A DNA stretch of 64,000 nucleotides from Candidatus Kapaibacteriota bacterium (GTDB lineage Bacteria > Bacteroidota > Ignavibacteria > Kapaibacteriales > Kapaibacteriaceae), in contig JBKJNB010000037.1 of the NCBI GenBank assembly GCA_046595995.1, positions 21,403 to 85,402 on the forward strand, in the 5' to 3' direction. A model generated the notes under the pieces. The model was given only the letters and a program-made list of their open reading frames with translations, searched no databases and was not told where the DNA came from. How positions within the stretch are numbered: the stretch's first letter is position 1; each line of letters opens with the position of its first letter. Shown one piece after another: positions 1-64,000 of the stretch. The position numbers were made by a program, and so were the translations under genes.

Positions 1-2350
1 CGACGAAGCGTTGTATGGTGCGACGCAACGGCCGCGCACCGAACTTTTCATCGAAACCCTTCTCGGCAATGAAGTCTTTGGCATTCTTCGCCAGCTCTAA
101 CGTCATTCCGCGTGCGTCGAGGCGCTTAAGTAAACGCTTTATTTGCAGATCGATGATTCTGTGCATGTGTTCGCGCTTTAGAGGCTTGAAGATCACATAC
201 TCGTCGATACGATTCAAGAATTCTGGATTGAACAACCGCTTCATCGTTTCTTCAACGGTTGCCTTCATGTTTTCGTAGTCGTCGGTTGCATCGTTCGTAG
301 AGAACCCAATACGACCGCCGGCCTTTACATCCTTCATGCCCACGTTAGAGGTCATGATGATGATGGTGTTCTTGAAGTCTACTCGACGTCCCAGGCCATC
401 GGTCAGCACGCCATCATCAAACACCTGCAACAGAATGTTGAATACATCTGGGTGAGCCTTTTCGATTTCATCGAGCAGGATGATGCTGTATGGCTTACGA
501 CGGACCTTTTCGGTGAGCTGTCCACCTTCTTCGTATCCAACGTATCCCGGAGGGGCTCCGACAAGACGCGATACAGTAAACTTTTCCATGTATTCGCTCA
601 TGTCGATGCGGATAAGCGCTTCTTCGGAGTCGAACATATAACGGGCAAGAACTTTTGCGAGCTCGGTCTTGCCAACGCCTGTCGGACCAAGGAACATAAA
701 TGAACCGATGGGTCGAGAAGGGTCTTTGAGTCCGGCACGCGCCCGACGAATGGCTTTCGCCAAGTGCTCTACTGCCTCTTCCTGGCCGATGACCTGTGTC
801 TTTAGCTCTTCGGCCATCTTGAGAAGCTTCGCTGTCTCGCCTTCGGCAATGCGGTTTACGGGTATGCCCGTCATCATTGCAATGACATCTGCGATGTCGT
901 TTTCTACAACGTCATAGACATGATCGCTTGCCTTCGTTTCCCAATCTTCTTTCGCCTGTTCGAGTTCGGTGTGATATTTCTTTTCAAGGTCGCGAAGGCG
1001 CGCAGCTTCTTCGAAGTTCTGCGATTTCACGACGTTATTCTTCTGCACTCTTACGTCTTCGATCTTTTCTTCGAGTTCGATGACTTCCTTCGGCACCGAG
1101 ATATGCTCGAGATGAACCCGTGCGCCTGCTTCATCCAAAACATCCAGAGCCTTGTCGGGCAGGAATCTGTCGGTGATGTAACGGTCCGCCATCATCACAG
1201 AAGCGCGTACAGCATCGTCGTCATACCGTACACCGTGGTGTTTCTCGTAGCGATCTTTCACATTCATAAGAATCTGAATGGCCTCGTCTGCTGACGGTGG
1301 CTCCACAAGAATCTTCTGAAAACGACGGTCGAGAGCACCGTCTTTTTCGATGTACTGTCTGTATTCGTCGAGCGTGGTGGCGCCAATACATTGGATGTCA
1401 CCGCGTGCGAGGGCTGGCTTAAACATATTCGACGCATCGAGTGAACCCGAGGCGCCGCCTGCTCCAACAATCGTGTGCAACTCGTCGATAAACAGAATTA
1501 CGTCTTTAGCTTTTTCGAGCTCATTCATCACGGCCTTCATACGCTCTTCGAATTGGCCACGGTACTTCGTGCCCGCTACGAGTGCCGCCAGGTCGAGAGT
1601 AACGATGCGCTTATCGAAAAGAACGCGTGATACTTTCCGGTCGATGATTCTAATTGCGAGGCCTTCGACAATTGCTGTTTTGCCGACACCCGGTTCGCCG
1701 ATGAGCACGGGGTTGTTTTTCTTGCGACGGCTGAGGATCTGCGCCACACGCTGAATTTCTTTATCGCGGCCGATAACAGGGTCGAGTTTGCCTTCTACCG
1801 CAAGCTTTGTTAGGTCGCGTCCGAAATTGTCGAGCACCGGTGTCTTTGCACGTTCAGGCGCCGACTTGGTCCGCCCTGCACCCTTATCTCCAGGCTTCGA
1901 ACCAGAGCTGGGCTTGCCGCTTAGGTATGCATCGAGTTCTTTCCGCACGCTATCGTAGTTAACACTGACCTGCGCTAGAATCTGTGCTGCAATATTGTCT
2001 TCGTCACGAAGCAGCGAGAGCAGTAGATGTTCGGTGCCAATCATATCCGACTTATAAAGCTTGGCCTCGAGGTAGGTAATCTTTAAAACCTTCTCGGCCT
2101 GCTTTGTAAGAGGGATATTCCCAATCGTGAGCGGTCCGCTCATCGAACGAACTGTATCCTCTACGGCTTTCTTGAGCTTTGCGAGATCGACGCTAAGACT
2201 CCTGAGAATCTTGACGCCTATACCTTCGCCTTCACGGATTATTCCGAGCAAGAGGTGCTCGGTGCCGATATAATCATGACCCAACCGAAGAGCTTCTTCT
2301 CGGCTCAGTCGGATTACGTCTTGAACTCTATTCGAAAAGTTGCCTTCCAT
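1..2350 (-). CDS. clpC: ATP-dependent Clp protease ATP-binding subunit ClpC (3' end runs off the window)
   Basis: Absent from the ORF track because it is open at the edge. Manual translation from ATG 2350 gives [40 protein letters not shown] (Clp-N). It also shows Walker A GEPGVGKT (~1680-1699), a UVR-like segment [13 protein letters not shown] (~990-1030) and a second Walker [13 protein letters not shown] (~662-697). I checked that both Walker A motifs are in frame with the ATG. Confidence 0.95.
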
Positions 2351-2413
2351 GCCGATGACTCTTTCGGGAATCGTGTTTCGAACTCAAGACGGACGATGTA
2401 CAAATCTCATCTT

Positions 2414-3337
2414 CTAATCGAATAGCCTCTTCACTTTACCAACCTTGACCGTAAGTGTTGCATGATGCGTGTGTGAAGCCGTTACTACCGGCGTTACAAC
2501 TGCGCTCTTCTTTGGGGCCTTCTTCTTCTTGCCTTTTGTTGGTTCTACCACTGCGGGCGCTTGCGTGGCCATTGCTGCAGAAGTGGGTAACGCGGCGATT
2601 TCTATCACTAAGCGCTCGTCGCCATTTTTTACGTCTTTTAACTCGTCGCGAAGTGCGCTCATTCGATTCTGCATTAATGCGATGTTCGGATCAGCCGGCA
2701 CTGCAGTGCGCTGGGGTTCTGCCGGCGGGGTCTGCTTCTTTTTCAGTTTTTTCGTTGCCTTCTTCCATGCATCCATGGCCTTGAGGTACTCGGCTTCGTT
2801 CTTAGCCTTCAAAACACTGAGCTGGTCTTCGTCTGGCATTACAACCAAGACAACGCGCATTTGCTGGTTAGCGCGAAGAAGCTCGGTGAGCTCGGCGAGT
2901 TTCTTCTTTGCCTCAGACGTTAGTGTCGACGCATTGCGATCAAAGCCCCTTACCGAAAAAATGGGAGCGTTCTCAAGCACAGTAAAAGCAGTGAAGTTGC
3001 GCTTGAGAGCCCTGAACTTATCAGTAGCACCAATGTCTACCATCTCCTCTTTGCGATAGACGTTGTAGTCCTGAAGCACGAACTTGTGCGGACCCGCTTC
3101 GCTCAGCGTTTGAAGGTATGACCCGTCCTTAGAATTACTGCTTATCGTAATCTTCTTTCCCGATGGCGCGAAGATGTAGATTTTACAACCAACAGGTTTG
3201 CCCGTTGCCTCATCCGTAACAAACCCCTCAATCGTCTGTTGCGCTTGCACAGTTTGAGCGCGCGTAGGAACAGCGACAAATGCCAGTATGAGAGCTAGGG
3301 CTACGAATGTGTTCTGCTTAAATGGTTGAAACCTCAC
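2414..3337 (-). CDS. Exported protein with an N-terminal carboxypeptidase-regulatory-like beta domain and a degenerate OmpA-like C-terminal domain with Lys-rich inserts
   Basis: Likely GTG start at 3337 with AAGGA 8 nt upstream. Signal peptide ALALILAFVAVPTRA|Q, then IEGFVTDEATGKPV (CarboxypepD_reg-like start). FDRNASTLTSEAKKKLAELTELLRANQQMRVVLV resembles the start of an OmpA-like domain. Confidence 0.6.
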   Translation of the reverse strand: MRFQPFKQNTFVALALILAFVAVPTRAQTVQAQQTIEGFVTDEATGKPVGCKIYIFAPSGKKITISSNSKDGSYLQTLSEAGPHKFVLQDYNVYRKEEMVDIGATDKFRALKRNFTAFTVLENAPIFSVRGFDRNASTLTSEAKKKLAELTELLRANQQMRVVLVVMPDEDQLSVLKAKNEAEYLKAMDAWKKATKKLKKKQTPPAEPQRTAVPADPNIALMQNRMSALRDELKDVKNGDERLVIEIAALPTSAAMATQAPAVVEPTKGKKKKAPKKSAVVTPVVTASHTHHATLTVKVGKVKRLFD

Positions 3338-3342
3338 CAGCG

Positions 3343-4110
3343 TTATCCTTTGTTTGAGTTCAGAAATCGGGAAATACCCGACTTGCAATCTTCTGTCTGC
3401 CTTGCCAGTGCATTCATCGATGCTGCATACGTCAGTGCTGCATCCGATGACATACCATGCAAAGCGCCTAACATTTGCTTTGTTAGTGCCATCGCCGTTC
3501 CACTATTGTTGGCTACAGTCGAGGCGAGGGCCATGACGTACGTGTCCAAATTGTCGTCTTCAACTACATCCGAGATGAGTCCGATACGAAATGCTTCATC
3601 GGCTGAAATTGTTGCACCACTCAGAACCAATCGTCGCGCCCGAGCATCGCCAACCTTTTGCAATAGATACACAAGCACAATGGCCGGTATGAAGCCAATG
3701 CGTACTTCCGTATAGCCAAAAAGTGCCTGCGTTCGGCCTGCCACGACGATATCGCATACAGAGGCAAGTCCGCAACCCCCTGCAATAGCGGGCCCTTGCA
3801 CGCGTGCGATGACAGGCTTCGGACACGCCACGACGGTCTGAAACATGTGCATGAGGCGTTTCGAATCTGCGAGATTCTCCATTGCCGAGGCGTCAGCAAT
3901 ACGCTGCAAGGAGTCGAGATCGGCCCCTGAGCAGAATGCCGGTCCTTCACCGCGTAAAACAATAACACGAACACTGTCGTTAACGGCGAACGCCTCGAAC
4001 GACTGCGTAAGATCATCTACCATTTCCGCACTAAGCGCGTTGCGCTTCGTAGGACGGTTCATAGAGATGATGCCAACTGGCCCATCGGTGGTAACGAGTA
4101 CTGTCTTCAT
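3343..4110 (-). CDS. Enoyl-CoA hydratase/isomerase (crotonase), methylglutaconyl-CoA hydratase (LiuC)-like
   Basis: MNRPTKRNAL, FCSGADL, VQGPAIAGGCGL and TEVRIGFIPA are crotonase motifs. ATG 4110 overlaps the upstream TGA (ATGA). Confidence 0.85.
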   Translation of the reverse strand: MKTVLVTTDGPVGIISMNRPTKRNALSAEMVDDLTQSFEAFAVNDSVRVIVLRGEGPAFCSGADLDSLQRIADASAMENLADSKRLMHMFQTVVACPKPVIARVQGPAIAGGCGLASVCDIVVAGRTQALFGYTEVRIGFIPAIVLVYLLQKVGDARARRLVLSGATISADEAFRIGLISDVVEDDNLDTYVMALASTVANNSGTAMALTKQMLGALHGMSSDAALTYAASMNALARQTEDCKSGISRFLNSNKG

Positions 4111-6956
4111 CGGCGGCAAAATACAAACCGTTGTACGGCCGACGTCGTTACACGCACGGCATACATTCCCACAGCAAGGCTGCGGACGTCGAGGTGGATA
4201 ACGTTATCTCCCTCGGTTACGAACACGTCAGATTCGAGCACCCTACGTCCCTGCATGTCGAATACAGCAACAGACCCACTCGAGGCCTCGACACTCGCAA
4301 CTGTAAACGACAGAAAGTCGTCTGCAGGATTCGGATATGGCACTGACACCGACATTTGAGCCGGCTGGCGATTGGTTAACCGCGATGCACGCGCAAGTGC
4401 AGAGTCGCGACTGAGATCCATCGACCACACCATGCGGAACGATCGAACACCGCCGGGCGGTATGGCCGATGTAAATCGCATACCAATCACAACTGCAATG
4501 TCACCTTGCAATGCGAACTGAATACCAGCACCTTGACGCATGAAGCCATCTTTAGCATCGATAGAAATTCCACCGTACGTGATGGCGTTGTTCATGCCAG
4601 CACAAATGGGCAGTGCATCGCTATGCGTCGAGGTTGTAAGACAAGCGACATAAGGTCCGCCTGCATTCGTGGACCACGCACCTTGTATACCCAGGTGACG
4701 TTGTGTATTGTATTCCACCAACTCTGTGCGATTCTTCACTGGCTGAGTGCCAAGATCCCAGTCGAGGAACCACGCAGCTACAACGTCGTGTAATGTCGAA
4801 TCGCTAATATTTTTTAATGTAATGTCCGATACATACACACCTGAATCACCCGAGGCAATGCGTACTACCTGTTCAACTTCGATTCCAATACGCAACGAGT
4901 CTGGCGCTTTGTCGTCTCGCACAATTCCACGTAGTGGGTCTGGACGTGTGAACTTCTTGATGGGAAGGAAGTGATCGTCGGTGCCACGTCCGGCACGAAC
5001 AGAACTCACCACGCGGCCGTCAGAGCCAATCATGAGACCACCCTCGTAGAGCTGCCCACACAACGATCTGAACGTTACGCCAGTACCCTGCGCCCTATCA
5101 ATGTCGACATTTCCAACACGCGTGTTGTCGCCAACAGAGAGCGTAAGTACGTCGTTCTGTAGAATTCTATATCCGGGCGATGGTGTTATGGCCGCCAACA
5201 CTTGCGTCGTTGCACCAGTGGCCGATTGAAGTTGCAGTCTTATGAACGAACTAGTGTCAGTGTCTTTCGTCACGAACAACGGCACCGATACACTGAATGT
5301 GTCGCCCTTTGCCAGTAACCTGCCTTCTGGTGTCTGCGGAATTCCAGCCTGATTCACACCGACTGTCAGTAAGGGTCGGAAAGGGGCCAGGTCTACCAAC
5401 GCCAATGCGGGCACCCAAGCGGCAAGCACGTTACGCAGCCGAAGTGTCGCATAAAGTGTATCACCAATCGTCCATCGCGTGTCGTCTGATGTCGTTGTAA
5501 CGACAAGTGTGTCGAGTTCTACTGAAGGCACGCTGTCCGGACTCACACTCACCGCAGCAAGTGCATCGAGTCTGCCACGTGGCAAGAGGGCAGGAGTTTT
5601 GTCATCGGGGATTGATGTCCACGGAGTCACCGCTACGGCCTCTCGCGCAATCGCGCAAGCTTCGATAGGCGAGAGCATGGGGTGCCGTGAACGAATGAGT
5701 CCGACAACACCACTTACAATCGGCGCAGCACCAGAAGTGCAGCAGAAGCCGCCATACGTACCGTCGTTCGACGTGGTCCATGTGCCCTGACCCGGCGCCA
5801 TTACGTCTACACCCGGTCCTAATGCAGTCATGCCAATGACACGGTCAAAGTCATCTGTAACACCAACGCCTAAAACACCTTTATACGATGCAGGAAAGAA
5901 TGGGGCAGCAGTGCCGTGATTCCCTGCCGCTGCAACAACGGCAACACCTCGCGCAATGGCGTATTGCACGACACTTTCGTCGATGCACGAACGGCTCTGA
6001 CTTCCCCACGAGCAGTTGATGACATCGATGCCGTTCACCGCACAGTAAATCATCGATTCATATCCGTAAACAATTCCACCAATGTTATCTGGCATGGTTT
6101 TCATCGGAACGAGCTTGCATTTATTTGCCACACCCGATATGCCAATGCCATTGTTAACGACAGCACCACAAATGCCTGCTACGCCGGTGCCGTGTCCCTC
6201 TCGCGGGTTATACGTATTGCCAGGTGCTGTGCTATCGTCTGCAGTGCAGAAGTTGTAACCATTGTAATCGTCGATGTACCCATTCGCATCGTCGTCGACG
6301 TTGTTATTTGGGATTTCTCGGTCGTTCACATAGATCGCGTCTTTTAAATCCTCATGCGTCTGCAGAATGCCAGAGTCGCTAATGCCAATCAAGACAGAGT
6401 CGCTGCCGTCCTCGACGTCCCAAGCCTCAAAGACTCGAATAAGCGGAAGCATCCTCTGTTCGGTGCGCAGAGGGTCATCAGGTTCGGACGTTTGTTGCGA
6501 TACGAAGTACGGCTCTGCAACTTCAACATCGCTGCAGCCTGGACGCAACCACGCACTCATCCGTTCGGGTGCAATAGACACATCGGCATACGACACGACA
6601 AACGTTCGCAACAGGTCATCCTCGATACGCATCACGTCGGCACGATGCACCGGAGATTCCTGTAGCATGGCATCGCTATCACGTTTCCATCGAAGTGACT
6701 GGTGAAGGGGCAGAAGGGGTCTAAGAAGTGTGAGGCCAAGGCGCTTGAGAATGGTTTCCGGCGATGATCCCTGCACGGCAGAAGGAGTAAGTCGGACCTT
6801 AAGCGTGCCCGACAACACGGGATTGAGTCTCGTTGGCGGATCTGCAGGAAGTATGCGTTGAGCAATGCAAGGGCTGACAGCGATGAATGCCAGCAGCATG
6901 AGAAGGCTTACCGGGAGAAGGCTTACCGGGAGAAGGTTTACAAAGCGTATCCTCAT
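4107..6956 (-). CDS. Secreted S8 (subtilisin-family) serine peptidase with T9SS C-terminal domain
   Basis: Catalytic triad motifs GISDSG (Asp), GHGTGVAG (His) and CCTSGAAP (Ser), plus oxyanion AAAGN. Ca-loop DDDANGYIDDYNGYNF. CTD runs PYPNPA...VFDMQGRRV...GMYAVRV. ATG 6956 overlaps the upstream TAA (TAATG). Confidence 0.92.
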   Translation of the reverse strand: MRIRFVNLLPVSLLPVSLLMLLAFIAVSPCIAQRILPADPPTRLNPVLSGTLKVRLTPSAVQGSSPETILKRLGLTLLRPLLPLHQSLRWKRDSDAMLQESPVHRADVMRIEDDLLRTFVVSYADVSIAPERMSAWLRPGCSDVEVAEPYFVSQQTSEPDDPLRTEQRMLPLIRVFEAWDVEDGSDSVLIGISDSGILQTHEDLKDAIYVNDREIPNNNVDDDANGYIDDYNGYNFCTADDSTAPGNTYNPREGHGTGVAGICGAVVNNGIGISGVANKCKLVPMKTMPDNIGGIVYGYESMIYCAVNGIDVINCSWGSQSRSCIDESVVQYAIARGVAVVAAAGNHGTAAPFFPASYKGVLGVGVTDDFDRVIGMTALGPGVDVMAPGQGTWTTSNDGTYGGFCCTSGAAPIVSGVVGLIRSRHPMLSPIEACAIAREAVAVTPWTSIPDDKTPALLPRGRLDALAAVSVSPDSVPSVELDTLVVTTTSDDTRWTIGDTLYATLRLRNVLAAWVPALALVDLAPFRPLLTVGVNQAGIPQTPEGRLLAKGDTFSVSVPLFVTKDTDTSSFIRLQLQSATGATTQVLAAITPSPGYRILQNDVLTLSVGDNTRVGNVDIDRAQGTGVTFRSLCGQLYEGGLMIGSDGRVVSSVRAGRGTDDHFLPIKKFTRPDPLRGIVRDDKAPDSLRIGIEVEQVVRIASGDSGVYVSDITLKNISDSTLHDVVAAWFLDWDLGTQPVKNRTELVEYNTQRHLGIQGAWSTNAGGPYVACLTTSTHSDALPICAGMNNAITYGGISIDAKDGFMRQGAGIQFALQGDIAVVIGMRFTSAIPPGGVRSFRMVWSMDLSRDSALARASRLTNRQPAQMSVSVPYPNPADDFLSFTVASVEASSGSVAVFDMQGRRVLESDVFVTEGDNVIHLDVRSLAVGMYAVRVTTSAVQRFVFCRR
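6901..6936. repeat. 15-bp tandem duplication (AGAAGGCTTACCGGG x2 plus partial) inside the S8 signal-peptide coding region
   Basis: Identical units at 6901-6915 and 6916-6930; encodes LLPVS-LLPVS-LL. Confidence 0.9.
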
Positions 6957-9805
6957 TAGCGCACCACAATGAGTGGCAGTACTGCAACCTTTCCGGCTGC
7001 GGACAGGATGCACCTGTATGCTCCCACTACTAGCGATGATGTTTTAATGATCGACGTACTTCCAGCGTCGGCACTGACAGCGTAAACGACGATGCCACAA
7101 GCATCGACGAACTGAATGTGTTGTGCACCATCGGGATGATCGACGATTACATAGTCTGAAGCTGGGTTCGGTCGCAAGGTGGCTCGAAGCGTTGGTGTCG
7201 GCTTACCTACCGATTGCGGATTTGATAACGTGTTCATCACGTTTTTCGACGCCTCGTTCGCTGTTGCACCAACACCAACGACAACAATAAAGGTCTGTGT
7301 TTCGTTCGCCGAAAGCGTACCTGGAAACTTCATTCCGACAACGCCCCAGACATCTCCGGTCTCACTAGTCTGAATCGAGTCACCACTTGTGAGCACCAAC
7401 ACGCGATCTGCATCGGTGAACCCATCGCCGTCACCGACATAGGTAGCCAGCAGGCCAGCTGCTGCCTGCGCCTGGGCTTGGGAGTTGACTGTGTGCACCG
7501 CCATGACAACTGCAGCATTAACGTTATCACGCGTAACGACCATTGCCGTACTTGGCTGTGCGGCAAACGCCGTTGGGATGGCTTCTGGTGCAATTCTAAT
7601 CTGGTTATTTGCTCCGATGGGGCCTATATCAACATCGAGATAATAACCAGCGGCAATATCGTGCAGGTCGCCGCCAGATGTGTTCTTTACTGTCACCGTC
7701 CATACAGTCGTTTTAGAGGTGCTAGATGGGAATGTGCATCGTTGGGAAATGAGCACACCAATGCGTCGCAAGGTGTCAACATCTGCATCTGACATTTCGT
7801 TGCGCTCGCGTTCGGGGAAAGAGAACTGCTTTGTCGGAGTAAAGTCAGATCGGAACGTGTTGTTAGGGTACGCTCCAAGACCCTTTGTGCCCCCTTCGCA
7901 TATGAGAAAGCCAGACGGAGACATAAGGGAGAATGAAGGCTTCCAGTTGAACCCAAGGCCACGACGGTCAGTCATTGCATCATCGATTGCAACGAGTCCG
8001 TTATCGCCCATAGAATAAATCAGCTCGTCGTTCTCGAACGTTGCCATCGACGATGGCTGCGGCAGATAATGCAGCTGATGGTCGCTATACGCATCTGCTT
8101 CAAGATTTAGTCGAAGAATGGCTGGAGCATCATCGATGGCATCTACGACTACGAGAAACGCAGGTGTAGTAGTGGTGGCACCCGAAGCGAGGTCGCCAAT
8201 AACAACATCATCGGTTAGTACGCGCATCTTCCAACCGCTACCACCCGACACAACAAGATTACACGTGAGTGCACGCACTGGTGCAAGTACGTTTTTGAGA
8301 TTGAACCTCAGTACAAGCGTGTCGCCAACACCGATGCGCTCTACTGGTAAGCCGTTTGTGTGATGTTCTTCGACAGACTTCACAACAACTGCGGGTACTG
8401 AGAACGGATCTCTCGTCATAGCCAACTTAAGATCGATACGTCCGGGAAGAGCGATAGGGAAACCTGCGTTGCGATCGGAAATATTCCTGGTCGATGCTCG
8501 CACAAGCGATCGTACCTGTTCGACGTTCAGCGAAGGATACTTCGAGCGAATTAGACCGACCATGCCCGTTACTTGTGGCGCGGCGAATGAAGAGCCTTGA
8601 ACGCCTTGTGTCGTATAGCCACCACCGGCCGACGTTGTAAGGGCAAAGCGACCAGGCGCAAGCACATCAGCGTTTAGACCAAGGCCAGTTATGGATAAAA
8701 CGTTGTCTGCTGCATCTGTCTCACCTACGCCTATCACACCGTTATACGCGGCTGGGTAGTTGCGCCAAGCCCATGCAGCACCAGGAAATTGGTCGCCATG
8801 GTTGCCAGAAGAGGCAACAACAACAACGTCGTTCTCTTCACAAAAGTCAATTACCGATTGGTCGATTGGCGATGCTGGTTTTACATAACCCCAGGAACAG
8901 TTCACGACCTTGAAGCCTCGTGCGACAGAGTATATCAGTCCCTGATAACCATAGGAAAGTCCACCAGTAACAATCGATGATGCCTTGAGTGGAAAAATTC
9001 TGCATCGTCGTCCGATACCAGCAATGCCTACGCTGTTGTCAGAGGTTGCACCAGCAAGCCCAGCCACCTTTGTGCCGTGTCCGTCATTACCGTTGTTACG
9101 TGTATCCCCCGGCTTGGTGTTGTCATCGCGCCACGCAAGGTTGTAACCATTGTAATCGTCGACGTAGCCGTTGGCATCGTCGTCGATGGCATTAGCTGGT
9201 ATTTCGTTTGTGTTTATCGCAATGCTCGGAGCCAGGTCTTCATGTTGCTGGTCCATGCCGTTGTCACAAATGCCCATCACAACAGACGTATCGCCTATGC
9301 CTGAGTCCCATGCCTCGAATGCATTAATGATACTCAGGTATTGCTGATCGACAACGAACGGGTCGTTTGGTGTGTTGTGCAGTTGGTCGATATACCACGG
9401 CTCTGCATACTCAATGGCGTCTGCGTATTTCGTCATAAGCAGGCGTGACGCCAGCATCGGCGACATGCCAGCACTAATCGTTACGACGAATGTCCGTTCC
9501 AGTTTTTCGCGCGCGGGGGCCGGCGGACGTAAATTCGGCGCCGATTTTGGGAAAGACTGTCCAGTAGGGGGCAGAAAGGGGCTAACGACGCTGAAGCCCA
9601 GGGGCAAGACATTGTCAGCAGCTTCGGTGGTACGAGCGGTGCGGAATCGGACGTGGAGGGCCTTGGCAGCCATTTGTACAGGAACGCCCTGCCAGGTCGA
9701 CGAGATGACGTCTGGCTGTGCACGCATGCCCGGAATGCAGAACGAGGTCGCCAAAGCCGCCATTGCAAGGCTTCTTATTAGACCTTTTCTGATGTGTTGC
9801 CTCAT
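6956..9805 (-). CDS. Secreted S8 serine peptidase with T9SS C-terminal domain (paralog of the downstream gene)
   Basis: GICDNG (Asp), GHGTKVAG (His), QGSSFAAP (Ser) and ASSGN. Contains DDDANGYVDDYNGYN. CTD LRPNPA...FVDACG...GAYRCIL. Domain order matches 4107-6956. Confidence 0.92.
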   Translation of the reverse strand: MRQHIRKGLIRSLAMAALATSFCIPGMRAQPDVISSTWQGVPVQMAAKALHVRFRTARTTEAADNVLPLGFSVVSPFLPPTGQSFPKSAPNLRPPAPAREKLERTFVVTISAGMSPMLASRLLMTKYADAIEYAEPWYIDQLHNTPNDPFVVDQQYLSIINAFEAWDSGIGDTSVVMGICDNGMDQQHEDLAPSIAINTNEIPANAIDDDANGYVDDYNGYNLAWRDDNTKPGDTRNNGNDGHGTKVAGLAGATSDNSVGIAGIGRRCRIFPLKASSIVTGGLSYGYQGLIYSVARGFKVVNCSWGYVKPASPIDQSVIDFCEENDVVVVASSGNHGDQFPGAAWAWRNYPAAYNGVIGVGETDAADNVLSITGLGLNADVLAPGRFALTTSAGGGYTTQGVQGSSFAAPQVTGMVGLIRSKYPSLNVEQVRSLVRASTRNISDRNAGFPIALPGRIDLKLAMTRDPFSVPAVVVKSVEEHHTNGLPVERIGVGDTLVLRFNLKNVLAPVRALTCNLVVSGGSGWKMRVLTDDVVIGDLASGATTTTPAFLVVVDAIDDAPAILRLNLEADAYSDHQLHYLPQPSSMATFENDELIYSMGDNGLVAIDDAMTDRRGLGFNWKPSFSLMSPSGFLICEGGTKGLGAYPNNTFRSDFTPTKQFSFPERERNEMSDADVDTLRRIGVLISQRCTFPSSTSKTTVWTVTVKNTSGGDLHDIAAGYYLDVDIGPIGANNQIRIAPEAIPTAFAAQPSTAMVVTRDNVNAAVVMAVHTVNSQAQAQAAAGLLATYVGDGDGFTDADRVLVLTSGDSIQTSETGDVWGVVGMKFPGTLSANETQTFIVVVGVGATANEASKNVMNTLSNPQSVGKPTPTLRATLRPNPASDYVIVDHPDGAQHIQFVDACGIVVYAVSADAGSTSIIKTSSLVVGAYRCILSAAGKVAVLPLIVVR

Positions 9806-9844
9806 TCGTTACTGTTCGCTTTCCAGCATCTTGCTATTCTTGCA

Positions 9845-11470
9845 ATGATCATGATCGACCAGCAAAGTTTCCTCGTTACAGCGCGAAAGTGGCGGCCCCT
9901 CCGATTTGCCGATGTTGTTGGCCAGGAGCACGTAACCACCACGCTGAAGAATGCCATCCGATCTGGACGCATTCATCACGCATATCTTTTCACCGGCCCG
10001 CGAGGCGTTGGGAAGACGACGTGCGCCCGCATTCTTGCCAGAGCCGTTAACTGTCAGTTCTCCGTCGACGATGAACCCTGCAACGTGTGTGCCACGTGTA
10101 GGGACGTTTTGGACGCCAGAAGCGTAGACGTCATTGAAATCGACGGGGCTTCAAACAATAGTGTAGACGACGTGCGGAAACTACGGGAGAACGCCAAATA
10201 CGCTCCTATGAGCGGACGGTACCGCATGTACATCATCGATGAAGTACACATGCTTTCGACGGCAGCATTTAATGCACTCCTAAAGACCCTTGAGGAGCCC
10301 CCTCCGCATCTGATTTTTGTGTTCGCTACCACCGAAATTCACAAGGTGCCAGCCACGATTCTCAGTCGATGCCAGCGCTTCGATTTCCGTCGAATGGAAA
10401 TTGACAGCATCGTGAACCATGTAGCGCATATCGCTGCGGCTGAGAGCATTCTAATTGATGACGAATCGTTGGTTTCGGTTGCGAAGAAGGCCGACGGTTC
10501 GATGCGTGATGCTCAGTCGATCTTCGATCAGCTCGTTTCGTTCTGCGGTACCGACATCACCTATCAGGACGTGGCCAACGCGCTGCATCTGATCGATCTC
10601 GACTTCTTCTTTGCCTTGAGCACCGCCGCACGCACACACGATGTTGCGCGGATGTTCGAGCTGGCACGACAGGTGATTGCCGGCGGACATGATGTGCAGG
10701 AGGCTCTCGTCGGCTTGCTGGAACACTATCGTAACATACTAACTGTTATTACAACATCGTCGACAGACCTTATTGAAGCATCGAGTGCGTTTCTCGAGAA
10801 GTACACGAACGAGGCATCGCTGAATACGAAAGCCGATGTACTTCGCATTATGACGTTGATATCCGCAGGCGAAGCAGTACTACGCCAGAACCCACCGCAG
10901 CCGCGCGTCAGGTTCGAATTCACACTAGTTCAGATTGCTGCAATGGATTCGACGGTGGACCTTGCCCAGCTGCTGTCACGCATATCGGCCACACCATCAC
11001 CGGGTCCGGTCGGCGGTACATCCATGGCCGTTAAGCTCGGCAACCCGATGCAATTGCGTCCGCTAACAGTCAGAGCAACGAAGGTGAAAGCTGCCTCTTC
11101 TGCTGTAAATGCAATGTCCTCGCTCAACCTGGCAGAACGCTGGAATCAGGTGCTCGAGCAACTGCCCGAGCACCTTGCCTTTGTGAAGTCTGCGATTAAG
11201 CAACAAATGCTATCCGTCGAGTTCAACGAAGTGTCGATTATTCTGCAGCCTTCGGCTGAAATAATTGCACATCGCATCGAAGACAAGCGCGCCATGCTTC
11301 GCGAGCACCTAACGTCTGTATACGGCGCACCTGTTGGAGTGCAGTTGCTACCCACCAAAATTCCGATACGTATAACTGTAGATGCCGGCAACGCTCAGGC
11401 GTTGATGTCGGACGAAATTCTGCCCATCGAGCAAACATTGATCGATCTGTTTAAGGCGCGTCGTGTATGA
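9845..11470 (+). CDS. dnaX: DNA polymerase III subunit gamma/tau
   Basis: ARKWRPLRFADVVGQ, Walker A GPRGVGKTT, Zn motif CQ...CNVCATC, IIDEVHML and SRC motif. Start ATG 9845 or 9851. Confidence 0.97.
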   Translation: MIMIDQQSFLVTARKWRPLRFADVVGQEHVTTTLKNAIRSGRIHHAYLFTGPRGVGKTTCARILARAVNCQFSVDDEPCNVCATCRDVLDARSVDVIEIDGASNNSVDDVRKLRENAKYAPMSGRYRMYIIDEVHMLSTAAFNALLKTLEEPPPHLIFVFATTEIHKVPATILSRCQRFDFRRMEIDSIVNHVAHIAAAESILIDDESLVSVAKKADGSMRDAQSIFDQLVSFCGTDITYQDVANALHLIDLDFFFALSTAARTHDVARMFELARQVIAGGHDVQEALVGLLEHYRNILTVITTSSTDLIEASSAFLEKYTNEASLNTKADVLRIMTLISAGEAVLRQNPPQPRVRFEFTLVQIAAMDSTVDLAQLLSRISATPSPGPVGGTSMAVKLGNPMQLRPLTVRATKVKAASSAVNAMSSLNLAERWNQVLEQLPEHLAFVKSAIKQQMLSVEFNEVSIILQPSAEIIAHRIEDKRAMLREHLTSVYGAPVGVQLLPTKIPIRITVDAGNAQALMSDEILPIEQTLIDLFKARRV

Positions 11471-13026
11471 TAGACACACATGCACACATCGACGCAGCGG
11501 CATTTGACGAGGATCGCGACGTAGTGCTTCAGCGTGCGTGGGACGCGGGCATGGTTGCGATCGTTGTGCCCGATATCAAGCCGACGGATCGTGCCCGCCT
11601 CATCGAAATCGTGGACAGCGATCCGCGACTGTATCGCGGGATTGGTATTCATCCGCACGACGTAGGCAATGCCTCGGCGGCCGACCTCGATGAAGTAGAG
11701 CGCCATTGCACCAACCCAAAGGTCGTTGCAATTGGTGAAATCGGCCTCGACTACTATTACGACTTCTGTCCGCCGGACATTCAGAAGTCGTATTTTCGTA
11801 ACCAGATTCGCATCGCTAAACGTAATGGCCTGCCCGTAATCGTGCACAATCGCGAGTCCGATACCGATGTTCTTGACATCCTCGAAGACGAGCAGGACGG
11901 CACGCTAAAAGGCGTTCTGCACTGCTTTTCGGGCGATACCAGTGTCCTTGAACGCGCATTGCGCATTGGTATGCACGTATCGTTCACAGGCAATATCACG
12001 TTCAAACGTTCGACTCTGGACGATGTCGTTCGAGCGGTACCAGCCGATCGTTTTATGATTGAGACGGATTCTCCTTTCATGACGCCGGTGCCCCATCGGG
12101 GGAAACGGAACGAACCGACCTATGTTCGTCTCATTGCACAAAAACTTGCGGAGATCCGAGGAATGACTCTTGACGACATCATCAGCACGACAACCATGAC
12201 TGCAAAACGGTTCTTTGCCATTGCATCGTTCTTCGTCGTGATCTGCACCGCGGCCGTTGCTCAGCCCAACGTCCCACGCGAAGACGACTTCGAAACCGAC
12301 GTTGCGTACGATAACGCCATGATAACCTATGAAGCCGATAGCCTTGCATGGGAACGGTGGCTAAAGCCTCGCAAGATTGGTTTTGGCCCCGCCATTGGTA
12401 CGAATACAATCGTGGAGGGCAAACAGTTCACACAGCGTTTTGAACCTAAGACGCCAGTGAATTCGCCAACACAATGGACGATGTATCCGGACGGAACGGG
12501 TCCGAAGGTCACAGAATCGTTCGAAGGCCTCGTGGCATTCGGTGGAACGGCAACGTATGGCTTAACCGATCGCATGATGGTTGAGGGCACCTACTTGTAC
12601 ACGCGAAACGAAACGCCGGCCAAGAACTTTGGTCTCGACCCGATCGTGACGCATATCATTGAAACGGCGCTGCACTACTCGTTGAACCCCTATGGCCGCC
12701 TCAATTTTATCGCAACGGGCGGTGGCACCTTGGCTCTTACGAACGACGGCACCTCGACAACGACAAAGCTCGGCGTGAACGTTGGCATGGCATTGGGAGC
12801 AAATATTCCGACGTCGTTTGGCCTGTTCTACCCAATGATAACAGTACGATTCAATTTCATGCTTGGCACAGATAAGAATCGCGTCGTTGTCAGATACGCA
12901 GACCCAGTGACGGGTCTGCCCATTGAGAATCCGGATGTTCCGGGCCAGTTTTCTGAGTCTCGAGCAGACGTTACCACGTTGTACGCCATCCCCCGATTCA
13001 CCCTGCTGTTCTACCCTAAGTTCTGA
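11467..13026 (+). CDS. tatD: TatD-family nuclease fused in frame, through an internal signal-peptide-like segment, to a predicted outer-membrane beta-barrel
   Basis: Residues ~1-250 carry all TatD motifs (DTHAH, GIHPH, GEIGLDYY, VHNRE, HCFSG, ETDSPF). Residues 244-265 read MTAKRFFAIASFFVVICTAAVA|Q. Residues 266-519 show alternating hydrophobic beta-strands and end in Phe (LLFYPKF). Confidence 0.85.
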   Translation: MIDTHAHIDAAAFDEDRDVVLQRAWDAGMVAIVVPDIKPTDRARLIEIVDSDPRLYRGIGIHPHDVGNASAADLDEVERHCTNPKVVAIGEIGLDYYYDFCPPDIQKSYFRNQIRIAKRNGLPVIVHNRESDTDVLDILEDEQDGTLKGVLHCFSGDTSVLERALRIGMHVSFTGNITFKRSTLDDVVRAVPADRFMIETDSPFMTPVPHRGKRNEPTYVRLIAQKLAEIRGMTLDDIISTTTMTAKRFFAIASFFVVICTAAVAQPNVPREDDFETDVAYDNAMITYEADSLAWERWLKPRKIGFGPAIGTNTIVEGKQFTQRFEPKTPVNSPTQWTMYPDGTGPKVTESFEGLVAFGGTATYGLTDRMMVEGTYLYTRNETPAKNFGLDPIVTHIIETALHYSLNPYGRLNFIATGGGTLALTNDGTSTTTKLGVNVGMALGANIPTSFGLFYPMITVRFNFMLGTDKNRVVVRYADPVTGLPIENPDVPGQFSESRADVTTLYAIPRFTLLFYPKF

Positions 13027-13652
13027 TGCAATCGAACCTGACTGTCCTGGCTGGATCGGCATTGATGCATGATCTGGCAATCGTTCGCGATTCGCAAACA
13101 GAGATGGCGGCATTCAGGGCAGCAATTAAGCGCATTGGCATCCATCTCGCTGCAGAGGTTTCGAAGTATCTGCCATCGTATGAACTAGAGATAGACACGC
13201 CCAACGAGCGGACCCGTGTTTCAAAGCTCGACGGCAATCTTGTCCTTTTACCGGTATTGCGTGCTGGCCTAGGTCTACTCGACCCCTTTCTGACCCTTCT
13301 TCCCGAGGCCTCTGTAGGTTACATCGGATTGCGCCGCGACGAAGAGACCCTAGAACCACACACCTATTACAACAACGTTCCTGCGCACGCTGGCACTTGG
13401 ACTGCGGTTGTTCTAGACCCGATGCTGGCCACCGGCGGTAGTATGGTGGCAGCACTTAACTCCTTTGCTTCAAAGCCCCCTACGCGCATCTTTGCAGCCG
13501 CACTTATTGCTGCTCCGGAGGGCGTAGAACGGGTGCAGAAGGCACACCCCAATGTTCACCTTGTGGTTGGGGCCATGGACCGATGCCTCAACGAACGCGG
13601 CTTTATCGTGCCAGGGCTCGGTGACGCCGGCGACAGACTCTTCGGCACTTAA
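13026..13652 (+). CDS. upp: Uracil phosphoribosyltransferase
   Basis: PVLRAGLG, IGLRRDEETL, PRPP motif VLDPMLATGGS and C-terminal FIVPGLGDAGDRLFGT. TGATG overlap with the upstream gene. Confidence 0.97.
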   Translation: MQSNLTVLAGSALMHDLAIVRDSQTEMAAFRAAIKRIGIHLAAEVSKYLPSYELEIDTPNERTRVSKLDGNLVLLPVLRAGLGLLDPFLTLLPEASVGYIGLRRDEETLEPHTYYNNVPAHAGTWTAVVLDPMLATGGSMVAALNSFASKPPTRIFAAALIAAPEGVERVQKAHPNVHLVVGAMDRCLNERGFIVPGLGDAGDRLFGT

Positions 13653-13684
13653 GTCGAAATACTATTGCCAATAGCCCGGCTACG

Positions 13685-13936
13685 ATGTATGTTGAGCAAG
13701 AGCTGTTTCATCACGTCTTTAGGAGGTTAGCCGTGACAACGATATTTCACTTCGGCCGGCACAACGTGCCATTCACTGATATCCACGATATCAACGTAGA
13801 ATACAAGTACCACGACAATGAGATCTTCGTCGACCTTGAGTTGAACGGCGGCGCTCAGCTAAGCCTGAACCTGCCAGACTCGGTAACGTTTATGGAGCAA
13901 TTCATAAAAAAGATTAAGGACGAAAAGGGCGTTTAG
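13685..13936 (+). CDS. Small hypothetical protein (83 aa)
   Basis: The ORF fills the gap between upp and a convergent gene and has globular-looking composition. No family recognised. Confidence 0.65.
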   Translation: MYVEQELFHHVFRRLAVTTIFHFGRHNVPFTDIHDINVEYKYHDNEIFVDLELNGGAQLSLNLPDSVTFMEQFIKKIKDEKGV

Positions 13937-13948
13937 CCCTTTCGACGT

Positions 13949-15121
13949 TTAAACAAGAAGAGGTCTTTTAGACTTCTCGTATTCGCCTATTGCGGAACAG
14001 AGCGCTTCGAGGTCATGCATCGAAGTGTGCGCCTGAACGCTGAACCGTAGTATTCCTCGACCCAGCCACGATTGCACCACCACTTCTATGCTGTGCACAT
14101 CGAGCAACCAGTGCTTTAGATCGTTCGTCGGCCAGTGCGATGGCAATAACACCGCACCCATTTGCAACACGTCATCATCGGTGTCTTGAAGCATGCGTTC
14201 GATGCCGGGAACGCACGCTAACATATCCATCGTATCTGCACGCATCTGCCGGCATACTGCTTGCACAGTTTGCCATTCATTTTTGCGCATCCACTCGATG
14301 CCATCTGGTACCGTAAGAAATGCCGACACGTCTCGCGTGCCCAAATACTCATGTTCGTCTAAGAAGTCACTCGTGCCGAGCGTGTCGCCCATTGCGCCCC
14401 AACTAACTGTAAGCGACGGTATTTGCCGCTGAAGTTCTTTGCGCACGAACAGAAACGCAGATCCCTTCGGCGTACACATCCACTTGTGGCAATTCGCGGT
14501 GTAGATGTCAGCATCGATATCTGCGAGGTTCAATGATATCTGACCTGGAGCATGCGAACCGTCGATTACCGTAATGATGCCGCGCTCTCGTGCTCGTAAA
14601 CACAAGGCCTTCACATCAATTCGAAGCGCTGTTGGCGATGTTATGTGGCTTACAAACAACACACGTGTTTTTTCTGACACCCCCGCCCAGATTAATTCGG
14701 TTACGTCACGCATTGGGGGAAGGGGCATAGAAAGGGGCTGACGCACAATGCGCACGCCTTTGCCTTGCAGGTGCTGTTCCCATGCACGATCGCAAGCGCC
14801 GTACTCATGGTCGGTGGTTAGCAGTTCGTCGCCCTGCCGCAGTATACTCGACAACCCATAAGCCGCGACGTTCACGCCGTACGTAGAGTTCGTAACGAAT
14901 ACCAGATCGTTCATATCGCAACCAACGAACTCACCTAGTGCGCATCGCGCGTCGGCCATGTAGTTCTTTAAGTCGCGAAAGAATGCAACTGGCTGCAGCT
15001 CCATCTTCGCTTGCCATGCGCGTTGCACATCAAGGAGTTCTCTGGGAGTAGCGCCAAACGAACCGTGGTTTAGAAAGACCACATTTGTATCGAGCAAGAA
15101 ATCTGCTTTCGAGAGCATCAA
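13949..15121 (-). CDS. PLP-dependent class V aminotransferase family protein (isopenicillin-N epimerase / cysteine desulfhydrase / Egt2-like)
   Basis: FLNHGSFGATP, SHITSPT, IDGSHAPG and the Schiff-base lysine in ANCHKWMCTPKG. Confidence 0.85.
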   Translation of the reverse strand: MMLSKADFLLDTNVVFLNHGSFGATPRELLDVQRAWQAKMELQPVAFFRDLKNYMADARCALGEFVGCDMNDLVFVTNSTYGVNVAAYGLSSILRQGDELLTTDHEYGACDRAWEQHLQGKGVRIVRQPLSMPLPPMRDVTELIWAGVSEKTRVLFVSHITSPTALRIDVKALCLRARERGIITVIDGSHAPGQISLNLADIDADIYTANCHKWMCTPKGSAFLFVRKELQRQIPSLTVSWGAMGDTLGTSDFLDEHEYLGTRDVSAFLTVPDGIEWMRKNEWQTVQAVCRQMRADTMDMLACVPGIERMLQDTDDDVLQMGAVLLPSHWPTNDLKHWLLDVHSIEVVVQSWLGRGILRFSVQAHTSMHDLEALCSAIGEYEKSKRPLLV

Positions 15122-17127
15122 CGAATGCGCGCCAGAACAGAACGTCGTGCCATTCTGCGCATTGGTGAGTCGCCAACCGCTGCCGATGTGCTGTGCGTGT
15201 CTGTCGTAACGGCCTTAGATCTCACTCCGAGCAGCGCTATGGCCGCTTGCGCGCGCTTGCGACGCAAGAGCGTGTTGTGTGCTTCAGTGCCTAAGTCATC
15301 GGTTTGCGGAACGAGTGTCACACTACGTCCTGCAGCAATGGCTTCACGTACAACGCGCACACCATCATCGTTCGTTGAGGTAAACTCTGCGCCATCGAAG
15401 CCGAAGTATCCGAGCACTACAGCGTCTGCTGCGTCAGCGGCCTCGTCTAACGATGTGGTAAGAGTGATGACAGAATCTTTAACACTTCGTACAGTCCCGC
15501 GAAGATGAAATGCACGAGCACTGACGACTGATTTGTCATCGTTATCGGTGAGAGACGCACGCACCTGAATAGCTATCAACTCAGTAGTGTCCTTGAGTTC
15601 CGACGCAGGAATACGGAACGATCTGAATGCATCCGTACCTGTTAGGATTACGGGAATGGCGTCTATCGATGCCCGTATCTCTTGCGTACACGGACCTGCT
15701 TCGCACTCAATGATGTTCACGATGCGCACATCAATGTCCGATCTCGTCTGCGAGCTCGCAAGAACGCTGTCGACATCGACAACCTTGCCAACACCATCGA
15801 TTTCAATCCTAACAAAACGTTGCTCATCGAGAAGAATCGGATGCTTGGGTTCTGACAATGCGAGTGTTCGCACCTCTACGCGATTCGGATCGAGGCCGAG
15901 CTGACGCGTTGTCCACAACACACGTTCGCGCGCCACACCCGGCACTTCGTCTGTTGCGCTCGTGGCAATAATCGTAATGCGCGAATCGGGATGCTCGTTA
16001 GCATATGTGCGTATGGCCGAAAGCACGTTCTGTTGTAGCGCAATCGCGGGCGACGATGAGGCCACAGGGACTGTGCTGTTTCTTTCAAAGAACATCACTG
16101 GCGCGGCTTGCACAACAGCAACACGGCGTACCACATCGAACAGTGGCACGATTGTAGTATCGTTTACAGATGTAACGCCGGCTGCATCGACGGTTACTGT
16201 TAGCTCGCTACGCAACACACGTGAAATGGGAGCAGGTGGCGGCGGAGGTGGCGGCGGAGGGGGTGGCGGAGGAGGAGGAAGTGGTGGTGGCGGCGGAGGA
16301 GGAGGAGGGGGAGGTGTTGGACGCGGCAACGCATACTGAAACGACACACCGAACCGCACAGCACTCACAGACCAGTTTGTGTTTCGAACTACATTCGTGA
16401 ACGCATGCTGATACTGCAGCTCTGGCGTTACTGTAAGCGAGCGACTTGTGTGCAACTCGTATCGTAATCCAACTAGCCCAGCGAGATAGAGTGGCTCAAC
16501 GTCCGGTAGAGGTCCGGCAACACTTCCGCGCGTACGCGAGCCATTCTCAAAAGTCCATTCGGCTCCTGCTGGTTGTAGCAGAAGTTCGCTTTGCTCGTAA
16601 CTCTTGCTGAGAGGTATGCCTGCCATGAATCCAACTTTCATACGAAATCCATTAGCGAAAGGGAAACCAAATGCAACGTACGGCTCAATGCCGAGAACGC
16701 CATAGTTCGCAGCGATACGATGCTCGGATGTCCCCTTCGACACTTCCTGTTCGCGGATAATATTACCAACGAATTCCGTTTCATGTAAAGCACCGGTCAG
16801 CAAACTGTACGAAAGGCTAGCTCCCACACGTATTGGCAAACCTGCTAGCGCATACGACGGGTCGTATTCCATACCCAGCACAAGGGCACCGCCGAAGCCA
16901 AGCTGACTGCCATACGTAACGCAGCATTCAGGGACTTCGGGGAGCCGTGCAAACGATGCATTATGAAAGTTTGCGCTTCCATAAATGCCCCCCTGCACGA
17001 ACAGCTTCGAGGGTTCACGTTCTCCTGTCTCCGTCTGCGACGATAGCTGAGATGCTACGAACGGCAGAAGAATGAATAGGGACAGCACATTCATGAAGTA
17101 GCGAGCAAATCCACGTTGGACCAACAT
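15118..17127 (-). CDS. Outer-membrane beta-barrel, polyproline linker and OmpA-like domain(s)
   Basis: Signal peptide, then amphipathic strands ending AVRFGVSFQY, then P11-L-P15. The C-terminus FGFDGAEF...QTDDLGTEAHNTLLRRKRA is an OmpA-like peptidoglycan-binding motif. A more degenerate OmpA-like segment (FFERNST...ARERV) lies upstream of it. Confidence 0.7.
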   Translation of the reverse strand: MLVQRGFARYFMNVLSLFILLPFVASQLSSQTETGEREPSKLFVQGGIYGSANFHNASFARLPEVPECCVTYGSQLGFGGALVLGMEYDPSYALAGLPIRVGASLSYSLLTGALHETEFVGNIIREQEVSKGTSEHRIAANYGVLGIEPYVAFGFPFANGFRMKVGFMAGIPLSKSYEQSELLLQPAGAEWTFENGSRTRGSVAGPLPDVEPLYLAGLVGLRYELHTSRSLTVTPELQYQHAFTNVVRNTNWSVSAVRFGVSFQYALPRPTPPPPPPPPPPPLPPPPPPPPPPPPPPPAPISRVLRSELTVTVDAAGVTSVNDTTIVPLFDVVRRVAVVQAAPVMFFERNSTVPVASSSPAIALQQNVLSAIRTYANEHPDSRITIIATSATDEVPGVARERVLWTTRQLGLDPNRVEVRTLALSEPKHPILLDEQRFVRIEIDGVGKVVDVDSVLASSQTRSDIDVRIVNIIECEAGPCTQEIRASIDAIPVILTGTDAFRSFRIPASELKDTTELIAIQVRASLTDNDDKSVVSARAFHLRGTVRSVKDSVITLTTSLDEAADAADAVVLGYFGFDGAEFTSTNDDGVRVVREAIAAGRSVTLVPQTDDLGTEAHNTLLRRKRAQAAIALLGVRSKAVTTDTHSTSAAVGDSPMRRMARRSVLARIR
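16234..16314 (-). repeat. Low-complexity polyproline-encoding tract (27 codons: P11-L-P15)
   Basis: G-rich on + strand and CCN codons on - strand. All four Pro codons are mixed, so it is not a pure microsatellite. Confidence 0.95.
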
Positions 17128-20100
17128 CAGCGTACGACGATGAAGGACGCTGCTGCCGTAGCATCGCCAGTTGCAAGGATTACTGTGTACACGCCCGGCG
17201 TCAGAGCCGAAACATGTAGTGTGTGCGTCGATGCGATTGGTCCCGACGAAACCAATACATTCTCGAAGACAACAATGCTATTCGCATCTACAATTCGCAT
17301 AGTTGCAATAGTTGTCTTCTGCGATTGTACCTGCACGTCTACGTAGTCTGCTGCAGGGTTGGGTTGTACCGACGTAATAGCAAGTGATGCTCGGTCGAGA
17401 ATCTTGCGTCCCGGATTCGGATTCACTATGCGTAGCACACCATCGGTATACGCATTAGAAACGCTTGCACCGAACCATGCCGACGTAGTGTCTAGTACGA
17501 GTAATGATGAGTCGGCGCGACCTAAACCAGCCGGACCAACAAGACGCGCAATCTCGTTCGTGTCTCCGAATACGCCTTCGACCGTGAATCGCACAATGCG
17601 TGCATTGTTTATGATATCCTGAGAGACGATAGTCGCAGTACCAACCGTTGCCTGAATCTCCTGTGCGAGGAATAGTTGCGGATCGACAGAAAACGAACCT
17701 TCCACGCGCCGCATGCCGTTGTAAGGAACCTCTTCACTAAGATCTGCAAGAATGGGAATGGTGGTGTTTGTTCGTGGATCAGCCGAAATAACTGGAATAC
17801 TGAGCTTTACCGTGCCTCGATAGAGTGAAAGCGGTATGTCCGCAGAAGTAGCGCATGGTTCGTATTGCAGTGCAAGGGCGGCTGGTGCCCCAACACTACC
17901 GCCATCGTATCGCACAGTAAGCGTCACCGAATCGCGCGCACCGATAACCAACGGCATCGTACTCAGAAGGCTGAAGGGGGCTCCGGCGGTTATCATGCCC
18001 GACGTAATCGTTACGGCATTGTCAGAAGAGTTGTAAATAGTAATCGTACGCAGCGGTGCTTCCGGAATAAACGGCAATGCCGTGTGCGATAGACGCACAT
18101 CCGCGCCAGCGCCACGTCCCGTTACGCGCCACATACGACGCACTGTGTTTTGGTCTGCATAACGGATTACCACCGAAGCCGTGTCGAATCCTGTACGAGT
18201 TGGAGCGAACTCAACTTCTATATCAAGCGTGCCGCCAGGTGGTAACGTCGTGTCAAATACGGCATTCATGACTCTAAACTGCGCTGGCACCTTCACCTGG
18301 GTGTTATTGATGCGAACTGAGTCTGCACCCGTGTTGCGAAGCATGGTAAATTTCTTTATCAGCCGCTGTCCAACACATACGTCGCCGAAGTCAGTAAGGT
18401 CACCTACGATAGCTAGGCTACGATCGATACGCTGCAACTCGAAGGGAATGCGGAAGACAGTGCCGCATGACACCACGAGCAGCGTATCTGCAAGGCGCCC
18501 AGTGTCCGCGATAACTGCGCGAATGCGAAGGTCGAGACACTCACCAACGAGAAGCGTATCCGTAAGAATGCCATCGGGTAGCGTAAACACCTGTCCGCTC
18601 TGGAACGAACCGCTGCTCACAACAACCGGTACAGTGCCCGTGTTGCAGATGCGGCCGTTCAGCGTTGTATCGAGCACACTACCAATTAACACAGGAGGTA
18701 ATGCGACTATAGCGTTTCCTAGTTGCGAGCCGATGATGCCGAAGACACCATCGGATATATCGTCTTCGGGTGTTGTAAACTTCTTGAGAAGCACGTTGTT
18801 TGTGGAGTCGAGCGATGTTGAGACGATTGCATTGCCGACCTGACTAAAGTCTAGATCAGACAGTAACCCAATGTGACCCAAAGATCCAGTAAGGGACTGT
18901 AGCCGCACGCCTGACTCCACGTCGTACAATTCGAATTGCTCCTGGCCCATGAAGCCAAGACCGAGATAACGTGCTGTCGGACTAAATGCGCATGCAACCT
19001 GCGTTATCGCGCCCACGCGATTAATAACCTGACGCGGCATCGACGTTGCTCTGTCGATCATGTACGTAGGATTGCTTGCCGATGCGCGCCCGCCAAGAGC
19101 GGCAAGGCCTGTGGTTGATATGTCGATGTTGTCGATTACAGCGTAACTGTCGGCCGCGAAGTTTGTCGGCGTTCGTTCAGCCTCTTGTTTCGTAGACGCA
19201 TCGTACGTAACGATGCTACCGTCAAGCTGCATGACAGTAACGCGGTTCCTCCGCATTGTTGTAGCCGATGCAGGGGCGTTCAGTATTATAGAAGCTGTTG
19301 AGTCGAGTGTCGCGGCCGCATACGTCAGAATACGAGATCCTAGCTGCGGTACAACAAACACTGTGGTTCCTGCACTGTCGGTGCCAACGGCTGACACACG
19401 CATGCTACGCGGTAACGCAACGCGTGCAACAGGCGCTGCGATACCCTGGCTAAACTGCTGAAGCTCTGCGGCTGCCCCCGCCGAAGTACGTATCGCCGCC
19501 ACCAGATTGCTGGTGCCAGGCACATAGGTAATCGATGCGACCATTGCGTTCCCCGCAACATCTGCTACATCGTACGTGCCAATGATCTGAGCTGTGGCGG
19601 TAGAGAACTCAACTATTTTACGATTGGTGTACCCGACGGCGAAGCGTGATCCATCTGCCGAAAACGAAACGGTTGTTGTAGGTACACGTTCGCCAACTGC
19701 AAAGCGATCGAAGTTTGATTGAAGTCTTTGTGAGACACGTATCCGAGCGCTATCAGACAATGTCGGTGGCACAGTCCACACATACGACGAGTCTATCGTA
19801 GAGTCGATACTCCTCCATGACCTGCCATTGTTCGTAGACAGTTCGAGAAACACCGAGTAGCCCCTTTCCATACCCTTCCAACGGACGATGACCTTCTGAC
19901 ATGGCGCGAATTTTTCGCCTCCATTCGGCGAAACCATTTGCAGAATGGGCGCACGCGGATACGGTGCCGGGTTCGCAAGCAGCAGGATGTCTTCGCGGAA
20001 TCCATTCGAGTAGTATGCCGACAGTATATCAGCAACCGGGGCGTCGGTAAGTGGCTTGAAAATGAGATTTAATCGATAGTCGAACGCAGGTACCATGTCA

Positions 20101-20726
20101 ACCGGCGGTGGTGTCTTGTCGATGATGGCGCCAATCCACTGCGTCGTGAAGTTGCTTGTTCTCGTGCGCACCGAGTCGAGTCTTGTGTTCAGCTCGTTGC
20201 CGCGCGCGTCCTTCAGAGACCGTGTGGCGGCAATCTTTAAGCCGAACGTAATGGTTTGTCCTGCCGATACGTGCCCAAAGTCAATCCTGTGGTAGAGCGC
20301 ACGACTTGTGCTGTCCTTGATTGCGATAACCGTAGAATCATCAGCATTCTTCGCACCTGCAATCAGTCCGGTCTCCCCTTCGCTCACGACATAAATTGTA
20401 GCGGCCTCGCTTCTCCTTGGCGGTCTTTTTGACACCCACTCTACTAGAGTGACATTGCCCGGCAAGGAGCTGACCTTGTCGGGAAGCACCATAAGGTTGT
20501 TCTCGACAATGAAGACCTTGTCTTTGGTAACCGTTATTGCCGTCGTGCCACGCGTAACCGTAAGCTGTGTACGCGACCTCGGGTAGCCCCTGGCGTCGAT
20601 CTGCGAGTTGTCTGCGAACGGCACAATTCGTACCGTTAGCTGCGCATTAGCAGCGATAGTGCACACAATCAGACACATTAAAACGACGAAAGAGGGCATG
20701 GATATCCGGACTTGGAAGGGGGGCAC
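17127..20726 (-). CDS. Large T9SS-secreted protein: WD40-like beta-propeller, Ig-like (ASH/choice-of-anchor D-like) repeats and CTD
   Basis: Signal peptide ...TIAANA|Q, SPNGGE Ser/Thr-rich module, repeated 'vsFSaDG/AFSPTAR/DFSQVG' blades, Ig repeats 'DFGDVCVG...LRNTG', CTD VQPNPA...PGVYTVIL. Start at GTG 20726 or ATG 20699. Confidence 0.8.
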   Translation of the reverse strand: MPPFQVRISMPSFVVLMCLIVCTIAANAQLTVRIVPFADNSQIDARGYPRSRTQLTVTRGTTAITVTKDKVFIVENNLMVLPDKVSSLPGNVTLVEWVSKRPPRRSEAATIYVVSEGETGLIAGAKNADDSTVIAIKDSTSRALYHRIDFGHVSAGQTITFGLKIAATRSLKDARGNELNTRLDSVRTRTSNFTTQWIGAIIDKTPPPVDMVPAFDYRLNLIFKPLTDAPVADILSAYYSNGFREDILLLANPAPYPRAPILQMVSPNGGEKFAPCQKVIVRWKGMERGYSVFLELSTNNGRSWRSIDSTIDSSYVWTVPPTLSDSARIRVSQRLQSNFDRFAVGERVPTTTVSFSADGSRFAVGYTNRKIVEFSTATAQIIGTYDVADVAGNAMVASITYVPGTSNLVAAIRTSAGAAAELQQFSQGIAAPVARVALPRSMRVSAVGTDSAGTTVFVVPQLGSRILTYAAATLDSTASIILNAPASATTMRRNRVTVMQLDGSIVTYDASTKQEAERTPTNFAADSYAVIDNIDISTTGLAALGGRASASNPTYMIDRATSMPRQVINRVGAITQVACAFSPTARYLGLGFMGQEQFELYDVESGVRLQSLTGSLGHIGLLSDLDFSQVGNAIVSTSLDSTNNVLLKKFTTPEDDISDGVFGIIGSQLGNAIVALPPVLIGSVLDTTLNGRICNTGTVPVVVSSGSFQSGQVFTLPDGILTDTLLVGECLDLRIRAVIADTGRLADTLLVVSCGTVFRIPFELQRIDRSLAIVGDLTDFGDVCVGQRLIKKFTMLRNTGADSVRINNTQVKVPAQFRVMNAVFDTTLPPGGTLDIEVEFAPTRTGFDTASVVIRYADQNTVRRMWRVTGRGAGADVRLSHTALPFIPEAPLRTITIYNSSDNAVTITSGMITAGAPFSLLSTMPLVIGARDSVTLTVRYDGGSVGAPAALALQYEPCATSADIPLSLYRGTVKLSIPVISADPRTNTTIPILADLSEEVPYNGMRRVEGSFSVDPQLFLAQEIQATVGTATIVSQDIINNARIVRFTVEGVFGDTNEIARLVGPAGLGRADSSLLVLDTTSAWFGASVSNAYTDGVLRIVNPNPGRKILDRASLAITSVQPNPAADYVDVQVQSQKTTIATMRIVDANSIVVFENVLVSSGPIASTHTLHVSALTPGVYTVILATGDATAAASFIVVR

Positions 20727-20753
20727 AGACGTTTGAAACTGAAAAATCGTTAC

Positions 20754-20831
20754 AAGGGGTAGAAGGGGCTAGAGGCCGGAGGGTAAAAAGGGGCTAGAGG
20801 CCGGAGGGTAAAAGGGGCTACGGGTTCGGGG
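20754..20831. repeat. ~25-bp G-rich tandem repeat (AAGGGGCTAGAGGCCGGAGGGTAA[A] x2 plus partial) with G-quadruplex potential
   Basis: Units at 20763-20787 and 20788-20811, partial 20812-20820. G-tracts at 20806-08, 20814-17, 20822-24 and 20828-31 fit G3+N1-7 x4. Confidence 0.85.
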
Positions 20832-20835
20832 CCGT

Positions 20836-21612
20836 CTAGGAAACGTACCGACGCAAGAACTCCACTACGACTGGGTCGGTGGTGGCGCGAAGTTCGTCTA
20901 CGTTTCCTTCGAAATGAACTAATCCACCTTCAAGCATCACGACGTGGTCTGCGATGTTGAAGACACTAAAGATGTCGTGAGAGATAACAACAGACGTTGC
21001 ATCGATGGTGTTGTCGAGCGTTTCAATGAGATCGTCGATCTGTTGCGATGTAATAGGGTCGAGTCCGGTCGTCGGCTCGTCATAGAAGATGTAATCTGGC
21101 TTTCCGACAAGCGCACGCGCCACACCAACGCGTTTGCGCATACCACCTGAGAGGTCGCTAGGTTTTTTAAGTTTTAGGTTCGCGTACTCGCCTTCGTATA
21201 CAGGCGTGCCTGCTCTGGTAAGCGAGGGAAGGAGGCCAACTGCGGAGAGGACACGTCGAGCTTCGCCGTCAAGTAGTACTGCATCGGTTACACCGTGCTC
21301 GACGAGTGACATCACAACATTGTCGAAGACATTCATCGAATCGAACAACGCAGCGCCTTGAAAAACGTAGCCGATGTGCGTGCGCATACGGAACAACTGC
21401 TCTTGCGTCATCATGCTAATGTCTTGTCCGTCTACAGCCACCGTACCTTCATCTGGTGCAAGAAGCCCAACGATAAGTTTGAGCAGCACGCTCTTGCCGC
21501 AACCCGAACGTCCTATAATGCATGTCGTTTCCCCAGCCTTGATGGTTAGGTCTACTCCGCGCAGAACGGTCTTTTCTCCGAAGGATTTCTTGAGGTCTTT
21601 GATTTCGATCAT
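20836..21612 (-). CDS. mlaF: ABC transporter ATP-binding protein, MlaF/Mkl-like
   Basis: [40 protein letters not shown] and [10 protein letters not shown]. Confidence 0.8.
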
Positions 21613-23393
21613 GCAGCGACATACCGACGTTTTACGACATCGATCGTTCCGAGCGGGATTGCGTTAATGAGGCGACGTGTGTAGTCGTCTTTCGGGTTGG
21701 CATAGATTTCGTTTGCGGTACCAGTCTCCACAATCTTTCCAGCGTTCATTACTGCTATACGATCGCTGATGAACTTCACAACACTCAAGTCGTGGGAGAT
21801 AAAGATGTACGTAAGCTTGAATTCCTCGCGCAAATCCACGAGCAGATTAAGAACCTGAGCCTGAACGGATACGTCGAGAGCACTAACAGATTCATCACAG
21901 ATGAGGAGCTTGGGCTCGACGGCAAGGGCGCGTGCGATGCATATACGCTGACGCTGCCCGCCTGAAAATTCATGGGGATAGTTCGAAAAATGACGTCGCA
22001 GAAGACCCACCTTGTCTAGCAGGTACATAACGCGTTCGCGGCGCTCCGTGTCGTTCGCGCCAATGCCGTGTACCTGTAGAACTTCCATGATTGCGCTGCC
22101 AACGCTCAGGCGTGGATTCAGTGATGAATACGGATCTTGAAAGATGATTTGAAAATCTCTGCGTGTTGCTTTAAGGTCATGTGTGTCGAGTGAGCGGACA
22201 TCCTTGCCGTCAAAGATTACCGTACCACCTGTTGGCTCGACAAGACGTAGGACGGCACGGCCAGTAGTAGTCTTGCCACAACCCGATTCACCAACAAGAC
22301 CAAGTGTTTCGCCAGGTTTCACATTAAACGTGATGCCGTCTACAGCCTTTACGTAGCCAGTGACCTTGCCGAAGAGACCAGTCTTGATTGGAAAGTGGAC
22401 CTCGAGATTCGTGACTTCGAGAAGCGGTTTCTCAGTAGCGAGCGACGCATTGCGTGCGTCGATTTCAGCGGGCGAAAATTCGAGTTCGTGTACTCGGTGC
22501 TCAACCGTGTCATGCATACGCTCGACGATTGTACCGTCGGGCATCTCGTCCATGAAGTCACGTACCGTCGGCAGAATGCGAAGCTTCTTATCGAGACGTG
22601 GCCGGCAGGCCAGGAGCCCCTTCGTGTAGGGGTGCTGCGGGTCTTCGAAGATTTGCTGTACAGGCCCCTTTTCAACAATCTTGCCACGATACATTACAAT
22701 TACGTCGTCTGCAATCTCTGCAATAACACCGAGGTCGTGTGTGATGAACATCATGCTCATTCCGCGGTCTTGCTGAAGCTGACGCATGAGGTCGAGGATT
22801 GTCGCTTGCACGGTAACGTCGAGCGCAGTGGTGGGCTCGTCGGCAATAAGGAGCTCTGGGTTACAAGACATCGCCATTGCAATCATCACGCGCTGTTTTT
22901 GTCCGCCCGAAAGCTGGTGCGGATACGACACCATCATGTTTTCCGGACGTGGCAGTTGCACTTCATTCATTAGGTGGAGCGTACGCTTGGTCGCTTCCGC
23001 CGTACTTACTTTCTGATGAAGTTTAATAGCCTCGATAATCTGATCGCCACACGTAAACACCGGATTCAGCGACGTCATGGGCTCCTGAAAGATCATGGCG
23101 ATGCGATTACCGCGGTAGTCGCGCATTCTGTCTTCGGACACCTTTAGCAGGTCTGTAATCGAGCCATCCGGTTCGTGCAGTAGCACCTGGCCACTCAGGA
23201 TACGTCCGGGTGGGTCCTGAATGAGCCGCATAACGCTCAGGCTGGTTACGGACTTACCCGAACCCGACTCGCCAACGATGCCAAGGGTGCGGCCTTTGTT
23301 CACGGAAAAACTCACGTCGTCTACGGCACGCACGGTGTACGTATCGGAGCGAAACTCGGTAACGAGGTTGGAGACTTCTAGCAACGGTGTCAT
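21609..23393 (-). CDS. Fused two-domain peptide/nickel-type ABC ATPase (OppD-OppF / YejF-like)
   Basis: Two NBDs: GESGSGKS...LSGGQKQR...DEPTTALD and GESGCGKT...FSGGQRQR...DESVSALD. Also HPYTKGLL. Confidence 0.92.
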
Positions 23394-23402
23394 TAGGCGA
23401 AT

Positions 23403-24710
23403 CTAGGCAGACTGTGAGGATTTCAGGGCGCGGACTTCGCGCGTTAGGTAAGCGTTCGCGAGGAGACGTCCGATGCTCATTGCGGCTGCAGCAGCGATTG
23501 CCCCCGGCCAAGAGGTAAATGCCACGAGGCATGCCATTACGAAGGCAACCGACACAACTTCTGTTACGGTGGAAAGCGTCACGGCTACATTGCGTCGCGA
23601 CGTAATGAGAATAGAACGCTGTACCGAATACATAACGGCCACAGTGGGTAGTACAATGAGAAGTTGCGCGGGCAACACAGCAAACGCTGCCAGCTCATCG
23701 GTGAGACCATACACATGCTTATATACGAGGTCGATAAGCGGCGTGAACACCAACAAACCCAGCATCACCGTGGTACCACCTGCGATGTACCAGCCAACAC
23801 GTCGAATCACGGCCTCATTCTCGCGCTTTTCACCCATCAATGCAATTCCAACTTCTTGATAGGAGAAGCCAAAGCTTCTGAATAAAAACACCATAGAGTC
23901 GACAACGGGAAGCACAGCGAGAGAAATTATTGGTAGCGGTGCTCGATTCATAAATATGGTTAGCATCGGCATTACGGCAAAACTGATGAACGAGGTCATT
24001 GCAAGTGGTAAGTGGAATCTGAAGATTTCCCTTTGTGTAAGGGGCTGCCTCGCCGGAACTCCCTCGGGTGGCTCGTCGGGCAGATTGGCGATAACCTTCT
24101 TCGCCATAAACCGGGTAGTAAACGCTTCGGCAACAACACCGCAGCTAAGTCCAAGCGTGCCGATCAGCGCCCCTGGCAACGAATTCGAAAGCACAAGAAG
24201 TCCGGCCGAACCCGCCATTACAGTAAAGCGCACAATCGTGCCCATTGCAACCAAACGGGTGTGACCGTGGCGTATAAGGACGCCTTGCATCGACCGCCGA
24301 AAACCCACTGCAGCAGGAAACGGAATCATGCCTGTCAGCGCCCAATGCATGGGTACAGCAATGTCCATGGGGAGATTCAGGATGCTTAGCGCCAACAAAT
24401 CGTAAATCGGAGGCATCACGATTAACACCATGCCCACGGTGACAAGAAGGTTCACCTTGAAAACGTATTTCTTCAGTTCTGCGAGCGAGGCTTTATCCCT
24501 AGCCAGGGCAACCGTCATCGTTAACAGGTGGATGACTGGCGACTCAATGAGCATGCCTACGGCAATTGCTACACCGTAGGCGGCAAGGTTGAGTGTGGGG
24601 TCTGCAAGGCGGGCAATAATGGCCGTAAGGACAGGTCCTTCGGCGCCCATCATTAACCATGTAGCACAGAGCGGAATCCAGAAACGAAAGACGTCGCGAG
24701 TTGACAGCAT
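23403..24710 (-). CDS. MATE/MOP-superfamily multi-pass transporter, ANKH-like
   Basis: About 12 hydrophobic segments with an internal two-fold repeat ([11 protein letters not shown] / [12 protein letters not shown]). LAAYGVA and QGVLIRH resemble ANKH motifs as I recall them. ATG 24710 preferred. Confidence 0.7.
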
Positions 24711-24713
24711 CTG

Positions 24714-24725
24714 TGCAATATTGCA
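24714..24725. promoter_or_regulatory. Perfect 12-bp palindrome TGCAATATTGCA in the 17-bp gap between divergent start codons
   Basis: Sequence read directly; lies between ATG 24710 (-) and ATG 24728 (+). Confidence 0.5.
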
Positions 24726-24727
24726 GT

Positions 24728-25252
24728 ATGCGTTATGAAGATGTGCAGAAGACCCCACACGGACTGAAGATTCTTCTCGGTGCGGTCCTAGTTATATCGA
24801 TCGTCATCAACATGGCGGTACTTGTTGCAATCATGCAGGGCAACGATCCGGAGGCGTCCTCAGATCTTGGCTGGCTTCAACCCGGCGCATGGCTGATTAT
24901 CGCGCCTTTGATTATCATGTTTACATTCTTCATCTTCACCAGTGCAAAAATGTGGGTGTGGGTAGACGACGATGAGATCCGTGTTCGGATGCGTCCATTT
25001 CACATTGCGGATAAACACATCCGCTGGTCGGATGTCAAGTCGTTTGAAGTACGTGATGTAAGCCCCTTCGGAGAGTTCGGCGGATGGGGAATCCGCTGGA
25101 ATCCGTTCAATGGGAAAACGGGCTACATCTGGGGCGGTAAAGATGGCGTCGAGCTCACGCTTAACGACGGAAAGCGCGTCGTGATAACGGTTGCTGATGG
25201 CGACGAGCTACGTAACAGCCTAGCAGCAATCCAAAGAGTAACGACACCGTGA
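24728..25252 (+). CDS. Two-TM membrane protein with a C-terminal bacterial PH-like domain (DUF6141-like)
   Basis: Two N-terminal hydrophobic helices followed by IRWSDVKSFEVRDVSPFGEFGGWGIR...GKDGVELTLNDGKRVVI. Confidence 0.65.
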   Translation: MRYEDVQKTPHGLKILLGAVLVISIVINMAVLVAIMQGNDPEASSDLGWLQPGAWLIIAPLIIMFTFFIFTSAKMWVWVDDDEIRVRMRPFHIADKHIRWSDVKSFEVRDVSPFGEFGGWGIRWNPFNGKTGYIWGGKDGVELTLNDGKRVVITVADGDELRNSLAAIQRVTTP

Positions 25253-26451
25253 TGCCTGCCACCAGCCACTACACCTTACGCGTCATTCTCGTTGCAACTG
25301 TTCTCGCCGCCACGAACTGCGTTGCTGTTCGTGCAGCAGATACGATTCGTCTGTGCACGTATAATTCGTTGAGGTTTTCGCAGTCGAACGAAGATGGACG
25401 TGTTCCGCTGTTTCATCAGATTCTTGACTCACTACGGCCAGACATTATGGTGTGTCAGGAAGTAGAAGATGCTACGCTCGCCGTGCGTTTTATTACGGAC
25501 GTGCTCACATTCGCACCATTTGCATCGAGTCCGTTCATCGACGGCCCGGATACCGACAATCAACTACTTTACGATCAGAGTAAGTTCACGTTTATCAGCC
25601 AACGCCGTATCTCAACTACGCTGCGCGATATCGCCGAGTTTACTGTTGTGACCGTTCCAACGAACGGCGTTCAGCCAGACACAATCGTGTTGTATTCTGT
25701 CCATCTCAAAGCCTCTGACGGTAGTAGCGAAGCCGCACAGCGGGCTGCGGAGGTCAATAGGCTCATGTCTTCGGTTACGGCACACCGTTATGCCATTATC
25801 TTAGGCGACTTAAACCTGTACACTCCCAATGAAGCTGCTTATAAGTCGATTACTGGGGCGTCGGCCGTTAGACGGTTTGTAGATCCGTTAGGCACGAATT
25901 GGGTGCGCGACGTCGCATCGTCTGCAGCCATTTACACCCAATGCACGCGGATGACGAACCTCGGCTCGTGTGGTGGGGGCGTTACAGGCGGACTCGACGA
26001 TCGCTTCGACTTCATCTTCGTTAGCGAGGCGTTTGCCCCACGAATTGTACCCGGCTCGTACCGTCCGTTTGGCAACGACGGCGTGCCCAGATTAAATGCG
26101 AGCATCGACGAGCCCCCTAACACACTTGTCTCTGCTTCGATGGCAGCAGCACTCAAGTGCGCGTCAGACCACTTACCACTTTCGGTAGACATTATTGTTG
26201 GCGAAACGCCCGCAGGTATCGACGACATCGAGCAGCCATTCGCTATATCAGCAAACCCATCGTCCGGACGTTTTCAGGTTGCATTTCTTACCCCAGGGTT
26301 ACCACTACGTGTCTATGATACTCGTGGTAAACTTATTTATGAAGGCGAAGTGCTAAACAACGTTGCAATCATCGATCTTACGAATCGGCCAGTTGGCGTA
26401 TATCAGCTTCGCCATGCCAACCGCACGCTGCAGTTGTTGATTGCTCGGTAA
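25249..26451 (+). CDS. T9SS-secreted endonuclease/exonuclease/phosphatase (DNase I-like) protein
   Basis: Signal peptide, EEP motifs TYN, QEV, HLKA, GDLN, DFIF and SDH, CTD ANPSSG...YDTRGK...GVYQL. Confidence 0.88.
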   Translation: MMPATSHYTLRVILVATVLAATNCVAVRAADTIRLCTYNSLRFSQSNEDGRVPLFHQILDSLRPDIMVCQEVEDATLAVRFITDVLTFAPFASSPFIDGPDTDNQLLYDQSKFTFISQRRISTTLRDIAEFTVVTVPTNGVQPDTIVLYSVHLKASDGSSEAAQRAAEVNRLMSSVTAHRYAIILGDLNLYTPNEAAYKSITGASAVRRFVDPLGTNWVRDVASSAAIYTQCTRMTNLGSCGGGVTGGLDDRFDFIFVSEAFAPRIVPGSYRPFGNDGVPRLNASIDEPPNTLVSASMAAALKCASDHLPLSVDIIVGETPAGIDDIEQPFAISANPSSGRFQVAFLTPGLPLRVYDTRGKLIYEGEVLNNVAIIDLTNRPVGVYQLRHANRTLQLLIAR

Positions 26452-26481
26452 CCACTGTTTGCATTTCGATAGTTGCCATAG

Positions 26482-27456
26482 TTAGTAGCCGAGAAGCCAA
26501 GCGAAGATCAACGGAGCAACAATTGTTGCATCGCTCTCAATGATGTATTTCGGCGTTTCGATGCCGAGCTTGCCCCACGTTATCTTTTCATTGGGCACCG
26601 CTCCGCTATACGAACCATACGATGTGGTTGAGTCGGAGATCTGACAGAAGTATGACCAGAATGGTGTGTCTTCGCGCTCGAGATCCTGGTGCAGCATTGG
26701 CACGACACAGATTGGGAAGTCGCCTGCAATGCCACCACCGATTTGAAAAAATCCGATGCCCTTTCCACCCGAGTTTGCTGTGTACCAGTCTGCAAGCCAC
26801 ATCATGTACTCGATGCCACTCTTCATTGTTGTTGCTTGCAACTCACCTGTCACGCAATACGAAGCGAAGATGTTGCCCATCGTTGAGTCTTCCCAGCCCG
26901 GACAGATGATTGGCAGATTTTTCTCAGCAGCCGCAAGCATCCATGAGTCCTTTGGATCGATCTGATAGTACTGCTCCATCTCACGGCTCAGCAGCATCTT
27001 GTACATGAACTCATGGGGCAAGAAGCGCTCGCCCCCTTCTTGAGCCCCTTGCCATTGTTTAAAGATGTGCTTCTGGATGCGTCGGAATGCTTCTTCTTCG
27101 GGTATGCACGTGTCTGTGACGCGGTTGAAGCCATCCTGTAACAGATCCCATTCTTCTTGCGGACCCAAGTCGCGGTAGTGTGGCACGCGCTTGTAGTAAT
27201 CGTGCGCTACGAGGTTCATGATGTCCTCTTCGAGGTTGGCGCCGGTGCACGAAATAATCTGGACCTTGTCCTGACGAATCATTTCGGCCAGGGTTTTGCC
27301 GAGCTCGGCAGTACTCATGGCTCCGGCTAGGGTTATCATCATCTTGCCGCCCTCGGCAAGGTGCTTCTCGTAGCCCTTGGCAGCGTCGATGAGAGCCGCT
27401 GCGTTAAAGTGTAGATAGTGTGCTTCGATGAAGGTAGAGACTGGACCACGAGCCAT
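26482..27456 (-). CDS. Deoxyhypusine synthase-like protein (probable homospermidine synthase, SpeY-type)
   Basis: HFNAAAL, TLAGAMST, SCTGANLEED, GGGIAGDF, SYSGAVPNEKITWGK (catalytic Lys) and ESDATIVAPL. ATG 27456 preferred. Confidence 0.88.
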   Translation of the reverse strand: MARGPVSTFIEAHYLHFNAAALIDAAKGYEKHLAEGGKMMITLAGAMSTAELGKTLAEMIRQDKVQIISCTGANLEEDIMNLVAHDYYKRVPHYRDLGPQEEWDLLQDGFNRVTDTCIPEEEAFRRIQKHIFKQWQGAQEGGERFLPHEFMYKMLLSREMEQYYQIDPKDSWMLAAAEKNLPIICPGWEDSTMGNIFASYCVTGELQATTMKSGIEYMMWLADWYTANSGGKGIGFFQIGGGIAGDFPICVVPMLHQDLEREDTPFWSYFCQISDSTTSYGSYSGAVPNEKITWGKLGIETPKYIIESDATIVAPLIFAWLLGY

Positions 27457-27493
27457 TGTTTTGTTCCTTGTTTTATGCTTTTTTTTCGGGTAG

Positions 27494-27531
27494 CAAAGAT
27501 AGTTCTGCGCTGCCTTGCGTTTGTATCTTCG
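27494..27531. promoter_or_regulatory. Divergent Bacteroidota-type -7 promoter elements: TATCTTTG (- strand, 27501-27494) and TATCTTCG (+ strand, 27524-27531)
   Basis: Exact and one-mismatch fits to TAnnTTTG. The - strand element is followed by an A-rich 37-nt leader; the + strand element is 3 nt from ATG 27535. Confidence 0.6.
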
Positions 27532-27534
27532 CAA

Positions 27535-28659
27535 ATGCAAAGTGCAAATCGAACCATCGTTGTCACGCTCACTATACTCGCAGTCATCGCATCTGGCGTG
27601 GTTATTCGCGAGTTACAGAGCATTCTCATACCCTTCGTCCTTGCCGGCTTGCTCTCAGTCGTCTACCGACCCTTGGTCACGAAGATGCGCACATGGAAGA
27701 TTCCCATGGCGCTCTGCCTCCTTGCAGTGCTTGTTGTTACCGCAGGTGCGTTGTGGGGCATGTACATGATTATCTCGCTTAGTGTCGATGCTGCCATAGC
27801 GAAAGCACCGGAGTATCAGACGCGCATTAGCCAGTTGAACATTGAGTTTACTGACTTCATTAAGCGTTTTTCAAAGACGTTGTCTCTTCGCCCAGGCACG
27901 ATAAAGCCAGAGACTTGGCTAAACGCAGATTCTGTGGCTAGTGCAGCTTCAAGTGTTGCGAATAGCCTTGTTGGGTTTGCTGGTGACAGTGTTCTCATTC
28001 TGCTGTTCTTGATTTTCATGATACCTGGCGGCGAGTACTTTGCACGCAAGCTGCGCTTTGCCTTCGATGGTGTAACTACGTTCGACGTCGTTGCTGTTTA
28101 TCGCGCAGTGAATGAGAAAGTACGTCGGTACCTTGGCATCAAAACGATTCTGAACGCCGTCGTGGCCGTGTTGACGTATGTGGTACTCCTGATTTGGGGC
28201 GTGGACTTCGCAGAGCTCATTGCCTTACTCACGTTCCTAATGCACTATTTGCCGAATGTTGGTTCATTCTTGTCTACTGTCATACCCGGTGTAGTTGCAC
28301 TCGTGCAATTCGGCAGTCTCGGAGAGGCACTACTTATCGTACTGATCCTCATTGTGCTGCAGAACATCATCGGTAACATCATTGAGCCGAAGGTCATGGG
28401 AACGAGCCTCGATCTAAGTCCGGTACTCGTTCTCTTCGCCCTGGCGTTCTGGGGCTGGATGTGGGGCGTGGTGGGCATGATTCTATCGGTACCCATCATG
28501 TCTGTAACGAAGGTTGTGCTCGAGAACGTTCCGTCAACAAAGCCCTTTGCCATCCTTATGGGCGGCAACCTGAAGCCAACGACGCACAAGGTTGACCCGA
28601 AGGTCAGCACCCCAAAGATGCCTCAGGGATTCGAATCAGACAGCCCTAATACTGCCTGA
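27535..28659 (+). CDS. AI-2E family (PerM/TqsA) transporter
   Basis: ILIPFVLAGLLSVVYRPLV, YLPNVGSFL, QNIIGNIIEPKVMGTSLDLSP and WGWMWGVVGMILSVP. Confidence 0.92.
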   Translation: MQSANRTIVVTLTILAVIASGVVIRELQSILIPFVLAGLLSVVYRPLVTKMRTWKIPMALCLLAVLVVTAGALWGMYMIISLSVDAAIAKAPEYQTRISQLNIEFTDFIKRFSKTLSLRPGTIKPETWLNADSVASAASSVANSLVGFAGDSVLILLFLIFMIPGGEYFARKLRFAFDGVTTFDVVAVYRAVNEKVRRYLGIKTILNAVVAVLTYVVLLIWGVDFAELIALLTFLMHYLPNVGSFLSTVIPGVVALVQFGSLGEALLIVLILIVLQNIIGNIIEPKVMGTSLDLSPVLVLFALAFWGWMWGVVGMILSVPIMSVTKVVLENVPSTKPFAILMGGNLKPTTHKVDPKVSTPKMPQGFESDSPNTA

Positions 28660-28679
28660 GCCGCTACAGCGAATACACC

Positions 28680-29330
28680 ATGCACATTGAACTTCAAGAT
28701 GTATCGGTTTCATATGGCGGCATCCCCGCATTGCGCAATGTGTCATTCGCACACACTGGCGGCACCGTTGTATTAACTGGTCCGAGCGGCGCCGGTAAGA
28801 CCACCTTGCTGCGCGTTATTATGGCTGACATACTTCCCACAACTGGCACGGTGCTCGTAGATGGGTCCGCCACGCAGAAACTGCGTGGCAGGGACATACG
28901 CACACTTCGCAAACGCTTAGGCATTGTGCATCAGCACTGTCGCCTTATCAGTGTCTACACCGTGTATCAGAACGTGATCATGCCTCTCGCACTTTCGGGC
29001 CTCTCGCGTGCTGATGCAAACAAACTCTGTCTCGAGCAACTCGCAGATCTTGGTATTAGCTATGTGCGCAACAAGCTGCCAGACCAACTTTCTGGTGGTG
29101 AGCGTCAGTTGGCAGGTATTGCTCGCGCACTCGTAACGAAGCCAGACGTGCTTATTGCAGATGAGCCAACGGGCACGTTAGACGATGGCACAACAGCAAC
29201 TGTCATTGACGTTTTGAAGAATGCGGCGGCACAGAATACCGGAGTGATCTTGTCCACGCACAGCACCTTACTAGCCGCGGCGTTTGCCGATGCAACGAAA
29301 GTGCAGATTCACGAAGGAAGTGTTGTATGA
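28680..29330 (+). CDS. ftsE: Cell-division ABC ATPase FtsE-like
   Basis: GPSGAGKTTLL, LRKRLGIVHQ, LSGGERQ and IADEPTGTLD. Confidence 0.75.
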   Translation: MHIELQDVSVSYGGIPALRNVSFAHTGGTVVLTGPSGAGKTTLLRVIMADILPTTGTVLVDGSATQKLRGRDIRTLRKRLGIVHQHCRLISVYTVYQNVIMPLALSGLSRADANKLCLEQLADLGISYVRNKLPDQLSGGERQLAGIARALVTKPDVLIADEPTGTLDDGTTATVIDVLKNAAAQNTGVILSTHSTLLAAAFADATKVQIHEGSVV

Positions 29331-30025
29331 CACGTGTTGTGTTGTTGGGTTATGGTGCGATGGGCCGTGAACTCGAACGACTTGCACCTGCGGCTGGATG
29401 TGTTGTAGTTGGAGTGTATGATGAGGCCAGGCCCATTACCGAACAATCGTCGGACGAATACGATGTGGCCATCGACTTCACGTTGCCACATGTCATTGCT
29501 ACGAACGTGAAGTCCGTATGTGCTCATCGTCGCAACATGGTAATCGGCACAACAGGTTGGTACGATAGAATGTCCGAAGTGATGGCGATGCAGACTGCTA
29601 CCGGAACCGGCATCGTTTGGGGATCGAACTTCAGCGTTGGCGTTCAGATGTTCTTTAGAGTTGTGCGTGAAGCTTCGCGGCTTGCTAATGCTCTGCCGGA
29701 ATACAGTGTGGCCATACGTGAGTGGCATCACACGCGAAAGAAAGACAGTCCAAGCGGTACGGCAGTCACGATGCGCAACATCGTGCTCAATGAAATGCCA
29801 CGGATAACATCCGTCGACATCGAATCGACGCGAGAAGGTGACATCGTTGGCAAACATGTCGCCGCGTTCATGGGCCCGCATGACACAATCGACATCATCC
29901 ATGACGCAGCCGACAGAGCAGGCTTTGCAATGGGTGCGCTTCAGGCGGCACGCTGGATACACGGACGCACCGGTTGGTACGACTTTACCGACGTCTTTGA
30001 ACAAGTAGTCGCCGCGCAGCCGTAA
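29327..30025 (+). CDS. dapB: 4-hydroxy-tetrahydrodipicolinate reductase
   Basis: GYGAMG, IDFTLP, IGTTGW, SNFSVG and EWHHTRKKDSPSGTA. Confidence 0.95.
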   Translation: MTRVVLLGYGAMGRELERLAPAAGCVVVGVYDEARPITEQSSDEYDVAIDFTLPHVIATNVKSVCAHRRNMVIGTTGWYDRMSEVMAMQTATGTGIVWGSNFSVGVQMFFRVVREASRLANALPEYSVAIREWHHTRKKDSPSGTAVTMRNIVLNEMPRITSVDIESTREGDIVGKHVAAFMGPHDTIDIIHDAADRAGFAMGALQAARWIHGRTGWYDFTDVFEQVVAAQP

Positions 30026-30042
30026 CCGACACCAACACACCG

Positions 30043-30483
30043 ATGCCCCAGATTCCTATATCATCCTTTTTCCTCGCCTGTGTAGCGTTTGCAATTCTGT
30101 CCGGCTGCGCATCTTCGAGTACGACGAACACCACAACCTCGCCGCCGAAGACTGAGACGACCATAGGGACACCGCGTCTGCGATTTAGTCCGCCTGTTCT
30201 TGTAACGACCCCCGACTCGCTGGGCTTTGTAACAGCGCGAGTGTACATACACAATGATGGTGGCGGCACACTCACGATGACTGAAGTCAAGGCATCATGC
30301 GGTTGCGCCGGGGCGTCGGTGCAGCGGCCCAAGGCAACTGCTACGGACTCAGGAATGATCTATCTCCAGATAAACGCGAAATCATTTACTCAAGACATCA
30401 ACAATGTCGACTTCTCCGTGAAGAGTAACGCCGACAACTCACCAACAGTCTTTCGCGCAATTATCCATCTCTCTAAGCCTTAA
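30043..30483 (+). CDS. DUF1573-like Ig-fold lipoprotein
   Basis: Lipobox LSG|C and the signature IHNDGGGTLTMTEVKASCGC. Confidence 0.75.
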   Translation: MPQIPISSFFLACVAFAILSGCASSSTTNTTTSPPKTETTIGTPRLRFSPPVLVTTPDSLGFVTARVYIHNDGGGTLTMTEVKASCGCAGASVQRPKATATDSGMIYLQINAKSFTQDINNVDFSVKSNADNSPTVFRAIIHLSKP

Positions 30484-30485
30484 CG

Positions 30486-30890
30486 ATGCAGTACTGGTTA
30501 GTAAAAACAGAACCCGATTGTTATCACTGGGACGCATTCGTTAAAGACAAGCGCACGATGTGGGATGGAGTGCGCAATTACCAGGCTCGCAATAACATGC
30601 AGGCCATGGAAGTGGGTGACACGGTGCTATTCTATCATACGGGCGATGAGAAGCAAGTCGTAGGCACCGCTAAGGTTCTAAAAACTGCTTACCCCGACCC
30701 CACAACAGACGAGCCTGCTTGGGTGGTTGTAGACTTAGCCCCGTTAAAGCCCCTTGAGAAACCCGTTACGCTTGCGCAGGTGAAGGGGCAAATGGGTCTT
30801 AAAGACATGGCTCTCGTAAAGAACGGTCGCCTGTCTGTGATTCCGGTCACCGAAGGTGAATACGAACTGATAATGTCACTCAGCAAATAG
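30486..30890 (+). CDS. EVE domain-containing protein
   Basis: YWLVKTEP, WDGVRNYQARNNM, GDTVLFYH and GRLSVIPVT. Confidence 0.93.
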   Translation: MQYWLVKTEPDCYHWDAFVKDKRTMWDGVRNYQARNNMQAMEVGDTVLFYHTGDEKQVVGTAKVLKTAYPDPTTDEPAWVVVDLAPLKPLEKPVTLAQVKGQMGLKDMALVKNGRLSVIPVTEGEYELIMSLSK

Positions 30891-30929
30891 CTGAGCGAGT
30901 GACTCATTCGCGGTTCGACCGTTAGACGA

Positions 30930-32363
30930 CTACTTCTGTAGACCCTTCCTCAACTGCTCTACGTCCTGACGGATCTTGCGATCGGTATCGATGTAGTTGA
31001 GGATTTGCTGGCAGGAGTGCAATACCGTTGTGTGATCGCGTCCGCCAAAGTGCATACCGATACTCTTAAGCGACATCTGCGTTAACTGCTTCGCAAGGTA
31101 CATGCACATCTGGCGTGCGAGAACAACCTCATGTTTGCGCGTCTTTGCTGAAAGCAGTGCGATGTCCTGGTTGTAGTACGCGCCGACTTCCTGCTTGATG
31201 TCGTCGATAGAAAGAATGCGTGTTGAAGGAGAGTTTGTAACGCCGCGGACAACTTCTTTCGCCAGTTCCAAGGTGAGTTCACGACCGTCAAGAGAGACCT
31301 TGGCGAGCAGCGAGATGAGGCAGCCTTCGAGTTCACGTACACTGCTTGACACATGTCTTGCAATGTACTCGAGTGTGTCACCAGGCAGGTCCATGCCTTC
31401 TTCCATGCTTTTCTGCTGGAGAATAGCCATCCGTGTTTCGAAATCGGGCGGCTGAATATCAGCTGTAAGCCCCCATTGGAAACGCGAGATCAGTCGTTCG
31501 TCGACGTCGGCGAGGTCTTTTGGCTGCTTGTCAGAGGTCAGAATTAGCTGACGTCCGGCCTGATGCAGGGCGTTGAACGTGTGGAAGAACATGTCCTGCG
31601 TCTTCTCCTTGCCACCAAGAAACTGAATGTCATCGACGATTAGGACATCAACACCGCGATAGAAATTCGTGAAATCAGCAACGCGATTTGTTTGAATTGC
31701 GTTGATGTACTCCATTGTAAACTTTTCCGAATTCGTGTACAACACCTTCGCATTGCGATTGCGTTGCAGAACGCGATTACCAATTGCTTGTACAAGGTGT
31801 GTTTTACCGAGACCCGTTGGACCGTAAATCACAAGTGGATTGTAACGTGTCTTGCCTGGGTTATCTGCAACAGCCATACCAGCCGACGTAGCTAACTGAT
31901 TGTTCTCGCCACGAATGAAATTGTCGAACGTGTAACGCGGATTGAAGTACGTAGGGTAGTGCGCAGATGGTTGCTTGGGTTGCTGTTGTTCACGTGGTGT
32001 TTCGCTGAACGGAATGGACGTTTGCCCAGCAGCAGCGCGGAATGCAGGCAGTTTGATTGTGCGCTGCTCTGCTGATGCATCGCCTTCTTCTACAACAACG
32101 TTGTATTGCAGACGCGCACGAGCTCCGAGAACTTTTTGAATAGTCTTCTGCAGCAGTGAACTATAGTGTTCTTCTATCCATTCGTAGAAGAATTGGCTTG
32201 GTACTTCTACCGTCAGTTGTGATCCGTCCCAGGTCAATGGACGAATTTGATCGAACCACGTTTTGAAGACCTGTTGTGATACGTTGTCGCGGATGATCAC
32301 CAAGCAACGGTCCCAAAGGGACTCTGCGTCGTTTGATGCGCCGCTGGTAGCGGAGCGCTGCAT
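30930..32363 (-). CDS. dnaA: Chromosomal replication initiator DnaA
   Basis: LWDRCL...FKTWF (domain I), FNPRYTFDNF, NPLVIYGPTGLGKTHL, VDDIQFL and domain IV SLKSIGMHFGGRDHTTVLH. Start ATG 32363 or 32423. Confidence 0.97.
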   Translation of the reverse strand: MQRSATSGASNDAESLWDRCLVIIRDNVSQQVFKTWFDQIRPLTWDGSQLTVEVPSQFFYEWIEEHYSSLLQKTIQKVLGARARLQYNVVVEEGDASAEQRTIKLPAFRAAAGQTSIPFSETPREQQQPKQPSAHYPTYFNPRYTFDNFIRGENNQLATSAGMAVADNPGKTRYNPLVIYGPTGLGKTHLVQAIGNRVLQRNRNAKVLYTNSEKFTMEYINAIQTNRVADFTNFYRGVDVLIVDDIQFLGGKEKTQDMFFHTFNALHQAGRQLILTSDKQPKDLADVDERLISRFQWGLTADIQPPDFETRMAILQQKSMEEGMDLPGDTLEYIARHVSSSVRELEGCLISLLAKVSLDGRELTLELAKEVVRGVTNSPSTRILSIDDIKQEVGAYYNQDIALLSAKTRKHEVVLARQMCMYLAKQLTQMSLKSIGMHFGGRDHTTVLHSCQQILNYIDTDRKIRQDVEQLRKGLQK

Positions 32364-32375
32364 GGTTGGAGTTGT

Positions 32376-32531
32376 TGTGAACAAGTTTAGCGTCTCAGAT
32401 TGTTTCAACCAGAAGTCCCTCATTGTGCGGTATGTCCGCTGGCGTGACCCATATCATCAGGGGGTGCAAATTTGGTCGCTGGAGTCTCATCTCAGCAAGG
32501 GAAAAAGGGGTCGATGTGAAAATAATTCACT
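32376..32531. promoter_or_regulatory. Two near-consensus DnaA boxes and an inverted repeat in the dnaA-tatC divergent region
   Basis: TGTGAACAA (32376-84) and TGTGAAAAT (32515-23) each have one mismatch to TGTGNAWAA. GTGAA-AATAA-TTCAC at 32516-32530. Confidence 0.4.
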
Positions 32532-32598
32532 TGCATTTGTCAGCGTTAACGCAACAGGCAACAATACCAACGAGTTCGACTCCGTATCTTCGCGCCGC

Positions 32599-33348
32599 AT
32601 GACAGACACACCACCGAAAGAAGCACGCACCGGATTCGAGATGAGTTTTCTAGGTCATTTGGAGGAACTCAGGTCTCGATTATTCAAAGGAGCAATCGGC
32701 CTAGTCGTCGGCTGCATCGTCGCCGCGTACTTCCGAGAATGGATTCTTGACGAAGTCTTATTGCGTCCCGCACTGAACGCAGGGCTCAAACTGCAGAATA
32801 TTGAGCCGTTCGGACAAGCGTTTCTCTATTTCAAGGTGGTATTTTTTTCTGGACTCGTGCTTTCTTTGCCGTGGTTGCTGTACCAAGTGTGGTCTTTTGT
32901 CGCACCAGGGCTGTACAGCCACGAGCGGCGGTGGGCGCGGTGGGTAACGTTCCTCACCACACTCTGCTTTATGTCGGGGCTTGCGTTTTCGTTCTTCCTG
33001 TTAATTCCGGGGATGATTGATTACATCGGAAAGATGGCTAACCCACACATCACCGATAACATCACAACGACGTTCTACTTCTCGTTCTACATCAATACGC
33101 TCCTCGCTTGCGGATTCGTCTTCGAAATTCCAATGGTTACGTGGGTGCTTGCCAAGATGGGTATTGTGTCATCAGCGGCAATGAGCAAATACCGCCGACA
33201 CGCCGCGGTAGTGATCCTTATTCTTGCGGCCGTGATAACGCCCTCCCCCGATTTTATTCTGCAGATAATGGTCGCAGCACCGATCTACATACTGTATGAA
33301 GCAAGCGTGGTGATTGCCCGTCTCGCGTACAAGAAGCGCGACGAATGA
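32599..33348 (+). CDS. tatC: Twin-arginine translocase subunit TatC
   Basis: MSFLGHLEELRSRL, YQVWSFVAPGLY, FEIP and AAVITPSPD. ATG 32599 lies 6 nt after a TATCTTCG element. Confidence 0.95.
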   Translation: MTDTPPKEARTGFEMSFLGHLEELRSRLFKGAIGLVVGCIVAAYFREWILDEVLLRPALNAGLKLQNIEPFGQAFLYFKVVFFSGLVLSLPWLLYQVWSFVAPGLYSHERRWARWVTFLTTLCFMSGLAFSFFLLIPGMIDYIGKMANPHITDNITTTFYFSFYINTLLACGFVFEIPMVTWVLAKMGIVSSAAMSKYRRHAAVVILILAAVITPSPDFILQIMVAAPIYILYEASVVIARLAYKKRDE

Positions 33349-34331
33349 GTAGAGATATCTCCCTAACTGACATTGGCGCGCCGGTAGCTGCAGAGCTCGA
33401 GGCATTGAATGGCTATCTGCGTACGCTCATGAAGTCGCGTACGGCCTTGCTAGACACTGTGATACGCTATATCATTCGGCAGCGCGGCAAACGCGTCAGA
33501 CCAACCCTAGTGTATCTGTCAGCCGGCATGTGTGGCGGCATCTCGCCCCGTTCAGACATCGCGGCAGCGATGGTCGAGCTCCTTCACACGGCGACATTGG
33601 TTCATGACGATGTTGTCGACGAAGCTGACCAGCGAAGGGGCGTGGCCTCGATTAACGCCGTATGGAAAAACAAGGTTGCGGTTCTTGTCGGTGACTACCT
33701 GCTCTCTCGCGGCCTTCTGGTGGCTGTTCAAAACAAAGAGTTCGATTTTCTGAGCATTACCTCCGAAGCAGTGCGCCGTATGAGCGAAGGCGAACTGTTG
33801 CAGATTCAAAAGTCCAGACAAAAGAACATCGACGAAGAGACGTACTTCCGCATCATCTCCGATAAGACTGCGAGCCTGCTGTCAACCTGCTGCGAGATTG
33901 GTGCCGTTAGTGCAACGGGCAGCGAAGAGGTTCGCCATGCGCTCAAGTCATACGGTGAACTGGTTGGTCTCGCGTATCAGATACGCGACGATGTGCTCGA
34001 CTACGAGAGCAGATCGGCCATTCTTGGGAAACCCGTTGGCAAAGACATTAGAGATAGGAAAATCACCCTACCACTCCTGTATGCAAGCCAGGCGGCACCT
34101 AAAGGTGAGGGCAAGGCAATCATTGCAATGGTGAAAAGACGTAGTCCAAAACAGAAGGAAGTGACGACCGTCATAGAGTTCGTCCGCAAGTATGACGGCA
34201 CCGGCAAGGCGCAACTCAAAGCCCTATCTCTCAGTCAGGAAGCCGTTCAACACATTACTTCGTTCCCCGATTCAGTCTACAAAAGTGCCTTGGTTGACTT
34301 TGCTAACTTTGTCGTGACGCGGACGAAGTAG
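33345..34331 (+). CDS. ispB: Long-chain polyprenyl diphosphate synthase (IspB/HepT type)
   Basis: GKRVRP, LVHDDVVD...RRG and QIRDDVLD...GKPVGKDI. Confidence 0.85.
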   Translation: MSRDISLTDIGAPVAAELEALNGYLRTLMKSRTALLDTVIRYIIRQRGKRVRPTLVYLSAGMCGGISPRSDIAAAMVELLHTATLVHDDVVDEADQRRGVASINAVWKNKVAVLVGDYLLSRGLLVAVQNKEFDFLSITSEAVRRMSEGELLQIQKSRQKNIDEETYFRIISDKTASLLSTCCEIGAVSATGSEEVRHALKSYGELVGLAYQIRDDVLDYESRSAILGKPVGKDIRDRKITLPLLYASQAAPKGEGKAIIAMVKRRSPKQKEVTTVIEFVRKYDGTGKAQLKALSLSQEAVQHITSFPDSVYKSALVDFANFVVTRTK

Positions 34332-34351
34332 AACATTCTCGGAGACTTCAC

Positions 34352-35053
34352 ATGGATTCAATCCGCCCTCAAGCATTCGGCGCTGTAGTTGCCGCCGACG
34401 ATCTTCGTGCCTACGTTCAACGCGTTTATGCGTGGATGGTAGGCGGACTCATCACGACGTCCGTCACGGCCTGGATCGTCTTTCAGTTCCCTGCGCTACA
34501 ACAACTGATCTTCGGTACACCGCTTATGTGGGTCGTATTGTTCGCCCCCCTCATCATGGTGTTTATTCTGTCGTCACGCATCGATACAATGAAGCCCAGC
34601 ACCGCCGCTGGTCTATTCATTGCCTACTCGCTCGTGAACGGACTCTCGTTCTCCATGATCTTCATGCTATATGAACTGGGAAGCATCTTTCAGGTCTTCG
34701 GCATCGCCGCTGGCATGTATGGTGCGGCTGCGTGCTACGGGTACTTCACGAAGCGTGACCTCACTGGCATCGGCTCGTTCCTCTTCATGGGTCTCATAGG
34801 CCTCATCCTTGCTATGGTGGTGAACATTTTCCTCGGCAGCAACGTGATGGAGTTTGCGATAAGTGTTATTGGTGTTCTAATCTTCACTGGTCTCACCGCA
34901 TACGACATGAACCGCCTTAAGAACCAGGCAATCGTGATGTACGCTGGCGAAGGTGCCGCTGCAAAGCGCTCCATCCTCACTGCTCTCAGCCTTTACCTGA
35001 ACTTCCTGAACATCTTCCTCTTCCTGCTTCGCTTACTCGGTAGCCGTCGGTGA
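34352..35053 (+). CDS. Bax inhibitor-1/YccA (YbhL) family membrane protein
   Basis: VQRVYAWM, TKRDLTGIGSFL, FTGLTAYD and LSLYLNFLNIFLFLLRLLG. Confidence 0.92.
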   Translation: MDSIRPQAFGAVVAADDLRAYVQRVYAWMVGGLITTSVTAWIVFQFPALQQLIFGTPLMWVVLFAPLIMVFILSSRIDTMKPSTAAGLFIAYSLVNGLSFSMIFMLYELGSIFQVFGIAAGMYGAAACYGYFTKRDLTGIGSFLFMGLIGLILAMVVNIFLGSNVMEFAISVIGVLIFTGLTAYDMNRLKNQAIVMYAGEGAAAKRSILTALSLYLNFLNIFLFLLRLLGSRR

Positions 35054-35922
35054 ACTCCTCGCGACTGCATGCTGCGTTTGCCATGGATGCATCAGTTCTC
35101 CTCGAGAACGGTGCAGCAAATGATGCCGCATTGCTGTGTGTATCCGGACTCGGCATGTATCCGGATTATTTAGGGGGCTACGTTCTGCTGTCGCGAGCCT
35201 ACGATGCTCTTGGTCGTCCGCTCGACGCACGCATCATCCTTGAAGAAGCACAACGTCGATTTCCGTCGTTCATCCCAACAGCCACCGTCGAAGCAGCGTT
35301 AGTACCGCTGGCACCTCCTGAGCCCCGTCGCGTAGCGCCCCATGCTACGTCTACATCCCCACTAAGGATTATTGACACTGCACAGATTCTTGACGATACG
35401 CGCATCATTCGCAGCGCTAGTGTGCGGTTGATACCTGGACTTGAGTTTACGACGCTGAGATTTGAAGGCACGAAGACACGCGGACGTCGCGAGATTCAGA
35501 CGCTGCTAGATCCTCCACCCTTCCGACGTTTTCATCCTGCACGAAGAGTGTTGCAACCGGTATCGCAGCAGTCACAACCATCGGGCCCAACAGCATCACA
35601 TCCGAAGCCCGCGACGAAGCCTCTGTCGCTCGAAGAATTGGCAAATCGGCTCGAGCGCGCACGCATGCCACGTTCCGGAGAAGCACTGACACCGATGGCC
35701 TCGGCTACACAGACGACGCATGTAGTCGTGCCCACGTCAGCGAGCCTGGGACTGCCGCGACAACAGATGGTAATTACTGAAACCATCGCTCGCATATACA
35801 TGCAACAAGGTGCGTACGACAAGGCCATCGACGCATTCACCGCGTTAGCCGTCAGCAAGCCCGAGAAGAACGAAGAGTATCAACGCATTATCGCAGAGCT
35901 AACGACTAAGCTCAATAGTTGA
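35050..35922 (+). CDS. Hypothetical protein with N- and C-terminal TPR-like segments and a Pro/Gln-rich linker
   Basis: YPDYLGGYVLLSRAYDALG...A and TETIARIYMQQGAYDKAI...KPEK. Start and stop overlap both neighbours. Confidence 0.6.
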   Translation: MNSSRLHAAFAMDASVLLENGAANDAALLCVSGLGMYPDYLGGYVLLSRAYDALGRPLDARIILEEAQRRFPSFIPTATVEAALVPLAPPEPRRVAPHATSTSPLRIIDTAQILDDTRIIRSASVRLIPGLEFTTLRFEGTKTRGRREIQTLLDPPPFRRFHPARRVLQPVSQQSQPSGPTASHPKPATKPLSLEELANRLERARMPRSGEALTPMASATQTTHVVVPTSASLGLPRQQMVITETIARIYMQQGAYDKAIDAFTALAVSKPEKNEEYQRIIAELTTKLNS

Positions 35923-37280
35923 TGCTCATCTGGCGCTACATCCTACGCTCACACGTTGCACCGTTCTTCTTCGGGACGACCACAATCATGGCACTCTTTC
36001 TACTGCAGTATCTCATGCGGTGGATTGATCAGCTCGCCAGTAAGGGCATCGACTTTATTACCATCGGCGAATTCGTAGCCTTGAATCTCTCGTGGATACT
36101 TGTCCTTGCTGTACCCATTGGCGTCCTCTTCAGCACGCTCATGGCCTTCGGCTCAATGTCTGCTGCACATGAGATAACGGTGCTCAAAGCGAGTGGAATG
36201 GGACTCTTTCGCATGATGGTCCCCGTGATTGTTATGGGGCTCTGCGTTACGGGGCTGGTGTTTTACTATACCGACAATGTGCTTCCAGATACGAACCTGC
36301 GCCTTAGTACGATGATGCGTGACATCACGCGTACGAAGCCGACGTTTGCCATCGATGCGGGGCAGTTCACGACACAGATGGAAGGCTTTACCATTCTTGC
36401 TCGGCGTGTTGACACGACGGGCATGTTATTTGGTGTCACGATCTACGACAACTCGAAGGCAGATAGAACGAATGTTGTTAGTGCGGATACCGGTCGGCTA
36501 GGATTTTCGCCATCGCTAACGAAGATGGTGCTGAATCTCGACCATGGTGAGATTCACCAGTTGAACAAACGGAAACCGACAGACTACAGAGTCATTACGT
36601 TCGAGCATCATCAGTTAACAATGGACGCAGAACAATTTTTCTATGAGCAGACAGACGCCTCGGGCTCTTCACGCGGCGATCGGGAGATGCGTATATCTGA
36701 GATGAAGGCCATCATTCGCCGTTCCGATACCATTGTACATGACGCTAACCGTCAGTTCGATTCTCTACTTAATAAACATGTTCAGTATCTGATGGGAGCA
36801 GGCGTGCCGGGCACGACAGATACGGTGTACGCACGTAGTCGGTCGCTTACGGTTGCAAGTTCCGCGCGTGCGAGCATTGAGGGTGCTGCCTTTCGTCGTG
36901 GAGCCGAACAGGCTACGATTAATAAGTATGAAGTTGAGATTTACAAGAAGTATGCAATCCCTGCGGCCTGCATTCTGTTTGTCTTCGTAGGATGTCCGCT
37001 GGGCATCCTTACCAAAGGCGGCAACTTCGGTTTAAGCGCGGCAATTTCCCTCGGTTTCTACGTGTTATACTGGGTATCGCTCATCGGTGGCGAAAAGCTC
37101 GCAGACCGAGGGCTTCTTTCACCGGCAGTAGCGATGTGGCTTGGCAATGGGTTGCTGGCCATTTTCGGAATCATAGTGACGATTAAGGTGAACTATGAAA
37201 CCACGCCACTAAAGGCGCTGCTGTTCTGGATGCGTTCGCGCGGACGTTCGACGCAGCCTCTACCAAACCAGACTGTCTAA
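35919..37280 (+). CDS. LptF/LptG family LPS export permease
   Basis: IWRYILRSH, EITVLKASG, EIYKKYAIPAAC, GCPLG and AMWLGN. Confidence 0.9.
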   Translation: MMLIWRYILRSHVAPFFFGTTTIMALFLLQYLMRWIDQLASKGIDFITIGEFVALNLSWILVLAVPIGVLFSTLMAFGSMSAAHEITVLKASGMGLFRMMVPVIVMGLCVTGLVFYYTDNVLPDTNLRLSTMMRDITRTKPTFAIDAGQFTTQMEGFTILARRVDTTGMLFGVTIYDNSKADRTNVVSADTGRLGFSPSLTKMVLNLDHGEIHQLNKRKPTDYRVITFEHHQLTMDAEQFFYEQTDASGSSRGDREMRISEMKAIIRRSDTIVHDANRQFDSLLNKHVQYLMGAGVPGTTDTVYARSRSLTVASSARASIEGAAFRRGAEQATINKYEVEIYKKYAIPAACILFVFVGCPLGILTKGGNFGLSAAISLGFYVLYWVSLIGGEKLADRGLLSPAVAMWLGNGLLAIFGIIVTIKVNYETTPLKALLFWMRSRGRSTQPLPNQTV

Positions 37281-38423
37281 CGCCATGCTTGCCTTAGCGA
37301 AAGCCAGGTCTATGGTGTCGGCAGTCGCAGTCAAGTGACCCATCTTGCGCCCTATACGCGAGTCTTTCTTGCCATAGAGATGCAGCGATACTTGTGGCAC
37401 GCGTAATGTTTCGATGACATCGTCTGGTATGCCACTACCTGTACGTTCTCCCAACAGATTGATCATGCACGCAGCACCAACCTGCATCTCAGCAGATCCG
37501 AGGGGCATGTTCGTAACAGCGCGTACGAGATTCTCAAACTGTGATGTATAACATGCTTCAATGGTATAGTGCCCACTGTTGTGCGGCCGAGGCGCAATTT
37601 CATTGAACAGTATTCTGTCGTCCGTCGTCAGGAACATCTCTACGCCAAACACACCAACGCCATTCACAGATTCGACGCAACGAAGAGCAAGTGCCTGAGC
37701 CTTCCGCTGAAGATCTTCTTCGATTGGCGCCGGCGCAAGAACCGTCACGCAAATGTGTCCTTGCTGAATCGTCTGCACACATGGGTACACAGCAGTTTCG
37801 CCGCGACGATTGCGCGCCACCATTACTGCAAGCTCCTTCGTAAAGGTTACGAAGGCCTCGGCCATTAACGGACGGGGCTCTTCACCCTCCATAAATCGCC
37901 GCCAAACCATGTCGATCTCAGTCGCACGCTTTACTGTTGCATTGCCATAGCCATCATAACCATACTTGCGAGTCTTCACGACGAATGGATATCCATGACT
38001 TTTGCCGAAGGCGTGAAGATCGTCTACGGATGTTATCTCTGCGAACGCAGTAGTAGGAACATCGGCACGGACAAAAGTCTGCTTCTGCACGAGCTTGTCC
38101 TGCACCAACAGCATTGTATCAGCCGAAGGCCAGACCAGTCTACGTTGCGCAATTTCTTCGAGTATGCTCACATCAATGAACTCGTTCTCTAGTGTTACAA
38201 CATCACTCGCCTTGATGAAGGCATCGAGCTGAGCCCCGTCTTTCCAGCCCCCTGCAAACTCAAGCTTCGTCATGACACCCGCAGGCGAGTCTTGGCCATG
38301 TTCGATGATTGCAACACGCATACCCATGCGATATGCCGCCTGCGCCGTCATCTTGGCAAGCTGTCCGCCTCCTAGAATGCCAAGGGTGAAAGGGGCTTGA
38401 GGGTTGTAGATACTAGGTAGCAC
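37260..38423 (-). CDS. purK: N5-carboxyaminoimidazole ribonucleotide synthase
   Basis: GILGGGQLAKM, GYDGYG, NEIAPRPHNSGH and YGK...GRKMGH. Confidence 0.96.
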   Translation of the reverse strand: MLPSIYNPQAPFTLGILGGGQLAKMTAQAAYRMGMRVAIIEHGQDSPAGVMTKLEFAGGWKDGAQLDAFIKASDVVTLENEFIDVSILEEIAQRRLVWPSADTMLLVQDKLVQKQTFVRADVPTTAFAEITSVDDLHAFGKSHGYPFVVKTRKYGYDGYGNATVKRATEIDMVWRRFMEGEEPRPLMAEAFVTFTKELAVMVARNRRGETAVYPCVQTIQQGHICVTVLAPAPIEEDLQRKAQALALRCVESVNGVGVFGVEMFLTTDDRILFNEIAPRPHNSGHYTIEACYTSQFENLVRAVTNMPLGSAEMQVGAACMINLLGERTGSGIPDDVIETLRVPQVSLHLYGKKDSRIGRKMGHLTATADTIDLAFAKASMALDSLVW

Positions 38424-38455
38424 AGATCAAAGCAGTAAAGTTTGAGAGAACAACA

Positions 38456-38839
38456 TTATGTGTTGCGTTCGAGAACAACTACAGCGATGGCAACGCTTGC
38501 AGTGTGTGATAGTGTTACGTGAATGGTGTGAGAGCCATGGCGTTCGAGCATAAGGCCAGCAAGAACGACAACTGGCAGACCAGATGGTTCGTTGCGTATG
38601 CTAACGAGTTGAAATGCCATACCGTCGCGCATACCAGTGCCGATAGCTTTGCTGAAGGCTTCCTTCGCCGCGAAACGAGCAGCGTAGTGCAGATGCCGCG
38701 TTTCGTCGAAGTGTTCACAGTATGTGCGTTCTGTTTCGGTGAACACCCGTTTAGCGAAACGCTCGCCATACTCTTCGAATGAATGACGAATACGTTCTAC
38801 GTCAACAATATCGGTGCCTATGCCCACGATAGCACTCAT
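38456..38839 (-). CDS. acpS: Holo-[acyl-carrier-protein] synthase
   Basis: GIGTDIVDVERI, FTETE, AARFAAKEAFSKAIGTG and TLSHT. Confidence 0.96.
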   Translation of the reverse strand: MSAIVGIGTDIVDVERIRHSFEEYGERFAKRVFTETERTYCEHFDETRHLHYAARFAAKEAFSKAIGTGMRDGMAFQLVSIRNEPSGLPVVVLAGLMLERHGSHTIHVTLSHTASVAIAVVVLERNT

Positions 38840-38859
38840 GCGATTTCCGTATCTGCGTT

Positions 38860-38920
38860 TGTGTTCACGTTAGGATGCATCCTCAAGTAATCTGTGTTCA
38901 CGTTAGGATGCATCCTCAAG
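38860..38920. repeat. 28-bp exact direct repeat (period 33 bp) duplicating the prfB 3' end and stop codon; palindromic core AGGATGCATCCT
   Basis: TGTGTTCACGTTAGGATGCATCCTCAAG at 38860-38887 and 38893-38920, separated by TAATC. Confidence 0.93.
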
Positions 38921-40004
38921 CAACAGGTATGCTTTAATCAGTTCATCGAGGTCGCCATTCATCACGGATTGCACGTCTGTGATTTTTGTCTCCGTGCGAT
39001 GGTCGTTTACCATCGTGTATGGCTGAAAGACATAGCTGCGAATTTGTGAGCCCCATTCAATGCGCTTCTTGGTGCCTTCGATGACGGCTTTTGCAGCATC
39101 TTCTTCTTCACGACGTTTTTGATAGAGGCGACTCTTCAGCATCTTCATCGCACGTTCGCGGTTTAAGAGCTGCGAGCGTTCTTGCTGACATGCAACGACG
39201 ATGCCACTAGGGATGTGGCGCAATCGAACGGCAGTTTCTACCTTGTTGACGTTCTGTCCACCCTTACCACCCGATCGGAACGTGTCCATTTCGACATCGG
39301 CCGGATTCACAACAATCTCAACATCGTCCTCGACCTCAGGATAAACAAATACCGACGCAAACGACGTGTGTCTGCGAGCGTTGGAGTCGTATGGACTGAT
39401 TCGTACGAGTCTGTGAACACCGTTTTCTGCTTTGAGGAATCCGTATGCAAATCGGCCGCGTATCTCGAGCGTGCCACTCTTGATACCCGCCATATCGCCC
39501 TCTTGCTCGTCTGCAAGAAAGACCTGGTAGTTGTTTTTCTCTGCCCACCGCGTGTACATGCGCATGAGCATCTCAGCCCAATCCTGCGCCTCTGTTCCAC
39601 CAGCACCTGCGTTAATCGTGAGGATGCAATTGCGATCATCGTCAACGCCAGAAAGAATCTTACGCAACTCAAGATCATCGACGCTTTTCTTGCAGCGGCC
39701 GAGCTCCAGAATGATGTCGGCTTCCATGCTATCATCTTCGACTTCCGAAGCCAAGTCAATCAGTGCCTGCACATCCTCAACTGCGCGCACTGCGCCTTCC
39801 CAGGTGCCAATCCAGTCCTTGCGGTCGGCGATCTCCTGCATAACCTTCTGTGCTGTTTGTTGACTATCCCAGAAGCCGGCGGCCTGGGAGAGCATCTCGC
39901 GCTCTGCTATCTCGTCGCGTTTACGATCGATGTCAAAGAAACCTCCGAAGTTGCTCTACACGTTCACGGAGTTCACTCAGTTGCTGTTGTTGGGGGTCAA
40001 ACAT
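38903..40004 (-). CDS. prfB: Peptide chain release factor 2 with programmed +1 frameshift (about 366 aa)
   Basis: ATG 40004 gives [23 protein letters not shown], then CTT-TGA-C, then [14 protein letters not shown] in the +1 frame. Also GAGGTEA, SPY (RF2-type tripeptide) and GGQ. Confidence 0.97.
39932..39946 (-). other. RF2 +1 frameshift cassette (internal SD GGAGG, 3 nt, CTT TGA C)
   Basis: The - strand reads CGGAGGTTTCTTTGAC; the slippery heptamer is at 39938-39932. Confidence 0.95.
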
Positions 40005-40008
40005 GGTA

Positions 40009-40041
40009 CAAAGATACCAAGCTTGCAGAAAGCTTCTCAAA
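40009..40041 (-). promoter_or_regulatory. Bacteroidota-type sigma-A promoter of prfB: TTTG (40041-38), N21, TATCTTTG (40016-09), 4 nt before the ATG
   Basis: Both elements match the -33/-7 consensus with canonical spacing. Confidence 0.7.
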
Positions 40042-40045
40042 CTGC

Positions 40046-41176
40046 TTAGACAAAGGTGCGACGAATCCACGCGGCAAGAAATGGGTCTTCCACGTGATAG
40101 CCGTCCTGGTCACGGTAGATGAGTTCCTTCTCAAGAAGGGATTCAAGTGCACGACGAACAGTACTTATCGAACCGAGACGGTTGCGTTCGATAAACGATG
40201 TGCCCGATGGTTCGGCCACCACACGGTCTTTTGCGACTGCAGACAACACACTCCACTGCTGATCGGTGATCATCGATCGAAAGCCATAGTAAAGGTGTTC
40301 CTGTTCACCGAGGACCTCCCCAAACACAGCGTCTGCAGCTTCCACTTCGATCCGCGCCGTACCCTTTGCATACAAGCGGTTGCATAACTGCTGTACATGG
40401 AACGTCCGTCTCTCTGCAAGTTCTTGTACGCGCAATGACGCGGCGGACGTGATCCGGCGTCGGCGCTTCGCAAACTGACCGATGATGAAGTCGGAGTACA
40501 CCTGCGTGTCTATTGGACCGAGCATCATATGCTCTGTGCTTTGATAAAACGGCCGTGCGTGATCGGAGAACATCAGGGTCATTAAATCGCGGTTGCTACC
40601 CGCGAATAAAAATCGAGTGTTCTTCATCCGTTGTATGTGCGAACGTAGGAGTTCTTCTACGTTCCCTTCAGCGTATGAGGCCACCTGCTGGAATTCATCA
40701 AATGCAACAATTACGCGCTTATCATATGCCTCGAGGTATCGAAATACGTCTGCTAATTGGTCCGCATTCCCACTTACCGCAGAGGATGACGTCGCTTGCA
40801 GTTCAACGGAAGGCATTCCATCGGCGCCAATTTTAATTGTGCCACTAACCAAGCGTGCAAAGTCGCGCAGGATATCGGCCATCTTCTTGCCACGCGAATG
40901 CAGGTGCCGTGCAACAGCCGATGCAAGAGCGCCCGTCAAGCCCGCTACGTCTGTTGTGGGATGCAGGTCTACGTAGAGACATCCAGCGCGCTTCCGAACC
41001 TTGTTAAAAAGATGATGGATGAGCGCAGACTTGCCCATCCTGCGCAATGCTATAAGGGTAACGTTCCAGTCGCCAAGCAATGCACGCTCTAGTCGCGCAA
41101 GCTCAGCGTCGCGGTCGCAGAACGTTTCTGGATCATACCCCTGTACGGGAAACGGATTGGTCTCTTGTACTGCCAT
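40046..41176 (-). CDS. AAA+/'archaeal ATPase' family protein with probable C-terminal winged helix
   Basis: NPF...FCDRDAEL, Walker A ALRRMGKS, Walker B AFDEFQ, FAGS, and C-terminal STVRRALESLLEKELIY...EDPFLAAW. ATG 41176 preferred. Confidence 0.85.
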   Translation of the reverse strand: MAVQETNPFPVQGYDPETFCDRDAELARLERALLGDWNVTLIALRRMGKSALIHHLFNKVRKRAGCLYVDLHPTTDVAGLTGALASAVARHLHSRGKKMADILRDFARLVSGTIKIGADGMPSVELQATSSSAVSGNADQLADVFRYLEAYDKRVIVAFDEFQQVASYAEGNVEELLRSHIQRMKNTRFLFAGSNRDLMTLMFSDHARPFYQSTEHMMLGPIDTQVYSDFIIGQFAKRRRRITSAASLRVQELAERRTFHVQQLCNRLYAKGTARIEVEAADAVFGEVLGEQEHLYYGFRSMITDQQWSVLSAVAKDRVVAEPSGTSFIERNRLGSISTVRRALESLLEKELIYRDQDGYHVEDPFLAAWIRRTFV

Positions 41177-41184
41177 TCTCGAAG

Positions 41185-41243
41185 TTACGCAAAATGCGTT
41201 GCGCAAAATGCGTAACGCAAAATGCGTAACGCAAAATGCGTTA
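41185..41243. repeat. Four tandem 14-bp units, each with the palindromic core CGCA-AAA-TGCG
   Basis: CGCAAAATGCG at 41188, 41202, 41216 and 41230 (exact 14-bp period). The copy at 41227-41243 is a perfect 7-bp inverted repeat, TAACGCA-AAA-TGCGTTA. Confidence 0.95.
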
Positions 41244-41253
41244 TCGCAGTAAC

Positions 41254-43761
41254 TCAGAGTAATGGGCTCGAAACGGTAATCGACCAGCCGAACGTTCCGC
41301 GCGGAGTGGCAACGGGTCCGACGGGCCACAGTGCATCGAAGCGCAGGAAGAGGAAATCGCTGATGAACGTAGGTATTCTGCTAACTGCGAAGCCAGCCTC
41401 TGTATACCACCCATGGGTTGAATCGTAGACACGTCCGGGCACAACGGCCTGCGCTCGTTGCACCATATTCAGGGCGCTGAATTTTCCTATGAGATCGATT
41501 CCTCTGCCATTGAAAGTCGGAAGGCCAATGGCCCGCCACCACATATCGGAGAAGTTGTGTTCGGCATGCAAGGCCACATACTCGGTACCTGCGTATGCAT
41601 TCACCGGTACAGTCGCGAGGTCTGTGGTCGATCCCATCAGAAAGAACCGCCTCATCGATGGGAACTGATACTGGCGTGGCGTCGCGTCTACAGCACGCCC
41701 CCCTTTCACATCAAGCGCAAGCTCCATGGGATGATACCCCGTGGCAAACGTGGGCAACACTGCACCTAGATGAACCTCGATATTCGAGAAGTTCTGGGAA
41801 GTAATTACCTCTTGACCATATAGCATCGATACTGTACCAAAGACGGGCCATGCAGTGCCGAGTATGTTATCGACCAACGTTGGCTGCCCTACACTAATCG
41901 AAGCGTGAACCGTGCGATAGGCGCCTGCGTGCGCAGTGACTGGAGTACGATTGATGTCAGTTATCACTGGCATGTTGATATGACGTGCTTCGGCGAATAG
42001 TGCGCCGATGTTGAAACGACCAACGGTGAGTCGGGCACCGACGTCAAAGCCATCACGTCGGTAGTAGTCCAAGTTGTCTGCAAACAGCAGGTCGGTGAAG
42101 TCGAATGTTTCAAATCGTTTCAGAATCGTTCGAGGGCTCTGCATTGTTGTCATGATTGAGAACACCTTGCCGGTTGCATCAAGCTGCAGACCCGGCTCAC
42201 GCAAGACCTTAACGTTCATACCTACGCTGCCTGCTCGTGTCAACCGATCGGTAACTGTGTCCTTTCCACCGAGAGACCCCATAACCTTCAAGGTGGCGAA
42301 CGTGGTGGCTGCGATGAGTTCTCCACCGTACATCACACCAGTAATGGTGGAGCGGTCAATGACAGGCGATAACCCGAAGCCCACATTGCCAATGCTCGGC
42401 AGATGAATGAGACCAACAGTTGGAGCAGGGTCGATGCGCTTGCCGGCGGAGTCGTGCGGTGGGCCAATGCTGTCGGCTCGTCTGTATATCTCGCGTTCTT
42501 CTTCACTGGGTTCGGCAAACGCGTGTGCTTCCCAGAACTCAGATTTGGCCGAGTCTGCGTCGGGTGCAACAGTAATGCGTTTGCCCTTTATATCAACGCC
42601 AAGGCTCACAGAATTATCGGTGATATCGACTGCGCTAGTTGTCTTTGACTTTGAAGGGGTCTTACCGATGGAATCGGGAAGGGGCACGTTGACCTGGACA
42701 TCGGTAGCGTATGTCTGAACTGCAAAGCGACCTTCGAACTCCATTATGCCCTTGATGATAGCTACGTTCGCGCCAGCCGTCGCGAGCTGAAATGCCGGTA
42801 CCCAGATACTGTCGTCATACCGTTCGTATCGCTGTTCGAATCGAAGTTCGCGTAGGAATGGGAAAGCCGTTTCGTCCGTGGGTGCGAACGCAGCAGCAAT
42901 CAGCTGATAGGTGCCTTCGACAATACTAAGTGTGCCTTCGAAGCCGGGGAAGATTCGCGACTTGGGTTCGAAGGACAATTCATAAATAAGTTTATCACCG
43001 AGCATTTTCTTGCCGGTAATCGTGTACTTGTACTCATCCAACGCGTCGCGCCCAAGTGGAGTAACGAGTCGTGTCTTGATGAGCGTTATTTCGTCTTCTG
43101 TGAAATCGAAGAACTCGTCGAATACTGCAAGGTTCTCGGCAGGCAGAATGTTCTTCGTCTGACGTCGCTGCACGATGACGACTTCTTTTACCGGATTAGG
43201 GCGTCGTCGCTCATAGACTTTCGAGAAGGTTTCTGTAATCGAATTCGGTGAAATGTTCTGACCGTCGAGTGCTGTGCCTCCGATATCGACTCTCATCTTG
43301 CTATACAGCGTACTAACGAGCGTGTTGATTCGCGCGGCATTGATTTCTTTGCGCACGATTGCAAGGCGAATGAGTTCTTCCGAAGTCATGCCGGCTGTTA
43401 CGGTTATGGTGGTTGACGTAACGTCGGAGGGCATAAGCGCGATATGCATGGCATCGCTGTTATCGGGGATGTCGAGCGTTCGTTCAGCATACCCGATGCT
43501 TCGGACCGTTAGCACCTTGTGTGTGACTTCGATTGGAAGCCGAAACCGACCACTAGTACGGGTATGCGTTCCTCGCTTCGTATTGCGTACGAAGACAGAT
43601 GCGGCAGATAATGGTTGACCCGTGAGGGAGTCTACGACGACTCCGGAAAGAACTCTGGCCTGTTGCGCGCTCACAGCAGGCACAACACCAAAGAGGGCAA
43701 CGAACACGAGCGCGCGGAGAAGAAAAACAACGAGTGATTGAGCGGAAGGGGGTCTTGTCAT
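41254..43761 (-). CDS. Outer-membrane protein with N-terminal carboxypeptidase-regulatory-like domain and DUF5686-like region
   Basis: Signal peptide, LSGVVVDSLTGQPLSAASV...GRFRL...SIGY, 'EELIRLAIVRKEIN', YKYTITG and C-terminal barrel strands. Confidence 0.7.
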   Translation of the reverse strand: MTRPPSAQSLVVFLLRALVFVALFGVVPAVSAQQARVLSGVVVDSLTGQPLSAASVFVRNTKRGTHTRTSGRFRLPIEVTHKVLTVRSIGYAERTLDIPDNSDAMHIALMPSDVTSTTITVTAGMTSEELIRLAIVRKEINAARINTLVSTLYSKMRVDIGGTALDGQNISPNSITETFSKVYERRRPNPVKEVVIVQRRQTKNILPAENLAVFDEFFDFTEDEITLIKTRLVTPLGRDALDEYKYTITGKKMLGDKLIYELSFEPKSRIFPGFEGTLSIVEGTYQLIAAAFAPTDETAFPFLRELRFEQRYERYDDSIWVPAFQLATAGANVAIIKGIMEFEGRFAVQTYATDVQVNVPLPDSIGKTPSKSKTTSAVDITDNSVSLGVDIKGKRITVAPDADSAKSEFWEAHAFAEPSEEEREIYRRADSIGPPHDSAGKRIDPAPTVGLIHLPSIGNVGFGLSPVIDRSTITGVMYGGELIAATTFATLKVMGSLGGKDTVTDRLTRAGSVGMNVKVLREPGLQLDATGKVFSIMTTMQSPRTILKRFETFDFTDLLFADNLDYYRRDGFDVGARLTVGRFNIGALFAEARHINMPVITDINRTPVTAHAGAYRTVHASISVGQPTLVDNILGTAWPVFGTVSMLYGQEVITSQNFSNIEVHLGAVLPTFATGYHPMELALDVKGGRAVDATPRQYQFPSMRRFFLMGSTTDLATVPVNAYAGTEYVALHAEHNFSDMWWRAIGLPTFNGRGIDLIGKFSALNMVQRAQAVVPGRVYDSTHGWYTEAGFAVSRIPTFISDFLFLRFDALWPVGPVATPRGTFGWSITVSSPLL

Positions 43762-43782
43762 GGGTCCGGTTACGGTATAGTT

Positions 43783-44457
43783 CTAATCAGGTTGCACGCC
43801 TTGCACATTCCATCCAAGAGGTCCGCTTAGTGCATACCTCTGTGAAATACCAATCAACAAAGCAGTCATTCGCTCAAGCGTGCGGCTGAGCTTTAGTCCG
43901 CCGACGTACCACGGACGATATCCGAGCGTTCGAATAATGTTTTCAACAGTTAGCGCTGCTTCTTCAAAGTCAGAGGCGACAAAGGTGTCATAATGAATCG
44001 ACACTTCGCGAGGTAGCAGTAACGCTGATGCACTTATAGTATTCAGCGCTTTTACAACACGCGCATTTGGCAACATGGCCGCAAGGCATTCTGCTGCGCT
44101 CTCGTGATGTGGTGTCAACACGTCGTCGAGTGTCGGTGTTAATGGGTTCGTAATGCTGACGACAATTTTCCCAGACAAGGCGGCACGCACATCTGTGTCA
44201 AGCGTTTGCTCTGCCTGATAGGGTATGGCAAGGATTACGACGTCGGCATTGCGTACTGCATCTACGACGGACCTGTGAACCGTGACACGTGCCTGTGATT
44301 GGGGCCATCGAGCAAACAGTCCCGCAAAGTCATTGTCAACTACGTGCAGAGGCGCTATCGGTGCATCTTGGGGTGTGCAGTCTATAAGCCGCGTCAACAG
44401 GCCATTGCCCATTTGTCCAGCAGCTCCTACAACACAGAGTGAAGGGATTAAACTCAT
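43783..44457 (-). CDS. NADP-dependent oxidoreductase, F420_oxidored/NpdG-like Rossmann family
   Basis: VGAAGQMG, ADVVILAIPY, IVVSITNP, ESAAE, VVKALNTI and GGL...RTLE. Confidence 0.75.
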   Translation of the reverse strand: MSLIPSLCVVGAAGQMGNGLLTRLIDCTPQDAPIAPLHVVDNDFAGLFARWPQSQARVTVHRSVVDAVRNADVVILAIPYQAEQTLDTDVRAALSGKIVVSITNPLTPTLDDVLTPHHESAAECLAAMLPNARVVKALNTISASALLLPREVSIHYDTFVASDFEEAALTVENIIRTLGYRPWYVGGLKLSRTLERMTALLIGISQRYALSGPLGWNVQGVQPD

Positions 44458-44503
44458 AGTATCTGATTGTATCTTAGGGCACCCTCAACTCTACTGGAAC
44501 GTC

Positions 44504-46072
44504 ATGCGGCTTCGCAACTTCGTCATCCTTTTTGTCGTGGCCGTCGTGGCGAGCGTCGTCTGTGTCGATGCACAGACTCCTACCTGGTCAGACAACGTCG
44601 CGCGAATCGTCTACGCAAAATGCACACCGTGTCACAGGCAGGGTGAGATCGCACCATTCGATCTCATTACCTACGCCGATGCAAAGATGAGGGCAAATAC
44701 CATTAAGGCCGTTACAGAGTCGCGGTACATGCCCCCTTGGAAGCCCCTTCCGGGGCATGCAGACTACTTAGGCGATCGTTCATTGTCGTCCGAAGAGCAG
44801 TCCATCATTACTGCATGGATAGACGGTGGAGCGCCCGAAGGCGACCCCTCACGCACACCGACTCCGCCGACGTTTCCATCAGGATCGCAGCTTGGCACGC
44901 CCGACCTCGTGCTTGAGATGAGTGCAGAATGGCAGATAGAAGACAATAACACCGATGTGTACAGGTACTTCGTACTTCCGACAAGTCTCTTGAAGGACCA
45001 AAACATTCGCGCCCTCGAGTTTCGTCCAGGCAATGCCTCGGTCGTCCACCACGTGTTATACTACCTCGACACAACGGGTACTGCACGAAGAAAAGACGCC
45101 GAAGACCTGTTGGCTGGATACAGTGGCTTTGGTGACCCTGGCTTCGAGAGTGCCGCTTCGTATCTAGGTTGGGTGCCCGGTAGTCAGGCCCGATTTTTTC
45201 CGCCGAACATCGGTGCCCGCCTGTTAAAAAACTCTGATCTCGTTATTCAAGTGCACTACGCGCCGTCCTCGTTGCCAGCCACAGATCGTTCGCGTGTGAA
45301 CGTCTTTTTTGATGACGATCCGCAGATACGTGTACTGAATGAGTTTTCTCTTAGTCCGATTAATATGAGTGCTGCTTTTGTGATACCCGCTAATCAGAAA
45401 AAGGGTTTTGTTGCAAAGTATACGATTCCCATCGACGTGAGCCTTATGGGGGTCGCGCCGCATATGCACCTTCTCGGTCGTGAATGTCGAGCCTATGCTG
45501 TCACTCCAAAAGGTGACACAATACGCCTGGTCGGCGTCAACGATTGGGATTTTAACTGGCAAGGCAGCTACACATTCAAAAACCTTATTCGTGTACCTCG
45601 AAACTCTGTGTTGCACTACGAGGCGATGTACGACAACACGACGCAGAATCCACTAAATCCGAATAGCCCGCCAAAGCTTGTTGGTTGGGGCGAAAAGACA
45701 ACGGATGAAATGATTCTATGCTACTTCTACTGGCTGCCGTATCAGGCTGGTGACGAAGCCATAGAGCTAGAAACGGATCCACCGTTAAGTGTTGTGAGCG
45801 ACTTACGAACCGAAATGGAGTTCGCGTGTTCGCCGAATCCTGCGACGGAGCAGACTACCATTAGCTTTACGCTAGACAGGCCTCTAACGATTACGGTTGA
45901 TGTTGTCGATGCAATGGGCCATCGTGTTACGTCACTAAAGAGTAACCGTCCGTTCGAGCCAGGTCAGCACACCATTCCCTACTCCGTTGTGAACCTTGCG
46001 AGCGGTGCATACTTCGTTCGCATAGAATCGTCACGCGGGATTGTCAGCCTCCCGCTCGTCGTTGTCAGATAG
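44504..46072 (+). CDS. T9SS-secreted c-type heme plus copper type II (PHM/DBH-like) monooxygenase
   Basis: Signal peptide, CTPCH (44621-35), Cu ligands VVHHVL (45047-52), PHMHLLG (45461-69) and TDEM (Met 45710-12), CTD CSPNPA...SGAYFVRI. Confidence 0.8.
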   Translation: MRLRNFVILFVVAVVASVVCVDAQTPTWSDNVARIVYAKCTPCHRQGEIAPFDLITYADAKMRANTIKAVTESRYMPPWKPLPGHADYLGDRSLSSEEQSIITAWIDGGAPEGDPSRTPTPPTFPSGSQLGTPDLVLEMSAEWQIEDNNTDVYRYFVLPTSLLKDQNIRALEFRPGNASVVHHVLYYLDTTGTARRKDAEDLLAGYSGFGDPGFESAASYLGWVPGSQARFFPPNIGARLLKNSDLVIQVHYAPSSLPATDRSRVNVFFDDDPQIRVLNEFSLSPINMSAAFVIPANQKKGFVAKYTIPIDVSLMGVAPHMHLLGRECRAYAVTPKGDTIRLVGVNDWDFNWQGSYTFKNLIRVPRNSVLHYEAMYDNTTQNPLNPNSPPKLVGWGEKTTDEMILCYFYWLPYQAGDEAIELETDPPLSVVSDLRTEMEFACSPNPATEQTTISFTLDRPLTITVDVVDAMGHRVTSLKSNRPFEPGQHTIPYSVVNLASGAYFVRIESSRGIVSLPLVVVR

Positions 46073-47821
46073 ACCATACGCTTCATCGCCGTCTCCGAAA
46101 ACGGTATAACGATCGCGACGCAAGATTTCCTCTTGTTTGGCGACGATATTCTTGTCTACACCCAGTCGCGTAAGTAATTCAACGAGCACCTGAATCGAAG
46201 CTTCGAATTCTTCGATAATCACGACATCTGCACCGGCTTCTGCAAGATCTTCAGCTTGCAGAGCAAATCGCGACCGAACGATAACGCAGCAGTCTTTGCG
46301 AATCGATCGTATGGCATGAACCGTGTCGACCACTGCTGTCTGGTCGTTGATTGCCACAACAACAACTTTTGCCGATAACACACCTAAGCGTGTGAGGTCG
46401 TGCGCATCCGTCCCATCGCCCGCAATCATTGGCTCGCCGGCTTCACGTTCGCGTGCAGCGCGCTGTCGGTTAATGTCGAGTACACGATAAGGAATCTTTG
46501 TTGCTCGTAGCACATCAGCGACGTTACTTCCAACAACACCAAACCCGATGATTGCAACATCGATTGGGTCGTCGTCCATGACCGCGGCGCCTGGCTCAAC
46601 TTCATCGAGCGGACGTGACGATTCTGGTAGGGGAACGAAGCTCAAAACGGGGGCGGCTTGCTTCGCAAGCCATGGGGCCATGATAATGATTGTAGGTGTT
46701 GCAATCATGGTGGTAACGATGGCGACAAGCAGCGACTGAAAGCCAATGTCCGTCAGAAGTCCGTGCCCACGTCCCAACTCTGCAAGTACAAACGACAGCT
46801 CTCCAACTTGCGATAACACCAATCCCGTAATTAAGGCTGTTCGCACGGGCATGCGCAACAGTAGGAGCACGAATGTTACCACCACTGACTTCACTAATAG
46901 AATACCCATCGCACCCGCTAGAGCAAACCACAATTGCGGACCATGTAGGTTTAGTAGCAGGCCAACGCTGACAAAGAACACACTTGTAAGCGCATCGCGC
47001 ATCGGTTCTATGCTGCGTCCGATTCGGTGTCCATGATCTGTACCTGCAATGATTGCCCCTGCTAGGAACGCACCAAGCGCCATCGAGAGTCCGATCTGCG
47101 CCGTAACGAACGCGGCGCCGAAGCACACGAAGAGTGCGCCGAGCGTCAGAATTTCAGGTGTACCTGCGCGATCGACGAGTCCAACTAAGCGCGGAAGGAT
47201 GAAACGGAAAAGCAGAACGAGCAGAACGGTACCAATTGCGAATCCACCAAGCTTCAGAATAATGCTACCCAGTGTTATCGTAGCAGACGGATCAAGCATC
47301 GAGATAATGATGACGAGAGGCACAAGCGCCAGATCTTGAAAGATGAGAATGCCCATCGACGCGCGGCCGTGAAGCAACCCAAGCTGTCCTCGCTCCCGCA
47401 GCATCTTTACACAGATCGCAGTGCTGCTTACAGAACACACAAGCCCAATGAGAATGGCCGTGCTCACGGGTACACCCATGCCAAACACTTGTAATACTGT
47501 GCCGGCTAGAATACTGATTACGAATGCGGTGAGGACGATCTGAAGCGGACCACCCACGAGAACCAATCGCTTCAGACTCTTGAGCTCTTCTAATGAAAAC
47601 TCGAGCCCAATGGTGAACAGTAACATCACCACGCCCAGCTCAGCAAGAGCCTTGATGACTTCGCCTTGATATACGATGCCGAAACACATCGGACCAAGCA
47701 AGATGCCTGTTGCAATCATGCCGATAACGACAGGTATGCGCAGCCTCTGAAAGAGTATGGTTACAAAAACAGCAGCGCCGAAGACAAGCACAAGCTCGTC
47801 CAGAAACTCAAATGCATGCAC
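46031..47821 (-). CDS. CPA2-family cation:proton antiporter with TrkA-N (KTN) domain (KefB/YbaL-like)
   Basis: LAELGVVMLLFTIGLE, SSTAI, LIFQD, LGAFLAG, SQVGELSF and IIGFGVVG. AGGAGGT SD upstream; 42-bp convergent overlap with the monooxygenase gene. Confidence 0.9.
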   Translation of the reverse strand: MHAFEFLDELVLVFGAAVFVTILFQRLRIPVVIGMIATGILLGPMCFGIVYQGEVIKALAELGVVMLLFTIGLEFSLEELKSLKRLVLVGGPLQIVLTAFVISILAGTVLQVFGMGVPVSTAILIGLVCSVSSTAICVKMLRERGQLGLLHGRASMGILIFQDLALVPLVIIISMLDPSATITLGSIILKLGGFAIGTVLLVLLFRFILPRLVGLVDRAGTPEILTLGALFVCFGAAFVTAQIGLSMALGAFLAGAIIAGTDHGHRIGRSIEPMRDALTSVFFVSVGLLLNLHGPQLWFALAGAMGILLVKSVVVTFVLLLLRMPVRTALITGLVLSQVGELSFVLAELGRGHGLLTDIGFQSLLVAIVTTMIATPTIIIMAPWLAKQAAPVLSFVPLPESSRPLDEVEPGAAVMDDDPIDVAIIGFGVVGSNVADVLRATKIPYRVLDINRQRAAREREAGEPMIAGDGTDAHDLTRLGVLSAKVVVVAINDQTAVVDTVHAIRSIRKDCCVIVRSRFALQAEDLAEAGADVVIIEEFEASIQVLVELLTRLGVDKNIVAKQEEILRRDRYTVFGDGDEAYGLSDNDEREADNPA

Positions 47822-47835
47822 GCCACCTCCTGTAG

Positions 47836-48522
47836 TTAACGCTCACCGAATACTGCCGATCCGACACGAATAATAGTAGCGCCTTCTGCTATCGCCCATT
47901 CAAAATCCGACGACATTCCCATCGACAAATCGTTTGCATCGCTCGTTACCATCCCTTGCTCGACTGCGCGATCACGAATGCTGCGCAGCTTCGAGAAACA
48001 TGCTCGTACAACTCCTTCGTCTTCGCTCAAAGCGCCTATGGTCATAAAGCCCCTTACGCGAAGCGTGTCGAGCCCCTTCAACAACGACAGCAAACTGTAA
48101 ACCTCATCGGGATGTTGCCCATGTTTGGTTGCTTCACCTGAGGTGTTTACTTCGACGAAGATGTCGACGGCCCGGCCCTGACGCTGCAACTCTTTGTCAA
48201 GTGCCATTGCAAGCGATGAACTGTCGACAGATTCGATACACGTTGCAAACTGTAATGCGTCGCGCACTTTGTTTGACTGCAGATGTCCGATGAAATGCCA
48301 GGCAATGGTTAGGTCTCTCAACGCTTCGACCTTCGGAAGCGCTTCTTGCACCCGGTTTTCACCAAAGAGCGATGCGCCTTCTGCAACAGCCTCGCGCAGC
48401 ACCGTAGGGGGCTGCGACTTCGTTGCAAGGAGCAGGCGTACTGTACTCTCCGAACGTCCGGCTTTCGCACACGCATTGCGAATGCGTGCACGCACAGTCT
48501 CGAGATTCTCGCGCAAAGTCAT
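47836..48522 (-). CDS. yggS: PLP homeostasis protein (YggS/PLPBP)
   Basis: LLATKSQ, FGENRVQEA, WHFIGHLQSNKV and LSMGMSSDFEWAIAEGATIIRVGSAVFG. Confidence 0.95.
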   Translation of the reverse strand: MTLRENLETVRARIRNACAKAGRSESTVRLLLATKSQPPTVLREAVAEGASLFGENRVQEALPKVEALRDLTIAWHFIGHLQSNKVRDALQFATCIESVDSSSLAMALDKELQRQGRAVDIFVEVNTSGEATKHGQHPDEVYSLLSLLKGLDTLRVRGFMTIGALSEDEGVVRACFSKLRSIRDRAVEQGMVTSDANDLSMGMSSDFEWAIAEGATIIRVGSAVFGER

Positions 48523-48549
48523 GTACGAAGGTACCGAAGGTATGTGAAG

Positions 48550-51500
48550 TTATCGAACCACTCGCACGGGAAGGGACACGTGGTTTCTTCCTTGCGCGAT
48601 TATGAGCGTATAACTTCCACTCGCAACGCGAGTACAGTCGATGTCGATGGTTGTACGCGTGTGTTCAACGCGAGTGTCAACGAATCGATGCTGCAATCGG
48701 CCCGATTCGTCTATTAGCGTGAGGGACACAACGCCAGAGGTCCACGGCATAAATGCGACAGATGCACGTTCGCGAACCGGATTGGGTGTAATGGTTGCTG
48801 CGTTCGCGAACGCTTCAGGATCTTCTTGCACAAACGTCAACGTACCTGTTATGAAAGACGTGCGGGCTGAATAGACACCCGCGGCATCGTTATCGCGCGA
48901 CCGCGCTCGCCAGTAATAACGCTTGTTGCTCTCGAGTTCGGAAACACTAACTGTTGTGTCTGTGATGTTTGTGCGTGCTGCTACAGTGACGTTAAATGTG
49001 AGGCTTGTAGACATCTGTATGTCATAGGAAATTGCACCCGTAACACGCGACCACACAAGGCGAACCGGATTGCCGGGCACGGCAGTCTCTCCGAGTTTCG
49101 GAGAGACCAAGACAGGAGGCACGATTGCGGTCGAGAACATCCGGGTTTCTGATGGCGTGCTACGTCCGCCAGCGCCGTAAGCTATCACACGCCAATAATA
49201 TGTTGTTGGGCCCTGCACGAGACCTGTGATTCTCTTGGATGTCTCCTTGAGGCCTGCGTATGAACCGTAATTGGTTTGGAAGTCAGCCGACTGCGCAAGC
49301 TCTACGGTGTAGAGGAGGCCATCGGAGGACGGATTCCAAGTGAGCGTTGTGTCAGTCAGTACGCCGCGTGTGTCGTCCGGCGGTGATACCAGCGTAGCTG
49401 GAGATGTGGCCGGTGGGAGTGACGTAATTCTTCCACTGAACACACCATTGCCATGTGAACCTACGACGATGAGTTTGTCAGATGCACGTGTCAGTACCAT
49501 GTCGCACGGAACGTTTCCAATGACATTCGATGCAGTGCGACTCCAGATCGTAGAGCCTCCGTTGAGTTGCGTCGTATAGAACATGCCGATGGACGTAGCC
49601 GCGACATACACATTCGTTGTTGGGTTGTACGGATAAATGCTCACGCTATTCACAGCCGGACCGTTGCCAGCACCTGTTGGTGAGTCTTCGAGGTTACCAG
49701 CTACGGGCTCCCATGACGTACCAGCGTCAGAGGACGCGAAGATGCTAACGACACCATAGTTGCTAAAACAGACCATCAGATGGTCGGTGTCGTTCGGGTC
49801 CTCAACAATGCTGTTCAGCATAGCATTCTTGGGCATTGATGCATGCGTAATCTCAACCGGCGCGGGCTGCCCGACATTTGCGCCAGTGAGTTTGAAGAGA
49901 CGTCCGTTCGTCGTGCCATAATACACGATGCGCTGCGGAGACGCCGAAGACAACACAAACGAAATCTGACCTGTGGTGCGGGTTGTCGGGAGACTATCCC
50001 AATTCACGGTAGTCGAATCATCGCTGCCAAGTGGGATCCCCGTCAGATCGTTGTTGCGCCACAGCATAGTACCGGCAGGTAGGTACATGATGCGCTCGTC
50101 GCGTTTGTCGAGCGTAAGCGGGTTAATAAACAAGTAGTTTTTCGCACCGATTGGATCAATGCGCGTGCGGCCCGTTTCGTTACCTGCTGCATCGAGTAGT
50201 ACGCGACGAATCCGTGCACTCTGTGTAGAGACGATTAGTGTACGCCCGGTATCGGCAAAGGCACAGAATGACCCATCGCCACCGTTGCGTCGTACCCATG
50301 GGTCTTGCAGTTGGGTGGTGCGGGTGGCCCACGTGCCGTTGTCTTGCATTCCGCACATTATTTGCGGATTGTTTGCCTTGTCAATAATGGCAACCGTGTA
50401 GAATTGCGTGGTTAGGTACCCACGATTTAGTTCACGCCATCGAACGGTGTCAGCGAGGGCAGTATCTGCACGCATCACACCACCGTCATTTGCACTCAGG
50501 ATTACTGACGCCGTCGATGGCAGAAAGAGTGCATCGTGTTGATCGGGGTGGTGGTTGGTTGTCGACGGGAATAGCTCGTTTGGCTTTGGTGTGCCGTAGC
50601 CCCCTATCCATGACGTATTGTTCTTCGATGTAAATCCGTCGCGGCTTCGATACAGATTCGTGCCACCAAGCAGCACGTAGTTCGAATCCTCGGGTGATAC
50701 ACGCACAAACATGTCATAACCACCCTGCGAGAAGAAGTCGCCATTACGTCCACCAAACAGTGGAATGTTCGCGCTGCGATTCTGCCAAGTACCCTTTGAA
50801 CGTTTCCAAAGCGAATGCCATTCTTCACGTGTACCATCACGCAGGATGAACAGAGACTTCGTTCCCTTGCCTGGCGTTTCCGCAATGGCAAACATCTGCG
50901 TAGGATCCTGTGCAAATAGGCCGAGCACAATGCGATTAATTGGTGTTGTTACGTCAGATGGTGTGATGTTCGACCACGTCTCGCCTTGATCTGTGCTCAT
51001 GAATACGCCATAACGGTTTGCAACGCCACCCGTCGTGCCGTCAAAAGAGCTAAGCGTTGCATAGAGTATGCTGTCGCCTGCCACGACTAGGTCACTGAAA
51101 TAACTGCTGCTTTGTAGAGAACGTGTCCACGTAACACCGCCATCAACAGAGCGAAGTATGCCGCGCTGAACCGATGCCACGAGAATCACCGTTCGCGATG
51201 CTGTAGGGTGTACGACGATGCGCCACGAGTATGCAAAGTCGTTGTTGGCTTGTATTGCCGGACTCACCGTTGATGGAAGCGGCTCCCATGTTCGAGCACC
51301 ATCCACGGACTTCCATATGCCGTTGCCGCTGATCTGCGCAGAATTACCATACGCTTCGCCGGTGCCCATGTACCACTCATTCTTGTGACCTTCGCGTCGA
51401 TCTTGAACGATACACGTCACACTGTGTAGTTGATCGGGACGCGTCGTTTTTGTCCAAGACTGTCCAGCGTCTTCGGATCTCCAAACTCCACCACTAACAC

Positions 51501-51831
51501 CACCTGCTACCATTATGCGTTCATCGGCACTATCGAAAACAAGGGCACGCGTGCGACCACCGATATTCCACGGACCTCGGCGTTCCCACGTTTCGGCCTG
51601 TACCTCTTCGGCGTTTTTCTCGGAGTTGTTCTGTGCAGCCTCTAGAGAACGCGAGAATTCGTGTTCGCGCTGACGGATGTTATCTGGGATACGTCCGGTA
51701 GCCGGATCGCGATACTTCAACAGTTCGTACTCTCGACGACCCTGCAATGCCGTTGCAGCATCGCCTCCGTTGTGCGTGGCGCACGAACACATCACGATGA
51801 TGCATGAGAAGAGTATGGTGATTTGTTTCAT
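48550..51831 (-). CDS. T9SS-secreted BNR/Asp-box (VPS10/sialidase-like) beta-propeller protein with FN3-like repeats
   Basis: RGPWNIGGRTRAL, Asp-boxes SEDAGQSW, SVDGARTW, SVDGGVTW, STDQGETW and SSDAGTSW, HPDQH, GMQDNGT, FN3-like LVSP...LTW, CTD ITPNPV...SGSYTL. Confidence 0.82.
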   Translation of the reverse strand: MKQITILFSCIIVMCSCATHNGGDAATALQGRREYELLKYRDPATGRIPDNIRQREHEFSRSLEAAQNNSEKNAEEVQAETWERRGPWNIGGRTRALVFDSADERIMVAGGVSGGVWRSEDAGQSWTKTTRPDQLHSVTCIVQDRREGHKNEWYMGTGEAYGNSAQISGNGIWKSVDGARTWEPLPSTVSPAIQANNDFAYSWRIVVHPTASRTVILVASVQRGILRSVDGGVTWTRSLQSSSYFSDLVVAGDSILYATLSSFDGTTGGVANRYGVFMSTDQGETWSNITPSDVTTPINRIVLGLFAQDPTQMFAIAETPGKGTKSLFILRDGTREEWHSLWKRSKGTWQNRSANIPLFGGRNGDFFSQGGYDMFVRVSPEDSNYVLLGGTNLYRSRDGFTSKNNTSWIGGYGTPKPNELFPSTTNHHPDQHDALFLPSTASVILSANDGGVMRADTALADTVRWRELNRGYLTTQFYTVAIIDKANNPQIMCGMQDNGTWATRTTQLQDPWVRRNGGDGSFCAFADTGRTLIVSTQSARIRRVLLDAAGNETGRTRIDPIGAKNYLFINPLTLDKRDERIMYLPAGTMLWRNNDLTGIPLGSDDSTTVNWDSLPTTRTTGQISFVLSSASPQRIVYYGTTNGRLFKLTGANVGQPAPVEITHASMPKNAMLNSIVEDPNDTDHLMVCFSNYGVVSIFASSDAGTSWEPVAGNLEDSPTGAGNGPAVNSVSIYPYNPTTNVYVAATSIGMFYTTQLNGGSTIWSRTASNVIGNVPCDMVLTRASDKLIVVGSHGNGVFSGRITSLPPATSPATLVSPPDDTRGVLTDTTLTWNPSSDGLLYTVELAQSADFQTNYGSYAGLKETSKRITGLVQGPTTYYWRVIAYGAGGRSTPSETRMFSTAIVPPVLVSPKLGETAVPGNPVRLVWSRVTGAISYDIQMSTSLTFNVTVAARTNITDTTVSVSELESNKRYYWRARSRDNDAAGVYSARTSFITGTLTFVQEDPEAFANAATITPNPVRERASVAFMPWTSGVVSLTLIDESGRLQHRFVDTRVEHTRTTIDIDCTRVASGSYTLIIAQGRNHVSLPVRVVR

Positions 51832-53288
51832 CGTTTGATCAAGCCTCGTAGAGTCATCAAGGTCGACATTCCAATAGATCGCGTGGCAAGAAGCAGCGCA
51901 CAGAACACAGGGATTGCAAGAATACGCGCGGCAATCTGAATGCCGTCCTCATTTGGCAGGGCAAGCACCCCGACGTACACGGCGGCGACGCACAGCATGA
52001 TGGTTGCGATGCGCCTCCAATCATACTTCATTGGGAACACCTTAGGTAACAACAAGAGCAGCACAATTACGCTGGCTAGATACGCAGCGACCTTGGCCCA
52101 CGCGGCGCCACTCATACCCAGCTCGGGTACAAGTGCAAACGTTGCAGCAACATTCACAATCGCAGCAATGCCCGTTGCAATCGGAAGTCGAAGCGTACTC
52201 TTCGTGATGTTGAAACCGGCTGCGAGGTTAATGGCAATGCCATTAAAGAAATAAGCCACGAGCACGATAGGCACAATCACAAGTCCGTACCAGTATTCCG
52301 GATTGATGAAGCGCCCGCCTATGAACGGCGCTTGAACGATGTAGGGCATGAACAGCGACGTAAGCAGGAAGACGAAACCGCAGGCGACTGTAAATAAAGT
52401 CAGTACTCTAGCGAATGTCTGCTTTGCGTCGGGATCGTCGCGGTGCTGTAGGTAGAACGGACGCCATGCGTATTCAAACACCTGCACGAACAGCATCATT
52501 GGAATTGCTAGGCGGAAGTTCGTCTGATACACACCCACCACCGCCTGTGTAGTGAGCATCAGCATAATCGGACGGTCCGCTACTGCCACCATGATAGAGC
52601 TGAAGCTACTCGGTACCGTAGGCAGACCAAATCGCAACATCTCTTTGAACAGCGCCTTGTCGAACACCCGAGTAAGCAAGCGCATAATATCGGGTATGAA
52701 TGCAAGGACGGTTACGCCGCTCGAAATGACCCCTGCCCAAATGACCCCTTCCATACCCATGCGTAGTTGCAGGACAAAAAAGATGTTCAGTCCTACGTTT
52801 ACTACAATCGTGAGCAACCGAAGCAAGGCAAAGCGTTTTGCATGACGATGCATGCGCAGGTTAGCAAACGGAATAAGCACAAACGCATCGAACAGTGGGA
52901 TTGCCGCAGCAATTGCTATCAATCGTGCCTGGTTAGCATCGAACCTGAGGAACTGATTTGTTGCTATTGATTCAGCAAATAGAACCGTCAGCCCAGACAT
53001 GATTAGGCCTAGACCTGCCACGCTTACGTATGCTACAGTGAATACGCGCTTGGTGCGCTCCAAATTCGTTTTGTCCCAGAAGCGCATAAAAGCAGCTTCC
53101 ATACCCATCGAGTACGCGATGTTGACTAAGGCAATCATCGCATAGAGACCAGCAATCGCGCCTATTTCCGACTTCGACATGTAGTTCGTATACAACGGCA
53201 CCAACATAAACGTCATAAACCGTCCCATGACGGTCGAGACGCCGTAGACTAGAGTGTCCGAGGCAAGAGAACGAATTTTTGACTGCAT
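51828..53288 (-). CDS. Polysaccharide flippase (Wzx/RfbX-like, MOP superfamily)
   Basis: LASDTLVYG, MGMEAAFMRF, FGLPTVP, FEYAWRP and LGMSGAAWA, with about 12-14 TM segments. Confidence 0.85.
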   Translation of the reverse strand: MQSKIRSLASDTLVYGVSTVMGRFMTFMLVPLYTNYMSKSEIGAIAGLYAMIALVNIAYSMGMEAAFMRFWDKTNLERTKRVFTVAYVSVAGLGLIMSGLTVLFAESIATNQFLRFDANQARLIAIAAAIPLFDAFVLIPFANLRMHRHAKRFALLRLLTIVVNVGLNIFFVLQLRMGMEGVIWAGVISSGVTVLAFIPDIMRLLTRVFDKALFKEMLRFGLPTVPSSFSSIMVAVADRPIMLMLTTQAVVGVYQTNFRLAIPMMLFVQVFEYAWRPFYLQHRDDPDAKQTFARVLTLFTVACGFVFLLTSLFMPYIVQAPFIGGRFINPEYWYGLVIVPIVLVAYFFNGIAINLAAGFNITKSTLRLPIATGIAAIVNVAATFALVPELGMSGAAWAKVAAYLASVIVLLLLLPKVFPMKYDWRRIATIMLCVAAVYVGVLALPNEDGIQIAARILAIPVFCALLLATRSIGMSTLMTLRGLIKR

Positions 53289-53316
53289 TTGAGTGAGCTA
53301 CCCCTTGGTGGCGTTG

Positions 53317-53341
53317 TATTTTAGCCACACCCGCAAAACTA
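53317..53341. promoter_or_regulatory. Face-to-face -7 elements: TATTTTAG (+, 53317-24) and TAGTTTTG (-, 53341-34)
   Basis: The - strand element is an exact TAnnTTTG match and the + strand element has one mismatch. Both lie in the 57-bp divergent gap. Confidence 0.5.
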
Positions 53342-53345
53342 CTAA

Positions 53346-55181
53346 GTGAAGAGCCCAATGACCCACGTGAAGCACCTTCTCGTATTGCTGATCGCAGCCC
53401 CCTACCTGTTGCACGCCCAGTTGGCCACTACGCCAGAAGCACTGCGCCTTATGGAGCATGTTAAGGTGCTGACGTCGGATGAGCACAGCGGACGCGGTCC
53501 GGGCACGGATGGCATAACTCGCGCTGCCTCGTACATCGAAGACCAGTGGAGACTTGTTGGTCTGCAGCCTGCAGCCAATGGCGTGTTCCAGCAGACGTTT
53601 CCGATGACAATTGGCGCAAAGTTGGGTGTAAACAACTCGGTAGTCTTCGACGTAATTGTGGAGCGTCCGGGCATTCCCCTAGACCAAACAAAACCAACAA
53701 AAATCAGCTGGAAACTCGGTGTCGATTGGCAGCCGTATGCATTCAGTGAATCGAAGACAGTTACAGGCGGCGTTGTGTTTGTCGGCTACGGCTTATCAGC
53801 GCCATCTGCCAAGTACGACGACTATGAAGGCGTGGACGTAAGTGGCAAAGTTGTAATCGTGCTACGAGGTCTTCCGAAGTGGGCAGAAAAGAATGATGCA
53901 CTGAAGGGGCTAGCGTCACTGCGCACGAAGACGACGACTGCTCGTGACAAAGGGGCTGTTGCCATCTGTTTTGTGAATGAGCGTGGTGACTCAGCCGACG
54001 TGCTATCGCCATTCGGTCTAGATCGCTTGGGTAAGAACTCTGGCATCGTGGCACTGCAAGTTCGTCGCACACCATGCGCCCGCATCTTCCCGCCGAAGGG
54101 CACCTCGATGTTTGTTGCAGAAACCGCAATAGAAACAAAGCGCAAACCCAATTCTTTTGCGCTAATGAACACAACGGCAACTGTTTCCGTCGAGACCGAA
54201 CTCGTAGAAGGCTCTTCGACAAATGTCGCGGGGGTTATTCGTGGCTCGGACCCTACGCTTGCTTCGCAATACATTGTTGTAGGTGCGCACTATGACCACC
54301 TGGGTATGGGCGACGAAAACTCTCTGCATTCGAAACGCGATCCGATTATCCATCCGGGTGCCGATGACAATGCGTCGGGCACAGCAGGCCTTATCGAATT
54401 GGCGCGCCGGCTTCTGGCCAATCCACCTCGACGGAGTGTTCTATTCCTAGCGTTTAGCGGCGAAGAGAAGGGGCTCATTGGTTCGAAGTATTGGACAACG
54501 ACGCCTACCATTCCGCTAAGTGATGTTGCAGCAATGATAAACATGGATATGATTGGTCGACTGAGGGACAACAAGCTGAACATTCAAGGCACAGGTACAT
54601 CTGCTATTTGGCCGGCGTTAATCGACCGCACGAAAACCGACCTTCCGCTTGTAGTGAGTTCCACGGCAGATGGTTTTGGGCCTAGCGACCATTCGTCGTT
54701 CACGGCGAAAAGTGTTCCTGTGTTGTTTTTCTTCACGGGTCTACATAGCGACTATCACCGCCCGTCGGATACATGGGACAAACTCAATTACGACGGCGAA
54801 TCAACCGTGCTTACATACATCGAGCGTGTAGTTCGTGACGTTGCCGATTCAACATTGCGTCCAGCGTTCGCGTCTTCGCACGGTCCAAGCACCAACGAGA
54901 AGTCTATGAGCACGGGTTTCAGCGTAACGTTTGGCGTAATCCCTGACTATGGTGACGACCCTCAGGGTCTGCGTATTACCGGCGTTAAGTCCGGGGGTCC
55001 TGCAGAGCGCGCCGGCCTCAAAGGTGAAGACGTCATTACGAAGTTCGGTGCGACAACAGTCAAAAACATCTACGACCTTACAGCCGCGCTTTCTGAACGC
55101 AGGCCTGGCGACGTCGTAGACGTAATCGTACTTCGCGGCGGCAAATCGACAACATTTCAAGTCACGCTAACAGGCAAGTAG
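53346..55181 (+). CDS. Exported M28 metallopeptidase with PA and PDZ domains
   Basis: Signal peptide, GAHYDHLG, GADDNASG, SGEEKGLIGS, NMDMIG, SDH and YHRPSD. PA insert; PDZ FGVIPD...GGPAERAGL. Confidence 0.92.
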   Translation: MKSPMTHVKHLLVLLIAAPYLLHAQLATTPEALRLMEHVKVLTSDEHSGRGPGTDGITRAASYIEDQWRLVGLQPAANGVFQQTFPMTIGAKLGVNNSVVFDVIVERPGIPLDQTKPTKISWKLGVDWQPYAFSESKTVTGGVVFVGYGLSAPSAKYDDYEGVDVSGKVVIVLRGLPKWAEKNDALKGLASLRTKTTTARDKGAVAICFVNERGDSADVLSPFGLDRLGKNSGIVALQVRRTPCARIFPPKGTSMFVAETAIETKRKPNSFALMNTTATVSVETELVEGSSTNVAGVIRGSDPTLASQYIVVGAHYDHLGMGDENSLHSKRDPIIHPGADDNASGTAGLIELARRLLANPPRRSVLFLAFSGEEKGLIGSKYWTTTPTIPLSDVAAMINMDMIGRLRDNKLNIQGTGTSAIWPALIDRTKTDLPLVVSSTADGFGPSDHSSFTAKSVPVLFFFTGLHSDYHRPSDTWDKLNYDGESTVLTYIERVVRDVADSTLRPAFASSHGPSTNEKSMSTGFSVTFGVIPDYGDDPQGLRITGVKSGGPAERAGLKGEDVITKFGATTVKNIYDLTAALSERRPGDVVDVIVLRGGKSTTFQVTLTGK

Positions 55182-55221
55182 TCTTGAGCCTGCGCGTTCT
55201 CGAGTTACGCGAGCACCCGAG

Positions 55222-56559
55222 TTACTGATTTGCGAAGCACCATGACATAACGGCCATGGCGTAGACGCAGTCGTTCATCTCACGAGCGTCGAGTTTATCG
55301 GGCGTATCAGCTTCTGTGTGGTGATACCAGAAATATTTAGAGTCATCGACCTTTAGTCCCATGACTGGAACTCCGCGCGCTTCGAGTGGAGAGATGTCCG
55401 CGCCCCCTTCACCATCTTCGATTTGTGTGGCATGAACGGGTGCGAGCAAGGTCGCTATGTCTTCGATCTGAGAGCGTGTTGCACCCTTAGCGTTTGTGCT
55501 GAAGCCTTGCGGGCTAAACGTGCCCATGTCACTTTCAATAGCGAGCACATGCGTGTCGTTAAGTGTGAGGTCGGAGTATGCTTTTCCGCCACGTATGCCG
55601 TTCTCTTCATTCGTCCAGAACACCACCCGTATGGTGCGTTTCGGACGCATTCCGAGATCGCGCATGTGGGCGAGCGCACGCCACGCAACGAAGCAACCAC
55701 CAGCATCGTCCATTGCACCGGCACCTAGATCCCACGAGTCGATATGACCGCCCATTACGACTACTTCGTTGGGTTTTTCTGTACCCTTGAGTTCAAGCAC
55801 GATGTTGCGCGACGAGGCATCTTTCTCCCACTTGCATGACATGTTTAGGTTGAGCTCGATGTTCTCACCACGATCTTGCATACGCTGCAGCAGCATGGCA
55901 TCCTCCATCGTGATGGCTGCGGTGGGAATTTTCTGCAAAGAGTCGTTGTAGCCCATGGCGCCTGTGTGAAGGGTTTGTAGGCCGAACGGACCTACACTGC
56001 GAACCAGCGTGCCAACGGCACCGTATCGCGCTGCTTCTGATGCGCCACCAAAACGATATGGGACAGTTTTACCATACGTCGTGAATTCTACATTGTAAAC
56101 AATGATACGACCAGCGGCTTCGGCTTTTCGCTGACGCAGTTCGTCGTAGGATTTTACGACCAGTACCTTTGCCTTGAGAGTACCGTTAGTGGCCTGGCTG
56201 CCTCCGAGCGCCGCAACCAGCAATGAACGATGCATAGGCGATGTCATCACAAGCGATGCTTCGTTGCGTTTCCAGTTGGGAACCGTCACAGGTTGGGTGT
56301 AGACATCCCACCCGTCGGACTTCATACGTGCCACGAGCCAATCCAAACCGCGTTCAAGGTTGTCCGAACCGCTCAGGCGCCTGGGATAATGATCGCAGAA
56401 ATCCTCAAGCACAGGCAGCAAGGCTCTATCTGTTCGCGTGCGTTCCAATAGTCGAGCAGCATCGGCTCTGAATCGTGTTGAGAGTTCACCCGCCGTACCG
56501 GCAGTTGTTGATGCAGTTATCACAGTCGCGGCTGCAACTAGAACGAGAACGTAACGCAT
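55222..56559 (-). CDS. Exported M28 peptidase, carboxypeptidase Q (PGCP)-like
   Basis: RLSGSDNL, GHIDSWD, AMDDAGG, NEENG, ESDMG and YHHTEADT. Confidence 0.9.
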   Translation of the reverse strand: MRYVLVLVAAATVITASTTAGTAGELSTRFRADAARLLERTRTDRALLPVLEDFCDHYPRRLSGSDNLERGLDWLVARMKSDGWDVYTQPVTVPNWKRNEASLVMTSPMHRSLLVAALGGSQATNGTLKAKVLVVKSYDELRQRKAEAAGRIIVYNVEFTTYGKTVPYRFGGASEAARYGAVGTLVRSVGPFGLQTLHTGAMGYNDSLQKIPTAAITMEDAMLLQRMQDRGENIELNLNMSCKWEKDASSRNIVLELKGTEKPNEVVVMGGHIDSWDLGAGAMDDAGGCFVAWRALAHMRDLGMRPKRTIRVVFWTNEENGIRGGKAYSDLTLNDTHVLAIESDMGTFSPQGFSTNAKGATRSQIEDIATLLAPVHATQIEDGEGGADISPLEARGVPVMGLKVDDSKYFWYHHTEADTPDKLDAREMNDCVYAMAVMSWCFANQ

Positions 56560-56591
56560 AAAACCCCTCTTTAGACAATTGCTAACGTAGA

Positions 56592-56646
56592 CAGACCCTT
56601 CCCAGACCCTTCCCAGACCCTTCCCAGACCATTCACAGACCCCTCA
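56592..56646. repeat. Five tandem 11-bp units (CAGACCCTTCC x3, CAGACCATTCA, CAGACCCCTCA); the - strand carries six GGG tracts
   Basis: Read directly. The - strand reads GGGAAGGGTCTGGGAAGGGTCTGGGAAGGG across 56625-56596. Confidence 0.93.
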
Positions 56647-56726
56647 CAAGAACTGTGCTAAGTGCCGCAATTTAAGTCCACCGTTTGGGCTTTCGTATTT
56701 TTGTGACTCTCTTACGGAGCCGACCA

Positions 56727-57851
56727 ATGAGCCTGACTGTGCGCGCGCTGGCGCCTGACGACACAATGCCGTTTATCAAGGCGCAGTGGCAGTTCTATAA
56801 GGACGACCCGAACTGGGTTGCGCCTATGATCATGGATCGGAAAAAGCTCCTCAACCAGAAGGTTAATCCGTTCTTCAAGCATGCAGAGATGCAGCTATTT
56901 CTTGCGGAACGCGACGGTAAAGTCGTCGGCCGCATAGCCGCGATTACAAACGCACTGCACAACGAGGCTCACCACGACAAACTCGGCTTCTTTGGATTCT
57001 TTGAATGCCAACACGATCAGGGTGTGGCCACATCGTTGTTCAGCGTTGCAGAGCAATGGCTGCGCGACCGCGGTATGACCCACGTTCGCGGTCCGGTAAA
57101 TCCTTCCATGAACGACGAGGCGGGCCTGCTTGTCCATGGCTTTGACGGCGCACCTGTCATTCTCATGACCTACAACCCGCCGTACTACGAACAACTCATT
57201 CTGGGAGGGGGCTTCAAGGCAGTTAAGGATCTTTACGCCTACCTGCTACAAGGCCCCAAGTGGATGACAGACAAGATGCAGCGCATGCAGAGTATCGTGA
57301 TTGAACGCAATCAGGTCACGTTCCGCAATGTCGAGCTAAAGAACAAAGCCGGTTTTAAGCGCGACGTCCGTACTCTAAAAGAGATCTACAACGCTGCTTG
57401 GGAACCGAATTGGGGTTTCGTGAAGATGACGGACGAGGAATTTGATTTTCTCGCGGCTGACCTCAAACAGATTGCAGACCCCGACTACGTCTTCCTTGTT
57501 GAGAGCAAGGGCAAAATTGCTGGCTTCTGCCTGGCACTGCCCGATATCAACCAATCGTTAAAACACAATCGGAGTGGAGGCACACTTACAGGTGTGTTTC
57601 ACTTACTCACAAAGAAGAAGAAGGTAGATCTCATCCGCATTATTGTTCTCGGACTACTACCTGAGTTTCAGGGCAAAGGCATCGATGCTGCTATCTATCA
57701 CGAGATTGGTGCACGAGGAGCTGCGAAAGGCATCCACAAAGGTGAGGCATCGTGGATTCTCGAAGACAATGTGATGATGAACCGCGGCCTTCAGACTGTT
57801 ATGAATGGCGACCGCTACCGAACCTATCGTTTGTACGAAAAGAGACTTTAA
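56727..57851 (+). CDS. Tandem-GNAT acyltransferase of the YghO / bacterial ceramide synthase-like family
   Basis: FYKDDPNWVAPM...NPFFKHAEMQLFLAERDGKVVGRI, FGFFEC, GPVNPSMNDEAGLL, YNPPYY, FNAAW..NWGF, acetyl-CoA motif FQGKGI and SWILEDN. Confidence 0.7.
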   Translation: MSLTVRALAPDDTMPFIKAQWQFYKDDPNWVAPMIMDRKKLLNQKVNPFFKHAEMQLFLAERDGKVVGRIAAITNALHNEAHHDKLGFFGFFECQHDQGVATSLFSVAEQWLRDRGMTHVRGPVNPSMNDEAGLLVHGFDGAPVILMTYNPPYYEQLILGGGFKAVKDLYAYLLQGPKWMTDKMQRMQSIVIERNQVTFRNVELKNKAGFKRDVRTLKEIYNAAWEPNWGFVKMTDEEFDFLAADLKQIADPDYVFLVESKGKIAGFCLALPDINQSLKHNRSGGTLTGVFHLLTKKKKVDLIRIIVLGLLPEFQGKGIDAAIYHEIGARGAAKGIHKGEASWILEDNVMMNRGLQTVMNGDRYRTYRLYEKRL

Positions 57852-57878
57852 CACTCGACTGCACGAACTGAGACTATC

Positions 57879-58595
57879 ATGGGAAGAGCATTTGAATTCC
57901 GTCGCGCCCGCAAAGAAAAACGGTGGGCTGGCATGGCGAAAACGTTTACGCGTATCGGGCGTGAGATCTCGATAGCCGTGAAAACGAACGGACCCGACCC
58001 GGATATCAATCCGAGACTACGTGTTGCAATGCAGAACGCCAAGTCGGCAAACATGCCTAAGGACAATGTCGAAGCCGCAATCAAAAAAGCTTCGAGCAAA
58101 GAAACTGCAGACCTCGAAGAAATCAACTATGAGGGCTATGCGCCTCACGGTGTCGCCGTATGGGTCGAGACAGCCACCGATAATCCAACACGTACGGTGG
58201 CTAACGTCAGATCCTATTTCAACAAGCTCAACGGCTCACTTGGTACAACCGGCTCGCTTCAGTTCATATTCGATCGCAAAGGCGTGTTTACAATTCCGCT
58301 TGCAGGCGTGAATCGCGACGATCTGGAATTGCTCCTCATCGAGAATGGGGTAGATGACATTCAAGAGCTTGAAGACGACGTCATAGCCTACTCATCCTTC
58401 GCCGACTTTATCACAGTGCAGCATGCTTTAGACGGTGCTGGGATAACAGTAATAAGTGCAGAGCTTCGCCGAGTGCCGAACAACATTGTATCGCTGTCCG
58501 ACGAGCAAGCAGAAGACGTCATTAAGTTGATTGACCGCATTGAGGAAGATGATGACGTGCAAAACGTCTTTCACAACATGAACGAGAACGAATAA
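57879..58595 (+). CDS. yebC: YebC/PmpR family protein
   Basis: MGRAFEFRRARK, NPRLR, NMPKDN, YEGYAPHG, TDNPTRT and DDDVQNVFHN. Confidence 0.96.
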   Translation: MGRAFEFRRARKEKRWAGMAKTFTRIGREISIAVKTNGPDPDINPRLRVAMQNAKSANMPKDNVEAAIKKASSKETADLEEINYEGYAPHGVAVWVETATDNPTRTVANVRSYFNKLNGSLGTTGSLQFIFDRKGVFTIPLAGVNRDDLELLLIENGVDDIQELEDDVIAYSSFADFITVQHALDGAGITVISAELRRVPNNIVSLSDEQAEDVIKLIDRIEEDDDVQNVFHNMNENE

Positions 58596-58596
58596 C

Positions 58597-60057
58597 ATGT
58601 GCGGAATCGTTGGAGTATTCAACCATCCTCAGGCATCGGTGCTTACGTACTATGCCCTCCACGCACTGCAACATCGGGGGCAGGAAGCGTCGGGCATTGT
58701 AACACTGTACTACGACGAAGCAAAGCGTAAACAGCGATTCGGTGTTCACAAAGGCGAAGGACTAGTCCTTGATGTGTTCTCTGAGCACTCGCTGTTCACT
58801 TCAAAGCTGCAAGGCACTTCGGCAATCGGGCATAATCGCTACAGCACAACCGGAAGCAATTCGCTGGCGAACATCCAGCCGTTTCACTTCAATTACTCGC
58901 AGGGCAACTTTGCGTTGTCCCACAATGGCAATCTCACGAACACACGAGCACTGCGGAACAGGCTTAAGGACGAGGGTTCGATTTTTCAGACCACAACGGA
59001 CAGTGAAATTTTCCTGCATCTGATTGCTCGGAGCCGTCAGCCCACACAGATACAACAGATTCAGGAAGCAGTTCGCGAAACGCGTGGCGCCTATTCACTC
59101 GTGATGTTGTCTGAGCATGGTCTGTACGCGTCGAGAGACCCTCATGGCTTCAGACCCTTATGTATCGGCCGCATAAAACACGATGATGGCTACGCTTATG
59201 TGGTAGCATCCGAGTCATGTGCACTTGACATTTTGAGTGCAGAGTACCTGCGCGACGTCGAACACAATGAGATTCTTGTGATGGACGAGAGGACTAAGAA
59301 AACTGGCGAGTTTACTTCGCACTTTATCTCTGATTCGATGGAAGAGTCGCGGCACTGCATCTTCGAGTACGTCTACTTCTCACGTCCAGATAGCACCATC
59401 TTCGGTCACCCCGTCGACAAAGTGCGTCGCAAGCTCGGCAAGAATCTTGCTGAAGAGAGTCCAGTGGGCGGAGTCGACGAAGACAAAGTAATTGTCATTG
59501 CTGTACCTGATTCTGGTAACACTGCCACGCTCGGTTATGCCCGTGTGAATGAGAAACGATTTCCGACGCGATACGAAATCGGCCTCATCCGTTCGCACTA
59601 TGTAGGACGAACCTTTATTGCGCCGGGGCAGGACAAGCGTGAGTTTAAGGTTAAGACGAAGTTCAACGTTGTACGCGGAGTACTCGAAGGCAAGAAGGTT
59701 GTGCTCGTCGATGATTCAATCGTCCGCGGCACTACCTCGCGGTCGCTCGTGAAGCTCATCAGAGAGGCTGCGAAGCCTCGTGAAGTACACATGCGGATAA
59801 CATCGCCGCCTGTGCGTTTTCCGTGTATGTATGGCATGGACTTCCCTAGTCGCGACGAGCTCATCGCTAATCAGTATCCGAACGAAGATGCAATTGCGGA
59901 GACGCTTGGTGTCGACTCACTAAAGTACCTTAGTGTACCGGGCCTCATGGATGCTGTGCCGCATTCGCCAGGTACCGACTATTGCACAGCGTGCTTCACC
60001 GGACTGTATCCCGTGCCCGTGGAATACGTTGCTGATACTACCGGTCTGGACGATTGA
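58597..60057 (+). CDS. purF: Amidophosphoribosyltransferase, [4Fe-4S] type, no propeptide
   Basis: MCGIVG (Ntn Cys), LQHRGQE, GHNRYST, HNGNL and VDDSIVRGTT. Four cluster cysteines in CIFEY, PCMYG and CTACF. Confidence 0.97.
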   Translation: MCGIVGVFNHPQASVLTYYALHALQHRGQEASGIVTLYYDEAKRKQRFGVHKGEGLVLDVFSEHSLFTSKLQGTSAIGHNRYSTTGSNSLANIQPFHFNYSQGNFALSHNGNLTNTRALRNRLKDEGSIFQTTTDSEIFLHLIARSRQPTQIQQIQEAVRETRGAYSLVMLSEHGLYASRDPHGFRPLCIGRIKHDDGYAYVVASESCALDILSAEYLRDVEHNEILVMDERTKKTGEFTSHFISDSMEESRHCIFEYVYFSRPDSTIFGHPVDKVRRKLGKNLAEESPVGGVDEDKVIVIAVPDSGNTATLGYARVNEKRFPTRYEIGLIRSHYVGRTFIAPGQDKREFKVKTKFNVVRGVLEGKKVVLVDDSIVRGTTSRSLVKLIREAAKPREVHMRITSPPVRFPCMYGMDFPSRDELIANQYPNEDAIAETLGVDSLKYLSVPGLMDAVPHSPGTDYCTACFTGLYPVPVEYVADTTGLDD

Positions 60058-60701
60058 TGGATCCAGAAGCAAGCCAGCTGCCACCGTCGCGCAAGAACTC
60101 ATGGTTATTCGTTTACGGCATGTTTGCAACGCTCGTCGTTGTGGCATTGGTGTTAACGGTGCTCTACAGACAGACAACAAAGCCTTCGCAGGTCTTGCAG
60201 AAGGAACGCATGCGCAATGCTACGCGCACGACGTATGCAATCGTGTTCTCGAAAGTGCCGTCGCCGATTGCTGATACCATCGTCAATTACATCACGCGTG
60301 AAGTTGGTGCTGACAGCATGACCACTGATCTCGTCTTGGGCACCACTGTCACCGACCCGTGGTGCGCTACGGTTGGCGAGTATCGCACAATGCTGCACAA
60401 AGCCATGCGCGAGACAGGCGACATGCGCATTGGCGACCAGACGCTCATTGTTTCGAAGGTGGCGGGGATACTGCTAAAGAATGAGCATACATCGACAATC
60501 TACTTCATTGGTACGCTCACGGGCAACGAATTAGGTCGGGTGGGTCGCAGGACAGAACAATCTGCAAGCGCAATGAAGACGCGGTCACAGTTAATGGGTC
60601 CGGTACGCATCGTCTCGATGCTTCAGCCCCCTGACAGCCCCATACACAAGGAGTATCTCGATATCTACCGCAAGGTTGGACTCGAGGTAGTGTCGCAGTA
60701 G
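60054..60701 (+). CDS. Hypothetical single-pass membrane protein
   Basis: One N-terminal hydrophobic helix followed by a soluble alpha/beta-looking domain. ATG overlaps the purF stop. Confidence 0.6.
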   Translation: MMDPEASQLPPSRKNSWLFVYGMFATLVVVALVLTVLYRQTTKPSQVLQKERMRNATRTTYAIVFSKVPSPIADTIVNYITREVGADSMTTDLVLGTTVTDPWCATVGEYRTMLHKAMRETGDMRIGDQTLIVSKVAGILLKNEHTSTIYFIGTLTGNELGRVGRRTEQSASAMKTRSQLMGPVRIVSMLQPPDSPIHKEYLDIYRKVGLEVVSQ

Positions 60702-60726
60702 TCGGCCGATGCGAGTTTCGCGCATT

Positions 60727-62061
60727 CTACTTCGCGATGATCACAATCTCTGTGCGTCTGTTTAGACCGCGGCCAAATTCTGTGGCGTTGTCTGCGATAG
60801 GACGTGTAGGGCCCAGACCAACAGTTTGAATGCGTTTGGGTTCTACTCCGCGTTGCACGATATAAGCCTTAGCGCTTTCGGCACGTGCCAGAGATAAGGC
60901 CTTATTGATGCGGATGGACCCGGTATTGTCTGTGTGACCTTCTACGCGGACGACAACTGCTGGACGGCTCTTCATGAAATCGATCAAGACGTCGAGCTCC
61001 TCGACTTTGTCGCCCAACAATGCACTGTTCACCTGAAAGAGAAGGTTCTCGATAATGAACTTGCGTCCGATTTCAACAATCGGAATGATCTGTCGAACGA
61101 GCTCGCGCTTCTTGTCATCGAGAATGGCAACATTAATTGAATCTCTAATCACCTTCGAATCAGTACTGTACGTTACAGCGTACAGATTCGTGAGTTGTGA
61201 TGAGTATTGATCAAGGATCGCAGAGAACGGTCGCTTGATATCGAAGATCGCGCCACGCGTAGCATCAGCCATTTGCGAGTATAGTTCAAGTGAACTAGGC
61301 ACGATGCAGAACAATCTTACTCGGTTCTCACGAAGTTGCTCTATCATCGTTTCAGTAGTCATGTACGATCGACCGTTACCCCGCTCCCCAAACTGATGAT
61401 AGGGCGCATCGGTAATGATAACGGCTACTCTATTGGCTGCAGGATTCCACTTTGTCTTTGTGGCCTCGCGAATTGCCTCGAGGGCGTTTTCCTTTTCATC
61501 GAATCCGCCCGTAGCGTACACCGTATTGAGCCATGACAGAAAGACCTTTACGTCGGACGTGGGCTGGTACACCTTTTCGGTGATGTCGCTGAAAAGTATC
61601 AGTCCAAGCCGGTATTCGATACCACGTGCGCTGAGTGCATGAACAAACGTCTCGACGTTGTTCTTCACGCCATTGATGTATTGCTGCATTGTCCCGGTCA
61701 CGTCCACGATAAAGACGAAGTCTACAGGGATGCGCTCTGAGATTGTAATCTTTTCTACCGACAGAACAGGTTTGGGTACCCCGTTCTCCACTACGGTAAG
61801 GGTCTTGGGGTCGATTGTCTCAAACGCACGAGCCGAATCGTCGATCATCTCGACGATTAGCTTGATCTTAGGGAATCGCGTGATGTCTACGTTCTGAATG
61901 GTCATCTTCAGACCTGTCGTAGACGATCGTACTCTAGCGTCTTCAGCAGAGCGCTTTGCCTTCGCCAGAGAGTCAGTGTCTTGTTGTGCAACGCAAAGAA
62001 CGTTTAACAGAAGACACGACAGCAGGACAGCAAAGCGTGTCCTGCCGGCGAAACCAGTCAT
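60727..62061 (-). CDS. Exported vWA-domain plus OmpA-family protein
   Basis: Signal peptide, MIDAS-like FIVDVTGTM ... DEKEN ... ITDA, and OmpA-like FQVNSA...EGHTDNTG...NKALSLARAESAK...NRRTEI. ATG 62061 preferred. Confidence 0.88.
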   Translation of the reverse strand: MTGFAGRTRFAVLLSCLLLNVLCVAQQDTDSLAKAKRSAEDARVRSSTTGLKMTIQNVDITRFPKIKLIVEMIDDSARAFETIDPKTLTVVENGVPKPVLSVEKITISERIPVDFVFIVDVTGTMQQYINGVKNNVETFVHALSARGIEYRLGLILFSDITEKVYQPTSDVKVFLSWLNTVYATGGFDEKENALEAIREATKTKWNPAANRVAVIITDAPYHQFGERGNGRSYMTTETMIEQLRENRVRLFCIVPSSLELYSQMADATRGAIFDIKRPFSAILDQYSSQLTNLYAVTYSTDSKVIRDSINVAILDDKKRELVRQIIPIVEIGRKFIIENLLFQVNSALLGDKVEELDVLIDFMKSRPAVVVRVEGHTDNTGSIRINKALSLARAESAKAYIVQRGVEPKRIQTVGLGPTRPIADNATEFGRGLNRRTEIVIIAK

Positions 62062-62069
62062 TGTGAACC

Positions 62070-63467
62070 TCAGAAGTTGAAGCGTAGGACCGGCGAAATC
62101 ATAAAGAAATTTCTGATCTCGAACGGATACGCAGCGCGAACAGGAGTAGAGAAACGGCCTTCGATGTACAGCCAATCGCCGACCAGCGGCAGGTACACCC
62201 GACTCAGCAATATCTGGTTGGAGTACTGAATGCTAAAACCGAACGGAAACGAGTTCTGATTGCGGTATTCAAGCTTCGCATAGATCCAATCCAACGCCGT
62301 TTGTGGGCGCCATGTTCGTAGCTCCTTCACATCCATAGCGAGGAAGGCACGTCCACCTGCTGCAGAGTCTATGAACAACGCCGCTTCACGAGTTTCTGCA
62401 TAGCTCACACCGACGTCCGCACGGATAAAATTCTCTGGATTTTTCGGATCGAGCCACCAATTATAGAACGCTGTGACTTGACCAGTAGACCGCAGGATTG
62501 CTACAGTTGCAATCGGGTCGAACGAGTAGTTGTCTGAGAATAGAATACGGTTTTCGGCTATTTGCAACTGGTGATACGTTTTAGGATCGATGTCAACAGA
62601 GTTGCTGATGCGCTGAAGTGGCAACTCCATGTTAATCGAAAGACCTGCCGGAGCATGGAATGGCATGTAGAAATCGAGTCCACCAACGAACTTGCCACCA
62701 TAACCCGAGTTGAGCTTGCGAGGAGTGATGAAGTCAAGCAGGCGATTCTGTCCTTCGAGTCCACCAGTAATCCTATAACCCACACCAAGGTGTGCGTTAA
62801 TCAAGTATGGAATGGCGCGACGATACTCTGGGTCGAGGTTTTCATATAGCGGCCGTTGTAGCACAACATTTCCTTCGCCCGATTCCCAATAGGTGTAACC
62901 AACGCGATCGGTGCCAAGTGCCGATTTAATCCAGAATCCAGTACTGCCGACTTTCAGCGTCTGCTCAAACGCCGAAAGCGTGAAGGCATGTCGAACGTTT
63001 GTTGGCCGGCTGAAATCGATAATGGCATCAATCTGGGGCGATGAAGGGGGCTGCGACGGCGGAATTTCCACGTAGCAGTAGGGGCGCTTTGGATCGGCAA
63101 TGCGGAAAGAGAGTTTCTTCATGTTGGAAGAAATCTCTGAGGCCACCATACGCTCGCTACCGCACTCGATGAGGATGAGTTCGAACTCAGGATCAATCTC
63201 GCCGATCTTTACCGGAGCTGACGTTACGACAATGTTCTTTGCATCAAGGTTTTCTTTTCGAAAACCCATCAGTGCAAACGTTTGGGTAATCTGAACCTGA
63301 AGATCTGGTTCGCAAATCTTCCAGCGTGGGAAGTACTGAAGAATTTCAGGGTCGATAGTCTTGAGTGCCGTCAAAACCGAATCTTGGGTTGACTGAGCCG
63401 ATGCGTGTGTTGTACCTAGAGCTACAACCGTGAGCACGCCGAGGATCAACCGGGTCATTGTAGACAT
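62070..63467 (-). CDS. Uncharacterised outer-membrane protein (predicted beta-barrel with a Cys-containing N-terminal domain)
   Basis: Signal peptide ...TTHASA|Q, amphipathic strands and C-terminal LRFNF (BAM-type terminal Phe). AAGGA upstream. Confidence 0.65.
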   Translation of the reverse strand: MSTMTRLILGVLTVVALGTTHASAQSTQDSVLTALKTIDPEILQYFPRWKICEPDLQVQITQTFALMGFRKENLDAKNIVVTSAPVKIGEIDPEFELILIECGSERMVASEISSNMKKLSFRIADPKRPYCYVEIPPSQPPSSPQIDAIIDFSRPTNVRHAFTLSAFEQTLKVGSTGFWIKSALGTDRVGYTYWESGEGNVVLQRPLYENLDPEYRRAIPYLINAHLGVGYRITGGLEGQNRLLDFITPRKLNSGYGGKFVGGLDFYMPFHAPAGLSINMELPLQRISNSVDIDPKTYHQLQIAENRILFSDNYSFDPIATVAILRSTGQVTAFYNWWLDPKNPENFIRADVGVSYAETREAALFIDSAAGGRAFLAMDVKELRTWRPQTALDWIYAKLEYRNQNSFPFGFSIQYSNQILLSRVYLPLVGDWLYIEGRFSTPVRAAYPFEIRNFFMISPVLRFNF

Positions 63468-63490
63468 GTCTCGTGTTCCTTAGTGCGTGA

Positions 63491-64000
63491 TCAAAAATTG
63501 AAAATGAAACGAAGAGCAGGCATAACAACGGCGTTGTTTTCCCAGATGCGTGCTTCGCGGAAGACCGGCGTGAACACACGCACGTCTGCGCGAACAGCGA
63601 AGCTCTCAATAATCGGCACCTGAAGCCACGCCGATCCTAAAATCGTTTCATCGAAGTACGACAGCGAAAATCCGACAGGTGTAGACCAGCCGGTAGTCAT
63701 GAAGTCTACACGTCCGGAGATGCCACCAATAGTTTCGGTGTCGAGCTTCTTGTATATCGTCTTTGGTTCCTCAGAGGCTGAGTCTGGCACAGTGCCCCAC
63801 GTTTCCATGTTGTACACGGTACCGCCGAGACGAAGTCTGAACATAAAGTCTTTGTCGATTTTCGTTGCAAACGAATACTGCATCGAACCGTGAAAACGCA
63901 CCATGTAATCGTGAAAGCGCTGTTTGTCTGGATCGAATGTCGGGTGATCTGATTTAGCTGCATCATCGAACACGTACGAACCGGATACATTGAAGACGCC
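63491..64000 (-). CDS. 3' part of an outer-membrane beta-barrel paralogous to 62070-63467 (5' end outside the window)
   Basis: The frame stays open to 64000 (GVFNVSGSYVFDD...) and ends in LRFIFNF. It aligns by eye with the C-terminus of the next gene. Confidence 0.65.
   Translation of the reverse strand, partial: GVFNVSGSYVFDDAAKSDHPTFDPDKQRFHDYMVRFHGSMQYSFATKIDKDFMFRLRLGGTVYNMETWGTVPDSASEEPKTIYKKLDTETIGGISGRVDFMTTGWSTPVGFSLSYFDETILGSAWLQVPIIESFAVRADVRVFTPVFREARIWENNAVVMPALRFIFNF

Follow-up and report, generated by a model that had tools for sequence, protein, structure and literature searches.

Locus and Reading Frame

The analyzed window, a 64,000-nucleotide stretch of contig JBKJNB010000037.1 from a Candidatus Kapaibacteriota bacterium, contains an open reading frame of 519 codons (11467..13026; this and all other features described here lie on the + strand). 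In one frame, it encodes a TatD hydrolase, a predicted internal signal peptide, and a predicted outer-membrane β-barrel. The upstream gene, dnaX (DNA polymerase III γ/τ; 9794..11470, putative start), has the Pfam domains DNA_pol3_delta2, DNAX_ATPase_lid, and DNA_pol3_gamma3, and its stop codon overlaps the ATG of the fused gene (ATGA, 11467-11470). The downstream gene, upp (uracil phosphoribosyltransferase, PF14681, E-value 3e-60; 13026..13652), has an ATG overlapping the TGA of the fused gene (TGATG, 13024-13028). An earlier sequence-only reading had described a single frame coupled in this way to both neighbors, and the ORF analysis bore it out. Among the related loci, dnaX is the upstream neighbor of the fused gene at most, and upp lies directly 3' of it in both the near and the distant clades. 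The RNA data comprise four short metatranscriptome contigs of a related strain.

TatD Domain and Predicted Outer-Membrane Barrel

The first 250 residues (11467..12216) form a TatD/YcfH-type metal-dependent hydrolase domain. Residues 2-250 match the 253-position Pfam model TatD_DNase (PF01026) with 260 bits against a cut-off of 27 (E-value 2e-77), and residues 1-251 match TIGR00010 with 252 bits against a cut-off of 206. The metal ligands H5, H7, E91, H127, H152, and D201 are invariant among 45 aligned relatives. Judged by sequence, the N-terminal domain is a full-length member of the TatD/YcfH family, and the earlier description of a complete TatD with all metal ligands holds. It does not match the stand-alone soluble form of about 260 residues, as the 519-aa ORF runs on without a stop. 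In 102 unfused relatives, TatD ends 0-12 residues past the equivalent of F250.

The C-terminal 254 residues were modeled by AlphaFold2 (residues 266-519) as a β-barrel with a pLDDT of 90.6 and a pTM of 0.79. The mature protein would start with an acidic segment (residues 266-302; 12262..12372), in which residues 278-302 are predicted as a helix; the helix motif ED[DE]...DS.A[WY]..W[IV]KPR is conserved in the near clade. The predicted barrel itself, with about 9-10 long strands, corresponds to residues 303-519 (12373..13023). It ends in a C-terminal strand resembling a β-signal (12994..13023, ...IPRFTLLFYPKF), and the chain ends in YPKF. The C-terminal motif SIPR[FL]T..[FW]YP.F is conserved, and 110 of 118 relatives end in F, W, or L.

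All 24 best PDB matches found by Foldseek are outer-membrane barrels (probability 1.0), with OmpT, OmpA, NspA, Ail, OprG, OmpW, and OpcA at the top, at TM-scores of just 0.3-0.6 and identities of 6-13%. The Pfam family OMP_b-brl (PF13505) scores 14-16 bits on the window protein, below its gathering cut-off of 28.7, and matches 12 of 26 relatives at E ≤ 0.01 (best E-value, 2e-9). The barrel predicted here is thus a divergent OMP_b-brl relative, not a scored member. The model and the structural matches agree with the sequence-only reading, in which a barrel with a terminal Phe had been proposed. As modeled, the barrel is of the small 8-10-strand type, and a large pore is without support. In a barrel profile search of 1.84 billion representatives, 74 barrels were found, almost always behind a TatD domain. 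One stand-alone homolog (P0278/L032) has an ordinary N-terminal signal of its own and is also predicted to mature at an A|Q site.

Conservation of the Fusion

Clustered at 90% identity, more than 110 protein groups keep the single frame, the most distant of them with 40% identity to the query. The same frame was also found in about 35 sequenced loci from many studies, including every complete locus fetched. Median identity is 67% in the near clade and 60% in the distant clade for TatD, and 48 and 33%, respectively, for the barrel. Independent soil metagenome contigs from different studies, X1 and X3, cover 11894-12564 and 12147-12516, respectively, and differ from the window by substitutions only. 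Since these contigs contain no indels, neither a miscalled base nor a hidden stop is present. Moreover, the unfused TatDs stop exactly where the hydrophobic segment of the fused protein starts, so no room is left for a separate start.

An error in sequencing or assembly, or a recently lost stop merging two ordinary genes, is practically out of the question in view of the clusters and loci, the metagenome junctions, and the end points of the unfused TatDs. The stop-loss accident considered in the sequence-only reading was rejected on the same grounds. That reading had also proposed looking for conserved fusions in relatives and for a stop near 12215; the former were found, and X1 and X3 span the junction intact. 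Public databases label these proteins of about 480-560 residues merely as 'TatD family hydrolase', and an entire outer-membrane protein family is therefore hidden.

Predicted Internal Signal and Cleavage Site

The TatD frame runs without a stop into a hydrophobic segment of 15-17 residues that ends in AVA and is followed by QP. The h- and c-regions of the predicted internal Sec/signal peptidase I (SPase I) signal are formed by residues 249-265 (FFAIASFFVVICTAAVA; 12211..12261), with the predicted cut at 12261/12262, between A265 and Q266. Both this segment and the in-frame ATG at 12196 (Met244) are present as originally noted. The last helix of TatD (approximately residues 235-250, ...TTTMTAKRFF) doubles as the positively charged n-region of the predicted signal. 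The signal begins near residue 245 of the full-length chain and would be N-terminal solely in products started at Met233 or Met244.

The junction has the features of a Sec/SPase I signal, namely a positive n-region, a hydrophobic h-region within the range of 10-17 residues, and positions -1 and -3 occupied by small residues. The hydrophobic segment comprises exactly 15 residues after F250 in 85 of the 118 relatives, and the signal segment has a median Kyte-Doolittle hydropathy of 2.0. The net charge of the n-region is +1 to +3 in 114/118 relatives, and the first 30 mature residues have a median net charge of -7. The best-conserved feature of the junction is the cut site: position -1 is Ala in 111/118 relatives, position -3 is small or aliphatic in all 118 (A/L/V/S/G/T), and position +1 is Gln in 116, the remaining two having an A|Q site three residues downstream. 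The RR pair typical of Tat signals (S/T-R-R-x-F-L-K) is found in just 23/118 relatives; at this position the query has KR, and other relatives have KN, RT, RA, or QS.

In Bacteroidetes, SPase I substrates that follow the Q-rule almost invariably have Gln at +1, behind an A-x-A-type site (PMC5837995, PMC10653852), and a Q-value of 77% was given for Ignavibacterium album (PMC5837995). Among the ordinary SPase I-type signals in the window, Gln is found at +1 in 7 of 9 (x-A|Q). The predicted cut site of the fused gene matches these Q-rule sites of the genome itself.

The same junction could be read as the transmembrane helix of an uncleaved protein spanning the envelope, with TatD inside and a C-terminal domain that stays tethered, either in the periplasm or in the outer membrane. 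Many bacterial membrane proteins have such a type II topology (N-terminus in, C-terminus out), and AlphaFold2 predicts residues 235-264 as one unbroken helix. Signals and anchors are, however, distinguished by the length of the h-region (PMC2120157), and just 15-17 hydrophobic residues combined with a near-invariant A-x-A|Q mark a signal that is cleaved rather than an anchor. Gln at +1 makes sense solely after cleavage (PMC5837995), and the linker before the first strand is often limited to about 12-25 residues in the distant clade, too few to cross the periplasm. Hence, an uncleaved protein is considered highly improbable, and cleavage at A265|Q266 is preferred.

Candidate Internal Starts

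Two in-frame ATG codons lie upstream of the h-region. The ATG of Met244 (12196..12198), the start candidate of the sequence-only reading, is lineage-specific: Met occupies this column in 2/118 relatives, no SD-like motif precedes it in the window sequence, and the closest GTDB genome (L001) has no start-capable codon at this position. The ATG of Met233 (12163..12165) is a probable internal start. It is preceded at a distance of 9 nt by an SD-like GGAG (12150..12153), formed by the last base of the Ala228 codon GCG and the Glu229 codon GAG. The product started here would be a barrel precursor of 287 residues with a predicted signal peptide of 33 residues. Thus, a conserved in-frame start with a spaced ribosome-binding motif, expected for a nested gene, is found at Met233 and not at Met244; the earlier idea of a nested in-frame gene stands in principle, with a different start codon.

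Met is found at column 233 in 69/84 near-clade proteins versus 19/102 unfused TatDs (19%). GGAG together with ATG233 is present in 24 of 26 near-clade loci (92%), versus 2 of 72 unfused TatD genes (3%), in which GCG and GAG occupy the equivalents of codons 228 and 229 in 29 and 51%, respectively. In a wider near-clade set, ATG233 was found in 25/29 loci, GGAG lies 9 nt upstream in 24 of these 25, and it is not present in the 4 loci lacking ATG233 (24/1/0/4; Fisher p ~2e-4 by arithmetic on the locus counts); since the loci are related and several are near-duplicates, such counts and p-values overstate their independence. Codon 228, GCG in 22/22, ranks first as an outlier in synonymous constraint among 166 columns, and codons 226, 229, 224, and 232 are also within the top 15. 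Codons 226-232 form the strongest cluster of synonymous constraint in the TatD part, the strongest constraint lying exactly 3-27 nt upstream of ATG233. The GGAG-ATG pair is constrained at the nucleotide level. In the distant clade, Met is found at 240/241 in 34/34 versus 2/102 unfused TatDs.

Several observations bear on the strength of such a start. Compared with synonymous shuffles, mRNA structure is weaker between -114 and -60 nt before the Q266 codon, a modest reduction with a comparable peak about 100 nt further upstream. SD-like 4-mers precede about 15% of naive gene starts in the genome versus 6% in the background; because the genome rarely uses SD motifs, GGAG could be a pause site or another RNA element instead of a ribosome-binding site. 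The signal peptide started at Met233 would have an unusually long n-region of 16 residues with a net charge of zero. GGAG and ATG were lost jointly in three lineages (L119/L121, L120, and, at codon 233, L004) that kept the signal and the barrel. In L004, GAGGAG is followed after 5 nt by GTG at codon 235 in place of ATG233. In L119-L121 no other recognizable internal start was found, and the A|QP site, the signal, and the barrel are retained.

These data can be read in two simpler ways. According to one, the barrel comes solely from the full-length chain cut by SPase I, and GGAG...ATG233 is a pause or RNA element. The missing stop, the conserved A|Q site, the low SD use in the genome, the fairly common Met233 of unfused TatDs, and the lineages that retain the system without any internal start agree with this. 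It is nevertheless unlikely, given the position of the strongest synonymous constraint, the joint loss of GGAG and ATG with apparent compensation in L004 (GAGGAG-N5-GTG), the rarity of the pair in unfused genes, and the clade-specific Met at 240/241. According to the other reading, the barrel is made from the internal start alone, and the full-length chain is unproductive, remaining unexported and uncut or being degraded; the useful TatD would then be an uncleaved fusion or a proteolytic fragment. The conserved SD-like motif with its ATG and the clade-specific conserved Mets would fit. On the other hand, the catalytic residues of TatD are strongly conserved even though TatD can come solely from the full-length chain, whose signal is fully competent by sequence, and L119-L121 keep signal, A|QP, and barrel with no recognizable internal start. 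Production from the internal start alone is accordingly rated as quite improbable, below the first reading.

Proposed Biogenesis

The preferred reading combines both routes: a conserved gene serving two compartments, with a cleaved full-length precursor in all members and, in most near-clade members, an additional start at Met233. We give it moderate confidence. The single frame and its conservation, the barrel fold, the conserved cut-site motif, and the nucleotide-level constraint on GGAG-ATG are shown by the data; that the barrel is exported, cut off, and inserted into the outer membrane, what becomes of TatD, and whether Met233 is in fact used are inferred from sequence features and models.

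In the first route, proposed for all family members, ribosomes would start at the TatD ATG, coupled to dnaX, and always yield the 519-aa chain, because the frame offers no stop; on the best reading, TatD can be produced solely as this full-length precursor. TatD would fold in the cytoplasm, and the short hydrophobic continuation of its last helix would act as an internal Sec signal, with the positive n-region inside and the h-region spanning the inner membrane. Efficient Sec targeting behind a folded N-terminal domain of 250 residues is an assumption of this route. The acidic C-terminal 254 residues would be translocated, and SPase I would cleave at A265|Q266. The released protein would probably have a pyroglutamate N-terminus, like other Q-rule substrates, and the BAM machinery would insert the barrel into the outer membrane through its C-terminal aromatic strand. 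TatD would stay on the cytoplasmic face with the signal peptide as its C-terminal membrane tail, either remaining tethered or being freed upon later degradation of the tail. A tail of 15-17 hydrophobic residues may not be long enough to anchor TatD stably.

In the second route, proposed for most near-clade members including the window, internal initiation via GGAG (12150-12153) and the ATG of Met233 (12163) would yield the 287-aa barrel precursor without TatD, so that the amount of barrel would no longer be tied to the weakly expressed TatD. Additional translation of this precursor from Met233 is probable in most relatives, the window included. The full-length route must suffice where GGAG and ATG233 are missing, because these three lineages keep the signal and the barrel. 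The polyprotein cut by signal peptidase, the first option of the sequence-only reading, thereby gains indirect support from the near-invariant A|Q site, its agreement with the Q-rule sites of the genome, the lack of a stop for ribosomes translating TatD, and the persistence of signal and barrel in the three lineages without the internal start.

Implications

In this Ignavibacteria/Kapabacteria-type branch, two cell compartments are apparently supplied from a single gene, a very unusual arrangement among bacteria. If this is true, a natural bacterial signal peptide works from a position 250 residues into the chain, preceded by a folded cytoplasmic enzyme, and sorts one half to the inner membrane, on its cytoplasmic face, and the other to the outer membrane. 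This would bear on the handling of non-canonical substrates by SRP/Sec, signal peptidase I, and BAM. TatD would be membrane-tethered across a whole bacterial class, giving a new angle on a ubiquitous, poorly understood enzyme. The gene would also represent an in-frame overlap, the end of one protein being at once the n-region of the signal peptide of another, with an apparent internal ribosome-binding site written in synonymous positions.

A role of the pair in nucleic-acid uptake and salvage had been suggested on first sight of the sequence. The single point in its favor is the conserved neighbor upp; in the predicted topology TatD remains on the cytoplasmic side, and the small barrel gives no sign of a large pore. 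In a wider version, the fusion would be a functional partnership rather than a simply tolerated overlap: all TatD molecules of the class would originate as a polyprotein for two compartments, cleavage would serve to pin TatD to the inner membrane on its inner side while the barrel goes to the outer membrane, and the pair, together with the adjacent upp, would act in an envelope-linked process such as the handling or salvage of incoming nucleic acid. Such a partnership is rated as improbable; if true, a cytoplasmic enzyme and an outer-membrane protein would share one obligate precursor, a first among bacteria.

Comparison With Known Systems

No published description of a TatD-signal-barrel fusion was found. 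The TatD/YcfH/YabD family members, metal-dependent hydrolases and 3'-5' exonucleases (PF01026, TIGR00010), resemble the fused protein in its N-terminal 250 residues, at full length, with high scores and with all metal ligands. The fused gene is also linked to a gene of the DNA polymerase III clamp loader, dnaX, much as ycfH of E. coli lies behind holB. Known members are soluble proteins of about 255-270 residues that stop 0-12 residues after the ...LF motif, whereas the window chain continues into a signal and a barrel, predicting a membrane-tethered TatD. The C-terminal half resembles the OmpA-OmpX-OmpW-OmpT fold class (OMP_b-brl, PF13505, MBB clan) in its predicted closed barrel, long antiparallel strands, and C-terminal aromatic residue. 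It differs from this class by the conserved acidic N-terminal helix and by a signal internal to a larger ORF. As in Q-rule substrates, and as in the ordinary secreted proteins of the genome, the predicted A-x-A-type cut site is followed almost invariably by Gln; Q-rule sites were described for N-terminal signals, whereas the site in the window lies 265 residues into the chain.

Two further systems are similar in gene organization. FbcH of Bradyrhizobium japonicum, reportedly described by Thony-Meyer et al. in about 1991, is said to be a cytochrome b/c1 polyprotein split at an internal signal peptide. As there, one bacterial ORF has an internal Sec-type signal between two mature proteins, with cleavage predicted for the window gene. 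Both products of FbcH are membrane subunits of one complex, whereas the N-terminal product in the window is a soluble-type cytoplasmic enzyme and the C-terminal product is predicted to reach a different membrane. In-frame nested genes with internal starts include IF2 alpha/beta, ClpB 93/79, and CheA long/short. They share with the window gene a second start in the same frame, with its own SD-like motif inside a longer ORF, from which a shorter product is predicted here. To our knowledge, the short product in such cases is a form of the longer protein that lacks its N-terminal part and stays in the compartment of the latter, whereas the short product predicted in the window is an unrelated exported protein with a signal built from the end of the upstream enzyme.

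Reading Frame and TatD Domain

The fused gene at 11467..13026 (+), herein referred to as tatD::barrel, is a single ORF of 519 aa. As the sequence-only reading had described, its ATG overlaps the dnaX stop (ATGA), and its TGA overlaps the upp ATG (TGATG). At its N terminus, the ORF encodes a bona fide member of the TatD/YcfH group. Pfam TatD_DNase spans residues 2-250 from end to end (E 2e-77), TIGR00010 scores 252 bits over residues 1-251 (cut-off 206), and all six metal ligands, invariant among the relatives, are present, in agreement with the earlier description of a complete TatD. Unfused TatDs terminate 0-12 residues past a conserved ...LF, corresponding to F250 in the window. Beyond F250, the fused ORF continues as FFAIASFFVVICTAAVA, followed immediately by QP and then by 254 more residues. 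The junction is covered by contigs of independent soil metagenomes from different studies, which show substitutions only and no indels. The frame in the window is therefore genuine, and a sequencing artefact, such as a miscalled base hiding a stop codon, is ruled out as the source of the fusion.

Conservation and Distribution of the Fusion

The full-length query retrieved over 110 clusters, 475-560 aa in length, with 100% query coverage and identity down to 40%. Clusters that bear a name are listed as 'TatD family hydrolase' of Kapabacteria, Ignavibacteria, or Bacteroidota. Every complete genomic locus has an uninterrupted frame from IDTHAHID through the barrel end. A stop-loss accident, one of the origins considered earlier, is rejected by this retention of the fusion. 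The aligned relatives (n = 118) form two clades: a near clade (84), with AQP and an acidic helical segment, and a distant clade (34), with AQx and a short acidic linker.

In both clades, the genes repeatedly occur in the order dnaX-(ahpC)-tatD::barrel-upp-small ORF. In many relatives (loci L033, L036, L119, L120, and L121), dnaX is separated from the fused gene by an AhpC/redoxin gene that overlaps the start of TatD; this insertion is missing from the window, where dnaX overlaps TatD directly. The small ORF, which encodes 83 aa at 13685-13936 (+) just 3' of upp, has no Pfam match and is very highly conserved, with 100% identity in the closest GTDB genome (neighboring proteins, ~88%) and 41-87% across the near clade. 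L119-L121 also have a small ORF call at this position.

Some records deviate from the common pattern. In proteins P0122 (337 aa, 1.2-Mb NCBI contig) and P0124, P0125, and P0127 (309 aa), the chain departs from the family frame directly after the TatD ...LF, inside the hydrophobic segment, and what follows is unrelated. A frameshift or misassembly within the signal-coding region is the likely cause; possibly, the proteins are genuinely truncated, with TatD keeping a hydrophobic tail only. Locus L028, a short contig from the same MAG as L026, carries a second, partial barrel-upp copy whose frame closes early, at 578; strain heterogeneity or misbinning of the contig is the probable reason. Some carriers of this Kapabacteria/Ignavibacteria-type gene bear other names: the record titles of L006, L008, L016, and L027 and the names of proteins P0044 and P0089 give Hyphomicrobiales, Didemnitutus, Patescibacteria, Chitinophaga, or Bradyrhizobiaceae. 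Wrong taxonomic labels or contaminated bins are the probable explanation.

C-Terminal Barrel

An AlphaFold2 model of the barrel half (Q266-519), built with a 26-sequence alignment, has a pLDDT of 90.6 and a pTM of 0.79 and shows a helix and, after it, 9-10 long strands. All of its best structural matches in the PDB are outer-membrane barrels: OmpT, OmpA, NspA, Ail, OprG, OmpW, OpcA, and Pla. These matches have a probability of 1.0 but TM-scores of 0.3-0.6 and identities of 6-13%. The assignment of this half as a beta-barrel, initially made from the sequence alone, was thus borne out by structure prediction. For PF13505 (OMP_b-brl), the window protein is sub-threshold and 12 of 26 relatives match (best E 2e-9); when PDB sequences were searched with a profile, the only hits, to OmpX/Ail, were insignificant. 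The protein ends in ...IPRFTLLFYPKF, and 110 of the 118 relatives have F, W, or L as their last amino acid. The full-length AlphaFold2 model has a pTM of 0.46, and the two domains are therefore independent; in this model, the last TatD helix continues unbroken through the hydrophobic segment (aa 235-264).

A search of 1.84 billion representatives with the barrel profile found only 74 proteins, all the long ones carrying the barrel after residue ~266-298, and the barrel alone, used as a word-based query, retrieved nothing beyond one truncated fragment. Short 'MTTKNAK...' proteins (P0267, P0281) were rejected as stand-alone barrels, because contig edges truncate their gene calls. One true stand-alone homolog was found (P0278, 251 aa, L032 2488-3243), with an N-terminal signal of its own that ends in A↓QNQ. 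Its neighbors are glycosyltransferase genes; neither tatD nor upp adjoins it. This homolog with an ordinary signal marks the barrel as an autonomous exported unit. The barrel represents a new family within the OMP_b-brl class, narrow in its distribution.

Predicted Signal Peptidase Site at the Junction

Junction features were counted over the 118 relatives. Position +1 is Gln in 116, and in the remaining two an A↓Q site follows three residues later; position -1 is Ala in 111, and position -3 is A, L, V, S, G, or T (plus a few M or I) in all 118. F250 is followed by a hydrophobic stretch of exactly 15 residues in 85, and the 8 residues preceding this stretch carry a net charge of +1 to +3 in 114. 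The first 30 mature residues of the barrel have a median net charge of -7. RR is found at the junction in only 23 of 118 relatives, so a Tat signal is ruled out.

Among the ordinary SPase I-type signals in the window, 7 of 9 end in x-A↓Q. The ORFs exposing Gln at +1 are located at 2414-3388(-), 4107-7013(-), 6956-9805(-), 15118-17127(-), 17127-20726(-), 41254-43761(-), and 60727-62175(-); several of their products resemble T9SS cargo. The source genome thus obeys the Bacteroidetes Q-rule, that is, Gln at +1 of signal peptidase I sites, and this pattern suggests that a glutaminyl cyclase should be encoded in it. A Q-value of 77% has been reported for Ignavibacterium album (Bochtler et al., PMC5837995). 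A fixed Gln at +1 is meaningful only if the preceding bond is cleaved, and the length of the h-region distinguishes signals from anchors (PMC2120157). The fixed Gln and the short h-region together argue against an uncleaved anchor, and the reading as an uncleaved envelope-spanning protein was rejected.

Candidate Internal Translation Start

A nested in-frame gene had also been proposed, with its start at Met244 (ATG 12196). An internal start is supported, but at Met233 (ATG 12163). Met244 was rejected as a conserved start, since this column is Met in only 2 of 118 relatives and no SD-like motif precedes it in the window; in the nearest GTDB genome, the codon is not start-capable. Met233 is preceded in the 26 near-clade loci by the codons AAA nnn GCG GAG ATh nnn GGn ATG, with GGAG 9 nt 5' of the ATG in 24 of them. 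A start here would give (f)Met-TLDDIISTTTMTAK. When 166 conserved codon columns in the near-clade TatD part were scanned for synonymous constraint, the strongest outliers were codons 228 (GCG in 22/22, pooled frequency 0.27) and 226 (AAA in 25/26); codons 229, 224, and 232 were also among the top 15. The control was 72 unfused TatD genes from a metagenome scan with the distant-clade alignment, which returned almost exclusively unfused TatDs. These are unbiased at the same positions (GCG 29%, GAG 51%, AAA 51%), and only 2 of the 72 combine the SD-like motif with ATG233.

L004, the sole locus of the 26 without ATG233, is also missing GGAG; it has the alternative GAGGAG, 5 nt, and GTG at codon 235. 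Three further near-clade loci (L119, L120, and L121), picked because their proteins have no internal Met, lack GGAG as well as any ATG or GTG 5' of the hydrophobic region, and retain the signal, AQP, and barrel intact. The co-occurrence table of GGAG and ATG233 is 24/1/0/4 (Fisher p ~2e-4 by hand arithmetic, inflated by related lineages). Counted from the Q266 codon, ATG233 (-99) lies in a stretch (-114 to -60 nt) whose mRNA is less structured than in synonymous-codon shuffles, and a comparable reduced-structure peak is found at ~-200. No Rfam match was found anywhere in the 64-kb window. In the distant clade, Met is present at 240/241 in 34/34 proteins, vs. 2/102 unfused TatDs; of 8 distant-clade loci, 4 have GAGGT 7 nt before this codon. 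From these sequence patterns, Met233 is a strong candidate internal start.

Proposed Biogenesis

Because the overlap is in frame, ribosomes initiating at the TatD start codon have to read on through codon 519, and the strong conservation of the TatD active site indicates that the full-length chain is certainly made. By its sequence features, this chain carries a fully competent signal. The simplest outcome would be co-translational Sec targeting as the hydrophobic segment emerges, with translocation of the acidic C-terminal half and subsequent cleavage at A265↓Q266. BAM would insert the released barrel, and TatD would remain at the inner membrane with the signal peptide as its C-terminal tail. 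The earlier proposal of a polyprotein cut by signal peptidase gains inferential support from the near-invariant A↓Q site and from the start-less lineages that keep signal and barrel; as these lineages have no internal start, the full-length route should be sufficient.

In most near-clade members, including the window, the constrained GGAG-N9-ATG233 speaks for a second entry point that would produce the barrel precursor alone. This would uncouple barrel output from TatD, whose translation is coupled to dnaX. We regard the operation of both routes, cleavage of the full-length precursor plus an internal start at Met233, as moderately probable. A role in nucleic-acid uptake, for which the conserved neighbor upp is the sole argument, may be kept as an idea.

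Comparison with Known Systems

A literature search for TatD fused to a barrel or having an internal signal peptide found nothing relevant, and databases name the fused proteins only 'TatD family hydrolase'. To our knowledge, no known case joins a cytoplasmic enzyme and an outer-membrane barrel in this manner. The processing logic resembles that of Bradyrhizobium FbcH, a cytochrome b/c1 polyprotein, and that of viral polyproteins with internal signals. The second start is similar to those of in-frame nested genes such as IF2 and ClpB.

Follow-up and report, generated by a model that had tools for sequence, protein, structure and literature searches.

Why is the gene for an AAA+/winged-helix ATPase preceded by four evenly phased palindromes, and does the protein that it encodes read them? 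We analysed the locus within a stretch of 64,000 nucleotides (the window; features in Table 1). The ATPase gene, a single-copy gene in this genome, runs on the minus strand from an ATG at 41176 to a TAA at 40048-40046, and the gap that separates it from the upstream DUF5686 gene is exactly 77 bp, as fixed by the TGA of the latter at 41256-41254. The first-pass annotation had described this gap as filled for the most part by four 14-bp sites of exact period. This was confirmed: ACGCAAAATGCGT-type units start at 41187, 41201, 41215 and 41229, in exact 14-bp register, with the nearest core 10 nt away from the ATG. Every unit is a 5-3-5 palindrome with the core ACGCA-AAA-TGCGT on the plus strand and ACGCA-TTT-TGCGT on the gene strand; three of the four are perfect and the remaining one is GCGCAAAATGCGT. 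Tandem Repeats Finder reported an array at 41184-41248 (period 14, 4.6 copies, score 100). The motif had also not been noticed anywhere else in the window, and this holds. The rest of the window contained just three matches to the unit, each with two mismatches, which is chance level, and no second exact copy of the array was found in the whole 2.98-Mb genome. When any spacer was allowed, ACGCA-N3-TGCGT occurred at nine other, isolated sites in the genome, compared with seven for a reversed-pattern control, and this genome-wide pattern search revealed no regulon of other array targets.

Table 1. Features of the ATPase locus (window coordinates).
Feature	Coordinates	Strand	Basis
Four palindromic units, 14-bp period; proposed cognate operator	41187..41241	.	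Repeat scan and ortholog conservation
Array units	41187-41199, 41201-41213, 41215-41227, 41229-41241	.	
AAA+/winged-helix ATPase CDS (P0001), 376 aa, stop codon included	40046..41176	-	Translation
Walker A / P-loop, A43-L-R-R-M-G-K-S50	41027..41050	-	Sequence
Walker B, residues 155-161, ...VAFDE	40694..40714	-	Sequence; strand E155-160 in model
C-terminal winged helix-turn-helix, residues 305-376	40049..40264	-	AF2 secondary structure; Foldseek
Predicted recognition helix, residues 337-349, STVRRALESLLEK	40130..40168	-	Model and homolog comparison
Upstream gene, 835 aa, CarboxypepD_reg + DUF5686	41254..43761	-	Pfam domains; syntenic in L017, L018 and G001
prfB promoter-like pair, TTTG (40041-40038) - 21 nt - TATCTTTG (40016-40009)	40009..40041	-	

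The encoded protein was examined for its domains, fold and class membership. An AlphaFold (AF2) model (pLDDT 90) divides into an AAA+ base, a lid and, at the C-terminus, a winged helix, the last formed by helices 305-317, 326-331 and 337-349 and wing strands at 353-362. Residues R45, G48 and K49 of Walker A and D160 and E161 of Walker B were invariant in 57 homologs. Sequence and model together place the protein among the AAA+ ATPases, with Walker A and Walker B on the core followed by the lid. All top Foldseek matches were AAA+ proteins, the best being 2qen and 2fna, followed by Orc1/Cdc6-DNA complexes, with whose winged-helix domains the C-terminal domain aligns. Neither Pfam nor the model revealed DUF234 (PF03008) or a nuclease domain. 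The first description of the protein, as Orc1/Cdc6-like with intact Walker A and B motifs, a probable C-terminal winged helix-turn-helix and no nuclease, was right.

Sequence profiles gave a less definite placement. Pfam matches were to AAA_14, ATPase_2 and AAA_22. The match to PF01637 (ATPase_2; residues 19-195, E = 4.4e-07) scored 30.4 bits, below the curated gathering cut-off of 33.2, and judged by sequence the protein is a relative of PF01637 and no member by that cut-off; many homologs have precomputed PF01637 matches. PF13173 (AAA_14) scored 31.7 bits against a gathering value of 27, over just profile positions 50-103 of 129. There was no match in Pfam to DUF4143, a domain that usually accompanies AAA_14 on its C-terminal side, to an Orc/Cdc6 family in Pfam or NCBIfam, to any other NCBIfam family or to PHROGs, and sequence matches in the PDB were weak (2qen and 2fna). 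PADLOC returned weak partial matches to candidate families (PDC-S27 over profile positions 6-178 of 484, at E = 3e-07; PDC-S01 at E = 2e-04 and 3e-03) and no full-length match to a defence-system model, and assignment as a known anti-phage defence protein was rejected. Assignment as a STAND NTPase was rejected as well, since the chain stops with the winged helix (residue 376) and no C-terminal repeat domain was found. So was assignment as a COG1672/DUF234 ATPase, because PF03008 is missing and the C-terminus is modelled as lid and winged helix alone. The AAA+-lid-winged-helix layout is that of the Orc1/Cdc6 initiators, which bind repeated DNA elements, and from comparative data the protein is predicted to bind DNA. 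We consider it likely that the four-unit array is the operator of the ATPase itself, bound cooperatively, and probably in an ATP-dependent manner, for autoregulation. Binding to the array, its cooperativity, its dependence on ATP and the sign of regulation are points that we infer.

Conservation of the array was assessed in orthologs that share the DUF5686...prfB synteny. At 94, 88, 86, 53 and 49% identity, all of them carry ACGCA-N3-TGCGT units in 14-bp phase upstream, and the CGCA/TGCG cores are kept within flanking non-coding DNA that can no longer be aligned. The core was invariant at 16 of 16 sites in the window clade and at 52 of 54 sites over three clades, between which protein identity is ~35%; in the same three clades, the 14-bp spacing was found in 39 of 40 successive site pairs. 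With L018, the spacer is altered (ATG/CAT) and the half-sites are retained, giving a 33-nt perfect palindrome. Close relatives differ in array copy number, with 3, 7 and 12 copies. Several metagenome contigs end inside the array. Variable copy number and contig breaks are what might be expected of a neutral, slippage-prone minisatellite without function. The cores are, however, unchanged across orthologs at 49% protein identity and across the three more divergent clades, and over the family the array is confined to the region upstream of the ATPase gene. The data on core conservation effectively refute a neutral minisatellite, and the chance that it is the right account is next to negligible.

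A relative of the same genus, G001, has no homolog of the ATPase, yet between its DUF5686 and prfB genes it retains an array of four units that is almost intact. In this genome the array is fused to the prfB promoter, where an array TTTG precedes the prfB -7 box by exactly 21 nt, a spacing identical to that in the window's own prfB promoter, and one of the four units carries a core-breaking G-to-T change. The G001 locus looks like an ATPase deletion that left the array behind, and it indicates that an array can persist, and perhaps function, without the protein. Two other ATPase-less relatives (G007 and G003) had no array at their prfB loci. An earlier suggestion that the ATPase gene and its repeats are an inserted cassette is not supported, given the apparent deletion in G001 and a DUF5686...prfB synteny that is shared down to 49% identity. 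The accompanying claim that prfB keeps its own promoter fared better, as a promoter-like pair, TTTG-N21-TATCTTTG, lies within the 41-nt gap between the ATPase gene and prfB, just 5' of the prfB ATG (40004-40002). Given this pair, prfB is probably expressed independently of the ATPase.

It is also possible, however, that the array works independently of the ATPase, as a promoter or other regulatory element read by another factor or supplying a -33-like TTTG, and that its association with the gene reflects a co-inherited promoter cassette. The G001 locus, with its four units and a suitably spaced TTTG, is consistent with such an element. On the other hand, one in four cores has decayed in G001, while nearly all sites beside intact genes keep theirs, and the window's own genome holds no other copy of the array. 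We regard an ATPase-independent element as unlikely, a judgement that draws also on the paralogs described below.

To place the locus in a wider context, we surveyed the family to which the ATPase belongs. A profile search at E <= 1e-30 returned 2,115 clusters (50% identity), and 7,029 were returned at 1e-10; the family has a conserved N-terminal NPF...YFCDR motif. Its members are annotated merely as 'ATP-binding protein'. The literature searched described no operator arrays, either for this family or for PF01637 proteins, and no function for the family. Upstream regions of 81 non-redundant homologs were scanned, with a tandem array counted at a score of at least 10. A phased array was present in 59% of these regions, compared with 2% of dinucleotide shuffles and 25% of other intergenic regions; those control matches whose loci were rescanned proved to be mostly 7-bp microsatellites. 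The most frequent period was 14 (25 loci), followed by 15 (9), 28 (5) and 27 (4), and certain motif classes were direct repeats rather than palindromes (L042, class C). Mapped onto the protein tree, motif classes required 16 changes, versus 56.8 for shuffled labels, and the ACGCA-type motif was present on both sides of the tree. No conserved partner gene was found next to the ATPase homologs at 90 loci. The first-pass annotation had proposed to look for the array upstream of homologs, and many of them do carry phased arrays there, with a motif that co-varies with clade and differs between paralogs; its core inference, a self-contained module of ATPase and operator or iterons, is consistent with these phased arrays.

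Some genomes contain many family members. One rumen Bacteroidales genome encodes 15 paralogs and another encodes 10. Within each, the promoter array differs from paralog to paralog, while motifs are shared by orthologs across the two genomes. Among cultured strains, Bacteroides timonensis AP1 encodes four paralogs, and Parabacteroides distasonis encodes the homolog WP_005854078. Motifs that differ among the 15 paralogs, and that track clade and recognition helix, cannot all be read by one common external factor, which argues against an ATPase-independent element. Two-unit copies of one paralog's motif were also found at promoters of other gene families, including other orphan ATPase genes, so a rule of 'self only' does not extend to every member. 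The CCTAAAATAGG array of one paralog recurs, its flanks unchanged, both ahead of a Schlafen-AlbA_2/HATPase_c_4 gene and next to a 461-aa PF01637 gene. Such recurrence would fit a promoter element that is independent of the ATPase, but is explained equally well by small regulons of the ATPases.

The position of the array relative to transcription bears on a further alternative, in which the array acts here as RNA: hairpins stacked in a 5'-UTR or read-through transcript would attenuate transcription arriving from the DUF5686 gene or mask the start codon. The DUF5686 gene is on the same strand, and the 12 nt between its stop codon and the first array unit make read-through transcription into the array possible; no TAnnTTTG promoter box was recognisable upstream of the ATPase gene in the window clade. 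The 111-nt region folds at -40.3 kcal/mol (z = -4.9), with an outer stem that pairs the ATG region, and the array ends close to that ATG. A strong fold score is, however, expected of any palindromic array. In L015 the outer stem shows no obvious conservation, no Rfam family matched at the array, and some motif classes, being direct repeats or AT-rich, have little hairpin potential. Two placements were seen among Bacteroidales: downstream of the -7 box TAnnTTTG by 0-10 bp, or on its upstream side at a distance of 13-25 bp, which covers the -33 region. Arrays there thus adjoin or overlap the promoter boxes, in favour of an operator. At 16 homolog loci the array is upstream of the -7 box and hence untranscribed, and in those loci it must act as DNA. 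RNA-hairpin action is unlikely for the family as a whole; for this locus we leave it a small probability.

If the ATPase is the reader of its own operator, the predicted recognition helix might be expected to correspond with the DNA motif. Helix residues 340-342 vary with motif class. R342 was present at all 15 loci with at least two strict ACGCA-N3-TGCGT sites, which come from three separate clades, and at none of 58 loci without such sites; it also accompanies other motifs. A rule linking R342 to a CA-N3-TG core held in this first set, but in only two of three R342 motif groups in an independent set of paralogs, and we keep it as a hint only. Per-column mutual information between residue and motif class was dominated by phylogeny and did not single out the helix. 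Because a gene and its upstream region are inherited together, neither the correlation on the tree nor the R342 association is phylogenetically independent. Pairs of recognition helix and motif would make a specificity code directly testable.

For the preferred reading, autoregulation through a private operator, we propose the following mechanism. The C-terminal winged helix would read the CGCA/TGCG half-sites, and the AAA+ domains would link adjacent protomers in a nucleotide-dependent manner, so that the phased sites are filled cooperatively. Cooperative filling would block transcription that enters the 5' region of the gene or starts there, resulting in switch-like autorepression that is tuned by the ATP/ADP state and by the number of units. 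The module would be self-contained, with no conserved partner gene and no other target site in its own genome, and each member or paralog of a large, Bacteroidota-centred family would have a private array at its own promoter. These proteins most likely make up a large family, as yet undescribed, of ATP-driven DNA binders that regulate their own genes. If members do read private 14-bp-phased arrays, an orphan ATPase class would gain a concrete, testable activity, bacteria would possess an Orc1/Cdc6-like DNA-reading ATPase outside replication, and nature would offer, in this family, a library of orthogonal protein-operator pairs in which a nucleotide switch is already built in and the number of sites can be tuned.

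A bolder version, which we think quite unlikely, is that the ATPase genes are bacterial counterparts of archaeal Orc1/Cdc6-ORB pairs. Each ATPase would nucleate on its private phased array and, with ATP bound, assemble into a helical oligomer able to remodel or melt DNA, giving up to 15 orthogonal, self-addressed nucleoprotein switches per genome; three 14-bp units span 42 bp, or four helical turns. If this were true, cells could use the switches for purposes beyond simple autorepression, for example as an energy-charge-gated bistable memory, as a platform for loading or excluding other machinery, or as a sensor of foreign DNA, which would titrate the protein off the array.

Likeness to Orc1/Cdc6 also raises the alternative of an initiator-iteron or centromere-like module, a replicon relic or an active one, in which the ATPase nucleates on the repeats to melt, load onto or segregate DNA. 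Orc1/Cdc6-origin DNA complexes are the best characterised fold matches, the repeats adjoin the gene in paralog-specific pairing as with archaeal orc-ORB pairs, and the number of units is variable among close relatives. The gene is, however, chromosomal and syntenic over deep divergence, and the site shows no GC-skew switch or inflection within the 64-kb window, where skew is weak overall. Plasmid and phage collections contained few members: only two phage records matched the family, and most plasmid matches were on records of at least 100 kb, including Ralstonia megaplasmids. Moreover, genomes with 10-15 paralogs, arrays that overlap promoters and the lack of a helicase or partner gene nearby count against an initiator, and we judge such a module highly improbable.

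How does the proposed autoregulation by an ATPase on its own phased operator compare with known systems? Archaeal Orc1/Cdc6 paralogs are paired with their own ORB repeats beside their own genes, and the window ATPase shares with Orc1/Cdc6 (2qby, 2v1u; Foldseek E 1e-11 to 1e-9) the three-part fold of AAA+ base, lid and C-terminal winged helix, as well as repeated DNA sites, like ORB or mini-ORB elements, directly beside the gene. It differs in not being a member at the sequence level, with TM-scores of ~0.5. The repeats of its family are phased and short, with units of 14-15 bp, and overlap the promoter of the gene, and the bacterial genomes hold up to 15 paralogs with neither a skew switch nor a replication partner.

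Rep proteins of iteron plasmids (pSC101 RepA, P1 RepA, R6K pi) bind, through winged helices, phased direct or inverted repeats that adjoin the rep gene. Their arrays, of variable repeat number, overlap the rep promoter and mediate autorepression. Rep proteins are, however, WH1-WH2 proteins without an AAA+ ATPase, their iterons are 17-22 bp, and the ATPase family described here is chromosomal and rare on small plasmids. Contiguous arrays of short repeats are filled cooperatively by MetJ (8-bp metboxes), omega (7-bp heptads) and ParR (parC), with 2-12 short units arranged head to tail, in either orientation, at the regulated promoter. These are small ribbon-helix-helix proteins with no nucleotide switch, whereas the reader proposed here, of 376 aa, combines an AAA+ ATPase with a winged helix.

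Among STAND regulators, MalT is far larger than 376 aa. MalT and IniR (PMC5760070) are similar to the proposed reader as ATP-dependent, oligomerising, DNA-binding regulators, but have ligand-sensor repeat domains and a LuxR-type HTH, and the window ATPase has no sensor domain. IniR has 818 aa, and its ATPase domain was modelled on SSO1545 (PMC5760070). SSO1545 (2fna) and PAB2304 (2qen), PF01637 ('archaeal ATPase')/COG1672 proteins, are the best structural matches of the window ATPase (E 1e-14 and 1e-13; TM ~0.67-0.70). They share weak sequence similarity, the same length and the same AAA+-winged-helix layout with it, and are likewise uncharacterised. COG1672 proteins are listed with a DUF234 PD-(D/E)XK module (PMC3424549), which the window ATPase lacks; it has the NPF...YFCDR motif of its own family.

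The 77-bp gap upstream of the ATPase gene, whose downstream neighbour is prfB, contains four palindromic units, ACGCAAAATGCGT in three cases and GCGCAAAATGCGT in one; Tandem Repeats Finder gave the array a score of 100 (4.6 copies, period 14). A search for a second array elsewhere in the window returned 2-mismatch chance matches only, and no further exact copy was present in the 2.98-Mb genome. With any spacer allowed, ACGCA-N3-TGCGT occurred in the rest of the genome as nine scattered single sites, versus seven for a reversed-pattern control. The four phased units described in the first-pass annotation are real and unique in their genome, which also has one copy of the ATPase protein. A 427-aa ORF starting at GTG 41329 was rejected as the coding sequence, as it would overlap the upstream gene and orthologs all begin at the conserved ATG.

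Coordinates of features in the window and at related loci
Feature	Locus	Position	Strand
ATPase CDS, 376 aa	window	ATG 41176; TAA stop 40048-40046	minus
CarboxypepD_reg/DUF5686 gene, upstream of ATPase	window	41254-43761	minus
Array units	window	starts 41187, 41201, 41215, 41229	
prfB ATG, 4 nt past -7-like box	window	40004-40002	
prfB +1 frameshift site CTT TGA C, GGAGG ahead of it	window	39932-39950	minus
Four units in DUF5686-prfB gap of G001, window's genus	L101	1320-1375	
Contig end inside or at array	L014	1-60	
Contig end inside or at array	L016	1-35	
Contig end inside or at array	L019	1-10	
CCTAAAATAGG two-unit copy	L139	about 1988-2012	
CCTAAAATAGG two-unit copy	L140	2001-2025	
CCTAAAATAGG two-unit copy	L141	2018-2042	
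Own array repeated past ATPase stop	L100	4164-4198	
AAA_14+DUF4143 gene with two upstream palindromes	L141	530-600	

The same annotation had proposed a self-contained module of ATPase and operator, and the homolog comparison that it suggested supported this, with phased arrays upstream family-wide. We sampled 80 loci at 31-38% identity from named genomes (Prevotellaceae, Prolixibacteraceae, Muribaculaceae, Paludibacteraceae, Cytophagales and others) and four from relatives; nearly all had a phased repeat or palindrome array directly 5' of the ATG. A tandem score of at least 10 was reached by 59% of non-redundant 150-nt upstream regions (n = 81), compared with 2% of dinucleotide shuffles (n = 1620) and 25% of other intergenic regions from the same loci (n = 44). 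Periods among the tandem matches were 14 (25 loci), 15 (9), 28 (5) and 27 (4). When these loci were scanned again separately, with the ATPase upstream regions left aside, most matches were 7-bp microsatellites; arrays belonging to two additional paralogs or copies were also picked up. Within termite-gut Prevotellaceae, ACGCA-N3-TGCGT appears again, as 3, 7 and 12 units among close relatives, and it is also present in a second Prevotellaceae clade and at homolog locus L010. Motifs in other clades include ACGTA/ACGAA, ATACA-N3-TGTAT, ATAATTAT (15-bp period), TATAG-N5-CTATA, CACTATCTA palindromes and GTAACGTAAAGTTT direct repeats. Eight motif classes required 16 changes on the maximum-likelihood protein tree, versus 56.8 with shuffled labels, and the ACGCA motif may be ancestral because ACGCA types sit on both sides of the tree. 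No obvious repeat was seen upstream of the Ralstonia homolog; distant homologs (~25% identity) of Arcobacter, Marinomonas and Geobacter carry promoter palindromes, one or two each.

Orthologs at 94, 88 and 86% protein identity adjoin prfB, and those at 53 and 49% show the identical DUF5686...ATPase...prfB synteny; the suggestion that the module is an inserted cassette was not supported. Array units precede the gene in every one of these orthologs: four at L015, about three degenerate ones at L017, and two at L018 (AACGCAATGTGCGT and CACGCACATTGCGT, together a 33-nt perfect palindrome), where half-sites are retained and the spacer is altered; the L014 and L016 sequences end within the array. 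In the upstream alignment, only the array and the last coding stretch of the preceding gene are conserved. Among 54 collected sites from three clades, in a count that would have registered all ten core-breaking changes, two such changes were seen; the C-G-C-A / T-G-C-G core was intact in 52 of 54 sites (16 of 16 in the window clade), and of 40 pairs of successive sites 39 had a 14-bp spacing. Such conservation rules out a neutral minisatellite. Three metagenome contigs stop inside or at the array, which fits assembly-graph breaks arising from variable unit number in populations. Two near-identical proteins (L033 and L037, branch lengths 0.015 and 0.032) share a three-unit array and its flanks in their upstream 100 nt, but one has the spacer AAAA where the other has TTTT, the interior of the array being flipped between these very close relatives.

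Two promoter layouts were found in Bacteroidales. In the first, the Bacteroidota -7 box TAnnTTTG lies 0-10 bp upstream of the array (17 loci), or inside it or at its edge (11 further loci), placing the array over the start site and the beginning of the transcript. In the second (16 loci), the -7 box lies 13-25 bp downstream and the array covers the -33 region; here the array is untranscribed and therefore acts as DNA, at least at these loci. Either arrangement would lend itself to blocking RNA polymerase. An alternative is that the arrays function as RNA hairpins. The array region does fold well (z = -4.9), but this is expected of any palindromic array, and the family-wide layout speaks against a general RNA role. 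No TAnnTTTG box was found upstream of the ATPase in the window clade; the gene may therefore be transcribed by read-through out of DUF5686, in which case the array would serve as a roadblock. The window prfB has a promoter-like pair, TTTG-N21-TATCTTTG, and the short distance from this box to the ATG suggests a leaderless or near-leaderless mRNA. A TAnnTTTG box at prfB, like the DUF5686 synteny, is compatible with placement of the genome among Bacteroidota sensu lato.

In G001, a genome of the window's genus, no ATPase homolog was found anywhere, and the DUF5686 (73% identical) and prfB (96%) genes adjoin directly. The gap between them, TTACGCATTTTGCGTAACGCATTTTGCGCAACGCATTTTGCGCAACGCATTTTGTGCA, consists of four units that continue into the -7 box TATCTTTG of prfB; one unit carries a core G-to-T change. 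Because more distant orthologs hold the gene in DUF5686...prfB synteny, this arrangement is best read as loss of the ATPase ORF with the operator left behind. A TTTG of the array precedes this -7 box by 21 nt, a spacing equal to that of the window prfB pair. The array may have been kept owing to this -33-like spacing, and the orphaned operator seems now to serve the essential prfB as its -33 element. No array was found at prfB of two other ATPase-less relatives (G007 and G003).

Some genomes hold many family members: 15 in the genome of L064, 10 in that of L074 and four in Bacteroides timonensis (loci L110-L138). Within a single genome, the array beside the -7 box differs for nearly every paralog, one array is common to the recent duplicates L111 and L114, and motifs are common to orthologs of the two rumen genomes (L064 and L074). 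Such a pattern would be expected of proteins that each recognise a site of their own, with selection acting against cross-talk. One paralog's motif, CCTAAAATAGG, is found again at three further sites, each time as a pair at 14-bp spacing with unchanged flanks: past the stop of the paralog itself, at a distance of ~90 nt; ahead of a Schlafen-AlbA_2/HATPase_c_4/wHTH gene, ~100 nt upstream; and next to a 461-aa PF01637 ATPase gene, in the divergent region. At L100 the gene is bracketed, its upstream array being repeated (TATAGAAATCCTAT twice) 3 nt past the stop. Extra copies may represent small regulons of some members or duplicated promoter cassettes, and a small regulon of CCTAAAATAGG could link different orphan 'ATP-binding protein' families. 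An AAA_14+DUF4143 gene, from another orphan ATPase family, has two upstream palindromes (ATTGCAC...TGCAAT and TTGCAC-N7-GTGCAA). Several such families may share the feature of self-addressed sites.

An AlphaFold2 model of the ATPase (57 homologs as input; pLDDT 90, pTM 0.87) predicts an AAA+ core with a beta-hairpin insert at about residues 112-126, a helical lid (224-300) and a winged helix (305-376) with a putative recognition helix at 337-349. Residues 340-342 of this helix vary with motif class: STVRRAL in the window, SSVNRAL and SSVQRAL in further clades of the ACGCA type, and SSVKSGI, SSVQSAL, SAVQYAA and ANSQRLL elsewhere. R342 was present in 15 of 15 loci with at least two strict ACGCA-N3-TGCGT sites, from three clades, and none of the 58 loci lacking R342 had such sites. 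It is also found with other N3-spaced palindromes; in an independent paralog set it accompanies ACACA-TTT-TGTGT and TTGCA-TAA-TGCAA, but CCTA-AAA-TAGG as well. The pairing is suggestive and does not amount to a code.

The homologs show no variation in Walker A, Walker B or an N-terminal NPF...YFCDR motif. Pfam gave weak matches to AAA_14, ATPase_2 (below threshold), AAA_22 and AAA_16, PADLOC candidate families matched in part only, and DUF234, NCBIfam and PHROG searches gave no match. No published account of the family's function or its arrays was found in the literature searched, where PF01637 and DUF234 appear in fold surveys only and SSO1545 only as a modelling template for IniR (PMC5760070). 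Foldseek placed the model nearest to the uncharacterised archaeal ATPases 2qen and 2fna, followed by Orc1/Cdc6-origin DNA complexes (2qby, 2v1u) and then ORC, RuvB and clamp loaders. This fold and the gene-adjacent repeats agree with an origin or iteron function, against which argue the chromosomal synteny, the lack of a GC-skew switch in the window (where skew is weak overall), the rarity of the family on small plasmids and phages, the many paralogs and the overlap of arrays with promoters. The most likely mechanism, and on comparative grounds a fairly probable one, is that the Orc1/Cdc6-like ATPase would bind its own phased operator cooperatively and in a nucleotide-dependent manner.
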